Below, in pieces: positions 1 to 47,363 of a stretch of 47,363 bases of DNA. The stretch comes from an uncultured Gammaproteobacteria bacterium (GTDB lineage Bacteria; Patescibacteriota; Microgenomatia; Daviesbacterales; UBA10151), in assembly GCA_964387865.1 (NCBI GenBank), contig CAYLXC010000003.1, positions 15,833 to 63,195 of the forward strand, given 5' to 3'. The notes under the pieces were generated by a model, which saw nothing but the letters and a program-made list of their open reading frames with translations, was not told the DNA's origin and searched no databases. A program made the position numbers and the translations under genes. The number at the start of each line of letters is the position of its first letter. The first letter of the stretch is position 1.

Positions 1-218
1 CACCAACTATTGCAAAGCCTCTTTTAGATCCATATAAAATCTCAAGATTTTTGGGTATAGGTCTTATTTCTATACTAGTTATCCTACTCTTTATTGATGT
101 TTTGATACTAAGGAGAAGAGGGGTATTACGGCTTACCTCACATCATTTTGCCCATATGGCGCTTTTATCAATTGCAGCAGCAAGTATTTTAAGTAGCAGG
201 AGTGGAAGTATACTTTAG
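1..218 (+). CDS. 3' end of a membrane protein (partial); possibly the C-terminal TM tail of a CAP/SCP-domain protein
   Basis: Frame from base 3 is open to TAG at 216-218: PTIAKPLLDPYKISRFLGIGLISILVILLFIDVLILRRRGVLRLTSHHFAHMALLSIAAASILSSRSGSIL. Two hydrophobic segments flank a basic loop. Not in the ORF track. The CAP assignment is from recollection only. Confidence 0.7.
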   Translation, partial: PTIAKPLLDPYKISRFLGIGLISILVILLFIDVLILRRRGVLRLTSHHFAHMALLSIAAASILSSRSGSIL

Positions 219-237
219 AAGTAACAAGTAACAAGTA
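219..237 (+). repeat. Heptamer tandem repeat (AAGTAAC)x2.7 filling the intergenic spacer
   Basis: AAGTAAC AAGTAAC AAGTA lies between the TAG at 218 and the ATG at 237. Confidence 0.8.
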
Positions 238-404
238 TGACGATAGAAATTAAAATCTTGTTAATAGCTGTAGTTCTGTATCTCATATGGGCGCTCTGGC
301 ATCATAGGAGGGATAAGAGTTTGACTTTACCTATTTTTTTGGAGTATGTTTTAACAGCTGTCCTGGTTTTAATATTATTTGCGGGAGTTCTATTATTTAA
401 ATGA
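237..404 (+). CDS. Small 55-aa two-TM membrane protein
   Basis: MTIEIKILLIAVVLYLIWALWHHRRDKSLTLPIFLEYVLTAVLVLILFAGVLLFK; its TGA overlaps the rmlA ATG (ATGA). Not in the ORF track. Confidence 0.8.
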   Translation: MTIEIKILLIAVVLYLIWALWHHRRDKSLTLPIFLEYVLTAVLVLILFAGVLLFK

Positions 405-1480
405 AGGCTATAATTCCAACAGGTGGCCGTGGAACCAGAATGCGGCCGCTAACATTTTCTACAAATAAGCATTTTATTCCGATTGCTAATAAACCAATTA
501 TTTTTTATCCAATCGAGGCAGTTGCAGAAGCAGGAATTAAGGAGGTTGCCATAACTTATAATCTGGGTGGCTTGGATGAAGCAAAGGAAATTTTGGGGGA
601 TGGTTCAAGATGGGGTCTGAAGTTCGCCTATGTTTTACAAGAAAAACCTAAAGGTCTTGCAAATATTTTTCAAGTATGCGAGGAATATTTGAATGGGGAT
701 TCTTTTGTTTTGCATCTTGGGGATAATATTTTCGTTGACGGGATAAATGAGCAGGTTGAGTATTTTTTAAAAGAAAAACCAAATGCTTTGGTAACAATGG
801 TTAAACATAAAGATAATAAAAGACTTGGTGTGCCTTTTTTTGATGAGAATGGGAAATTCTTAAAATATGTGGAAAAGCCTGAAAATCCCCCAAATGATTT
901 TGGAATTCCGGGTCTTTATTTTTTTGATAGGGAAGTTTTTAAATCTTTCAAAGGTGAGGGGGCAATAAAACCTTCCGAGCGGGGAGAGCTTGAGATTTCT
1001 TCTCCATATAATTGGTTAATTGATCATGGATTTAGGGTTGACGCTTTGGAATATAAAGGGGTTTGGATGGATCCTGGGAAATTTGACGACTGGCTTTTGG
1101 CAAATGAATATCTATTGGAGCATAAAATGGAGGAACTACGAGAGAGTGAAGTAGGTGAGAGTGAAATTGGAGGAAAAGTATCAATTGGAAGCGGATGTAA
1201 AATTAGTAAATCTAAAATTAAAGGGCCGGTAATTATCGGTGATAATGTGGAAATTTTGGATTCTGAAATAGGACAACACACATCTATTAATGATGGATGT
1301 GAAATAAGAAATAGTAGGTTGGAGAATAGTGTTTTGATGAAGGGTGTAAAAATAGAAAATGTCAAAGATCACCCAATAACGGAAAGCTTGATAGGGACAG
1401 ACACCCAAGTTTTAGGTGCTAATGGACACAACCCAAAAACCTCACTTTTTGTTGGGGAAAAGTGTAAAATTCAGTTATGA
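401..1480 (+). CDS. rmlA: Glucose-1-phosphate thymidylyltransferase, long form with C-terminal left-handed beta-helix
   Basis: GGRGTRMRPLT, KHFIPIANKP, QEKPKGLA, EKP and RGELEI motifs; hexapeptide-repeat tail; adjacent to rmlB and rmlC. Confidence 0.92.
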   Translation: MKAIIPTGGRGTRMRPLTFSTNKHFIPIANKPIIFYPIEAVAEAGIKEVAITYNLGGLDEAKEILGDGSRWGLKFAYVLQEKPKGLANIFQVCEEYLNGDSFVLHLGDNIFVDGINEQVEYFLKEKPNALVTMVKHKDNKRLGVPFFDENGKFLKYVEKPENPPNDFGIPGLYFFDREVFKSFKGEGAIKPSERGELEISSPYNWLIDHGFRVDALEYKGVWMDPGKFDDWLLANEYLLEHKMEELRESEVGESEIGGKVSIGSGCKISKSKIKGPVIIGDNVEILDSEIGQHTSINDGCEIRNSRLENSVLMKGVKIENVKDHPITESLIGTDTQVLGANGHNPKTSLFVGEKCKIQL

Positions 1481-2475
1481 AGATTTTAGTAACTGGTGGT
1501 GCTGGTTTTATAGGTTCCAACTTTATACATTACTGGCTAAAAAATCATCCTCAAGATCAGGTTGTTAATTTAGATGCGCTTACATATGCAGGTCATCTGG
1601 AGTCCTTAAAGGATGTTGGAAATAACCCTAATTATCATTTTATACATGGAGATATAACCAACCCTAAAGGCGTTAAGAGAGCTATGGATGGTGTTGATAT
1701 GGTTGTTCATTTTGCAGCGGAGTCCCATGTTGATAGATCAGTTTTAGATCCGATGACTTTTGTAAAAACAAATGTTTTGGGAACAGGTGTCCTGCTTGAG
1801 GCGGCATTGGAACATAAAGTAAAAAGATTTCATCATGTCTCAACAGATGAGGTATACGGGCAACTTGGACTAAATGATACGCCCTTTAATGAGCAGACAC
1901 CATACAAACCAAGGACTCCATATGCAGCATCTAAAGCAGGGTCAGACCATCTGGTTAGGGCTTACCATCAAACATATGGTTTACCCATTACCATTACGAA
2001 TTGTTCAAATAATTTTGGTCCATACCAGGATGTAGAAAAACTTATCCCACGTTTTATTACCAATTTGTTACAAGATCAAAAAGTTCCTTTGATGGGACAA
2101 GGTGAGAATATCAGGGATTGGTTATATGTTGATGATCACTCAAGAGCAATTGAGCTTATTCTAGAGAAGGGTACAATTGGTGAGACTTATTGTGTTGGAG
2201 GAGAGGAGAAGTCTAATTTGGAGGTTACTCAGAAAATTTTGGAAATTCTGGGAAAAGGGGAAGAGTGGATTGAAAATGTTGAGCACAGGTTAGGCCATGA
2301 TCTAAGGTACGCTATAGATGATAATAAATTAAGAGGTTTAGGTTGGTCACCAGAACATTCTTTTGATGAGTGGCTTAAGAAGGTAATTGAATGGTATAAA
2401 GAAAACGAGTTGTGGTGGAAGAGTTTAAAAAGTGGCAGGCCAAATGTGGATCGAACAGCTCAGAAAGGATATTAG
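1477..2475 (+). CDS. rmlB: dTDP-glucose 4,6-dehydratase
   Basis: GGAGFIG, HFAAESHVDRS, STDEVYG, YAASK and GHDLRYAID motifs. Confidence 0.97.
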   Translation: MKILVTGGAGFIGSNFIHYWLKNHPQDQVVNLDALTYAGHLESLKDVGNNPNYHFIHGDITNPKGVKRAMDGVDMVVHFAAESHVDRSVLDPMTFVKTNVLGTGVLLEAALEHKVKRFHHVSTDEVYGQLGLNDTPFNEQTPYKPRTPYAASKAGSDHLVRAYHQTYGLPITITNCSNNFGPYQDVEKLIPRFITNLLQDQKVPLMGQGENIRDWLYVDDHSRAIELILEKGTIGETYCVGGEEKSNLEVTQKILEILGKGEEWIENVEHRLGHDLRYAIDDNKLRGLGWSPEHSFDEWLKKVIEWYKENELWWKSLKSGRPNVDRTAQKGY

Positions 2476-2480
2476 CAGCA

Positions 2481-3035
2481 ATGGATAACGATTTTGTATT
2501 AAAAACCTCAATTGATGGTTTGCTTATTTTAAAAAGACCTATTAATAAGGATGAAAGAGGTTTTTTTAGGGAAATTTTTCATCTTGATGAGATAGAAAAA
2601 ATTTTAGGTACTCAATTTGTTGGTGTTCAAATGAATCATGCTTTTTCAAAGCCCAATGTTTTGAGGGGAATCCATGCTGAAAATTGGAATAAGATTATTT
2701 GTCCAATAAACGGGGAAGTATTTGTTGCAATTGTTGACATAAGGCCTGATTCACCTACTTTTAAAAAGGTGGAAACCTTTGAAATAAATGATCAAAACAA
2801 AATAGCATTATTTGTATCTGAAGGCTTGGCAAATTCATATTGTGTAATTGGAAATAAAGGTGTGGACTATATTTATTTAGTGGATGCTTACTATGACGGG
2901 TCCGATACAAGGGCAGTTGCCTGGGATGATCCGGATTTGGCAATTGATTGGCCTATTAAGGACCCAATAATTTCTGAAAGGGATAAGAATAATCCAAGAC
3001 TTCGTGATCTTTTTCCAAAATTGTTTAAACAGTAG
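2481..3035 (+). CDS. rmlC: dTDP-4-dehydrorhamnose 3,5-epimerase
   Basis: DERGFFRE, LRGIH, VDIRPDSPTF, WDDPDLAIDWP and SERD motifs. ATG 2481 is preferred over the track start at 2412, which overlaps rmlB. Confidence 0.93.
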   Translation: MDNDFVLKTSIDGLLILKRPINKDERGFFREIFHLDEIEKILGTQFVGVQMNHAFSKPNVLRGIHAENWNKIICPINGEVFVAIVDIRPDSPTFKKVETFEINDQNKIALFVSEGLANSYCVIGNKGVDYIYLVDAYYDGSDTRAVAWDDPDLAIDWPIKDPIISERDKNNPRLRDLFPKLFKQ

Positions 3036-3036
3036 A

Positions 3037-3065
3037 TTGACTCGCAGGTAGTTTTTAGTTAAACT
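3037..3065 (+). promoter_or_regulatory. Putative sigma70 promoter for gmd
   Basis: TTGACT (3037-3042), 17-bp spacer, TAAACT (3060-3065); ATG follows 10 nt later. Confidence 0.6.
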
Positions 3066-3075
3066 GAAAAAAATT

Positions 3076-4092
3076 ATGGCGAAAAGCAAACGTGTTTTTA
3101 TTACGGGAATTACTGGGCAAGACGGGTCATATCTTAGTGAACTTCTATTAAGTAAGGGATATGAAGTTGCAGGTTTGGTCAGAAGAAATGCAGCAGCAGA
3201 TTTAGGAAATATTGAGGAATTTAAGGATGAGATAAAAATTTACTATGGTGATTTGCAGTCTGTTGAGTCAATAGCTCTGGCGCTTTTGGATTTCCAGCCG
3301 GATGAGATCTATAATTTGGCATCCCTCTCTTCACCTTTAGCATCGTTTTCTGATAAATTTGCATCAATTATGGTTACAGGAGTTGGAGCATTGCATGTAT
3401 TTGAAAGAGCAAAATATATTGTTCCGGATGCAAAAATTTATCAGGCTTCAACATCCGAAATGTTTGGTGCACCAAAAATTATTCCACAAAATGAGGATAC
3501 ACCATTTAATCCTGCTAATCCTTATGCTGCTTCCAAAGAATTTGCCCACAGAATGGCTGTTATTGCAAGAAATGATAAAGTAAGTCCGCAATTTATTACC
3601 TGTGGAATTTTATTTAATCATGAAAGCCCGAGACGCGGTTTAAATTTTGTTACCAGAAAAATCACAGCAGCTGTTGCTTGCATAAAAAATAATAAAAAAG
3701 AAGGGATACCGCTAAATGAAATTGGTGAGCCGATTGTAAAAAATGGCAAGTTAAAACTTGGGGATTTGGATGCAAAAAGGGATTGGGGGTATGCACCGGA
3801 TTATGTAGAAGCTATGTGGAGAATGTTGCAGGAGAAAAGGGCTGATGACTTTGTAATTGGGACAGGTGAAACTCACACTGTTGGGGAGTTTGCAAAAGAG
3901 GCATTTGAAGTACTGGGACTTGATTGGAAAGATTATGTTGAGAGTGATCCCAATTTTGTTCCACCTATTCAAACGGGTCCACTTTGTGCGGATGCAACAA
4001 AAGCTAAGAGAGTTTTAGGCTGGGAAGTTAAAACTAAATTTGATGATTTAGTAAAGATCATGGTGCATGCAGATTTGGCAAAGTTTAGTTGA
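3076..4092 (+). CDS. gmd: GDP-mannose 4,6-dehydratase (divergent)
   Basis: ITGITGQDGSYL, QASTSEMFG, YAASK, GILFNHESPRRG, FVTRKIT and AKRDWG motifs. Confidence 0.88.
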   Translation: MAKSKRVFITGITGQDGSYLSELLLSKGYEVAGLVRRNAAADLGNIEEFKDEIKIYYGDLQSVESIALALLDFQPDEIYNLASLSSPLASFSDKFASIMVTGVGALHVFERAKYIVPDAKIYQASTSEMFGAPKIIPQNEDTPFNPANPYAASKEFAHRMAVIARNDKVSPQFITCGILFNHESPRRGLNFVTRKITAAVACIKNNKKEGIPLNEIGEPIVKNGKLKLGDLDAKRDWGYAPDYVEAMWRMLQEKRADDFVIGTGETHTVGEFAKEAFEVLGLDWKDYVESDPNFVPPIQTGPLCADATKAKRVLGWEVKTKFDDLVKIMVHADLAKFS

Positions 4093-4100
4093 TTTTCCTC

Positions 4101-5285
4101 ATGAAAATACTATCAGTGGTGCTCCCCACTTTTAACGAGAAAGCAAATATTACCCAAACGATAAGGAAGGTTTTAGAACAGGAAAAAACTTTAAAAGGGT
4201 ATGAAATCCATATTGTTGTCGCGGATGATTTGAGGACCTCAGACGGGACTGATCAGATTGTAAGGGATTTGGCATCTAAAAATAATAATATCCATCTTTT
4301 GAAAGTTGATCCGGGTTTGGGTGTGGGGCTGATTTTGGGACATAAATATGCCCTGGAAAAGATTCATCCGAATATTTTGGCTCAACTTGATGCTGATGGA
4401 CAGGTTGTGACGGATGTTTTAGTAAGACTTGTAAGGACAATTGAGGATGGATTTGATTTAGCAATTGGATCAAGATTTGTTGAAGGTGGGCAGAATCAAC
4501 TTACAATAGGAAGAAGAATTTTTACTTATGGGGCATCTGCTTTTTGCCGTATTGTCATGGGTCCCTCTGATATAAAGGAATTTACAAATTCTGCAAGAGC
4601 ATTTACACCCCGACTGTTTAGAAAACTAAATCTGGAAACACTTCCGTGGAAAGAAGCAACATTCATAATACAGCCAGCTTTTTTACATGAGGCAATTCTG
4701 GCAGGTGCAAAATATAAAGAAGTACCTTTAATATTTAAGAATCGTTTAGAGGGGTATTCTAAAAACAAAGTGTTTAACTACACTTATGACATAATCACAT
4801 ATGCAATTGATACAAGATTACATGCGTGGGGATATAATTTCCCTTTTTATCGCTTAAGCCGTCGTGCTAAAACTCCGGTTAAGTTTGGGTTGGTCGGATT
4901 TATAGGAACTATAGTAGATTTTATCTTTTATAAAATATTCATAAACTTGATGGGATTTCCACCTGCAACTTCAAAGGGGTTTTCAACCGAGATTGCAATA
5001 ATTAATAATTTTTTTCTAAATAATTACTGGACTTTTCGTTATAGAAAAACCAAAACTAATATTTGGCAAAAATTGGGAATTTTTAATTTGGTAAGTTTGG
5101 GAGGACTTATTATTGGAGTGTTGATTGTAAAGTATTTACATTTAACTTACGGGGATGGATTTGTAGATTTAGGTTTTAGAAAGATTGCTTTTAATAACTT
5201 TTATTTTTTTGCAACAATTCCTTTTGTGATGAGCTGGAATTTCATGATGAATCATTTTATAACCTGGAGAAGGCAAGAGGATTAA
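4101..5285 (+). CDS. GT2 polyprenol-phosphate glycosyltransferase (DPM1-like) fused to a C-terminal GtrA-like 4-TM domain
   Basis: VLPTFNE, DADGQ, IGSRF and EVPLIFKNR..G.SK; C-terminal KFGLVGFIGTIVD...NFFLNNYWTF...WNF GtrA pattern. ATG 4101 preferred as start. Confidence 0.88.
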   Translation: MKILSVVLPTFNEKANITQTIRKVLEQEKTLKGYEIHIVVADDLRTSDGTDQIVRDLASKNNNIHLLKVDPGLGVGLILGHKYALEKIHPNILAQLDADGQVVTDVLVRLVRTIEDGFDLAIGSRFVEGGQNQLTIGRRIFTYGASAFCRIVMGPSDIKEFTNSARAFTPRLFRKLNLETLPWKEATFIIQPAFLHEAILAGAKYKEVPLIFKNRLEGYSKNKVFNYTYDIITYAIDTRLHAWGYNFPFYRLSRRAKTPVKFGLVGFIGTIVDFIFYKIFINLMGFPPATSKGFSTEIAIINNFFLNNYWTFRYRKTKTNIWQKLGIFNLVSLGGLIIGVLIVKYLHLTYGDGFVDLGFRKIAFNNFYFFATIPFVMSWNFMMNHFITWRRQED

Positions 5286-6445
5286 TTGAAAATTTCTAAA
5301 TTTGGGATTGGGGCAGCATTTGAAAGGATAAAATTTTGGGCATAGAGATAAATTGCTAATAATATAATAGGAAGAATAATTTTAAACTCTTTAGATGTTA
5401 AAACTTTTTCAAAGGCAATCAATATAAATGGGGTGATGGGTAGAATGTATCTTGATACATCACGGTGGGCAATGAAAATGGACGCTGTAAGGTATGTTAA
5501 AACGAAGAAAGCTACAGTATAAAGTTTTCTTTTCCATAAAATTACTCCACCTAAGAATCCCAAGACAAAAGTATAGATAATATCCTCAAGCCAAATATCT
5601 CCTACCCAAAATTGATCTTTATTAAAAACCTGAAATGGAGGGAATGTTAAATGAATATTATCTCCACTTTTAAAATAGGCAAAGAAATCTTGGTAAGTTA
5701 TGGAATACCATGTAAATATTGATAAAAGCCCGAGCGGTATTAAAAGGAGGGGAGAATTTGTACCAAGTATTCGAATAATCGAAGTAGAGTGGATTCTATC
5801 TTTTATAACTTTCCAAAACAAAAATAAAGATAAGGCTATGAAAAGTAAAATCCCGGGAGGTCTCGTGATTTGGGCAAAGAAGCCAGTGATTGCTGCAATA
5901 AAGATATCATTAGAATGACCTGTTTGTTCAAATCTAATGAAAAAATAAAGGGTTGTAATTATTAAAAATATGAATAATGGTTCTGATGAACCAATTGAGT
6001 GAACAATTAGCCATCTCGCAGGAAAGATTAAGAATATGAATGATAAAAACAGTGGATGAGAGGATAGTTTAAGATTTTTAACAAAAAAGTAAAATGCCCA
6101 AACCGCAAGGATTGTGGAGGAAATAGAAACAAAGAGCATGGATTTTAGATAGCCTAAAATTGGGGCAAAAAGGGCAATTGCTATAGAATATCCTGGAAAA
6201 TGAGAGGAAAAATAGTTTGCGGAAAGCGGCTGGTCCAGTGAGCCGATTAACTCTGGGTCATAAAATGTTCTTGCGATGATTACATATTCTAACCCGTCAA
6301 AGTTTCTATAAATTGTTGCAAAACCATTAGAAAAATTTAATCCCCAAAAGGATGGGATGGCCAAAAGATGTGGAAGCCAAATAAGAATGGTTATTGATAG
6401 CGTAAGAGCTGCCAAAACAATTAGATCTTTAATTGTTTTGTTCAT
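5282..6445 (-). CDS. GT-C membrane glycosyltransferase, PIG-V/mannosyltransferase-like ('NFDG' family)
   Basis: Multi-TM; NFDGLEYVIIA, FPGY, SEPLF, TRPPG and SRY motifs; shares motif order with 43498-44661. Confidence 0.75.
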   Translation of the reverse strand: MNKTIKDLIVLAALTLSITILIWLPHLLAIPSFWGLNFSNGFATIYRNFDGLEYVIIARTFYDPELIGSLDQPLSANYFSSHFPGYSIAIALFAPILGYLKSMLFVSISSTILAVWAFYFFVKNLKLSSHPLFLSFIFLIFPARWLIVHSIGSSEPLFIFLIITTLYFFIRFEQTGHSNDIFIAAITGFFAQITRPPGILLFIALSLFLFWKVIKDRIHSTSIIRILGTNSPLLLIPLGLLSIFTWYSITYQDFFAYFKSGDNIHLTFPPFQVFNKDQFWVGDIWLEDIIYTFVLGFLGGVILWKRKLYTVAFFVLTYLTASIFIAHRDVSRYILPITPFILIAFEKVLTSKEFKIILPIILLAIYLYAQNFILSNAAPIPNLEIFN

Positions 6446-6451
6446 AATTTG

Positions 6452-6461
6452 ATGTTAGCAT
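6452..6461. promoter_or_regulatory. Putative bidirectional extended -10 promoter
   Basis: Near-palindrome ATGTTAGCAT reads TG-t-TAGCAT on + and TG-c-TAACAT on -. Each hexamer is exactly 6 nt from the divergent ATG (6468 and 6445). Confidence 0.6.
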
Positions 6462-6467
6462 ATTACC

Positions 6468-8624
6468 ATGTCTATTAAAAATCTCTCCGTATTTTTTCCG
6501 ACTTTTAATGAGGAAGGAAATGTAGAAATAACAGTAAAAAGGGCAACTGTAGTACTAAAGAATCTTGGTTTGAATTATGAAATCATAATTGTAAATGACG
6601 GATCAAAGGATAAAACTGGAGAGATAGCAGATGATCTGGCAAAAAAAGATCCTCATATAAAAGTAATCCATCATCAGAAAAATTTAGGTTATGGGGAGGC
6701 ATTAAAATCAGGTTTTTATAATGCAAAATATGAAATCATTTGTTACACAGATGGCGATGGGCAGTTTGATTTTTCCCAAGTTTCTAAATTTTTGGAAAAA
6801 ATTGAAGATCATGATTTAGTAATTGGTTACAGGATTAAAAGACAAGACCCGCTATATAGAATACTTTTTAAAAAAGGTTGGAAATTATCACTCTTAACTT
6901 TTTTTGGCCTCACGTTTAAAGATGTTGATTGCGGTTTTAAGATGATTAAAAAAGAAGTTTTGGAAAAAATTCCACATCTTGAATCAACAAGAGGAGCAAT
7001 GATTAATGCTGAGCTTGCTATAAAAACAAAAAAGTATGGTTTCAAGATAGCGCAAGTTGGAGTCAATCATTTTCCAAGGCTTTCAGGAAAACCAACAGGT
7101 GCAAGTTTAAATGTAATTTTAATTTCTTTTTTGGATTTACTCAGGCTTTGGTGGAAACTTATGGATCAAAAATGGGCATTTTTAGCTCTTTTGGGAATTT
7201 TGGTAATTGCTTCATTCCTTCGGCTATATAAAATCGACCAATATATGATTTTTTTGGGAGATGAAGGAAGGGATGCAATAATTGTTAAGAAAATGATTTA
7301 TGAACATCACTTTCCCTTAATTGGTCCTCCAACCTCTGCTGGAAATATTTATTTGGGGCCGCTTTATTACTATATGATGCTTATTCCTATGGCAATTTTT
7401 AACCTTAACCCAGTTTCTGCAGCAGTTATGGTAGCAATAATTGGAGTTTTAACCATTTGGCTTATTTATTATTTAGGGAAGGTGTGGTTTGGAAATACTT
7501 CGGGATTAGTCTCAGCATTTTTATATGCCATCTCTCCGGTTACTATAAATTACAGCAATTTTTCCTGGAACCCGAATCCTCTCCCGTTTTTTGCCCTGCT
7601 ATCAATCTACGGATTTTATAAAGTTAATAAAAGTGGAAATTTTCTATGGTTAATATTAAGTGGTTTATCAGTTGCGGCAGCAATACAGATGCATTACCTG
7701 GCACTTATTTTGATACCAGTTATGGGAATTTTGTGGATACATCAAATCAGTATTAGATTTAGAAGAAAATATCAAACAAAGAATTTGATTAGCGGTACGA
7801 TTTTGGGGATATTGTCATTTTTGCTTTTGATGTCCCCTCTTTTGTGGTTTGATTTAAGGCATGATTTTTTAAATTATAAGGCAATTAGTCAATTTTTTAG
7901 TGAAGGAGGTACAGTCAAAGGGGATATTTTTGGAAACATTATGAGAATTCCTGAAATTTATTCACAAGATTTAATAGGTAGATATATGGTGGGAGAAAAT
8001 ATTTATTTATCCATTGTAGTATCTGGACTTATTATTTTTTCATTGTTTAGAAAAAGTTGGCCGATTTTTTGTTTAGGGGTCTGGCTTATGGTAGGTATTT
8101 TTGGTCTTTCATTTTACCAGGGAGAAATTTTTGACCATTATTTAGGATTTTTAAATCCGGCCCCGTTTTTACTTTTTGGCTCACTTACGTCAATCCATTT
8201 AAGAATCAGACAGGGGTGGATTATAAGTGGGGTTTTGGTAATGACAATAATTTTGACTATTTTTAATTTACAAAAAAATCCTTTGAGAACCTCACCAAAT
8301 AATCAGTTGCAACGGACAAAGGATATTGCAAAATATATTATTTCAAAATCTGAAAACAAACCATTTAATTTTGCATTGCTTGCCAAAAATAATTATGACT
8401 CGGCTTATCAGTTTTATTTGGATATATGCGGGTATAAGCCAAAACAAGTTCCATTTGATATAACAAACCAGCTTTTTGTTGTTTGTGAGGATCAAATCTG
8501 TGAACCTATTAATCATCCAAAACAGGAAATTTCTCATTTTGGATGGTCAAGAATTGAATGGGAGGAAGAAGCCTATGGGGTGAAAATATTTAAGCTTGTA
8601 CATAATCCAAGTGGAAAACCATGA
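6468..8624 (+). CDS. Fusion: N-terminal GT2 (polyprenol-P-sugar synthase-like) plus C-terminal ArnT/PMT-like GT-C
   Basis: aa 1 to about 230: PTFNEE, NDGSKD, NLGYG, DGDGQF, DVDCGFK. Then a multi-TM domain with FLGDEGRD, GPLYYY, WNPN and QMHY. Confidence 0.88.
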   Translation: MSIKNLSVFFPTFNEEGNVEITVKRATVVLKNLGLNYEIIIVNDGSKDKTGEIADDLAKKDPHIKVIHHQKNLGYGEALKSGFYNAKYEIICYTDGDGQFDFSQVSKFLEKIEDHDLVIGYRIKRQDPLYRILFKKGWKLSLLTFFGLTFKDVDCGFKMIKKEVLEKIPHLESTRGAMINAELAIKTKKYGFKIAQVGVNHFPRLSGKPTGASLNVILISFLDLLRLWWKLMDQKWAFLALLGILVIASFLRLYKIDQYMIFLGDEGRDAIIVKKMIYEHHFPLIGPPTSAGNIYLGPLYYYMMLIPMAIFNLNPVSAAVMVAIIGVLTIWLIYYLGKVWFGNTSGLVSAFLYAISPVTINYSNFSWNPNPLPFFALLSIYGFYKVNKSGNFLWLILSGLSVAAAIQMHYLALILIPVMGILWIHQISIRFRRKYQTKNLISGTILGILSFLLLMSPLLWFDLRHDFLNYKAISQFFSEGGTVKGDIFGNIMRIPEIYSQDLIGRYMVGENIYLSIVVSGLIIFSLFRKSWPIFCLGVWLMVGIFGLSFYQGEIFDHYLGFLNPAPFLLFGSLTSIHLRIRQGWIISGVLVMTIILTIFNLQKNPLRTSPNNQLQRTKDIAKYIISKSENKPFNFALLAKNNYDSAYQFYLDICGYKPKQVPFDITNQLFVVCEDQICEPINHPKQEISHFGWSRIEWEEEAYGVKIFKLVHNPSGKP

Positions 8625-9379
8625 ACACCAAACTTTCAGTGGTCATACCTGCATACAATGAGGAAAGAAATTTGAAAAAGGGGGTTTTAGAGGAAGTAGA
8701 AAATTATTTGGAAAAATTAGGACTCAGGTATGAGGTAATTATTGTTGATGATGGGTCGAAAGATGATACAGCTGATTTGATAAAAAAATACATCTTAAGA
8801 AAGAAAATCCCGAACCGTGATAGAAATTTTAAACTGATTAAAATTTCTCATGGTGGAAAAGCAAAAGCTGTGATAAGCGGAATGGAGGCATCAGATGGAG
8901 AATTAGTTTTATTTACAGATATGGATCAGGCAACACCAATTGATCAACTTGAAAAATTTCTGCCAAAATTTGAGGAGGGTTTTGATATTGTAATTGGAAC
9001 AAGACATGGAAGAAGAGGTGCTCCAATGGTTAGGAAATTGGCAGCCTGGGTGTTTTCAATTTTGCGGGGAATAATTTTGGGATTACCTTTTAAAGATACT
9101 CAATGCGGGTTTAAAGCTTTTAATAGAAAATCATTGAATATGATTTTACCTAAGATTAAAAGTGAATGGGGAGTTTTGCATTTTAGGGGTGGAGCAGTTA
9201 ATGCGGGATTTGATGTTGAACTTTTATATTTGGCAAAAAAATACGGATTTGAAATTGCGGAAGTTGAAGTGGAATGGAAATATGTGGATACGGAAAGAGT
9301 GCAGGTTATAAAAGATGCTCTGGCAGCAATTTATGATATGTTTAGAATTAGAGTTAATGATCTAAGGGGAAAGTATTGA
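8621..9379 (+). CDS. GT2, dolichyl-phosphate beta-glucosyltransferase (ALG5)-like
   Basis: IPAYNEE, VDDGSKD, GKAKAV, DMD, DTQCGFKAF and FDVELL motifs. Confidence 0.88.
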   Translation: MNTKLSVVIPAYNEERNLKKGVLEEVENYLEKLGLRYEVIIVDDGSKDDTADLIKKYILRKKIPNRDRNFKLIKISHGGKAKAVISGMEASDGELVLFTDMDQATPIDQLEKFLPKFEEGFDIVIGTRHGRRGAPMVRKLAAWVFSILRGIILGLPFKDTQCGFKAFNRKSLNMILPKIKSEWGVLHFRGGAVNAGFDVELLYLAKKYGFEIAEVEVEWKYVDTERVQVIKDALAAIYDMFRIRVNDLRGKY

Positions 9380-9793
9380 AGGTTTTTTAACTGTTCTTTC
9401 TATTGGTAGTTTTATTCTAGGCAATTGACTCTGTAATTCTTTAAATTCCCTTAAAAATTCTCCAAATGCTGTTTCAATAAGCCCTTTCATACCCGGTTTT
9501 TCAGGTGTACCTCTTTTTCCAATCGTTATTCCTAATCTATCTCCGACATCATCTCCAAAATGTGCTTTCATAGTCTTGATTGCAACTTCATCACCTAAAC
9601 TGTAGTAATAGAAAGCTACCAGAAGAGCCTTGTCGCTTTCCAAGTCTGGTAATCCTAATTCATCTATTGCAGCAAGTAATTGATGCGCTTCTTCCGGAAA
9701 TGGATTTTCCCTGCCATTTCCTAAAACTTTAGCAAGTGAAGGATCTATTTCTACTGGTTTATATGTAGCCTCACGTATTGCTTCTACTATCAT
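9362..9793 (-). CDS. Hypothetical soluble protein (143 aa)
   Basis: Only long ORF in the gap, with a protein-like composition and a near-consensus promoter upstream. Confidence 0.75.
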   Translation of the reverse strand: MIVEAIREATYKPVEIDPSLAKVLGNGRENPFPEEAHQLLAAIDELGLPDLESDKALLVAFYYYSLGDEVAIKTMKAHFGDDVGDRLGITIGKRGTPEKPGMKGLIETAFGEFLREFKELQSQLPRIKLPIERTVKKPSILSP

Positions 9794-9801
9794 ACTCTAT
9801 T

Positions 9802-9830
9802 ATCATACCATATTTAACCTATAGTGTCAA
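9802..9830 (-). promoter_or_regulatory. Near-consensus sigma70 promoter for the 143-aa ORF
   Basis: Minus strand: TTGACA (9830-9825), 17 bp, TATGAT (9807-9802) with a TGn extension; ATG follows 8 nt later. Confidence 0.8.
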
Positions 9831-9856
9831 GTTTATATATCTATTTATAATTAATG

Positions 9857-9862
9857 TATAAT
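9857..9862 (+). promoter_or_regulatory. Putative -10 element for leaderless pspC
   Basis: Perfect TATAAT 6 nt upstream of ATG 9869. Confidence 0.55.
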
Positions 9863-9868
9863 AAATCT

Positions 9869-10066
9869 ATGGCTGAAGTAAAAAGGCTTTATAGATTGGA
9901 TAAGGATAGGGTTTGGCTTGGGGTTTTAAGTGGAATGGGGGAGTATTTTAATGTTGACCCTGTACTTTTGAGGGTTGCATTCATATTAATTACTGTTTTT
10001 ACGGGATTTGTCCCGGGACTTGTTGCCTACCTTTTGGCAGCAGTAGTAATGCCTGTTAAAAAATAA
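9869..10066 (+). CDS. pspC: PspC-domain membrane protein
   Basis: KRLYR..DRVWLGVLSGMGEYFNVDPVLLRV...AYL...VMP is the PspC pattern. ATG 9869 preferred over 9854. Confidence 0.92.
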   Translation: MAEVKRLYRLDKDRVWLGVLSGMGEYFNVDPVLLRVAFILITVFTGFVPGLVAYLLAAVVMPVKK

Positions 10067-10094
10067 TTATATTTCCTTTTAAGGTTAGAAGTCT

Positions 10095-10100
10095 TACAAT
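10095..10100 (+). promoter_or_regulatory. Putative -10 element for leaderless 10107 gene
   Basis: TACAAT 6 nt upstream of the GTG start at 10107. Confidence 0.45.
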
Positions 10101-10106
10101 ATTAGT

Positions 10107-11633
10107 GTGAAACTTCTTCTTAAGTTTAGGAAAGAAATCTTTATTCTTCTGATAATAATTATTGCTTACTTTATTTTGAGACTTCCAAATTTAACATTGC
10201 AGCCGATTTTTGCAGATGAGGCTATTTATATCAGGTGGGCTCAAGTTATGAGATCTGAACCAACCCTTAGATTTTTGCCTTTATCTGATGGTAAAACCCC
10301 GCTATTTATGTGGTCTATGATTCCACTTTTTAAGATATTCGATGATCCGCTTTTTGCAGGAAGATTTTTATCAGTTTTAAGCGGATTTGTAACGCTTTTA
10401 GGTGTTGTGGCATTATCCTGGAAAGTTTTTGGAAGAAGAGTTGCGCTTTGGAGTGGTTTACTTTATGTGGTTACACCATATGTTGTCTTTTTTGACAGGA
10501 TGGCTTTGGTTGATTCAATGCTTTCAGGATTTACGGTTTGGTCCTTATATTTTGCAATTTGGCTTGCACAAAAAGTAAGGCTTGATCTGGCAATGATTTT
10601 GGGATTTATTTTAGGAGGAGCCTGGCTTACTAAAACTCCTGCAATTATAAATCTTTTGCTTTTGCCCCTCTCCGTTTTGGCATTTGGAAAAGATGGGGGA
10701 AATAGGGGGAATAGGGTAGATAGGTATGGGATGGTAAAAATGATATTTTTTTGGGGAGTGGCAATTATTATTGCTTTAGTTTTGTACAATGCTCTGAGAT
10801 TAGGACCAAATTTTCATCTACTTTCTTCAAGAAATGCTGATTATGTTTTTTCTCCTCTTGAGTTAGTTGGACGACCTTTGGATCCGTTTATCCCCCATTT
10901 TCGGGATATTTCGGACTGGTTTCCCAAGCTATTAACTTGGCCTGTTCTAATTTTAGGGGGGATAGGGGTAATAAGGGTGATTAGGGGTAAAAATAAATTA
11001 GGGCTTTTAGTCTTGCTTTGGGCCCTTGTACCGCTTCTAATAAATATGGCTTTTTTAAGGACTTTTACTGCAAGATATTTGCTACCATCAATACCGCTGC
11101 TCCTAATCCTGGCAGCATATGGATTAGAGAGGGTATCACGGGGCGTGAGAGTATTACGAGTACCACAAGGCATGATATATGGTATGTTCCTATCGCTTAC
11201 GGTACTCTTGCCTTTGCATTTTAATTATCAACTTTTAACAAATCCTCCTCCAAAAGCATTACCTTTGGAAGAGAGAAAAGGATATTTTGAGGATTGGACT
11301 GCAGGATATGGATTTTCCGAAATTGCTAAATTTTTAATTGATCAAAAAAAGAATGGGTCTGTGGTAGTTGGTACGGAAGGTTTCTTTGGAACCTTGCCAG
11401 ATGGATTACAAATTTATTTGGATAAAGCAGAAATTCCAATAATTGGAAGTCATGCAAAAATTTCAGAGCAAATTAAAGAATCAGCAGTAGATAATTTGAC
11501 CTTTTTTGTGGGAAACAGGAAAAGTCTTGAAGGTTCAATAAGTGGAGTAAAACTAATTTTAGAGTATCCAAAAGTAAAGCCTTTAGATGGATCCAAACAA
11601 GATGCTATTGTTTTATATCAGGTGTTACCCTAA
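10107..11633 (+). CDS. ArnT/PMT-like GT-C glycosyltransferase
   Basis: Multi-TM; PIFADEAIY, GKTPL, DRMALVD, LTK and ARY motifs; C-terminal extracytoplasmic domain. Confidence 0.82.
   Translation: MKLLLKFRKEIFILLIIIIAYFILRLPNLTLQPIFADEAIYIRWAQVMRSEPTLRFLPLSDGKTPLFMWSMIPLFKIFDDPLFAGRFLSVLSGFVTLLGVVALSWKVFGRRVALWSGLLYVVTPYVVFFDRMALVDSMLSGFTVWSLYFAIWLAQKVRLDLAMILGFILGGAWLTKTPAIINLLLLPLSVLAFGKDGGNRGNRVDRYGMVKMIFFWGVAIIIALVLYNALRLGPNFHLLSSRNADYVFSPLELVGRPLDPFIPHFRDISDWFPKLLTWPVLILGGIGVIRVIRGKNKLGLLVLLWALVPLLINMAFLRTFTARYLLPSIPLLLILAAYGLERVSRGVRVLRVPQGMIYGMFLSLTVLLPLHFNYQLLTNPPPKALPLEERKGYFEDWTAGYGFSEIAKFLIDQKKNGSVVVGTEGFFGTLPDGLQIYLDKAEIPIIGSHAKISEQIKESAVDNLTFFVGNRKSLEGSISGVKLILEYPKVKPLDGSKQDAIVLYQVLP
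10692..10727 (+). repeat. Degenerate 9-bp tandem repeat x4 within CDS
   Basis: GATGGGGGA AATAGGGGG AATAGGGTA GATAGGTAT (encodes DGGNRGNRVDRY). Confidence 0.7.
10953..10988 (+). repeat. Degenerate 9-bp tandem repeat x4 within CDS; G-quadruplex-type pattern
   Basis: TTAGGGGGG ATAGGGGTA ATAAGGGTG ATTAGGGGT (encodes LGGIGVIRVIRG). Confidence 0.7.
11132..11176 (+). repeat. Degenerate 9-bp tandem repeat within CDS
   Basis: GGTATCACG GGGCGTGAG AGTATTACG AGTACCACA AGGCATGAT (encodes VSRGVRVLRVPQGM). Confidence 0.6.
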
Positions 11634-11636
11634 AAT

Positions 11637-13340
11637 ATGCAAATTTTTTTTAGAAAAAGTTCCATTTTCCCTATTCTATTATTTATTTTAATAATTCCAC
11701 TTTTTTACCAACTCATACGTCCAGGTTTTTTCCCAATGCAGGATGATCTTCAAGCATTTAGAGTTCATCAGATGGTCAAGTGTTTGAAAGATTTTCAAAT
11801 TCCATGCAGATGGATTCCTGATATGGGATTTCAATACGGGTATCCTCAATTTAATTTCTATCCTCCATCAGTTTTTTACTTGGGAGGTTTATTAAATCTT
11901 TTGGGAATTCAGATAATTGATACGGTTAAAATTTTGTTTATTTTAGGATTCGTACTTTCTGCCATCACAATGTTTATTTTATTGAAGTCAATTTTTGGGG
12001 AGTTTAGTGCATTAGTAGGTTCAATTCTTTATAGTTTTGTACCATACAAAGCACAAGAAGTTTATGTAAGGGGCTCACTTAGTGAATTTTTTGCTTTTGT
12101 ATTTTTTCCATTAATTTTTTGGTCAACTTATCAACTAATTAAATTGGGTAAATTAAAATATATTGTGTGGTTAGCGCTTTCCATAGGATTTCTTTTGACA
12201 ACCCATAATCTCATGTCTTTTATTTTCCTGCCAATTTTTGGGATTTGGGTAGTTGCATTAAACGTAGTTTATAAAAAATGGGGGGTATTTCCAAAAGTAT
12301 TCTTAGGATCATTATTAGGATTGGGGTTGGCATCCTTTTTTACGCTCCCAGTAATTTTTGAGTCAAAGTATGCACACCTTGAAACCTTAACAGGTGGTTA
12401 TTTTGACTATCGTCAGCATTTTGTTGATCTTAAACAATTATTTTTGTCAAATCATTTTGGATACGGATCATCTTATTTAGGACCAAATGATGATTTGTCG
12501 TTATCTGCTGGAATAATCCACTGGATAGTAGGGCTTCTGGCCGTAATTTTGGCAATTCTTTTTTTCAAAAAAAATAGAAAATTGGCAAGTTTAGTAATAA
12601 TTTTGGGAGTAGAGGAGCTAATAGTATTATTTTTAATGCACCAGCGCTCTGTCTTAATCTGGGAAAGTATACTTCAATTAAAATGGCTTCAATTTCCATG
12701 GAGATTTTTGTCAGACAGCGCATTTTTACTATCAATATTGGGTGCTTTTGCCATACATATGACGAGCAATTTTAATAAAAAATTTGCTTTAATTTTTGGA
12801 ATCATAATTATAGTAAGCATCTATTTACTGCATGTATCTTTCTTCCAGCCGAAAGCATGGCTTGAGATTTCTGATGAAGTTAAATTCTCTGGTGAATCTT
12901 GGGAAAAACAGCTGACCATAAGTATTTTTGACTATCTGCCCACCTTTGCAAAATTACCACCAAACAAGAAAGCACCGGATTTGCCGGAAGTTTTGGATGG
13001 GGAAGTTGAGTTTGTAACTTATAAGAAGGGAAGTAATTTTCAAGTTGGTGAGATTGAGGTTTTAAAAGATGCAACTATACGTTTGCCTCTTTTTGATTTT
13101 CCAGGGATGAAGGTTAAAGTTGATGAAGTAGAAACTCTACATGCAAATGATGATTGTAGAAATCAGCAGTATTGTTTGGGACTTATTACTTTTAATGTCC
13201 CTATTGGAAAACATAGTTTAGAGGCTAAATTGTATGATACTCCCATAAGACAAGCTGGTAATATTATTACAATAATAAGTATATTTATTTTAATTACACT
13301 ATTTTTACTTGGAAAAAAATATGAAAAAAATCTTAAATAA
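11637..13340 (+). CDS. GT-C membrane protein, PF10131 ('PTPS-related')/YfhO-like, paralog 1
   Basis: MQDDL, RWIPDMGFQYGYPQFNFYPP, YVRGSLSE, THN, QFPWRFL; C-terminal FDFPGMKVKVD beta domain and final TM. Confidence 0.8.
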   Translation: MQIFFRKSSIFPILLFILIIPLFYQLIRPGFFPMQDDLQAFRVHQMVKCLKDFQIPCRWIPDMGFQYGYPQFNFYPPSVFYLGGLLNLLGIQIIDTVKILFILGFVLSAITMFILLKSIFGEFSALVGSILYSFVPYKAQEVYVRGSLSEFFAFVFFPLIFWSTYQLIKLGKLKYIVWLALSIGFLLTTHNLMSFIFLPIFGIWVVALNVVYKKWGVFPKVFLGSLLGLGLASFFTLPVIFESKYAHLETLTGGYFDYRQHFVDLKQLFLSNHFGYGSSYLGPNDDLSLSAGIIHWIVGLLAVILAILFFKKNRKLASLVIILGVEELIVLFLMHQRSVLIWESILQLKWLQFPWRFLSDSAFLLSILGAFAIHMTSNFNKKFALIFGIIIIVSIYLLHVSFFQPKAWLEISDEVKFSGESWEKQLTISIFDYLPTFAKLPPNKKAPDLPEVLDGEVEFVTYKKGSNFQVGEIEVLKDATIRLPLFDFPGMKVKVDEVETLHANDDCRNQQYCLGLITFNVPIGKHSLEAKLYDTPIRQAGNIITIISIFILITLFLLGKKYEKNLK

Positions 13341-14982
13341 ACATTGGCCCATATTTATTATTTTGGTACTAACACTATTAATTTCATGGTCTTTATTTTT
13401 ACCTGGTTATTTTTCCCATCATGATGATTTACAAGTAATGAGAATTTTTGAGATGAGAAAATGTTTAGGGGATTTTCAAATTCCATGCAGATGGGTTCCT
13501 GATATGGGGTATGGTAATGGTTATCCCTTGTTTAACTACTACAGTGTTTTTCCATATTATTTAGGAGCTTTTTTAAGCTACTTTTTAGGTTTTTTGGGAG
13601 CTGCAAAAGTTTTATTTCTTATTCCTTTAATTTTAGGTGCAATTTCTATGTATATATTATCTAGGGAACTTTTCGGAATATCTGGTGGAATTATTGCATC
13701 AATCCTTTACACTTTTGCCCCTTATAGAGCTTTGGATACTTATGTGCGAGGTGATGTTACGGAAAGTTTTGCAATTGCAATTGTTCCTTTTTGTTTCTAT
13801 TTTGCATTTAAATTAATAAATAATGGGAGAATTAAATATATTATTGCTTTTTCTATATCTTTGGGGTTATTTTTGTTGTCACACAACATAATGATAATTT
13901 TATTTATACCTGTATTTTTATTATTGACAATCTATTTTTTAATTTTAGAAAAATGGAAAAATTTAAGATCTTTGATAATCTCCTTTTTTTTGGGAGTAGG
14001 ACTGGCAGCCTTTTTCATAATACCCGCATACTTTGAAAAAAATTTGGTACAAATAGAAAATTTAATTAGGTTGGATTTAAATTTTAGGGCACATTTTGTG
14101 ACAATCAATCAACTGTTTTTTGATCGATTTTGGGGATATGGATCATCTTCACCCGGTACAAATGACACAATAGCTTTTCAAATAGGTACTCCGCATTGGT
14201 GGATTGTAATTGCAGCATTTTTAATAACACTTATGAAACTTAAGTCAAGACAAAAAATTGTTCTCCCCATACTTCTTATTTCTATTTTTTTATTATCCCT
14301 TTTTATGACCCATGTTAAATCGGCATTTATTTGGGAAAAAATTGATATTTTAAAGTTTACACAATTTCCCTGGAGGTTTTTGGCATTGGCAATATTTTCA
14401 GCAAGCTTATTGGGTGGATTTCTGGTTAATAATTTTAAGCTTAGACAAATGAAATTTGTTGCAGTTACATTGGTTGTTTTAACAATTATTTTAAATTGGA
14501 ACTATTTTAGACCGAAAGAATTTTATTTCGGTTTAACTGATGAACAAAAATTATCAGGTTCTTTATGGGAGACTCAGCAAAAAGCTGCTATATTGGATTA
14601 TTTGCCAAAAGGGGCTGTTCAGCCAAGGGAGGGAGCACCAAATACACCTATTATAGTTTCAGGGCAAGCAGAAATATCAAATTTTCAAAAAAAATCTAAT
14701 AAATGGGGATTTAATGCTAAAGTTTCAAAAGATGCAGTGTTAGAAATTCCTATCTTTGATTTTCCTAACTGGCAAGTAAAAGTAAACAATATGTTGACCG
14801 CTCATATTAGTGATAATTATTTAGGTAGGATCGAATTTCCACTTAAAGAAGGGACTTATCTTGTGGAGGGAAAATTTACAGATACATTTGTAAGAAAGTT
14901 AGCAAATGGAATAACATTAGTCTCTTTACTGACTTTAATATTAATAACATTTTATGGCAAAAGTAGAAAACTTTTTAATTAA
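13321..14982 (+). CDS. GT-C membrane protein, PF10131/YfhO-like, paralog 2
   Basis: HHDDL, RWVPDMGYGNGYPLFNYY, YVRGDVTE, SHN, QFPWRFL, FDFPNW. ATG 13321 preferred as start. Confidence 0.8.
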   Translation: MKKILNKHWPIFIILVLTLLISWSLFLPGYFSHHDDLQVMRIFEMRKCLGDFQIPCRWVPDMGYGNGYPLFNYYSVFPYYLGAFLSYFLGFLGAAKVLFLIPLILGAISMYILSRELFGISGGIIASILYTFAPYRALDTYVRGDVTESFAIAIVPFCFYFAFKLINNGRIKYIIAFSISLGLFLLSHNIMIILFIPVFLLLTIYFLILEKWKNLRSLIISFFLGVGLAAFFIIPAYFEKNLVQIENLIRLDLNFRAHFVTINQLFFDRFWGYGSSSPGTNDTIAFQIGTPHWWIVIAAFLITLMKLKSRQKIVLPILLISIFLLSLFMTHVKSAFIWEKIDILKFTQFPWRFLALAIFSASLLGGFLVNNFKLRQMKFVAVTLVVLTIILNWNYFRPKEFYFGLTDEQKLSGSLWETQQKAAILDYLPKGAVQPREGAPNTPIIVSGQAEISNFQKKSNKWGFNAKVSKDAVLEIPIFDFPNWQVKVNNMLTAHISDNYLGRIEFPLKEGTYLVEGKFTDTFVRKLANGITLVSLLTLILITFYGKSRKLFN

Positions 14983-16642
14983 ATATTTTTGGGTAGTATT
15001 AATTTTATTGTCCATCCCAGCGACTTGGGCACTTTTTGTCCCCGGGTACTATGGTGCTTCCGATGATATACATATAGCCTGGCTTCATCAGATGGATAAG
15101 ATAATAAGATTAGGACAAATCCCGCCAAGGTTTGTTCCGGATTTAAGCTATGGTTTTGGATACCCTCTTTTTAATTTTGTATTTCCTCTGCCATTTTATA
15201 TTGCTGAAATTTTCCACCTTTTAAATTTTAGTCTGGTGGATTCAATCAAAGCGCTATTTTTTTTAAGTATCCCTTTTTCATTTTTGTTTATGTATTTACT
15301 GTTAAAGCAATTTAGTTTAAAAAGTCTAAGTTTTGCCGGGGCACTTTTATATGCATACACACCGTATAGGGCAGTTGATTTGTATGTTAGAGGAGCGGTC
15401 GGTGAGATTTTAAGCTTTGTGTTTTTGCCACTGGTTTTATTGTCCATCATAAAAATGAAAGAGGAAAAAAATTATAAATGGGTTGGAATTGGTGGGGTGG
15501 CACTTGCTTCCCTAGTGTTGTCGCACAATATAAGCTCATATATGTTTTTAGCGTTTGTGTTATTATTTGTGGCCCTTCAGCTTTTTTTCTTACAAAAAAG
15601 ATTAGCATTTTTCGTAAAATCGATTTTAATGTTTTTTTTGGGCTCATTAGTCAGTATATATTTTTGGCTACCTGCACTAGTGGAGAGTAGGTTGATGAAA
15701 TATGATACTGTGTTTAATTTTGCGGATCATTTCCCAACACTTAAACAACTGATTACTCCATATTGGGGATATGGGGCATCAGTTCCTGGACCAGGAGATG
15801 GTATGTCATTTTTTATTGGGACTGTTAACTTGCTAACAATTATAGCTGGGATAGTTTGCTTACTTAAGTATTGGAAAAAATATTCCAAGAACCAAAAAAT
15901 AATACTTATTTGGGCTTATATTTCAATTTTAGTCTCAATATTTATGATGAACTATAGATCACAATTTATGTGGGACAACATTCCATTCCTATCCTATTTT
16001 CAATTTCCCTGGAGATTTTTAATCATGACAACCTTTCTGATCCCGCTTCTTATTGTGGCCTTTGAAAAAATTGGTAAAAGCACACTTGTATCAACCATTT
16101 TAATCTTTCTTACACTTATCACATCCGGAAGTTTTTTTAGACCCCAGGATTTTCTCGGACGCACAGATAACTATTTTCTAAATCGTTATATTCCTCTTCC
16201 TCAAGCCAGTGAAGAATATAAACAAACTCAAGAAGAGTATTTAAGATTGCCAAAACAAACTAAGAAAAGACCGAATCAAAACTATCCCCTGGCAATTTCA
16301 GAAAATGAGGCCCTCATAAATATTCGAAAATTAAATGATTTGGATTCTGTATTAGAGGTTGTTTCGGAAAATGGTACAAAAATTCATTATATGAAATATT
16401 TTTTCCCAGGTTGGATTGCAAAAATAGATGGTCAACTGATAGATATTGCAATCGGAGAACCTTTTGGACAGATTGCTGTAGATATACCTCCCGGGGCACA
16501 TGTAGTGGAAATAAAATTTAAGGAAACAATTTTTAGAAAGACTCTGGATGCTATATCTTTGGGTGCATTTTTAGTATCATTAGGGCTAATCTTTAATTTA
16601 TGGCAACGATTACAAAAATTTGGCCGTTTCTTTTGGGCTTAA
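14954..16642 (+). CDS. GT-C membrane protein, PF10131/YfhO-like, paralog 3
   Basis: ASDDI, RFVPDLSYGFGYPLFNF, YVRGAVGE, SHN, QFPWRFL, FFPGW. Confidence 0.8.
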   Translation: MAKVENFLIKYFWVVLILLSIPATWALFVPGYYGASDDIHIAWLHQMDKIIRLGQIPPRFVPDLSYGFGYPLFNFVFPLPFYIAEIFHLLNFSLVDSIKALFFLSIPFSFLFMYLLLKQFSLKSLSFAGALLYAYTPYRAVDLYVRGAVGEILSFVFLPLVLLSIIKMKEEKNYKWVGIGGVALASLVLSHNISSYMFLAFVLLFVALQLFFLQKRLAFFVKSILMFFLGSLVSIYFWLPALVESRLMKYDTVFNFADHFPTLKQLITPYWGYGASVPGPGDGMSFFIGTVNLLTIIAGIVCLLKYWKKYSKNQKIILIWAYISILVSIFMMNYRSQFMWDNIPFLSYFQFPWRFLIMTTFLIPLLIVAFEKIGKSTLVSTILIFLTLITSGSFFRPQDFLGRTDNYFLNRYIPLPQASEEYKQTQEEYLRLPKQTKKRPNQNYPLAISENEALINIRKLNDLDSVLEVVSENGTKIHYMKYFFPGWIAKIDGQLIDIAIGEPFGQIAVDIPPGAHVVEIKFKETIFRKTLDAISLGAFLVSLGLIFNLWQRLQKFGRFFWA

Positions 16643-18306
16643 TTTTATCCATAAGTTTGCTTTGGCCCCTTTTTTGGGCCCCTTTTTTTACCCATCATGA
16701 TGATGTATCAATAATTAGACTTTTTGAGATGGATAAATGTTTTAAAGACGGGCAGATTCCTTGCAGATGGGTACCTGATTTAGGCGGACTTTACGGCTAC
16801 CCCCTTTTTAATTATTATGCTCCCCTGCCCTACTATTTTGGGGAATTAATTTATTTTCTAACAAATAATTTAATAATTTCTGTAAAAGTAATGTTTGCTT
16901 TCTCATTTTTAGGATCCTATATTTTTATGTATCTATTGGGTACTAAATTTTGGGGTAAATTAGGCGGAAGTTTATGTGCCATTTTTTACAGCTTTGCACC
17001 ATACCATGCTTTAGATTTTTACGTAAGAGGGGCTATGGGAGAGATGTGGGCTATGATGTTTTTTCCTGCAATACTTTGGAGTCTTACAATACTTAAGGAG
17101 AAGGTGAATGTAAGCAGAATGTTTCTAAGTGCAATATTTGTGGCCCTTCTTTTTTTATCCCACAACCTTTCTGCTATGATTTTTTTCCCGATAATAATAT
17201 TTTGGATAATTATTTTGTTTCTAAAAGATAAAAAAATTAAATTCTTATGGTTTTCTTTCTTAGGATTATTACTTTCAATTTTACTTTCTTCATTTTATTT
17301 ACTTCCTTTAATTTCTGAGAAACATCTCGTTCATGTTGATACGCAAATTAGCGGATATTTCGGATACACGGAGCATTTTAAAGGGTTTGGAGAACTATTT
17401 CTGAGGAGAGATTGGGGGTATGGAGCATCTGTAAGGGAAGTGCCGGGAGGAGAGAGAGAAGAAATTTCTTTCCAAATTGGCTGGGTACATCTGTTGGGTT
17501 GGATGCTGGCAATTTTAAGTTTATGGTATTTCAGGAAAAAAAATCCGTGGGTGTCAAAATTAATTTTGTCAGTTTCCTTCGTGATTTTTTTGAGTGTTTT
17601 CATGATTCACCCAAGATCTCAAATAATCTGGGAAATCATAGAACCATTAAAATATTTGCAATTTCCTTGGAGATTTTTAATTATTGTAATTTTATTTATA
17701 TCATTTTTAAGCGGATCAGCTTTACTTGCTTTAAAAGAGTGGAAATACAAAATTTTTTTCCTGCTTATATCACTGGTTGTTATTCTAAATTTCGCTTACT
17801 TCAGGCCGGAAAAATTTATTTATGTTACTGATCAAAGCCTTCTGAGTGGTAAAGATTGGGAGCGTCAGATTAAAAGATCAATATTTGATTTTCTACCAAT
17901 TTTTGCAAAAGAGCCCCCCGCAGATTTGGCAGATGAACGTTATAAAATCTTAACAGGGGATACTAAGATTTCAGATTATGAAGAAGGTACTAACTGGATT
18001 AGTTTTAAAGCAAATGTCAAAACTCATACCATAGTCCGTTTATCCCAATATTATTTTCCGGATTGGAAAGTTTTTGTTGACAGTAAACCAATTGATATAG
18101 ATTATAAAAGTAGCGGTTTGGGTCTCATAACAATTATTTTAGGTAAAGGGGAGCATATTATTAATGCAAGACTTTACAATACTCCTGTAAGGAATATTGG
18201 AAACGGAGTTAGTTTGGTTAGTTTTGGTTTGGTGATAATTTTATATTTATTACAATTTAAAAAGGTTAGAAACTGGATTCTTTACTACAGAAAGAGGATT
18301 AATTAG
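16600..18306 (+). CDS. GT-C membrane protein, PF10131/YfhO-like, paralog 4
   Basis: HHDDV, RWVPDLGGLYGYPLFNYY, YVRGAMGE, SHN, QFPWRFL, YYFPDW. Confidence 0.8.
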   Translation: MATITKIWPFLLGLILSISLLWPLFWAPFFTHHDDVSIIRLFEMDKCFKDGQIPCRWVPDLGGLYGYPLFNYYAPLPYYFGELIYFLTNNLIISVKVMFAFSFLGSYIFMYLLGTKFWGKLGGSLCAIFYSFAPYHALDFYVRGAMGEMWAMMFFPAILWSLTILKEKVNVSRMFLSAIFVALLFLSHNLSAMIFFPIIIFWIIILFLKDKKIKFLWFSFLGLLLSILLSSFYLLPLISEKHLVHVDTQISGYFGYTEHFKGFGELFLRRDWGYGASVREVPGGEREEISFQIGWVHLLGWMLAILSLWYFRKKNPWVSKLILSVSFVIFLSVFMIHPRSQIIWEIIEPLKYLQFPWRFLIIVILFISFLSGSALLALKEWKYKIFFLLISLVVILNFAYFRPEKFIYVTDQSLLSGKDWERQIKRSIFDFLPIFAKEPPADLADERYKILTGDTKISDYEEGTNWISFKANVKTHTIVRLSQYYFPDWKVFVDSKPIDIDYKSSGLGLITIILGKGEHIINARLYNTPVRNIGNGVSLVSFGLVIILYLLQFKKVRNWILYYRKRIN

Positions 18307-18309
18307 AAA

Positions 18310-19782
18310 GTGGCAGAAAGTTTTGAACAATTAGATTTGAGTGAAAAATTAAGTGTGGATATTGTGAAAAGAAGGGCAGTAGGCGGTGCCGCAATTTTGA
18401 CGTTAAGGAATGTATTTTTGCAAGCCGTTGCTTTTTTTGCAACAGCCCTTTTGACTTACTTTTTGCAGCCTTCAGAATTCGGAGTATTTTTTATTGTATC
18501 TGCAGTCGTGAATTTTTTGGCATATTTTTCCGATATAGGATTTGCTGCTGCCCTAATTCAAAAAAAGGACCATCTAAAAGATGAAGAATTAAAAACAGTT
18601 TTTAGTGCACAACAGTTACTTATTCTTTTCTTAATATTTACAGTTTTTATTTTAAGTCCAGTTTTGAAAAATTTCTACAAATTAGATATGGAAGCAATTT
18701 ATCTTCTTTGGGCACTCGCTATCTCACTACTTTTTTCATCTCTTAAAACCATACCCTCAGTATTAATGGAACGAAGACTGGAGTTTCAAAAATTAGTTAT
18801 ACCGCAAATTGTGGAGACTTTAGTATTTAATATTTCTGCTGTATTTCTTGCATGGAAGGGCTTTGGGGTAACAAGCTTTACAATTGCTGTCATATTAAGG
18901 GGGTTTAGCGGACTTATTGTTACATATATAGTTCAGCCTTGGGTTCCCTCTCTTGCATTTTCTTATAAAGCTTTTAAATCAGTATTAAAATATGGGATTC
19001 CTTATCAAGCAAATTCTCTCCTCGCAATGGTAAAAGATGATGGAATCACACTTCTTTTGGGAAGTACTCTAGGTGCTCAAGGAATTGGGCTTCTGGGATG
19101 GGCGCAAAAGTGGGCATATGCGCCTTTGCGTTTTTTCATGGATCAAGTTATAAAAGTCACCTTTCCTGCCTTTTCAAGATTACAAGATAATGATAAGGAG
19201 CTTTCAAATGCGGTTACAAAATCGATATTTTTTGTATGTGCTTTAGTTTTTCCTTCTCTCTTGGTGCTATTTTCCATTGCACCAATCCTGGTTGAAATAA
19301 TTCCAAAATATGACAAGTGGAGGCCGGCTCTTTTTGCGTTAACCATTTTATCCATAAATTCATCCCTGGCTGCAATTACAACTCCTTTAACCAACACATT
19401 AAACGCAATTGGGAAAATTATGATTACATTTAGACTTATGATCATGTGGACTATTTTGACTTGGGCTTTTGTTCCAGCACTTGCAATTCTTTTTGGAGTT
19501 AATGGGGCGGCTCTTGGATTTGGCCTTGTCGGACTAAGTTCTATTTTTGCTCTTATTATTATTTCAAAATATGTGAAAATAGATTATTTTCAAGCTGTCT
19601 TCAAACCTTTATTTGCAACAATTATTATGGGAGGATTTATTTTTATCATAAAAGGATTTTTTCCTTTATCAATTCTACAACTGATTATTATTATAATAAC
19701 TGCAATTCTTTCTTACATTTTTTCACTTTTGATTTTACAACCTGACATTTTAGTTCATCTAAAAGCATTAAGGAGAAGTTAA
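18310..19782 (+). CDS. wzx: Wzx/MOP-family oligosaccharide flippase
   Basis: About 12-14 hydrophobic segments; L.PSEFG, DIGFAAALIQK, ERRLEF, VTFPAFSRLQ. Confidence 0.9.
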   Translation: MAESFEQLDLSEKLSVDIVKRRAVGGAAILTLRNVFLQAVAFFATALLTYFLQPSEFGVFFIVSAVVNFLAYFSDIGFAAALIQKKDHLKDEELKTVFSAQQLLILFLIFTVFILSPVLKNFYKLDMEAIYLLWALAISLLFSSLKTIPSVLMERRLEFQKLVIPQIVETLVFNISAVFLAWKGFGVTSFTIAVILRGFSGLIVTYIVQPWVPSLAFSYKAFKSVLKYGIPYQANSLLAMVKDDGITLLLGSTLGAQGIGLLGWAQKWAYAPLRFFMDQVIKVTFPAFSRLQDNDKELSNAVTKSIFFVCALVFPSLLVLFSIAPILVEIIPKYDKWRPALFALTILSINSSLAAITTPLTNTLNAIGKIMITFRLMIMWTILTWAFVPALAILFGVNGAALGFGLVGLSSIFALIIISKYVKIDYFQAVFKPLFATIIMGGFIFIIKGFFPLSILQLIIIIITAILSYIFSLLILQPDILVHLKALRRS

Positions 19783-19783
19783 A

Positions 19784-22700
19784 TTGATTAGAATTATTTT
19801 TATTTTTTTAACATTCTTAATATTTTCCTTAAACGCTCAAGAAATTTTTGCCCAGAATAATTCATTTGTTTCTATTGTTAATCCCATAAGAGGTAGCGAA
19901 TTTTGGGAGTTGAAAGATCAAAGTATTGATAATGCTGTTAAAGGTCAGTCTGAAATTTTAACAAAATATAATTTATCAGCAACCTGGCTTTTAAGAATTG
20001 ATGCTTTGGATAGTAAAGAGATTTTAGATTTAATAAATAAAAGAAGCCAGGATGAGAAAGGATTATTTTTGGAAATTACCCCTAGATTAACAAATTTAGC
20101 AAAGGTAAATTACCACAAATCAGAGAATTGGCATGATGCAGGAAGCGCATTTTTGAGCGGTTATGAGCGGTTTGAAAGAGAAAAAATTATTGATGCATCT
20201 TTTGAAAAATTTAGGGAGGTGTTTGGATACTACCCTTCCTCAGTTGGAGCATGGTGGATTGATGCATATTCCTTGGAATACATGCAACGAAAGTATGATA
20301 TCGTCGCCTCACTTATTGTTGCCGACCAATATACAACTGATAATTATCAGATTTGGGGCCAATTTTGGTCAACTCCATATTATCCGTCAAAAAGGAATGC
20401 ACTACACCCTGCACCAAATATGGATGATAAACTTTCTGTTGTTATCATGCAATGGGCCGCAAGGGATCCTGTAAATGCGTACGGAAATGGGGTAGGGGAG
20501 AGTACTTATAGTGTTCAGGCAAATGATTACTTGGATTATCACAATTTGGATATAAATTATTTTAAAAAACTTCTGGATATTTATTTGGGGCAAAAACTAA
20601 ATAAATTCGGTCATATTGTTATAGGTTTGGAAAATTCATATGACTGGAGTAAATATTCAAAGGAATATGAAAATCAAATAAAAATTATTTCCGAGCAAAG
20701 AAGAGCAGGTATCTTGTCAACAGCTACGATGTCCGAGTTTTCTTCATGGTACAGAGATAGATTTCCTGATCTTTCGCCTGAACATATTGTAGTTTCTGAA
20801 GATCCTTTAGGAACAGATAAAAAAGTAGTTTGGTTTATGAACTTAAATTATCGCGCAGGGTGGTTTTTCAACCAGGACGGATCAGTATTTAGAGATATTC
20901 ATCAATATACGGGGGGAGAGGAGATTTGTTTTCTGAGAAGATGTGATGAAGTCAACTTTGCAACGGGTGCAACAAGAGTTTTGGATGAGGTTAGTTTTGG
21001 CCATAAATGGGTAATAGATCAAGGGGAAATAAAAGAGTTTAAAGTTTCAAAAATAAATGAAAAATATATAATAAGCTATCAAAATGAGGCGGGGAATTTA
21101 AGGAAAATTGAATTCTTACAAAGAGATTTAGGCATTGATGGAAAAACTTATTCCATTGATTATACAATACTTGAGGCAACCAGAAAAATAATAGATGAAA
21201 AAGTGGGAGGGTTTATTAAAGAGAAGGGTTCTTTTGAATGGTCCATTACGGGAGTTTTTTTGAAAATTTTTAAGTTTTTGCTTTTTATTGTATTTCTAAT
21301 AATGTTGCCTGGCTACGTAATCTGTAGCAAAATTTCAAAAGATTTTGATTCAGTGTTTAGCGTATTATTCCTGTCAACCGTTATAGGAATGGTTACACTG
21401 ACTTTAGTATTTTATTTGTTAAGTATCTTTAATATTAAATTCTTAATTTTTTCATATAGTTTAATTTTCGCCTTAATATTTCTGAAACTGAAATTATTTA
21501 GGATAAGAAATTTTGGTATCAGAGGATTTAGCAAATTCGGGTTAATAATTTCCGCATTAATCTTATCCGGAACTATTTTTCAAACGGTTCCAACTTTTAA
21601 AAATGGATTACTTTATCCTTATGGGTTAGGTTTTTGGGGACCAAATACTCATGACGGGATTTGGCATATTTCACTAATTAATCAATTGAGTACATACCCT
21701 TTTGAAAACCCCATTTTTGCAGGGAATCCACTGAAAAACTATCATTTCTTTTATGATTTATTAATTGCAATTACTTCATTTTTGTCAAATATTCCGGTCA
21801 CAGACTTAGTGTTTCGATTTTACCCGGTTTTGTTTTCATTAATCTTGGGGATTGGTACGTATTATATTATTGTAAATTTATTCAAAGGGAAAATTAACCA
21901 AAAAGAGCTAAACTTAGCCTCTTTGATTGGGATTTATTTAGTATATTTTTCAGGGTCTTTTGGGTGGATAGTAGAATATTTAAAAAGCAAAAGTCTTGGT
22001 GGAGAATCTGCATTTTGGGCAAATCAATCAATTTCATTTAACTTGAATCCGCCGTTTGCAATATCATTAATAATTATTATTGCCATTTTCCAATTGCTTA
22101 ATGTCTTGAGATTCCAAAAAGGAATAATAATTCTCTTAGCTATATTGTGTGGCACATTGGTTTCATTTAAGGCATATGCAGCAGTTTTAATACTGGTTAC
22201 TTTATTTATAATATCAATAATTAAAAAGTCTCTTCCGCATTTTGTTGTCTTTATTGCAAGTAGTGTCCTTTCCGTAGCCTTATTTTTTTCAAATTTTTCA
22301 ATATCAACAAAATTATTCATATTCTCCCCCTTTTGGTTTATTCATTCTATGATTGATTCACCTGACAGGGTTGGTTGGGTAAGGCTATCTCTTGCAAGAA
22401 ATACAGGATTGGAAACAGGTAATTGGTTTAAATTTATAGTATCTGAGATAGTTGGTTTCTCAATATTTCTGGTTGGAAATATGGGCACAAGAGTATTTGC
22501 CTTGTTAAGCTTATTCAAAATTAAGTATATTTTTTCTCATACAACATTCTTAACACTGTTCATATTTTCGATTCTTGCATTATTTATTCCAATTCTATTT
22601 ATCCAGGCGGGGAACCCTTGGAATACAATACAGTTTTTGTATTATTTTTTATACGTCTCAGCAGTATTATCTGGAGTTGTACTTTCGAATCTCTTTTTGA

Positions 22701-23218
22701 GACTAAACAAAATAGTTGCATTGATATTTATAGGTATAATTTTAGTTCTGACTCCAATTAATTCCTGGGCAACTGCAAATGGATATTTAACTTATAATCC
22801 TCATGCGTATGTTTCAAAATTGGAACTTGAGGCTTTAAACTTTTTGGGATCAAAAGAAGATGGAATTGTTTTAACTTTTCCCTATGATAAAAATCTAAAG
22901 CAAAAGTTAGCAGAACCTTGGTCTCTTATGGTTTATGATAGTACTGCCTATGTTTCTGCGCTTTCTAAGAAGAAAGTCTTTGTTGAGGATGAGCCCCAAA
23001 ATCAAATTCTCTTAACAGATTATAAAAAAAGAATCGTAGCCTCATATGACTTCTTCATAAGATCTGGTCTGGATAAGAAGAATTTTTTAAGGGATAATAA
23101 CATAAAGTATATCTATGTTCCCAAAATATATAAAATTCAGTTGAACGAAACTGATTTACAAATTGAAAAGATATTTGAAAATGAAGAAGTTTTGATTTTT
23201 AAAGTAAAAGAAACTTAA
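19784..23218 (+). CDS. 1144-aa fusion: signal peptide, carbohydrate esterase/hydrolase-like extracellular domain, then 'HDxxWH' GT-C domain
   Basis: TTG start and signal-like N-terminus. Soluble region of about 460 aa with ATWLL, FREVFGYYPSSVGAWWID, DQYTTDNYQIWG and PYYPS (NodB/GH57-superfamily-like). From about 21240 it is multi-TM with THDGIWH, NYHFFYDL, GSFGW and NPP, shared with 23219 and 28685. Confidence 0.75.
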   Translation: MIRIIFIFLTFLIFSLNAQEIFAQNNSFVSIVNPIRGSEFWELKDQSIDNAVKGQSEILTKYNLSATWLLRIDALDSKEILDLINKRSQDEKGLFLEITPRLTNLAKVNYHKSENWHDAGSAFLSGYERFEREKIIDASFEKFREVFGYYPSSVGAWWIDAYSLEYMQRKYDIVASLIVADQYTTDNYQIWGQFWSTPYYPSKRNALHPAPNMDDKLSVVIMQWAARDPVNAYGNGVGESTYSVQANDYLDYHNLDINYFKKLLDIYLGQKLNKFGHIVIGLENSYDWSKYSKEYENQIKIISEQRRAGILSTATMSEFSSWYRDRFPDLSPEHIVVSEDPLGTDKKVVWFMNLNYRAGWFFNQDGSVFRDIHQYTGGEEICFLRRCDEVNFATGATRVLDEVSFGHKWVIDQGEIKEFKVSKINEKYIISYQNEAGNLRKIEFLQRDLGIDGKTYSIDYTILEATRKIIDEKVGGFIKEKGSFEWSITGVFLKIFKFLLFIVFLIMLPGYVICSKISKDFDSVFSVLFLSTVIGMVTLTLVFYLLSIFNIKFLIFSYSLIFALIFLKLKLFRIRNFGIRGFSKFGLIISALILSGTIFQTVPTFKNGLLYPYGLGFWGPNTHDGIWHISLINQLSTYPFENPIFAGNPLKNYHFFYDLLIAITSFLSNIPVTDLVFRFYPVLFSLILGIGTYYIIVNLFKGKINQKELNLASLIGIYLVYFSGSFGWIVEYLKSKSLGGESAFWANQSISFNLNPPFAISLIIIIAIFQLLNVLRFQKGIIILLAILCGTLVSFKAYAAVLILVTLFIISIIKKSLPHFVVFIASSVLSVALFFSNFSISTKLFIFSPFWFIHSMIDSPDRVGWVRLSLARNTGLETGNWFKFIVSEIVGFSIFLVGNMGTRVFALLSLFKIKYIFSHTTFLTLFIFSILALFIPILFIQAGNPWNTIQFLYYFLYVSAVLSGVVLSNLFLRLNKIVALIFIGIILVLTPINSWATANGYLTYNPHAYVSKLELEALNFLGSKEDGIVLTFPYDKNLKQKLAEPWSLMVYDSTAYVSALSKKKVFVEDEPQNQILLTDYKKRIVASYDFFIRSGLDKKNFLRDNNIKYIYVPKIYKIQLNETDLQIEKIFENEEVLIFKVKET

Positions 23219-25195
23219 GTGAATATTCTCTTGCAATTTATCCTTGGAGCATTATTTCTCTCTATATTTTTTATTTCAGTTACATTACCTGCACTTGCCT
23301 TAATAAGAAAATTATTCAGAATGGAGGATGAATTAGAAATATATACTATTGCTTCTGTTTTGGGAATTGTTATTTTTACGATTGTTGCATATATTTTGGC
23401 TGCTCTACATCTGCGTTACCTAATGTGGGTTTTTCCAATTACAGGAATTATACTGCTATTTAAATACAAAATAAATCTTAATAAGGTTATAGATTTGAAA
23501 CATAAGAAATTTTTTCTTTTGGTTATTATGCTGGGAATAATAGGACAAGTTGCCGTTAACGCCCCTTCAGGATTTCCTTATAAGGATGGTATTTATTTTT
23601 GGAGTTCACATGGGCATGATGGAATCTGGCATTTGGCTTTAATGGAACATATGAAAAACGGGGATTTTCCATTCCTAAATCCCGAACTCGCCGGACAAAA
23701 ACTGCAAAATTATCATTTTTTTGTTGATCTTTTAATGTCTGAATTTTCCAGGTTGTTTATGTTTTCAAATTTAGATATTTATTTTAGATTTATGCCGATT
23801 ATCTTCTCAGTCCTGCTGGGGTTTGGAAGCTTTATTTTCGTAAAACTTTGGAGCAAATCAGAAGTAGCTGGGATTTGGGCAATGTTTTTTACTTATTTTG
23901 CGGGAAGTTTTGGGTATTTAATATATGTCCCAACTCATAAAAGTTTGGGTGGTGAATCTATCTTTTGGGTTTCACAAACTCATTCAGTTTTGGGAAATCC
24001 ACCTCATGCTGCGGCCTTTATTATTACCACATTTTTCCTTTTTACTTATCTTAAATTTCTAAGAAATAGAAGCTTGAATTATTTTATAATTTCTGCTTTT
24101 TTAGGTGGGGCAGTAATAGGATTTAAAGTGTATGCTGGTGTCTTACTCCTTGGTGGATTACTTCTCGTTGGGATTTTGGAATTTCTAACAAGAAGAATTT
24201 ACAAAGGAATACTTTTGTTTATTACAACATTAGCTATTTCCGGAATAATCTATCTCCCAAACAGTGTGAATTCGCAAGATTTTCTTATTTGGCAACCATG
24301 GTGGTATATAAGGACTATGGTTGTGGCATCTGATAGGCTAAACTGGCTTGATTTGGAATTAAGAAGGCAAACATACATTGCAGAAAATAATTGGAAGCGT
24401 GTAATACAAGTTGAATTGATGGCATTCTTGATATTTCTTTTTGGTAATTTGGGAATGAGATTTTTGGGATTTTGGACAATTTTAAAAAAATTAAGACAAA
24501 ATATTTTTAAAGATTCCTTTAATCTATTCTTTTTGTCAATAACTTTAGCATCATTTTTCATTCCAATTTTTTTTCTGCAAAAAGGAGTTGCATGGAATTC
24601 CATACAATTTAATCAGTATTTTTTACTATTTTTTGGATTTTGGGCAGGGGCATCAATGGCAAATATTATGAATGTTTTTAAGAATGATTTTGTAAAGACT
24701 TGTATAGTAGTTCTTGTAATTATTTTATCTGTACCAACCCAACTGGGATTGCTTTGGCAATTTTATTCAAATCCTGCATTATCTAAAATTTCTTTAAAAG
24801 AAATTGAAGCTTTAAATTATTTAAAAAATCAGCCTGACGGGATAGTGCTTGTTGCACCGTTCAACAAATATGAAAAGGATAAGTATAAAAATCCACCTAT
24901 TCCCATATATGCCTGGTATGATACAGGCTATGTATCTGCTTTTTCATCTAAAAAAACTTTAATTTCAGATGAAGAGCAAATAAATATAATGGGTTATGAT
25001 GTTTCTAAACTTGTAAAGATGAGGAAAGAAGCTTTTGAAAGTTTAGATAAAAGGGTAGTAAATAATTTTTTAGCAAAATATGATGTAAGATATATTTACC
25101 TATCTTGGGATCAAAAATTTGCTACAAGCAGCGCCTATATTAATGCAGATATAATTTATGAAAATAGCGATGCAAAAATTTTAAAAGTTAAATGA
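23219..25195 (+). CDS. GT-C membrane glycosyltransferase, 'HDxxWH' family (STT3/AglB-like traits)
   Basis: SHGHDGIWH, NYHFFVDL, GSFGY, GNPP, FKVYAG; C-terminal soluble domain with WYDTGYVSA and YDVRYIY. Confidence 0.72.
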   Translation: MNILLQFILGALFLSIFFISVTLPALALIRKLFRMEDELEIYTIASVLGIVIFTIVAYILAALHLRYLMWVFPITGIILLFKYKINLNKVIDLKHKKFFLLVIMLGIIGQVAVNAPSGFPYKDGIYFWSSHGHDGIWHLALMEHMKNGDFPFLNPELAGQKLQNYHFFVDLLMSEFSRLFMFSNLDIYFRFMPIIFSVLLGFGSFIFVKLWSKSEVAGIWAMFFTYFAGSFGYLIYVPTHKSLGGESIFWVSQTHSVLGNPPHAAAFIITTFFLFTYLKFLRNRSLNYFIISAFLGGAVIGFKVYAGVLLLGGLLLVGILEFLTRRIYKGILLFITTLAISGIIYLPNSVNSQDFLIWQPWWYIRTMVVASDRLNWLDLELRRQTYIAENNWKRVIQVELMAFLIFLFGNLGMRFLGFWTILKKLRQNIFKDSFNLFFLSITLASFFIPIFFLQKGVAWNSIQFNQYFLLFFGFWAGASMANIMNVFKNDFVKTCIVVLVIILSVPTQLGLLWQFYSNPALSKISLKEIEALNYLKNQPDGIVLVAPFNKYEKDKYKNPPIPIYAWYDTGYVSAFSSKKTLISDEEQINIMGYDVSKLVKMRKEAFESLDKRVVNNFLAKYDVRYIYLSWDQKFATSSAYINADIIYENSDAKILKVK

Positions 25196-26805
25196 AAACA
25201 AAACTAATTTTGGGAGCAATAATATTTCTTGGCTTATTTCTAAGAAGTTTTGACATAGATAAGAATCCTCCTTCTTTATATGGAGATGAACTCACCATTA
25301 CTTTAGATGCTTATTCACTTTTAAAAACAGGAAAAGATCAGCTTGGAAATTCCTTTCCACTAACTTTTGAGATGGGTGCTGGAAGGCCTGCAGGGTATGT
25401 GTATGGATCAGTTCCATTTGTTGCCTTATTTGGACCAACTGCATTGGGGGTTAGAGGATTATCAATACTATCTGGTGTTTTAATTATTGTTTTGCTTTTT
25501 TATATAGGGAAAAATCTTTTCTCAGAAAGGCTAGGTTTGTCAGCAGCTTTTGTGGCAGCTGTTTCACCATGGGGAATAGCTTTAAGCAGGGGAGGGTTTG
25601 AGGCTCATTTTGCCCTTTTCCTTGCCGTTTTAGGCTTCTATTTTTTTCTTAATGCAAAAGAAAAACCCTTGTTCTATATTTATTCTGCCTTAAGTTTTGG
25701 ATTGACTCTACATACCTACCCCACATATAAAGTAGCTCTTCCTCTTTTTTTACTTTTGCTATTTTGGTTTCGGGGTAAAAATATTTTAGGAAACTCTAGA
25801 AAGCACCTCCTAACAGCTTTATTAATTTTACTTTTTTTAGGATTATTATCTTTTAGTCAAACTTTCATAGGGGGTTCAGAAACAAGATTTTCCGATATAA
25901 ATATAATTTCTCAGCAAGATTTGAAGGCTTCAATTGAACAGAAGATAAATTATGAAAGAAGTGTAACGATTTTGCCAGAGACCTTGTCCAAATTAATGCA
26001 TAACAAAGCCATTGAGTATTCAAAAGTTTTTATTGAAAATTATCTGCAAAATTTCTCCATGGATTTTCTTTTTATACATGGGGATAGAAATCCCCGTCAC
26101 AACATGGCAACAATGGGGGAGTTATACATAGTGGAATTAATTCTAGGTCTTGTCGGACTCCTTACTTCTTGGATAAAATATAAAAAGGCAATAATTTTTT
26201 TGATTTCTTGGTTAGTATTAGCACCAATTCCAACCGCCATTGTTGATTTGCCTCACGCTTTAAGAAGTGCCTTTATGCTTCCGCCATTGATTCTATTGTC
26301 ATCATTGGGTCTTTCCATAATTCTTAGCAGGAAAAATAGAGTTTTATTAATTTTGATTGCAATAATTTTTTCCGTTCAATTTATTTTCTTTTTACAAAAA
26401 CTTTTTTTTCTTTCTCCAAATCTTTATTCTAAATTTTGGTCGTATCCTGCAAAACAGGCAAGCGAAATAGCGAAGGAAAATATGAATCATTTTGACTTCA
26501 TAATATTGTCGGATAAAATTGATAATATTGAATTTGCATATCCTGTTTATGAAAAAATTAAGCCATCAGAAATTATGGATCAAAATATAGATAGAATTAG
26601 TTTATTGGAATATAAATTTAAAAAGTTTGGCAACGTTTACATAGGAAATTTGCCGGGTGATGAAGCAAAAAAATTATTATCCGATTTAAATGGATCAGTG
26701 TTTTATGTCGGTTTACCGGATGAATCAATTAATTTTACAGATTATCAAATTTTGCAAAGTTTGGATAAAATGCCCTCTCTACTGGTGGCAAATAAAGCAA
26801 GATGA
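25192..26805 (+). CDS. ArnT/PMT-like GT-C glycosyltransferase
   Basis: PPSLYGDE, AYSLLKTGKDQLG..FP, SRGGFE, FIHGD.NPRH, PHALRS. Confidence 0.85.
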   Translation: MKTKLILGAIIFLGLFLRSFDIDKNPPSLYGDELTITLDAYSLLKTGKDQLGNSFPLTFEMGAGRPAGYVYGSVPFVALFGPTALGVRGLSILSGVLIIVLLFYIGKNLFSERLGLSAAFVAAVSPWGIALSRGGFEAHFALFLAVLGFYFFLNAKEKPLFYIYSALSFGLTLHTYPTYKVALPLFLLLLFWFRGKNILGNSRKHLLTALLILLFLGLLSFSQTFIGGSETRFSDINIISQQDLKASIEQKINYERSVTILPETLSKLMHNKAIEYSKVFIENYLQNFSMDFLFIHGDRNPRHNMATMGELYIVELILGLVGLLTSWIKYKKAIIFLISWLVLAPIPTAIVDLPHALRSAFMLPPLILLSSLGLSIILSRKNRVLLILIAIIFSVQFIFFLQKLFFLSPNLYSKFWSYPAKQASEIAKENMNHFDFIILSDKIDNIEFAYPVYEKIKPSEIMDQNIDRISLLEYKFKKFGNVYIGNLPGDEAKKLLSDLNGSVFYVGLPDESINFTDYQILQSLDKMPSLLVANKAR

Positions 26806-28034
26806 TTAAAGTATTAGATACATTGGGATTAAAAAGATTATTTTTGTTAGCGATTTTAATAAGGCTTTTCATTATGCCTTTTTATTTTCATCCTGATATA
26901 AAAACATATCATTTTCAAGCACAGTTTTTAAATAGAGGAGTTTTTAATATTTATGACTATCTTGAAAAAAATAAAGAAAACCTTCCAATTAAAGAGGAAT
27001 TTGTTTATTTTCCTCTGACATATTTTTTCTTAGGCAGTTATCAACTAATAGCTAATGCATTTTTGGGAACGGGTTTTTCTGAATGGCTATCTGATGCTTC
27101 CCAAACAGCAGTTAATCGGATTGGTGTTTTTCGTTATCTTTTTATTCTGAAACTTCCTTATCTAATTTTAGATCTTCTAATCCCTTTTCTTCTTATCGGT
27201 TTTTTTAAAGAAAAAAAAGAACAGAGAAAATTTTTTATACTTTGGTTATTCAATCCGGTATCAATTGTAATAATTTATATCTTTTCAAATGTAGATATTA
27301 TTCCGGTGATTTTATCTCTGATGAGCATCCTTCTTTTTAGAGATCGCCAGATTTTCAAAAGTGCCTTGCTTCTTGGAATATCTGCAGGATTTAAACCTTT
27401 TACACTACTTCTTCTTCCAATTTTTTTACTTTTTAATAAAAGATTAAAAGAGGCAGTTAAATACGTATTAACTACCACTCTAACTTTGGGATTAATAATA
27501 ATACCATTTTGGTCAAATGCTTTTTTCCATTCAGCCCTCCTATCTGGTCTCACTACAAGGATTGCATATCCCGGGATCTCGGTAGGATTTGGTGAATCTT
27601 TGATGATAGGAGTTGTTGTACTCTTTGGTTTTTATTTCTGGACTTTGATGAGGAAAACAAAGGGGTTGAATGATATCTGGCTTTACATGTTCTCCTTACT
27701 TTTGCTTCTTTTTTCAACTATTCATTTTCATGTTCAATGGTTATTTTGGGTTATGCCCTTTCTAGTTATTATTTCTATTTTTAGGAAAGATCTTACTAAA
27801 CTCATTCTTCTTTGGTTAAATATGGCATTCTTAATACCAATACTTTATAACGATCAGGCCATGAATGTTTCTTTACTTTCCGCAATCAGTTTGCTTTATA
27901 CGACTTTACCTACCATATTTGTAATAGTACAGAAAATTTATGATCCTTATTTGTTACAAAGTATTTTGCATAGCATAATTTTTGCATTAAGTCTAATCTT
28001 AGTCTCAAAAATTTTTAGAATTGAGGAATCATGA
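26802..28034 (+). CDS. GT-C membrane protein, 'FHPDI' family (GT87/PIG-M/ALG6-like)
   Basis: FHPDIK, YFPLTY, LKLPY..LDL, WLFNP, DIIP, GFK, HVQW; paralog of 33506. Confidence 0.72.
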   Translation: MIKVLDTLGLKRLFLLAILIRLFIMPFYFHPDIKTYHFQAQFLNRGVFNIYDYLEKNKENLPIKEEFVYFPLTYFFLGSYQLIANAFLGTGFSEWLSDASQTAVNRIGVFRYLFILKLPYLILDLLIPFLLIGFFKEKKEQRKFFILWLFNPVSIVIIYIFSNVDIIPVILSLMSILLFRDRQIFKSALLLGISAGFKPFTLLLLPIFLLFNKRLKEAVKYVLTTTLTLGLIIIPFWSNAFFHSALLSGLTTRIAYPGISVGFGESLMIGVVVLFGFYFWTLMRKTKGLNDIWLYMFSLLLLLFSTIHFHVQWLFWVMPFLVIISIFRKDLTKLILLWLNMAFLIPILYNDQAMNVSLLSAISLLYTTLPTIFVIVQKIYDPYLLQSILHSIIFALSLILVSKIFRIEES

Positions 28035-28684
28035 AAGTTTATTTTTTGACAACTGGTTTTATTTTATTACTTTTAATAATAATTCCTTCGGTGTTAGGCT
28101 TTGGCATAAGATATTTGCCGGGTGGGATTCAACCATCTTTAGGTAACACAAAAAGAATTTATGGGGATGTTAGATTATATCAATCATTTGTTTCACCACA
28201 AGATAATTTGGCAGGAATTGGAACAAGTATAAAAAATCCAAATTTTGCAAATAAAGAGGATCTAAGAATTGATATTCATGATGAAAAAGATCAGTTAATC
28301 AGGACCATTTCAATAAATGGCAGAAATACAGCGGATGGGAATTTCATGAGATTAACATTCCCGCCTATAGAAAATTCAAAGAATGAAAAATATACATTCT
28401 CACTTTCATCTAGGGCCTCAACTTATGAGAATGCCTTGGAAGTTTTTCTAACAGAGGATAATCCTTCATGGAATTTACAGTTAAGAGAGAATGGGGAAGC
28501 CGTGGGTGAAAATATATCTTTTATTACTTTGCATAAAGTAACATCACCATTCGAAGTTTTGACAATTATATATACTGGGTGGATTACAAAACTTTTAAAA
28601 GATATATATTTTTTTGTCTTTTATGTAAGTCTTTTGATCGTTATAGTTTTAGCGTTAATAAGTCCGTTAAGAAAGAATAAATAA
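28031..28684 (+). CDS. Hypothetical membrane protein: TM, soluble beta-rich domain, TM
   Basis: Hydrophobic N- and C-termini around a soluble domain of about 150 aa; ATGA overlap with the upstream gene. Confidence 0.8.
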   Translation: MKVYFLTTGFILLLLIIIPSVLGFGIRYLPGGIQPSLGNTKRIYGDVRLYQSFVSPQDNLAGIGTSIKNPNFANKEDLRIDIHDEKDQLIRTISINGRNTADGNFMRLTFPPIENSKNEKYTFSLSSRASTYENALEVFLTEDNPSWNLQLRENGEAVGENISFITLHKVTSPFEVLTIIYTGWITKLLKDIYFFVFYVSLLIVIVLALISPLRKNK

Positions 28685-30685
28685 TTATTGTTGAACTTTC
28701 CATATCTCTACTAAAGAATTTGAGAATACTTTTTTAAAGTAGGTTTTTGTAAGATCTACTTTTGGTGAAAGAGGGATAGGAAGATAGAGATAGTCTATGT
28801 TACTATCTTTAAGCTGGTTCGAAAAGATAACTGGATTATCCTCTAAAAAAATACTTTTTGTAAATTCTAATCTTTTTTTAAAATCATAACCCATGATATC
28901 AAGCTGTTCTGTATCTGAAAGATAGACTCTTTTTCCTGAAAGAGCTGAAACATATGACGTATCAAACCAATCCCACATATGAGGAATAGGGTCATTAAAA
29001 TTTAAATCTTTATTATATGGTGAGGTGAGGATAATGTTATCATTGGATACATTCTTTTTTAAAAACTCTAAAGCTAAGAGTTCCTGAGAGTCAATTTTTG
29101 TAATGGGAGTTCTATTATAAAATGAATATATAAGAGCAACTTGTGTGGGGACTGAAAATATAATTATTAAAAGAGAAATTAAAACAGACGAGACATTTGA
29201 CCTAATCTTTAAGAGAATTTTTGCCACACTAAGCCCAGCCAAAATACCAGTAATAAGAAGAAAATATTGCATAAATTGAATAGTATTTGCTGCTATACCT
29301 TTTTGTAAAAAAAGAAGTGGCAGTAAAAATGATATTGTCATTATTAACACTAAAATCATACTAAAATAATTTTTAAAAAATGTTTTTAAGAGAGAAAAAA
29401 ATGAGAAAATACCCAAAAATCTCATACCTAAATTTCCAAAAAAGAAAATTAGAAAACCTGTGAGCTCAATCTGTAAGACTCTTATCCAATTCCCTTGATA
29501 AATATAAGTTTGTCTTCTTAATTCCCAATCAACTAAATTAAGTCTATCCGGTGCAACAATTAAAGTCCTAATGAACCACCAGGGTTCGAAAATAAGGAAT
29601 GCAGCAGTATTTGAAGCATTGGGAAAGTATAAAAAGGCAGATAGTAAACTGCTTACGAAAAATACTGCAAAAATATGGATCTTTCTTTCCCTGATGAGTT
29701 GCCACAGTCCTATCAATAGAAGACTTAATAATAGAATCAGTGCGCCGTATATTTTAAATCCTGTAAGTACTCCAGCAATAAGTGCACATATTAAAAGAAG
29801 AAATTTGTTTCGGTATTTTATAAAAATTCTAAATAAATAGAGAAATGTTAGAACAATAATTAATGCTATAATCTGCGGAGGATTTCCTGTAGAGCTTTGT
29901 ATTTGGGACGCCCAAAAGAGACTTTCACCGCCAACAGTGCCATTCTGCATGTAAGTTACAATATAGCCAAAGCTCCCTGCAAAGTATGTGAATATGGTTG
30001 CCCAAAGACCAGCAGTGTAAGAGCCACCTAATTTTTTACCTAGTAAATACGCCAAGCTGCCAAGTAAAATTGAATAAATAAGAGGAAAAAAACGAAAATA
30101 AAGATCAAGCGGAGAAAAATTAAAGTAGCGGTTAAATTCTGCAGGAGCAATATCTGAGAAAAAATGATAATTTACCAATCTTTCGCCTGCAAAGGAGGGA
30201 TTTTGCATAGGTAATCCTTTTTGATACTCATTCATTAAAGAGATATGCCATAAAGAATCATGTCCGTGAGAAGAGTAAAAAATTAAGTTGCCATCTTGGT
30301 AAATTCCACTTGGAGAAATTATCAAAAGTTGACCAGCAACTCCTAATATAAAAATTAAAATGAGTAACAACAAGCTCTTTTGAGGAAGTAGGGTAATTTG
30401 ATTCCGTAAACTGACAGTCTTTTTTAGTGCAGAGATGTTTATTAAGGAAATTATGGGGATAAGTAATATATCAATATTTAATATAGCCAAAACGTATGAA
30501 AGAAGTGTAAAAAAAGCAAATCCCACAACTGTCCCCAAAATTATTTTTTCCCAAAATGAAAACTTAGGATAACTTTTTTCCAGAAGAAAAATTCCCGGAA
30601 TTGTAAACAAAAGAATTGAAAGGAATGAGAAAATTGTCAGCTGGATCATAAATGAAATAGAATCCATTTTACTTAATGTAGTCAA
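28685..30685 (-). CDS. GT-C membrane glycosyltransferase, 'HDxxWH' family (STT3/AglB-like traits)
   Basis: SHGHDSLWH, NYHFFSDI, GSFGY, GNPP, ELRRQTYI, WFDTSYVSA; close paralog of 23219. True start may be ATG 30667 or 30649. Confidence 0.72.
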   Translation of the reverse strand: MTTLSKMDSISFMIQLTIFSFLSILLFTIPGIFLLEKSYPKFSFWEKIILGTVVGFAFFTLLSYVLAILNIDILLIPIISLINISALKKTVSLRNQITLLPQKSLLLLILIFILGVAGQLLIISPSGIYQDGNLIFYSSHGHDSLWHISLMNEYQKGLPMQNPSFAGERLVNYHFFSDIAPAEFNRYFNFSPLDLYFRFFPLIYSILLGSLAYLLGKKLGGSYTAGLWATIFTYFAGSFGYIVTYMQNGTVGGESLFWASQIQSSTGNPPQIIALIIVLTFLYLFRIFIKYRNKFLLLICALIAGVLTGFKIYGALILLLSLLLIGLWQLIRERKIHIFAVFFVSSLLSAFLYFPNASNTAAFLIFEPWWFIRTLIVAPDRLNLVDWELRRQTYIYQGNWIRVLQIELTGFLIFFFGNLGMRFLGIFSFFSLLKTFFKNYFSMILVLIMTISFLLPLLFLQKGIAANTIQFMQYFLLITGILAGLSVAKILLKIRSNVSSVLISLLIIIFSVPTQVALIYSFYNRTPITKIDSQELLALEFLKKNVSNDNIILTSPYNKDLNFNDPIPHMWDWFDTSYVSALSGKRVYLSDTEQLDIMGYDFKKRLEFTKSIFLEDNPVIFSNQLKDSNIDYLYLPIPLSPKVDLTKTYFKKVFSNSLVEIWKVQQ

Positions 30686-30687
30686 AT

Positions 30688-30696
30688 TGGTAAGAT
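30688..30696 (+). promoter_or_regulatory. Putative extended -10 promoter for the 30715 operon
   Basis: TG-g-TAAGAT in the 29-bp divergent spacer; AAGGT lies just upstream of the ATG. Confidence 0.45.
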
Positions 30697-30714
30697 TTAA
30701 CTTAAGGTAAGTTT

Positions 30715-31614
30715 ATGTTAAGCAAAATATCTGTAGTAATCAATACTTTAAATAATGAAGGTAATATCAAAAGAGCTTTAGAATCTGTTAAATGGGCTGA
30801 TGAAATTTTAGTTTGTGATATGCACTCAGGTGATAAAACTTCTGGAATTGCAAAAGAGATGGGTGCTAAAGTGATTGAGGGTAAAAGGGTGGAATATGTT
30901 GAACTTGCAAGAAATTTTTCAATTTCAAAAGCATCAAATGATTGGATTTTAGTTCTAGATCCTGACGAGGAAATCACGGAAAGTTTAAAAGAAAGACTAC
31001 TTCAAATTTCATCCAAAATGAAGGGGATAGATTATGTTAGAATTCCAAGAAAAAATATTATTTTTGGTAAATGGATGCAAGCTTCAGGTTGGTGGCCTGA
31101 TTTAAATATAAGATTTTTTAAAAAGGGCAAAGTCAAATGGAGTAATAAAATCCACAGACCTCCTGAAGTGATGGGTGAAGGAATAGATCTTGAAGCAGAT
31201 GAGAGATGGGCAATAATTCACAACAATTATGGAAGTATCTCAGATTTTATTATTAGAATGAATAGGTATACAAAAGTTGAGGCCGACGAGTTGATAAAAG
31301 ATGGATGTAAATTTAACTGGAAAGATTTAATAGAAAAACCACTCAGTGAGTTTTTGTCAAGGTTTTTTGCAAATAAAGGATATTTGGATGGATTGCACGG
31401 TTTAGCACTAAGTTTATTGCAAGCTTTTTCTTTCTTGATTGTTTATTTAAGAATTTGGGAGAGAGAAAATTTCAAGCAGTCAGAAATAAACTTTTCGGAT
31501 ATTGAAGATGAAAAGAAAAGAATGAATCAAGATGTAGATTATTGGATAAATCAGACAAAAAAATCCAAAAGTCTTCTTAAAAGTTTTTTTCAAAAAATTA
31601 AAACAAAAAAATAA
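30715..31614 (+). CDS. GT2, beta-1,4-glucosyltransferase-like (WaaE/LgtF type)
   Basis: ALESVKWADEILVCD.HS.DKT, ARN, WILVLDPDE, WWPD..IRFF, GYLDG.HG. Confidence 0.88.
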   Translation: MLSKISVVINTLNNEGNIKRALESVKWADEILVCDMHSGDKTSGIAKEMGAKVIEGKRVEYVELARNFSISKASNDWILVLDPDEEITESLKERLLQISSKMKGIDYVRIPRKNIIFGKWMQASGWWPDLNIRFFKKGKVKWSNKIHRPPEVMGEGIDLEADERWAIIHNNYGSISDFIIRMNRYTKVEADELIKDGCKFNWKDLIEKPLSEFLSRFFANKGYLDGLHGLALSLLQAFSFLIVYLRIWERENFKQSEINFSDIEDEKKRMNQDVDYWINQTKKSKSLLKSFFQKIKTKK

Positions 31615-31617
31615 TCT

Positions 31618-32421
31618 ATGTTATCTGTAATAATAATAGCTAAAAATGAAGAAGATAGAATTAAGGCATGTCTAGAATCAATAAAATGGGCAGATGAGAT
31701 AATTATTGCCGATAATGGATCTTCAGATAAGACTCTAAAAATTGCCAAAATTTATACTGATAATATTATTAAATTTGAAAGCCAAGATTTTTCTACTATA
31801 AGAAATGAGGCACTCAAAAAATCATTAGGTGATTGGGTCCTTTATGTAGACTCAGATGAAAGAGTTTTGCTTCCATTAAGGGAAGAGATAGAGAAGCTTA
31901 TGGAAACTGATGAAATTGGAGCATATGCCATTTCTCGCAAAAATATTATATTTGGTCATGAAGTAAATTATGGTCCTTATAAACATGATTGGGTGGTTAG
32001 GCTTTTTAAAAGATCAGATTTTGATAGTTGGAGCGGTAAAGTTCACGAGTCAGTACAATTTAGGGGAAAACTAGGATATACAAAAAATTCTCTTTTACAT
32101 TTAACACATAGGGGAGTTGATCAAATTGTTTTAAAAAGTTTGGAATGGAGTAAAATTGATTCAAAATTAAGACTTAATGCTAATCATCCAAAAATGTCTG
32201 GCTGGAGGTTTTTAAGAATTTTTATAACTGAGATTTTTAATCAGGGGATTAAAAGAGGTGGATTTTTTAATGGGACAATAGGGATAATGGATTCAATATT
32301 GCAAGCTTTCAGTATGTATATAACTTATGTCAGAGTTTGGGAAATGCAGCAGGATAAACCACTAAAAGAAATTTATGATGAGATAGACAAAAGATTAATT
32401 GAAAATAATTTTAAGGATTAA
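31618..32421 (+). CDS. GT2, beta-1,4-glucosyltransferase-like
   Basis: AKNEE, CLESIKWADEIII.DNGS.DKT, WVLYVDSDER, RLF, VHE. Confidence 0.88.
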   Translation: MLSVIIIAKNEEDRIKACLESIKWADEIIIADNGSSDKTLKIAKIYTDNIIKFESQDFSTIRNEALKKSLGDWVLYVDSDERVLLPLREEIEKLMETDEIGAYAISRKNIIFGHEVNYGPYKHDWVVRLFKRSDFDSWSGKVHESVQFRGKLGYTKNSLLHLTHRGVDQIVLKSLEWSKIDSKLRLNANHPKMSGWRFLRIFITEIFNQGIKRGGFFNGTIGIMDSILQAFSMYITYVRVWEMQQDKPLKEIYDEIDKRLIENNFKD

Positions 32422-32428
32422 ACAAGAA

Positions 32429-33505
32429 GTGAAAGCTGCTATTTATTCTCCATATTTGGATACTTTTGGCGGAGGAGAGAGGTACATGTTGACTATTGCT
32501 GAGCTACTTTCAAAAAAAAGTTTTAAGGTTGATGTTATATTGAATGAACAATTAAATAGTTTGGATGGAGAGTATTTAAAGAGTGAATTATCAAAAAGAT
32601 TCAATTTAAACCTTATAAATGTAAATTTTATAAAAGGACCTTTGGGTAAGGGATCGAATTTTCTGGAAAGATTTTTTTTTCTCAAAAAATATGACGTGCT
32701 TTTTTATTTAACTGATGGAAGCATTTTTTATCCCTCATCAAAGCAAAATATTTTACATATTCAGTCTCCCCTACTGGGTGAGAGTGCAAAAAGTTTATGG
32801 CGAAAGATTAAACTTAATGGATGGGATCTGGTTATCTATAACTCCCGCTTTACTAAGCAAAACTCCCAAAAAAATTGGCCAATCTCCTCTAAAATAATTT
32901 ATCCACCAGTTGATGTTATTAAAATAAAACCATTACAAAAGAAGAAATATATATTATCAGTAGGAAGATTTTTTGGATACTTAAAGGATAAAAAACATGA
33001 AATTTTAATAAAAACATTTAAAGAAATCCTAAAGGAAGATATTTTGAATGGGTGGAGTCTACATTTGGTGGGGTCAGCAGGTGACGGGGATAAAAAATAC
33101 CTGGATGAATTGAAAAATTTGGCAAAAGGATTTCCGATAAAATTTTATCCTAATTTAGATTATGATGATCTTAAAACTTTGTATGGAGAATCTAGTATTT
33201 ATTGGCATGCATCAGGATACGGGGAGGATGATCCAGCCAAGATGGAGCATTTTGGGATTTCAACTTGTGAAGCCATGACAGGAGGATGTGTGCCAGTTGT
33301 AATAGGAAAAGGGGGCCAAGTTGAAATAGTAGATAATAAAATTGGAGGATTTTTGTGGGATAATTTAAGCCAGTTGAAAAGTTATACCCTAAAACTTATT
33401 AAAGATGAGAATTTAAGAAAGAAAATGGGAAAAGAGGCAGTTAGGAAATCTAAGGATTTTAGCAAAGAAAATTTCAGGAAAAAAATAATGAATATCATTA
33501 CTTAA
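32429..33505 (+). CDS. GT4 (GT-B) glycosyltransferase, ALG11-like
   Basis: SPYLDTFGGGERY, NSRFT, IYPPVD, ILSVGRF, EHFGISTCEAM (EX7E). GTG 32429 preferred as start. Confidence 0.88.
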   Translation: MKAAIYSPYLDTFGGGERYMLTIAELLSKKSFKVDVILNEQLNSLDGEYLKSELSKRFNLNLINVNFIKGPLGKGSNFLERFFFLKKYDVLFYLTDGSIFYPSSKQNILHIQSPLLGESAKSLWRKIKLNGWDLVIYNSRFTKQNSQKNWPISSKIIYPPVDVIKIKPLQKKKYILSVGRFFGYLKDKKHEILIKTFKEILKEDILNGWSLHLVGSAGDGDKKYLDELKNLAKGFPIKFYPNLDYDDLKTLYGESSIYWHASGYGEDDPAKMEHFGISTCEAMTGGCVPVVIGKGGQVEIVDNKIGGFLWDNLSQLKSYTLKLIKDENLRKKMGKEAVRKSKDFSKENFRKKIMNIIT

Positions 33506-34633
33506 ATGAATACAAAAAAGTTTTGGATTATTTTAATTATTGGGATAATTCTTAGGATCTTTCTATCTTTTACTACTTTTCATCCAGATATTCGGGCATT
33601 AAATGCAGGAGGGCAGCTTATTGCCAATGATTCAATTTTAAATTTATACGAATATAGTTCCGAAAAAGTTGTCTTTAATTATCCACCTATAATCTATTGG
33701 TTTCTCGGTTTTTTTAGCTTAGTATTTGGTGATAATCTAGGATTTTTGAAATTATCTTATTTACCATTTGATATAGCTTTAGGATTACTTCTCACAAAAA
33801 TGGTTGATCCGAAAAAATCCATTCTTGTCTTTAGTATTTGGATTTTCAACTCTGTAAGTCTGTATGCAACGTATATGATGGGTCAGTTTGATATAATCCC
33901 CACTTTTTTTTCTATACTTTCAGTATTTCTTGCATTAAAAAATAAGCTAAGTTGGGCAGCTTTAGCTTTGGGTTTTGGGATTGCATTTAAGCTATACCCA
34001 ATCTTCCTGATGGTGCCACTTATTATTTTGGGTAAAGGGCTATTGGAAAAAACTAAGCTTTTATTTTTAGCAGGCTTTCCCTACTTAGTTTCCATACTCC
34101 CCTATCTTTCATCGGAAGGTTTTAGGTCATATGCTCTATTTGCAAACCAGAGTTCAAAAAGTTTATATGCAAATATTTCTGTTTCAGGAGGGGAATCAAT
34201 TCTTATTTTTCCAACCCTTTTAATACTATTTTACCTTTTTATCTGGAGTAAACTTAATGATAAATTATCCTTATGGAGATTTTATTTAATACCACTGCTT
34301 TTATTTTTCATTTTTACTCATTTTCATCCCCAATGGCTAATTTGGGTAACACCCTTTTTAATTTTGGATCTTGTATATAAGAAATTTAAAAATTCATTGC
34401 CTATATTTATTATTTTTGGAAGTTGGTTCTTATCGCTTTTCTTTTTTGACCCTTCTTTAACTATTGGAATATTTTCGCCACTTTTTCCCACTTTGCAAAA
34501 TGCCAAGAGTATTTGGCAAATTCTTAATATTAGTATTGATTACAATTTTTCAAGAAGCATTATACAAACCGTTTTTGTTGGAGCATCTGCTTATTTAATA
34601 TATGATGATCTCAAAGATAAAAGTAAAGCTTAA
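33506..34633 (+). CDS. GT-C membrane protein, 'FHPDI' family (GT87/PIG-M/ALG6-like)
   Basis: FHPDIR, NYPP, LKL.Y..FD, GQFDIIP, FKLYP, HPQWL.W. Confidence 0.75.
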   Translation: MNTKKFWIILIIGIILRIFLSFTTFHPDIRALNAGGQLIANDSILNLYEYSSEKVVFNYPPIIYWFLGFFSLVFGDNLGFLKLSYLPFDIALGLLLTKMVDPKKSILVFSIWIFNSVSLYATYMMGQFDIIPTFFSILSVFLALKNKLSWAALALGFGIAFKLYPIFLMVPLIILGKGLLEKTKLLFLAGFPYLVSILPYLSSEGFRSYALFANQSSKSLYANISVSGGESILIFPTLLILFYLFIWSKLNDKLSLWRFYLIPLLLFFIFTHFHPQWLIWVTPFLILDLVYKKFKNSLPIFIIFGSWFLSLFFFDPSLTIGIFSPLFPTLQNAKSIWQILNISIDYNFSRSIIQTVFVGASAYLIYDDLKDKSKA

Positions 34634-36233
34634 TCAAATTAATTTTTTGATAATCATACTTATCGTTGCATTCTTACTGAGACTACTTCCTTTAAATTTT
34701 CCAAGTTTTACATCAGAAGAAGCAAGGGTTGCTCAGAGAGGTTACTCTCTTTCCGCAACTGGCGAGGATGAGTTAGGTAGATCTTTTCCACTTTTGTTTA
34801 ATTCCTCTACAGATTATCAGTTGCCAGCTGTTACATATTTGACAGCAGTAGGTACTTTAATATTTGGGAAATCCGATTTAGGGGTAAGAATACCTTTTAT
34901 TCTAATCTCAGTTATTATGCTGATAATTATTTTTAAAGTTTCGAAAATTTTTAGTATAGATAAGAAATTCCAGTTTTTGTCAACTTTTATTATGGCTTTT
35001 TCACCTGCATTAATATTCTATTCCAAAATTCCTAATGAGGTAATACTGATAACCTTTAGTTTCGTATTACTCTTTTATTTGTTATCTAGGAAAAAGATAA
35101 ATCCAATAATAATTTTAATTATAGTAATTTATTCTTTAACAATTTCGAAGATAGTTTGGTGGACACTAATCCCGTATGTTTCTATAACTTTATTATTTTT
35201 TCAACCGAATTTAATAAAAAGGACAAAGTTAAAGATATTGCTTTTAACATTAATATTAACAATTACGGCAATTTTTTTATTTTGGCACAGCCCAAATTCA
35301 TCAAAAAGTTTTTTAGAGAATGACTTTTCAACTTTTCATGAAAATAATTTAATAACTATTATCAATCGACTTAGGGGGGAAGGATTAGAATCCGGCTGGC
35401 CTCCTCAATTAGTCAAAATATTATTCAATAAATTAAATATTTTAGCCTCTTCATTATTGAATTGGCTATCACAATTCGGATTTGCCTCCCTTTTTGGCCA
35501 ATTTTACGATAACAGAGTTGGAGGTTATTTTAGCATGGGTTTGTTTACCAAAGTTTTGATATTCCCTTTTGTAATGGGGCTAATTCATTTAAAAAGTAAT
35601 AATTACAGAAAATTTAGAGTAATGATTTTGTATATTTTGATTTTAACTTTTCCTTCCGTTTTTATTTATCCTAGAGAGAGCATAAATATATTAATTATGA
35701 CTATTCCCTTCATAACTTTCATTATAGCTTTGGGTTTAATTCATTTTAATAAGTTTTTAATATATTTAACGTTAGCTTTAATAGTTTTTGAAGTTTACAT
35801 TAATGCAATCTATCTCACACCAGAGATAAAAAAATCTAATCAGATTCGTCCACAATGGATTAAAACACTTGCAATAGATGCCTATAATCTTTCCATTAAC
35901 AATCAAGTAGCAATTTCTGATAATATTGTCTCAGATATTGCTCCATTTTTACAATGGTATACACCATTAAATGCGATAAAGAATTCCCAAATACAATTTC
36001 CTTACAGATTCCAACAAAAAGACTTTGCAAATGTAAAAATTATTAGCTCTGAAGCAACTTTTTATAACTGCGGATTAGATAAACCTACTTTAATTATTTC
36101 AAGCAATAGGGATCTTGCGAAGATTCAAAGATGGTTAAATTTAAATGCTGACGAAATTATTGAAAATGAATATAAAGATAATTTAGGGGTTACTATTGCA
36201 TACCTTCTCCAACCAAAAATATGCGTAAACTAA
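34602..36233 (+). CDS. Divergent ArnT/PMT-like GT-C protein with eroded motifs
   Basis: PSFTSEEA, GYSLSATGEDELG..FP and VRIP match the neighbouring paralogs, but DE is EE and downstream motifs are missing. Confidence 0.72.
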   Translation: MMISKIKVKLNQINFLIIILIVAFLLRLLPLNFPSFTSEEARVAQRGYSLSATGEDELGRSFPLLFNSSTDYQLPAVTYLTAVGTLIFGKSDLGVRIPFILISVIMLIIIFKVSKIFSIDKKFQFLSTFIMAFSPALIFYSKIPNEVILITFSFVLLFYLLSRKKINPIIILIIVIYSLTISKIVWWTLIPYVSITLLFFQPNLIKRTKLKILLLTLILTITAIFLFWHSPNSSKSFLENDFSTFHENNLITIINRLRGEGLESGWPPQLVKILFNKLNILASSLLNWLSQFGFASLFGQFYDNRVGGYFSMGLFTKVLIFPFVMGLIHLKSNNYRKFRVMILYILILTFPSVFIYPRESINILIMTIPFITFIIALGLIHFNKFLIYLTLALIVFEVYINAIYLTPEIKKSNQIRPQWIKTLAIDAYNLSINNQVAISDNIVSDIAPFLQWYTPLNAIKNSQIQFPYRFQQKDFANVKIISSEATFYNCGLDKPTLIISSNRDLAKIQRWLNLNADEIIENEYKDNLGVTIAYLLQPKICVN

Positions 36234-37882
36234 TAACTAAAGAAACTGTTACATTGCTTTCTTTAATCTTTCTTGCGGTATTACTTAGATTTTTTAAGCT
36301 GTCAGAATACCCTGTTCAACTTAATCATGATGAAGTTACCCAATTATATGATGCAATATCTATTGCAGAAACTGGAAGAGATGTGTATGGGAATTTTCTT
36401 CCCTTTATCTTTCCTTCAATAGGGGATTATAAACCTCCTTTTTATACTTACATAACTAGTATTTTTTATATCTTTTTCGGAGGTGGTGAATTAACCATTA
36501 GGCTTCCAGCTGCTTTGTTTGGTACATTGATGATTCCTGCAATTTATTTATTTGTTATTAAATTTATAGGAGATAAAAGAATTGCACTTTTCGCAGCATT
36601 TTTTACTGCGATTGCTCCTTTTGAAATATTTTTTTCCAGAAAAGGCTTCGAAAGCGGAACTGGTATTTTCCTAATGCTTTTGGGATTTTCATGCTTATTT
36701 ATTTATCTGGGAAGGAAAAAGCATTTAATTTGGATTTACCTTGCGGCAGTAATTTTTGCTGCCAATGTGTACATCTATTTCTCGCATGCAATTATAATTC
36801 CATTGCTTCTTGTCGCGTTCTTTCTTATCTATAGACAGAACTTTGTGAAAAATCTTACAAAATTCTTAATTCCCTCTCTACTGTTTATAAGTTTAATTTT
36901 GCCCCTTATTCTATTAATTGTTGTAAACTCTGACACAAGATTTAGATCTCAAACAGTATTTATTACACAAGATGTCAATCTTGGAAGACAGATTGGATAT
37001 GTTCAAACAAACAATGTATTATTGGATACTTTCTTAAGATATAAAATAACTTTTGATTTTATTATTAACAGATACTTACAGCAGTTTAATCCAATTTACT
37101 TATTTGGTAACGGGTTAGATTTCATCAATCAAAGCCCAATCGGTGTTGGTCCACTACTTTTAATCCAACTGCCATTCCTAATCTTAGGGATATGGTATTT
37201 AATTAAAAGTAATCATCTAAATGAACAAAAAAAATTTATTGGAGTTTGGATTATCTTAGGAATGTTACCAAGTGGCTTAACCTTTGAACAGCACAGTCCT
37301 CACAGAAGTATTATGGTTTTTACCATGTTAAATGTTATTTCAGGAGCAGGTCTATACATTTTTATCATTTTTGTAAATAATTTAAGCAGGAAAATAAGAA
37401 TCAAAATTGTAATTTTTTCAGCAGTAGTATTGGCTTTTGCAATTAATTTTATATATTTTATTCATATGTATTTTGTGAATTATCCTTTTGAAAAATCCCA
37501 GTATTTACAATACCCTTTTAAGCAAGTCTCTCAGTACATTTGGTCTCAATATAATAATTTTGACCAAATAATCTTTGATCCTCAGTTTGGGCAGACTGCT
37601 CCAATAATAGGAGTTGGGGCTCAATATTATATTGCATACTATGGGGATTATTTGCCGGAGAAATTACAAAAAGATTACAAAATAGGCAAGAAGCCAAGAG
37701 AAACAAAATTTGATAAATTTTCCATAAGGCAGGTATATTGGCCGGAAGATAAACAATTAAAAAATGTACTTATAGTTGCAAGTCCTTGGAGTATACGAAT
37801 GGATGATATTGATGAGAGATTAATAGTTAAAAGATTTGATTTCTATGATGGTCAAGCAGCATTTTATGCAATAAAATTATAA
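36221..37882 (+). CDS. ArnT/PMT-like GT-C glycosyltransferase
   Basis: LNHDE, SIAETGRDVYG.FLP, GDYKPP, IRLP, SRKGFE, SPHRS. Confidence 0.85.
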   Translation: MRKLITKETVTLLSLIFLAVLLRFFKLSEYPVQLNHDEVTQLYDAISIAETGRDVYGNFLPFIFPSIGDYKPPFYTYITSIFYIFFGGGELTIRLPAALFGTLMIPAIYLFVIKFIGDKRIALFAAFFTAIAPFEIFFSRKGFESGTGIFLMLLGFSCLFIYLGRKKHLIWIYLAAVIFAANVYIYFSHAIIIPLLLVAFFLIYRQNFVKNLTKFLIPSLLFISLILPLILLIVVNSDTRFRSQTVFITQDVNLGRQIGYVQTNNVLLDTFLRYKITFDFIINRYLQQFNPIYLFGNGLDFINQSPIGVGPLLLIQLPFLILGIWYLIKSNHLNEQKKFIGVWIILGMLPSGLTFEQHSPHRSIMVFTMLNVISGAGLYIFIIFVNNLSRKIRIKIVIFSAVVLAFAINFIYFIHMYFVNYPFEKSQYLQYPFKQVSQYIWSQYNNFDQIIFDPQFGQTAPIIGVGAQYYIAYYGDYLPEKLQKDYKIGKKPRETKFDKFSIRQVYWPEDKQLKNVLIVASPWSIRMDDIDERLIVKRFDFYDGQAAFYAIKL

Positions 37883-37885
37883 TAT

Positions 37886-39541
37886 ATGGTTAAGATGAAA
37901 ATTAAATACGCTCTATTATTAATAGTCATAGCAGCATTTTTCTTAAGATTTTATAAATTAGGAGAAATCCCTTCTGCACTAAATTGGGACGAGATATCGA
38001 TTGGGTATAATACATACTCTATTTTAAAAACTGGAAAAGATGAATGGGGCCAATTTTTTCCAATACATTTTAAAGCATACGGTGAATACAAGCTTCCTGC
38101 TCAAGTTTATCTTAGCATTCCTGGAATATATTTATTTGGTTTAAATGAGATGGGGGTAAGAATTACACCAGCAATTTATGGAACCTTAACTGTTTTTGTA
38201 ATGTTTTTCTTAGGTAGAGCAATGTTTAGTAGTAATGCGATTGGTTTACTATCCGCATTTCTTTTAGCAATATCTCCTTGGCATATTCAGCTTACTCGAG
38301 CTTCATTTGAGTCATCGTTGGCAACATTTTTTGTTGTTTTGGGTATATTTTTTTTAGTTAAAGGGTTTAAGGATCAAAAGTGGTTCATATTTTCAATGAT
38401 CCCTTTTGCACTATCTATTTTTACATACAATAGTGCAAGGATTTTTACGCCACTTTTTTTAATATTTGCATTTTTAGTTTGTAGAAAACATTTAATAAAA
38501 TATAAGAAATTTGTAGTAGTTGCTGTAGTCGTTTTTGCAATTTTACTACTACCGCTTACCCCGTATATTTTAAGCGGTGAAAGAAGCGCAAGGTATAAAT
38601 TAGTAAGCATTACTGATGAGGCAGGACTAATACCTAGAATAAATGAGAATCGGGGAAATTCAAATTTACCACCCCCCCTACCCCGTCTGATTCACAACAA
38701 AGTTACCTATATAAGCTTCTATTTTACGAGAAATTATTTATCTCATTTTACACCGCAATTTCTATTTATTTCTGGTGCACCTCACAAACAGCATCATGTA
38801 CAAAATATTGGTCAACTTTATTTATTCCAAGTACCACTTTTGTTTATAGGACTTTGGGGATTATTTAAGTTTAAGCAAAAATTTAAAGGTTTGTTACTCT
38901 CCTGGTTATTCTTGGCGTTTATCCCAGTATCCATAACTGGTGATAGTATTCCTCATGCGCTAAGGACCCTTATTGCTGCGCCATTATATCAATTAGCAAG
39001 CGCATTTGGGGCATATCAGGCATTTTTGTGGTTAAAGAAATATTCCAAAGTGTGGATGGGGATTGCTCTCTTGTCAATTTTTGTTCTATTTTTCTGGCAA
39101 TTTAAAAGTTATCTTTACAATTATTACAGTGTTTATCCCTTTCTTTATTCCAGAGATTGGCAATATGGATATAAACAAGTTGTGAGTTACATTGGGAAAC
39201 ATCAAGAGAAGTATGATTTAATAGTCTTTACCCGTCACTACGGAGAACCGCATATGTTTACTTTATTTTATTTGAATTATGATCCGCAAAAATATCAAAA
39301 TGATCCTAATCTGGTAAGATTTGAAACTTTTGACTGGGTGAGAGTTTTAAAGTTTGATAAATTCTATTTTCCGGATTTGGGGGATGAGGGGACAAGATTT
39401 GAGGATGTTATCAAGCAAAATCCTGGGAAGAAATTGCTGTTTATAGGTAGGGGAGGGGATTTCCCCAAAGAAATCCCAAGATTATATTCTATAAATTTCC
39501 TCAATGGAGAAAATGCTTTTGATATTGTGGAAGTAAAATGA
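37886..39541 (+). CDS. ArnT/PMT-like GT-C glycosyltransferase
   Basis: LNWDE, YSILKTGKDEWG..FP, GEYKLP, TRASFE, PHALR, WQYGY. Confidence 0.87.
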   Translation: MVKMKIKYALLLIVIAAFFLRFYKLGEIPSALNWDEISIGYNTYSILKTGKDEWGQFFPIHFKAYGEYKLPAQVYLSIPGIYLFGLNEMGVRITPAIYGTLTVFVMFFLGRAMFSSNAIGLLSAFLLAISPWHIQLTRASFESSLATFFVVLGIFFLVKGFKDQKWFIFSMIPFALSIFTYNSARIFTPLFLIFAFLVCRKHLIKYKKFVVVAVVVFAILLLPLTPYILSGERSARYKLVSITDEAGLIPRINENRGNSNLPPPLPRLIHNKVTYISFYFTRNYLSHFTPQFLFISGAPHKQHHVQNIGQLYLFQVPLLFIGLWGLFKFKQKFKGLLLSWLFLAFIPVSITGDSIPHALRTLIAAPLYQLASAFGAYQAFLWLKKYSKVWMGIALLSIFVLFFWQFKSYLYNYYSVYPFLYSRDWQYGYKQVVSYIGKHQEKYDLIVFTRHYGEPHMFTLFYLNYDPQKYQNDPNLVRFETFDWVRVLKFDKFYFPDLGDEGTRFEDVIKQNPGKKLLFIGRGGDFPKEIPRLYSINFLNGENAFDIVEVK

Positions 39542-39552
39542 AAATTAAACCA

Positions 39553-39561
39553 TGCTATGAT
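39553..39561 (+). promoter_or_regulatory. Putative extended -10 (leaderless) promoter
   Basis: TG-c-TATGAT, 6 nt upstream of ATG 39568. Confidence 0.6.
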
Positions 39562-39567
39562 TAAGCT

Positions 39568-41106
39568 ATGTTCTTATCTACTTTTGTAAAGCCAAAGTAT
39601 TTGCTGATCATAATTTGTATTTTATTTCTATTTACAAGATTATATAAGATTTCCGAAATTCCATCCTCAGTTTATTGGGATGAAGCGTCTATTGGGTATA
39701 ATGCTTACTCAATTGCCCAGACAGGAAAAGATGAATGGGGTGATTTTTTACCCATTCACTTTAGAGCCTTTGGGGAGTTTAAGTTACCAATATATATTTA
39801 TTCTGTCGTACCTTTTATTAAAGTATTTGGCTTAAATGAATTTTCGGTAAGAATTCCATCAGTAATATTTTCACTGGGAGTAGTTATCCTAACATATTTT
39901 CTAGGAAGGAGATTAACAGGAAATACGCTTATTGGTTTATGGAGTATTTTTTTTGTAACCATTTCCCCTTGGTTTTTTATCTTCTCGAGAACAGGGTATG
40001 AGGCAACGGCAGGTTTAATGTTTTATATTTTAGGAATTTATTTATTTTTATCATATAAACAAAATAAATGGCTCATATTTTTTTCAGTTTTTAGTTTTAT
40101 TTTAAGTATCTACAGTTATAACAGTTTTAGAATTATTTCCCCATTAACAATCTTAGTGTTATTCTTTTTTGGTTTTACAGATTTCACAAGTTCTATTAAA
40201 GGTAGAGTTCTTCCACTAATATTCTCATTTATTGTGATTACATTAAGTATGATTCCTATAGTAAGGCTTTATACTTTAGAAGCAGGTGGCCTATCACGAT
40301 TTCAGGCAGTAGGTGTAGAGAGTAGTGGAACCTTTTTTAAAAATTATCTTTCTTATTTTAGTTTGGATTTTTTACTTACAAATGGCGACAGAAATTTACG
40401 AAGTCAACAAGCAGGCTTTGGACAGCTTAATTTAGTTGAACTAATATTTATTCTGATAGGGAGTTTCTTTATAATAAGTAAGAAAATAAAATATGGTCTA
40501 CTGACTGGATTATTACTTTTGCTGAGTCCTGTTCCAGCTGCTCTTACTAAAGAATCACCCCATGCCCTACGTTCCATAGCCACAGTTCCTTTTCTCGCAA
40601 TCTTGTCAGCATTTGGAGTTATTTATACAGGCAAATTTTTGAAGTTTAGATATTTTGAAATCATTGTTGTACTAGCATTAACGGTTTTTCTTATGCATTA
40701 TTTTGTTAATTTTATAACTGTATATCCTGGTAAAGCTTCCGAAGCATGGCAGTATGGATACAAAAAAATATTTATGGATTATGAGGATGAATTTCAAAAA
40801 TATGATCGAATAATTATTTCAGATGCATACGCTCAACCGTATATCTTTGCTCTATTTTACCTAAAATATGATCCGGAAAAATTTCAAAGAGAAGTTGTAA
40901 GAAATAGTATTGATAAATGGGGTTTCTCAACAGTCTCTAAATTTGGTAAATTTGAATTTGGAAAAGTTAATGAACTTTTAAAGAGTGGAAACGGAAAAAG
41001 ATTAATATTTGCATCAACTATGGAAGAGGTAGCTAATGCAGATACACTGGGAACAATTAATTTTTTGGATGAAACTTTGGCTTTTAGGGTATATTCAAAA
41101 CAATGA
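39568..41106 (+). CDS. ArnT/PMT-like GT-C glycosyltransferase
   Basis: VYWDE, YSIAQTGKDEWG.FLP, GEFKLP, SRTGYE, PHALR, WQYGY. Confidence 0.87.
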   Translation: MFLSTFVKPKYLLIIICILFLFTRLYKISEIPSSVYWDEASIGYNAYSIAQTGKDEWGDFLPIHFRAFGEFKLPIYIYSVVPFIKVFGLNEFSVRIPSVIFSLGVVILTYFLGRRLTGNTLIGLWSIFFVTISPWFFIFSRTGYEATAGLMFYILGIYLFLSYKQNKWLIFFSVFSFILSIYSYNSFRIISPLTILVLFFFGFTDFTSSIKGRVLPLIFSFIVITLSMIPIVRLYTLEAGGLSRFQAVGVESSGTFFKNYLSYFSLDFLLTNGDRNLRSQQAGFGQLNLVELIFILIGSFFIISKKIKYGLLTGLLLLLSPVPAALTKESPHALRSIATVPFLAILSAFGVIYTGKFLKFRYFEIIVVLALTVFLMHYFVNFITVYPGKASEAWQYGYKKIFMDYEDEFQKYDRIIISDAYAQPYIFALFYLKYDPEKFQREVVRNSIDKWGFSTVSKFGKFEFGKVNELLKSGNGKRLIFASTMEEVANADTLGTINFLDETLAFRVYSKQ

Positions 41107-42692
41107 AAGTCACTAAATTACTGCTAATTGTAATCATATTATTGGCATTTACTTTAAGAGTGTATAAATTGGATAGCGTGCCACCATCAATATCTTGGGA
41201 TGAGGCAGCTTTTGGTTACAACGCATGGACAATTGCAAATTACGGAAGAGATGAGTACGGAAAATTTTTTCCGTTATATTTTAAATCTTTTGGGGATGAT
41301 AAACATCCTGTGCATATTTATATAACAGCAATTTTTGTAAAACTTTTGGGGTTAAATGAATTTTCAACAAGGCTTCCTTCTGCAGTATTTGGTACTTTGA
41401 ATGTACTTTTAATTTATTTTTTAGGAAAATTATTTTTTAAAAAGGAAATGATTGCCTTTTCTGCAACACTATTTTTGGCAATATCACCATATAATATTCA
41501 TTTTTCTCGCTTTAATCATGAGGCAAATTTTGCATTATTTTTTCTAATGTTAGCACTAGTTCTATTTTTCTATTCCATAAAAAAGCATAAAAAAATACTG
41601 GTTTTTTCTGCACTAAGTTTTGCAATCTGCCTTCTAACATATCATAGTGCAAAAATAGTTGTTCCACTTATTGTCTTATTTCTTTTCATAATGTATTGTA
41701 GAGAAATTTTAAGAGATAGGGCGGATTTTATTCTATCAATTTTTGTTGCAACTATTCTTTTAGTAACTATTTTTTTAAACCCTCAATTATTAGGTATTGC
41801 TAGAGTAAGTCAAACGTCATTAAGTAGTGAGGCAGCTAAAGAAACTAATTTGTATGAAATTACCAAAAATGAATTCTTAGGAAAAATTAATTTGGTCTCC
41901 ATACAATACAGCTGGCATTTTATGCCCCAGTTTCTCTTTATTACAGGCGATAAAAATCCTAAATTATCTTCACAAACCGGAGAGTTTTATAAAATAGATG
42001 CACTTTTTCTTATAATTGGTGTAATTTCCCTCCTTTATAAAAAAAGCAGAGAGGGTGTTTCACTCCTTTTGTGGGCACTCATAGCACCTATCCCTTCAAG
42101 CTTAGTTGCAGAATCCCCTCATGCTGCGAGAGCATCATTTATGATGGGAAGCTGGCATTTAATTTCTGCATTAGGATTTTATACTCTATTAATTTTTTTT
42201 AAGAATTACTACTTAAAAATTGGCGCATTTCTAATAATTATTTCTTTTCTTACCATTTCACTCTTTGGATATTTGAATTATTATTTTGGTGAATATACAA
42301 AAAGGTATGCAATTGAGTGGCAATATGGTATGAAGCAAATTGTTGAATATGTAAAAGATCATCCCGAGTATCATGAGATCTATGTTACAGATGTACGTTC
42401 ACAACCTTATATTTACTTTATATATTATTTACAAACTCCTTTGCCTGATTATTTAAATACTGTTCTATATAACCGTTCAGAAACTAATAAAAGCTACAAT
42501 TTAGTTTCATATTTTGATAAATATTATTTTGGTGGATGGGATATAGTTGAAAGTATGCCGAATAAAGGAGTGTTATATATTGTTACATCCAGCCAATATG
42601 ATGGATTAAAATATAGAGAATTATTTGATATAAAAAGAATAATTTATTACCCAAACGGCACAAGTGCATTTTATCTAGTGAGTGCTCCATAA
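41103..42692 (+). CDS. ArnT/PMT-like GT-C glycosyltransferase
   Basis: ISWDE, GRDEYG.FFP, GDDKHP, SRFNHE, PHAAR, WQYG. Confidence 0.87.
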   Translation: MKVTKLLLIVIILLAFTLRVYKLDSVPPSISWDEAAFGYNAWTIANYGRDEYGKFFPLYFKSFGDDKHPVHIYITAIFVKLLGLNEFSTRLPSAVFGTLNVLLIYFLGKLFFKKEMIAFSATLFLAISPYNIHFSRFNHEANFALFFLMLALVLFFYSIKKHKKILVFSALSFAICLLTYHSAKIVVPLIVLFLFIMYCREILRDRADFILSIFVATILLVTIFLNPQLLGIARVSQTSLSSEAAKETNLYEITKNEFLGKINLVSIQYSWHFMPQFLFITGDKNPKLSSQTGEFYKIDALFLIIGVISLLYKKSREGVSLLLWALIAPIPSSLVAESPHAARASFMMGSWHLISALGFYTLLIFFKNYYLKIGAFLIIISFLTISLFGYLNYYFGEYTKRYAIEWQYGMKQIVEYVKDHPEYHEIYVTDVRSQPYIYFIYYLQTPLPDYLNTVLYNRSETNKSYNLVSYFDKYYFGGWDIVESMPNKGVLYIVTSSQYDGLKYRELFDIKRIIYYPNGTSAFYLVSAP

Positions 42693-42697
42693 GAATC

Positions 42698-42706
42698 TGC
42701 TAAACT
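42698..42706 (+). promoter_or_regulatory. Putative extended -10 promoter
   Basis: TG-c-TAAACT, 9 nt upstream of ATG 42716 in a 23-bp spacer. Confidence 0.5.
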
Positions 42707-42715
42707 AGAGAGGTT

Positions 42716-43501
42716 ATGAATTTATCTGTAGTCGCCGCAACCCTAAACGAGGAGGAAAATATTGGTAAATGTTTAGAATCCATTAAAGATATAGCATGGG
42801 AGATTATTATAGTTGATGGGGGATCAACAGATCAAACTGTTGGGATTGCCAAGAAATTTAGAGCAAAAGTTATTCAAACAGACAATCCTCCCAATTTTCA
42901 TATAAATAAAAATAAGGCCATAGATGCTGCATCGGGTGGTTGGATTTTGCAACTTGATGCAGACGAGGTGGTAACAGAGGATTTGGCGGATGAAATTAAG
43001 AAAGTTGTTAATCTAAAATCAGATATTAACGGGTATTGGATACCTCGAAAAAATTTTTTCCTGGGAAGATTTTTAACAAAAGGTGGGCAATATCCTGACT
43101 ATACGCTAAGGTTATATAGAAACGGTAAAGGTAGACTTCCTGCTAAAGATGTTCATGAGCAAGCTGTAGTGGAAGGTAGGACTGGTCATCTGAAAAATGA
43201 CCTTTTACACCTAAGGGATAGAAATTTCTCCGAGTATATGATGAGATTCAACAGGTATACAGATCTTCTGGCATCACAGATTAAGCAAGATATTAAACTT
43301 AACATCTTATCGTTTTCAGACTACATTTTTATTAAACCCACTTTTTGGTTTATCAAAGCATACCTAAGACATAGGGGATATGTTGACGGTTTCCCAGGAT
43401 TTGTTTTTGCGCTATTTTCATCTTTAAGATTCCCTGTAGCTTATATGAAGAGTCGTATAAACTACAAAGACGAAGCAGATAATGAAATGGAAATTAAATG
43501 A
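42716..43501 (+). CDS. GT2, beta-1,4-glucosyltransferase-like
   Basis: TLNEE, VDGGSTD, WILQLDADE, YPDYTLRLY, VHE, GYVDGFPG. Confidence 0.9.
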   Translation: MNLSVVAATLNEEENIGKCLESIKDIAWEIIIVDGGSTDQTVGIAKKFRAKVIQTDNPPNFHINKNKAIDAASGGWILQLDADEVVTEDLADEIKKVVNLKSDINGYWIPRKNFFLGRFLTKGGQYPDYTLRLYRNGKGRLPAKDVHEQAVVEGRTGHLKNDLLHLRDRNFSEYMMRFNRYTDLLASQIKQDIKLNILSFSDYIFIKPTFWFIKAYLRHRGYVDGFPGFVFALFSSLRFPVAYMKSRINYKDEADNEMEIK

Positions 43502-44661
43502 AAAAGTTAGACGGAATTAGTGATGACCTAAAGAAAATTTTACTACTTTTCCTAACGTGGAGAATTTTACTTTTTTTATTTTTACTATTTGCAGTAAATT
43601 CTGTTCCTTTAGCACAAGAAGATAGATTCTTGGGAGGAGGACCTATTAATTATAAGTTTTCACCAGAGCTTTTTTCTTGGGCAAATTTTGACGGGGAACA
43701 TTACTTATCAATTGCAATATTTGGGTATAAAGGATTAGAGCAGGCCTTTTTTCCTGTATACCCGATGATAATATCTTTTGTTTCAAAACCTTTTTCTCCA
43801 GATCTCTTCTCAGCATTTGTTTCATCGACTGCTGCTGGAATAATAATTTCCCAAACGTCAATTATATTAGCATTAATTTTCCTTTGGAAGCTTTTACGCC
43901 TTGATTTTTCAAAACAGATTTCTTTTTTAACTTTAATTTTACTTTTATTTTTTCCAACATCCTTTTATTTTGCTTCAGTTTATAATGAGTCTTTGTTTTT
44001 ACTCCTTGCAATTTTATCGTTTTACTGTGCTAGGACAAATAGATGGGTTCTTGCCTCGATTTTCGGATTTATTGCATCTGCCACGAGGATTTTTGGATTG
44101 CTTCTTTTTCCAGCACTTCTTATTGAGGCCTGGCAAAATAAGTTGTCTTTTAGAAGAATGCTTGTGCTTTTCTTAATCCCCTTGGGGCTTGGAGTGTATA
44201 TGATCTATCAATATCTTACAGTTGGGAATGCTTTGGCTTTTTATAATCTGCAGAAAATCGTAGGAGAGCAGCACCAATCTGGTTTTACTTTTTTACCACA
44301 AGTTTACTTTAGATATATAAAAATGCTTTTAACTGTTGATATGACACATCCTATTTATCAGACAATTGTTTTAGAATTTATTGTGGGAATTCTATTTTTT
44401 TTCCTTCCAATTTATGGTTACTTTAAAAAGATTAGAGTTTCTTATTTAGTTTTTGCATTACTTGGTTTTCTAATGCCAACAATTCAAGGAAGTTTTTCAT
44501 CTGTCCCAAGATATGTGATTGTATTTTTCCCATCTTTTTTGGCAGCTGCATTATGGATTGAAAATAAACCAGGAGTATTAAAACTTATCATCTTGATTTC
44601 TTCTTTAACTATTCTATTTATAGAAACAACACTATTTTTAAGAGGATATTGGGTAGCATGA
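43498..44661 (+). CDS. GT-C membrane glycosyltransferase, PIG-V-like ('NFDG' family)
   Basis: WANFDGEHYLSIA..GY, AFFPVYP, FPTSFYF..VYNESLF, ATR..G, PRY, FP match the PIG-V/Mannosyl_trans2-like pattern. Confidence 0.82.
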   Translation: MKKLDGISDDLKKILLLFLTWRILLFLFLLFAVNSVPLAQEDRFLGGGPINYKFSPELFSWANFDGEHYLSIAIFGYKGLEQAFFPVYPMIISFVSKPFSPDLFSAFVSSTAAGIIISQTSIILALIFLWKLLRLDFSKQISFLTLILLLFFPTSFYFASVYNESLFLLLAILSFYCARTNRWVLASIFGFIASATRIFGLLLFPALLIEAWQNKLSFRRMLVLFLIPLGLGVYMIYQYLTVGNALAFYNLQKIVGEQHQSGFTFLPQVYFRYIKMLLTVDMTHPIYQTIVLEFIVGILFFFLPIYGYFKKIRVSYLVFALLGFLMPTIQGSFSSVPRYVIVFFPSFLAAALWIENKPGVLKLIILISSLTILFIETTLFLRGYWVA

Positions 44662-45959
44662 AAAAAATTTTCAATTTAAAATTTTTAATTTTTAATTTTA
44701 TTCAACACCCACTTTTTACTGGAAGCTTTATTATGATTTTTGGCAGTAATGCCATAAGCGTCTTTAATTATTTATACCATCTTGTAATGGGTAGGATGTT
44801 AGGTCCATCCTTCTATGGAGAATTAGCATCACTTATTTCCTTAATGAGTCTTTTAGGAATAATTCCTCTCTCTTTAAATCTTGTCGTTACAAAATATGTG
44901 TCTGCCGTAAAAACAGTGGATGAAGAGAGTCTGTTGGTAAACTGGTTAAAAAGTAAACTTCTTTTGATATCGGTGTTTTTCTTTTTTATTACAGTAATTA
45001 CGTCACCTTTAACAGCTGCATTTTTACATATTGAGAAACTAATTTATCTAATCCTCATTGCATCGATATTGTTTTTTTCGTTTCAGTCGAATTTTAACAG
45101 ATCAATATTACAAGGTTTCCTTAAATTCAAGGAGATGATATTGTCTGTTTTAGCGGAAAATTTTATAAAGCTAATCTTAAGTGTTTTACTTATTATAATA
45201 GGCTTCAGAGTAGGGGGTGCAATGGTCGCTTTTGTTGTAGCTAGTTTTCTAGGGTGGTATGTTACCGGATTCTTTCTAAAAAATTATATAAGTAAGGATT
45301 CCGCTTATTCTCCGAACGTTAAATCCATGATGCTTTTTACTATTCCGGTTGTAGTCCAATCGTTTGCCATAACCTCAATCTATTCTTCTGACGTACTTTT
45401 AGTTAAACATTTTTTTTCATCCCATGAAGCGGGAATCTATGCATCTTTATCAACACTTGCAAAGATAATTTTCTTTGGAGCAAGTCCTATTGGCAGTGTA
45501 ATGTTCCCTTTGGTTTCTCAAAGAAAAGCCAGAGGGCAGGGATATAGAAAAATATTCATATTAAGTTTTTTGGGAACAGGACTACTATCCGCAGGTATTC
45601 TTTTGGTTTACTTACTTTTTCCAGAATATGCTATAAAATTACTTTACGGATCAGCTTATCTTGAAGCTTCCAACTTATTAATCTGGTTTGGAATTTTTAT
45701 TGCCTTTTTTACTTTATCTTCCCTGCTTGTAAGTTTTGGTTTATCCTCAGGTAAAACCTCTGTTGTGATTTTCCCGACCCTTGCAGCTATTATTCAAATT
45801 ATCTTAATCTGGTTTTTTCATCAAAGTCTTCATACGGTTATACTCATTTCAATTTTAGTAAATGCTTTACTACTAATCTCTCTCCTTATATACTTAAACT
45901 TTATAAAGGGGTTATTCGAAGATAATGAAGCTGATATCAGTCATAGTCCCGGCATTTAG
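44658..45959 (+). CDS. wzx: Wzx/MOP-family flippase
   Basis: About 12 TM; GRMLGPSFYG, LQG, DVLLVKHFF..EAGIY, VMFP.V, LLYGSAY. ATG 44658 (ATGA overlap) preferred. Confidence 0.87.
   Translation: MKKIFNLKFLIFNFIQHPLFTGSFIMIFGSNAISVFNYLYHLVMGRMLGPSFYGELASLISLMSLLGIIPLSLNLVVTKYVSAVKTVDEESLLVNWLKSKLLLISVFFFFITVITSPLTAAFLHIEKLIYLILIASILFFSFQSNFNRSILQGFLKFKEMILSVLAENFIKLILSVLLIIIGFRVGGAMVAFVVASFLGWYVTGFFLKNYISKDSAYSPNVKSMMLFTIPVVVQSFAITSIYSSDVLLVKHFFSSHEAGIYASLSTLAKIIFFGASPIGSVMFPLVSQRKARGQGYRKIFILSFLGTGLLSAGILLVYLLFPEYAIKLLYGSAYLEASNLLIWFGIFIAFFTLSSLLVSFGLSSGKTSVVIFPTLAAIIQIILIWFFHQSLHTVILISILVNALLLISLLIYLNFIKGLFEDNEADISHSPGI
44666..44700 (+). repeat. Degenerate heptamer tandem repeat x5 at the flippase N-terminus
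   Basis: AATTTTC AATTTAA AATTTTT AATTTTT AATTTTA (encodes IFNLKFLIFNF). Confidence 0.6.
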
Positions 45960-46725
45960 ACAAGAAAGTACAATTGCCCGTGATTTACAAAAAATCAAGG
46001 GTGTTTTAGATAGACTGCGCTACAAAACGGAACTTATTTGTGTGGTGGACGGTAAAACAGACGGTACTTTTGATCAAGCAAATAAGTTTTCAAAGACATA
46101 CAACAATGTTAAAGTAATTGGATATGATACAAATAAAGGTAAAGGTTATGCCATTCGATTCGGAATTGCAGAAAGCAAAGGAGAAATTGTCGGTTTTGTG
46201 GATTCTGGGATGGATCTTAATCCCAACGGACTTTCGATGCTCCTTGAACATTTTGAATGGTACAATGCAGATATTATAGTTGGATCTAAAAGACACCCGG
46301 TTTCTAAAGTGGATTACCCTTGGCAAAGAAGAATTCTTTCAATAGGATATCAGCTACTTGTATGGATTCTTTTTGGTTTGCGTATCAGAGATACCCAAGT
46401 AGGCATGAAATTTTTTAGAAGAGGGGTTTTAGAAAAAGTACTTCCGAGACTTTTGGTTAAGCGTTTTGCTTTTGATGTGGAAATGCTATCTGTTGCAAAT
46501 TATTTGGGTTATAAGAGAATTTTTGAGGCGCCTATTGATGTAACATTACGCTTTGGAGGGACTTCAACTATTACCAGCAAAAAATTCTTACAAACAGTAC
46601 TTGCAATGTTAATAGATACTCTGGCAATCTTTTACAGATTAAAAATATTAGGATATTACTCAGATAAAAATAAAAGAAGATGGAAGTTTGATCCGGAATT
46701 AAATTTCAGAATAAACGTTGGATGA
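45925..46725 (+). CDS. GT2, polyprenol-phosphate glycosyltransferase (ALG5/DPM-like)
   Basis: VDG.TD, NKGKGYA, DSGMD, GSKRHP, DTQVGMKFF, FAFDVEML. Confidence 0.87.
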   Translation: MKLISVIVPAFRQESTIARDLQKIKGVLDRLRYKTELICVVDGKTDGTFDQANKFSKTYNNVKVIGYDTNKGKGYAIRFGIAESKGEIVGFVDSGMDLNPNGLSMLLEHFEWYNADIIVGSKRHPVSKVDYPWQRRILSIGYQLLVWILFGLRIRDTQVGMKFFRRGVLEKVLPRLLVKRFAFDVEMLSVANYLGYKRIFEAPIDVTLRFGGTSTITSKKFLQTVLAMLIDTLAIFYRLKILGYYSDKNKRRWKFDPELNFRINVG

Positions 46726-46732
46726 AAATTTT

Positions 46733-47363
46733 ATGAGGATTCTTATACTATCATGGAGAGGTCCGAATCATCCTCATGCTGGTGGAGCAGAAAAATCTAC
46801 TCATGAACATGCTAAGGGATGGGTTATGGCAGGTCACCATGTCACTCTATTCACCTCATCTTTCCAAGGAGCCAAGACGGAAGAAGCAGTAGACGGAGTA
46901 AATATAATAAGACGTGGATCTCAAATCTTTGGGGTCCACTGGCAGGCTTTCAAATGGTATGTATTTGGCAATCATCCGAAATACGATTTGGTGATAGATC
47001 AGTTCCACGGTATCCCATTCTTTACCCCTTTGTTTATTAGGCAGAAGAAACTTGCCTTCATTCATGAAGTCTCAAAAGAAGTATGGAGTCTAAATCCCTG
47101 GCCAAGGCCCTTAAATTTAATACCAGCCATTATAGGCACAATCTTTGAACCGTTACTCTTTCAGCTGTTATATAAGAATGTTCCATTCATGACGGTTTCG
47201 TCCTCAACGAAAAATGATTTAATTGATTGGGGTATCCCTAAAAAAAATATTACTGTCATTCATAACGGATTAAATCAACACCCACTTAAAAAAATCCCGA
47301 TAAAAGAAAAGAAAAAGACTTTAATTTTTCTGGGGGCATTGGCTAAAGATAAGGGAATAGAAG
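46733..47363 (+). CDS. GT4 glycosyltransferase (partial, runs off the window)
   Basis: Read manually from ATG 46733: MRILILSWRGPNHPHAGGAEKSTHEHAKGWVMAGHHVTLFT...EEAVDGVNIIRRG...DQFHGIPFFTP. Not in the ORF track because there is no stop in the window. Confidence 0.9.
   Translation, partial: MRILILSWRGPNHPHAGGAEKSTHEHAKGWVMAGHHVTLFTSSFQGAKTEEAVDGVNIIRRGSQIFGVHWQAFKWYVFGNHPKYDLVIDQFHGIPFFTPLFIRQKKLAFIHEVSKEVWSLNPWPRPLNLIPAIIGTIFEPLLFQLLYKNVPFMTVSSSTKNDLIDWGIPKKNITVIHNGLNQHPLKKIPIKEKKKTLIFLGALAKDKGIE

Follow-up and report, generated by a model that had tools for sequence, protein, structure and literature searches.

Three STT3-related GT-C proteins encoded beside a Wzx-type flippase in a CPR bacterium are probable transferases of lipid-linked sugars

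We have analyzed a 47,363-nucleotide stretch of DNA (the window) from the 954-kb genome of a CPR bacterium. Three paralogous genes at this locus, designated A, B and C, encode membrane proteins that carry an HDxxWH motif, and a profile search of the genome found these three family copies only. The genes of the locus are as follows, in window coordinates:

18310..19782, + strand: Wzx-type (MOP, Polysacc_synt_3) flippase gene (Pfam PF13440, E 3e-54)
19784-23218, + strand: paralog A, whole gene, 1144 aa
19784..21250, + strand: paralog A, N-terminal part with a signal anchor and a secreted domain related to DUF3863 / PDB 3lm3
21240..23218, + strand: paralog A, membrane core and C-terminal domain (family profile E 1.2e-202), with VYDST at the WWDYG position
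23219..25195, + strand: paralog B, 658 aa, in which three extra TM helices precede an 11-TM GT-C core that is followed by a globular C-terminal domain
25192..26805, + strand: PMT_2-type GT-C glycosyltransferase (Pfam PF13231, E 1.3e-11)
26802..28034, + strand: 410-aa polytopic protein, the window copy having no Pfam match
28031..28684, + strand: 217-aa protein whose beta-rich central region lies between an N- and a C-terminal TM helix, conserved beside paralog C
28685..30685, - strand: paralog C, 666 aa, motif WFDTS (family profile E 2.5e-231)
30715..33505, + strand: two GT2 genes and one GT4 gene, identified by Pfam matches as cytoplasmic glycosyltransferases

A single nucleotide separates the end of the flippase gene from the start of paralog A, and paralog C is convergent to the A-B operon. 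The original prediction began its finding at 21240, which is indeed the start of A's membrane part, but the gene itself begins at 19784. Every motif string it quoted for three HDxxWH paralogs was found in the ORFs: HDGIWH, ALNFL, VYDSTAYVSALSKKKVFVED and IKYIYV in A; HDGIWH (residues 133-138), ALNYL, WYDTGYVSAFSSKKTLISD from residue 566 (window 24914) and VRYIYL in B; and HDSLWH, ALEFL, WFDTSYVSALSGKRVYLSD and IDYLYL in C. Pairwise identity among the three is 31-42% (B vs C 42%, B vs A 31%, over ~650 columns), with ~130 invariant columns in their alignment, and the family profile matches them at E 1e-202 to 4e-238. The similarity is not due to chance. No Pfam or NCBIfam model covers the family, and A, B and C are members of a large CPR family outside curated models, whose own invariant residues include H166, F249, W250, K303, G409, N410, Q454 and Q463.

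In 8/8 genomes examined, namely this one and 7/7 relatives with full-length members, the gene immediately upstream of a family member encodes a Wzx-type flippase. GT2, GT2 and GT4 genes are likewise found downstream of family members in relatives, and those at 30715..33505 could be builders of a lipid-linked glycan. The window also carries dTDP-rhamnose genes, GT2/GT4 genes, polyprenyl-phosphate-sugar synthase-like GT2 genes and ~15 other GT-C genes. The syntenic counterpart of the 410-aa protein in genome G032 (399 aa, L155) matches GT87 (E 1.2e-5) and PIG-M, and those in G003 and G059 (405-407 aa) match no Pfam model; the 217-aa protein has syntenic ORFs of 198-225 aa in G003, G059 and G032, all lacking a Pfam match. 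We take this set of glycosyltransferases, flippase and oligosaccharyltransferase (OST)-like enzyme to resemble pgl/agl protein-glycosylation clusters.

The HDxxWH segment had been described as a first loop. Within the GT-C core (11 TM helices in B) it does form external loop 1, but hydropathy and the structural model place three extra N-terminal TM helices ahead of it in B and C. Hydropathy of paralog A gives the order signal anchor, ~470-aa secreted domain, three TM helices and then the HDxxWH loop. The profile of such long forms (28 sequences) matched 3lm3_A at E 1.5e-6, DUF3863 matched 8/28 long-form members at E<=1 (best 0.0011), and the secreted domain of A was an Atlas lead with a score of 0.89.

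Kinship to AglB was evident in profile comparisons. In hhalign, the family (74 sequences) aligned with 36 AglB sequences over 441 colinear columns (probability 97.5, E 5.3e-12), compared with E 0.03-0.24 for reversed controls. The two parts of the protein also matched separately, the membrane part at E 1.3e-5 and the C-terminal domain, around the WWDYG region, at E 9.1e-5. Remote CPR homologs gave stronger matches to AglB, both full-length (probability 98.6, E 5.3e-16) and through their C-terminal domains (probability 95.9, E 5.4e-9), the latter domains scoring E 0.011 against PMT_2 and E 0.23 against PTPS_related. For the C-terminal domain comparisons, 60 column shuffles per profile yielded no score as high as the real one. 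The earlier description of A, B and C as divergent STT3/AglB proteins thus stands as distant kinship but not as family membership, the STT3 Pfam models having no match to the family.

Predicted structure points the same way. The AlphaFold model of B (pLDDT 96.1, pTM 0.95) was best matched in VIA by STT3B (6s7t_A, Z 21.3) and AglB (3waj_A, Z 21.0), against Z 17.7 for the next GT-C family and <=17.7 for other GT-C enzymes; the next matches include Pmt, PglB and DPY19, and AftA, AftB, ArnT and Pmt fall at Z 15-17. In Foldseek, catalytic subunits of OSTs filled the whole of ranks 1-19 (E 2e-10 to 5e-8), 3-5 orders better than AftA and ArnT. For the C-terminal domain (model pLDDT 86.4), the best match was the globular domain of AfAglB-S2 (3vu0; Z 10.8, rmsd 2.1 A over 108 aligned residues, Foldseek E 1.1e-3), and the AglB, STT3 and PglB core domains scored Z 8.2-10.8. 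The predicted resemblance of this domain to the OST core was therefore borne out. The case named in advance as telling against it, AftA as best match, was also examined, and AftA came out lower (Z 15.3 whole, 7.5 domain). The mycobacterial arabinofuranosyltransferases AftB and AftD, which like AftA act on extra-membrane glycans with a GT-C fold (8if8, 9dlh and 6wbx for AftA, AftB and AftD), reached whole-protein Z of 15.2 and 12.2 vs 21 for OSTs, with Foldseek E of 1e-4 for the Aft enzymes vs 2e-10. However, AftD (Z 9.1) and AftA share the C-terminal domain fold of B, and the fold is therefore not specific to peptide binders. The C-mannosyltransferase DPY19 (7zlg), a GT-C(A) enzyme whose luminal domain has the same fold, scores below the OSTs in structure comparison (Z 16.6 whole, 9.3 domain). 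Among Atlas predicted structures, DUF2298 / 'YYY' membrane proteins (PF10060) were neighbours at TM 0.77-0.80 over ~594 residues; PF10060 had no match at E<=10 in this genome, nor any in five Dehalococcoidia genomes.

Residue roles were proposed from alignments of 12-15% identity together with the predicted model, comparing the 74 family sequences with 36 validated AglB proteins. The principal features of B are the following:

23615..23632, + strand: residues 133-138, HDGIWH, external loop 1, with D134 as putative catalytic Asp
23948..23959, + strand: residues 244-247, GGES, external loop 2, with E246 as candidate second acidic or metal ligand
24749..25192, + strand: residues 511-658, alpha/beta domain at the C terminus, extracytoplasmic and homologous to the core domain of OSTs
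24914..24928, + strand: residues 566-570, WYDTG, at the OST WWDYG position (hhalign, register within one residue)
24968..24970, + strand: D584, placed by hhalign opposite the DGGK/DNXT Asp of OSTs

D134 is present in 74/74 family sequences and aligns with the EL1 Asp of AglB (D66, 36/36). The original prediction saw no clear second DxD-type metal motif; a candidate does exist in E246 of GGES (68/74), which aligns with E188 of AglB (26/36) in the second DXD region. R414 aligns with K/R346 of AglB, a basic position that follows the EL5-like loop, and D584 (66/74) with AglB D565 (33/36). These four positions, and an extramembrane alpha/beta core domain at the C terminus, are common to the family and STT3/AglB/PglB (CAZy GT66; PF02516, PF21436). 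Unlike those enzymes, the family has 11 rather than 13 core TM helices, plus three N-terminal ones, a minimal globular domain of ~148 aa, and an invariant Gln aligned with the TM12 Arg. In the family-AglB alignment, TIXE/SVSE and DK/MI have no aligned counterpart, [ST][IV]xE occurring in the EL5-like loop of 1/74 sequences. The insertion before the W-x-D position noted originally is real (~20 residues when remote CPR homologs are taken as reference), and it also sets the family apart from the OSTs. The WWDYG position is degenerate family-wide, with W in 17/74 and D in 17/74 at the two key positions, both being absent in paralog A and remote homologs. W-[YF]-D-T-[GS] is retained only in the B/C clade (W-x-D-T-x across the whole clade), and among 106 close B orthologues WYDTG is exact in 89, with W in 106 and D in 99; this pattern fits a retained binding pocket.

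These data argue that A, B and C are, with high probability, STT3-related GT-C transferases of lipid-linked sugars, and they are best read as a GT-C(A)-fold family that is a distant, stripped-down relative of STT3/AglB/PglB. In OSTs, WWDYG, TIXE/SVSE and DK/MI together form the sequon and Ser/Thr site (PMC8342417). With these sequon-reading elements missing or degenerate, we presume a non-sequon acceptor such as an envelope glycopolymer, and a non-protein acceptor is proposed tentatively, at slightly less than even odds. The main reading, to which we give a rough probability of 0.45, is that the family comprises Wzx-coupled, STT3-derived lipid-linked glycan transferases rather than canonical N-X-S/T OSTs.

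The foremost alternative, in line with the original prediction, is that the proteins are true protein OSTs that glycosylate envelope proteins at some motif distinct from N-X-S/T, with an acceptor pocket to which the W-x-D-T-G segment of B and C contributes. The lead of OSTs by >3 Z, the core-domain resemblance, the clade-wide W-x-D-T-x, the conserved catalytic and DGGK-type Asp residues and a compatible flippase and GT2/GT4 context all speak for it. Nevertheless, we consider it unlikely given the absent TIXE/SVSE and DK/MI, the variability of W and D, the lack of an STT3 Pfam match and of any identified candidate acceptor protein; for the same motif reasons, and because the domain fold recurs in AftD and AftA, we do not favor the altered sequon specificity first proposed. 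The closest solved structures, STT3 and AglB, all modify proteins, which counts against a non-protein acceptor, as do W-x-D-T-x retention and the pgl/agl-like gene set.

A less probable alternative is that the three paralogs are polymerases with a Wzy-like role and a GT-C fold (cf. the proposed WpsH), joining Wzx-flipped lipid-linked repeat units and each serving a different step or unit. Strict flippase linkage and a window with no Wzy_C protein above the cut-off are consistent with this, and a GT-C polymerase has been proposed for the lactococcal pellicle (PMC10821137), though as a model rather than a demonstrated activity. Five Wzy_C proteins are encoded elsewhere in the genome, however, and no sequence feature separates polymerase from transferase. 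It is more doubtful still that these are single-sugar GT-C enzymes using polyprenyl-monophosphate sugars (ArnT, PMT_2 or AftA/AftB type) whose OST likeness is that of a shared GT-C(A) scaffold: the membrane part alone is no nearer AglB (score 54) than PMT_2 proteins of the window (64), ArnT, Pmt and Aft enzymes do match, and synthase-like GT2 genes are at hand, but OSTs stand higher over the whole protein, the C-terminal sequence matches AglB and not PMT_2 or PTPS_related, and the usual partner is a Wzx-type rather than GtrA-type flippase.

As Wzx-coupled glycan transferases, A, B and C would act on a polyprenyl-phosphate-linked saccharide built by cytoplasmic GT2 and GT4 enzymes, which, judging from the conserved gene linkage, the flippase encoded upstream would take to the external face of the membrane. 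The membrane core would hold this donor, with D134, E246, R414 and D584 presumably serving as catalytic or donor-binding residues, and the glycan would then be handed to an acceptor that the external loops and C-terminal domain keep in place, paralog A contributing its additional 3lm3/DUF3863-related secreted domain. A Wzx-type flippase and a GT-C enzyme likewise occur together in Gram-positive loci with rhamnose genes, as GacK/GacL and as WpsG with WpsJ and WpsH, which are proposed to place flipped Und-P-linked sugar or oligosaccharide onto wall glycan (PMC10821137, PMC8035078). GacL and WpsJ are listed as PMT_2-type enzymes, not STT3-like, in Table 2 of PMC8035078; the analogy therefore covers function and gene order only. 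The identity of the acceptor is the weakest step of this scheme, and transfer to it would parallel the proposed action of GacL, WpsJ and WpsH on rhamnose-rich wall polysaccharides.

We have found a new STT3-like GT-C lineage that lacks sequon-reading motifs. Its core domain is minimal, helices have been added at the N-terminus, a Wzx-type flippase is its fixed partner, and one paralog carries a fused domain resembling PDB entry 3lm3. The family is not described in the literature searched on oligosaccharyltransferases (OSTs; STT3/AglB/PglB) in CPR bacteria (Patescibacteriota), on DUF2298 and on DUF3863, a search with most subscription journals outside its scope. The window holds three paralogs, which are the only family copies in the Daviesbacterales source genome (954 kb, 94% complete):

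19784-23218, plus strand: A, 1144 aa
23219-25195, plus strand: B, 658 aa
28685-30685, minus strand: C, 666 aa

B has 42% identity with C, and 31% with the C-terminal 660 residues of A. The original prediction had read all three as divergent STT3/AglB enzymes, and every motif that it quoted was located in these ORFs, with WYDTG of B beginning at window position 24914. None of the three matched a Pfam or NCBIfam family at E<=0.1, their nearest homologs, mostly from Candidatus Daviesbacteria, are annotated only as 'hypothetical protein', and no curated model covers the family. An exhaustive search recovered 1256 cluster representatives (50% identity) at E<=1e-3, of which 493 reach E<=1e-30. Members occur as a core alone of about 540-600 aa, as a form of about 650-680 aa with three added N-terminal helices (the B and C type), and as a long form (the A type; about 1020-1160 aa) that adds a secreted domain at the N-terminus. 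An alignment of 74 members has ten invariant columns, in B numbering G118, D134, Y165, H166, F249, K303, G409, N410, Q454 and Q463.

Profile-to-sequence methods show no OST kinship. The 74 members gave no STT3 match in Pfam at E<=1; in the source genome, PF02516 (STT3) found nothing above cut-off and nothing in A, B or C, and PF21436 (STT3-PglB_core) had no match at E<=10. A single-sequence search of PDB sequences gave 7p01_A as the best match (E 0.054), and the best match of the 74-sequence profile among all PDB sequences was triose-phosphate isomerase (E 1.8). Genuine STT3 genes were sought in 401 Patescibacteria genomes, and since this gave partial matches alone (<=38 bits), archaeal AglB loci were used as comparators. 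These were gathered by a degenerate WWDYGYW DNA pattern, and 36 full-length ORFs were aligned; the seven WWDYGYW columns of this alignment are therefore invariant by construction. As a control, PF02516 matched 31/36 and PF21436 33/36 of the set, counts that apply to the set as a whole, three members of which (L034, L036 and L090) come from Dehalococcoidia/Chloroflexi MAGs. Intact WWDYGYW at the usual position in long ORFs was seen in these three loci and in L043, L064, L077, L081 and L108 of the same origin, likewise in Planctomycetota MAGs (L056, L086 and L105), besides the expected archaea.

Profile-profile comparison with hhalign aligned the family with AglB at probability 97.5 and E 5.3e-12 over 441 colinear columns, which begin at the first external loop and run through the whole core domain. 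Taken by halves, the membrane part matched AglB at E 1.3e-5 and the C-terminal domain at E 9.1e-5, the latter falling exactly on the WWDYG region. Reversed-template controls gave E 0.03-0.24, and 60 column shuffles per profile scored 20 at most, below the 38.7 and 67.5 of the actual profiles. The family also aligned with the set of PMT_2 proteins from the window (score 64, E 4.9e-7), as did AglB (score 131); taken one at a time, the window's PMT_2 or PTPS_related proteins gave no significant match to the family, and small alignments of them were needed. By sequence, the membrane part is not specifically OST-like, and the OST-specific signal stems from the C-terminal domain.

This domain is found more widely in CPR bacteria. 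Used by itself as a word-based query, the C-terminal domain recovered close relatives only, and a 6-sequence profile detected ORFs of 490-860 aa that end in this domain in 79/401 sampled Patescibacteria genomes. A profile of twenty remote domains, none from the 74-sequence alignment, matched AglB at probability 95.9 (E 5.4e-9), and it matched neither PMT_2 proteins (E 0.011) nor PTPS_related ones (E 0.23). Seventeen remote full-length proteins matched AglB at probability 98.6 (E 5.3e-16) and the A/B/C family at 99.9 (E 2.4e-36); these remote homologs likewise belong to no Pfam family. A second, larger CPR group (loci L156-L185) consists of 510-580-aa membrane proteins without a Pfam family and with an OST-type C-terminal domain; it lacks the 20-residue insertion that the A/B/C family has before the WWDYG position, and retains Arg at the position of the AglB TM12 Arg.

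A structural model of B, built with the 74-sequence alignment (pLDDT 96.1, pTM 0.95), was compared with solved structures. Foldseek against the PDB placed OST catalytic subunits at ranks 1-19 (E 2e-10 to 4.8e-8), among them human STT3A and STT3B, yeast STT3, A. fulgidus AglB and C. lari PglB, followed by DPY19 (2e-7), AftA (1.1e-4) and ArnT (1.5e-4), with modest TM-scores of 0.44-0.52. VIA, a structure search independent of Foldseek, was run over 48,161 chains and returned 22 solved chains at Z>=8 for the B model, almost all of them GT-C enzymes or fold relatives. The C-terminal domain (B 510-658) was modelled separately (pLDDT 86.4).

Table. VIA matches of the B model and of its C-terminal domain.
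B model, 6s7t_A STT3B: Z 21.3, rmsd 5.3 A, 456 aligned
B model, 3waj_A AglB: Z 21.0, rmsd 5.1 A, 441 aligned, model residues 96-658
B model, 9s6t_A ALG12 (next family): Z 17.7
B model, 9e61_A Pmt4 and 6p2r_B of the Pmt1-Pmt2 complex: Z 17.4
B model, 5ogl_A PglB: Z 17.3
B model, 7zlg_A DPY19: Z 16.6
B model, 5f15_A ArnT: Z 16.6
B model, 8if8_B AftA: Z 15.3
B model, 9dlh_C AftB: Z 15.2
Domain, 3vu0_A A. fulgidus AglB-S2 globular domain: Z 10.8, rmsd 2.1 A, 108 aligned
Domain, 6s7t_A STT3B: Z 9.8
Domain, 3waj_A AglB: Z 9.7
Domain, 7zlg_A DPY19: Z 9.3
Domain, 6wbx_A AftD: Z 9.1
Domain, 3aag_B C. jejuni PglB C-terminal domain: Z 8.6
Domain, 5ogl_A PglB: Z 8.2
Domain, 8if8_B AftA: Z 7.5
Domain, chains without a GT-C link: Z <=5.2

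On this model, the predicted overall fold of B is nearest to the solved OST catalytic subunits. Superposition of the C-terminal domain on OST structures, proposed as a check on the STT3/AglB reading, favours an OST-type core domain: 3vu0_A was the best match in VIA (Z 10.8) and the top match in Foldseek (E 1.1e-3), a fold that also occurs in glycan-acting GT-C enzymes. The contrary outcome, an AftA-like best match, did not arise, AftA scoring 15.3 against 21.3 for STT3B with the whole model and 7.5 against 10.8 for 3vu0_A with the domain.

PMC8342417 gives as OST hallmarks 13 TM helices, two DXD motifs (in EL1 and EL2), TIXE/SVSE in EL5, WWDYG, DGGK/DNXT and DK/MI. Where OSTs have 13 TM helices, B has 11 in the core and three extra N-terminal ones, as judged from the predicted model and family-averaged hydropathy. 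The alignment of the 74 members with the 36 AglB ORFs pairs the following positions:

Table. Family residues (B numbering) paired with AglB residues.
First DXD, EL1: D134 (74/74) with the AglB EL1 Asp (36/36)
EL1 WYP region: Y165 with Tyr, and P193 with P139
Second DXD, EL2: only E246 of GGES (68/74), facing the acidic E188 (26/36) of this region in AglB
Basic residue after EL5: R414 with K/R346
TM12 Arg: Q463 (74/74) where AglB has Arg (30/36); remote CPR homologs retain Arg
DGGK / DNXTZNX[T/S]: only the Asp is retained, D584 (66/74) with D565 (33/36)

AglB R179 and G183, beside the second DXD, have no conserved partner in the family. The TIXE/SVSE element, which serves sequon backbone recognition, is missing: the AglB SVAEH columns (V365, E367) stand opposite a gap, and a single one of the 74 sequences carries [ST][IV]xE in its EL5-like loop (B 349-393). 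The same holds for DK/MI, which forms the Ser/Thr pocket with WWDYG; AglB G626, D627, K630 and I637 are without aligned partners, and the family domain stops about 30 residues past the aligned YIY strand.

The WWDYG position itself exists in the family and is occupied by WYDTG in B, WFDTS in C and VYDST in A. Across the 74 sequences it begins with Y (42) or W (17), followed by a variable residue, then S (27), D (17) or T (13), then T and A; in the remote homologs Gly alone is retained. Among close B orthologues, 14 of 120 were excluded as having no anchor match, and the remaining 106 carry exact WYDTG in 89 cases, the W in 106 and the D in 99. In a midpoint-rooted FastTree phylogeny, with branch support unassessed, W-x-D-T-x is confined to the B/C clade and A falls in a Y-[DE]-[ST]-T-[AS] clade. 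The placement of WYDTG on WWDYG comes from hhalign and domain-level superposition, and the hhalign register is one residue off the by-eye pairing of W-Y-D-T-G with W-W-D-Y-G.

The original assignment to STT3/AglB thus stands in part. A, B and C are OST-related and OST-like in build, and they fall outside the OST family as it is defined, having no PF02516 or PF21436 match, no TIXE/SVSE and no DK/MI. The aligned residues suggest that the family has retained the catalytic and donor-side residues of an OST chassis and lost the elements that read the sequon. GT-C(A) enzymes (OST, PMT, ArnT, ALG) share a polytopic core and a long first external loop with an invariant acidic residue, and the A/B/C family has the same arrangement, with D134 invariant. 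For DUF2298, a lead from the Atlas, no PF10060 matches were found in the source genome or in five Dehalococcoidia genomes.

In paralog A, a profile of 28 long forms matched 3lm3_A in the PDB (E 1.5e-6, profile positions 151-384), whose deposited name is 'uncharacterized protein', and 8/28 long forms matched DUF3863 at E<=1 (best 0.0011). Predicted topology places this extra domain outside the cell; a putative sugar-processing role is our guess.

The entire window is a glycan-assembly island. It contains GT2 and GT4 genes and, besides the three paralogs, about 15 GT-C-type genes (PMT_2, PTPS_related, GT87 and PIG-V). Among its features are:

401-4092: dTDP-rhamnose and GDP-sugar genes
4089-5285, plus strand: GT2 fused to a GtrA/DPMS transmembrane domain, the polyprenyl-phosphate-sugar synthase type
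5282-6445, minus strand: ORF of 387 aa without a Pfam match
6468-8624, plus strand: 718-aa fusion protein, GT2 at residues 7-168 and a GT-C membrane domain of the PMT/PMT_2 type at 245-461
9362-9793, minus strand: ORF of 143 aa without a Pfam match
10107-18306: tandem run of five genes, one PMT_2 (10107-11633), three PTPS_related and one without a Pfam match (14954-16642)
18310-19782, plus strand: Wzx-type flippase, stopping one base ahead of the A start
28031-28684, plus strand: 217-aa protein without a family match, beta-rich in the middle and with one TM helix at either end
34602-42692: tandem run of five genes, all PMT_2
44649-45959: second Wzx-type flippase

Both tandem runs encode polytopic proteins of 508-568 aa, and GT-C-type genes in total number about 18 within 47 kb of a 0.95-Mb genome. 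The 718-aa fusion could be a one-protein form of a synthase and transferase pair. The 387-aa and 143-aa ORFs sit on the minus strand in a glycan island otherwise on the plus strand.

Sixteen genomes of the same class or family were sampled, and gene order was compared in 20-kb regions of the seven that have full-length family members. A Polysacc_synt_3 flippase gene is the immediate upstream neighbour of a family member, on the same strand, both in the window and in 7/7 of these related genomes; in 7/7 the pair also has GT2, GT2 and GT4 genes close by. Three of the seven (G003, G059 and G032) also have a convergent second copy after a gene of ~400 aa and one of ~220 aa without a Pfam match, as in the window. 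The ORFs beside the convergent copy in these three genomes, in the same place as the 217-aa protein, measure 198-225 aa and have no Pfam match. The 217-aa protein itself may be an accessory subunit or one that binds the acceptor.

Elsewhere, the source genome encodes five Wzy_C (O-antigen ligase/polymerase-type) proteins, on contigs C2, C4, C8, C18 and C34, the one on C2 lying about 5 kb from the sole PglC-type primer enzyme. We considered the family as a substitute for absent Wzy/WaaL-type enzymes and rejected this, because the genome has these five Wzy_C proteins, two MraY/WecA-type enzymes, the PglC-type enzyme and one LCP protein.

The fold, the OST kinship, the conserved aligned residues and the flippase linkage are results of the analysis, and the following mechanism is inferred. 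Cytoplasmic GTs would make a lipid-linked saccharide, Wzx would flip it, and an A/B/C-type enzyme would transfer the saccharide at the outer face by means of D134 and E246. For the acceptor, we favour a non-protein glycopolymer, with a probability of roughly 45%. PMC10821137 and PMC8035078 offer a precedent, GacK/GacL and WpsG with WpsJ and WpsH, in which a Wzx-type flippase supplies a GT-C enzyme for the decoration or anchoring of wall polysaccharide; the GT-C enzymes of these precedents are listed as PMT_2-type, and the models are partly bioinformatic. Our locus resembles the GacIJKL and WpsABGJ type in the linkage of a Wzx-type flippase gene to a GT-C gene. In that type, a GT-A enzyme with a small membrane activator provides the Und-P-linked primer and the acceptor is a glycan; here, GT2 genes are present.

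Protein acceptors of a non-canonical kind are the next candidate, possible and on balance unlikely: the C-terminal domain is closest to OST core domains, and the loss of the sequon readers speaks against N-X-S/T glycosylation. A more specific version is doubtful, namely that an STT3-derived or sister lineage in CPR bacteria, undescribed in the literature searched, still binds polypeptide through W-x-D-T-G and the core domain of B and C and follows an acceptor rule other than N-X-S/T. If true, this would be a new type of bacterial protein glycosylation, and a build lacking TIXE and DK would be a minimal OST chassis. That A, B and C are polymerases is improbable; with Wzy_C, LCP and primer enzymes encoded elsewhere in the genome, the family need not act as a ligase or polymerase. 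Least probable of all is that they are ordinary single-sugar GT-C enzymes, a reading that the alignment with PMT_2 proteins favours and the higher structural ranks of STT3B and AglB oppose.

The significance of the family, which rests wholly on computation, does not depend on one acceptor: a new protein-glycosylation route and an OST chassis reused for wall-glycan assembly would each be of interest, glycoengineering included. The family is a natural experiment in which parts of an OST serve transfer and which serve acceptor choice, and it indicates that near-uncultured CPR bacteria devote a large share of a 0.95-Mb genome to extracytoplasmic glycan assembly.
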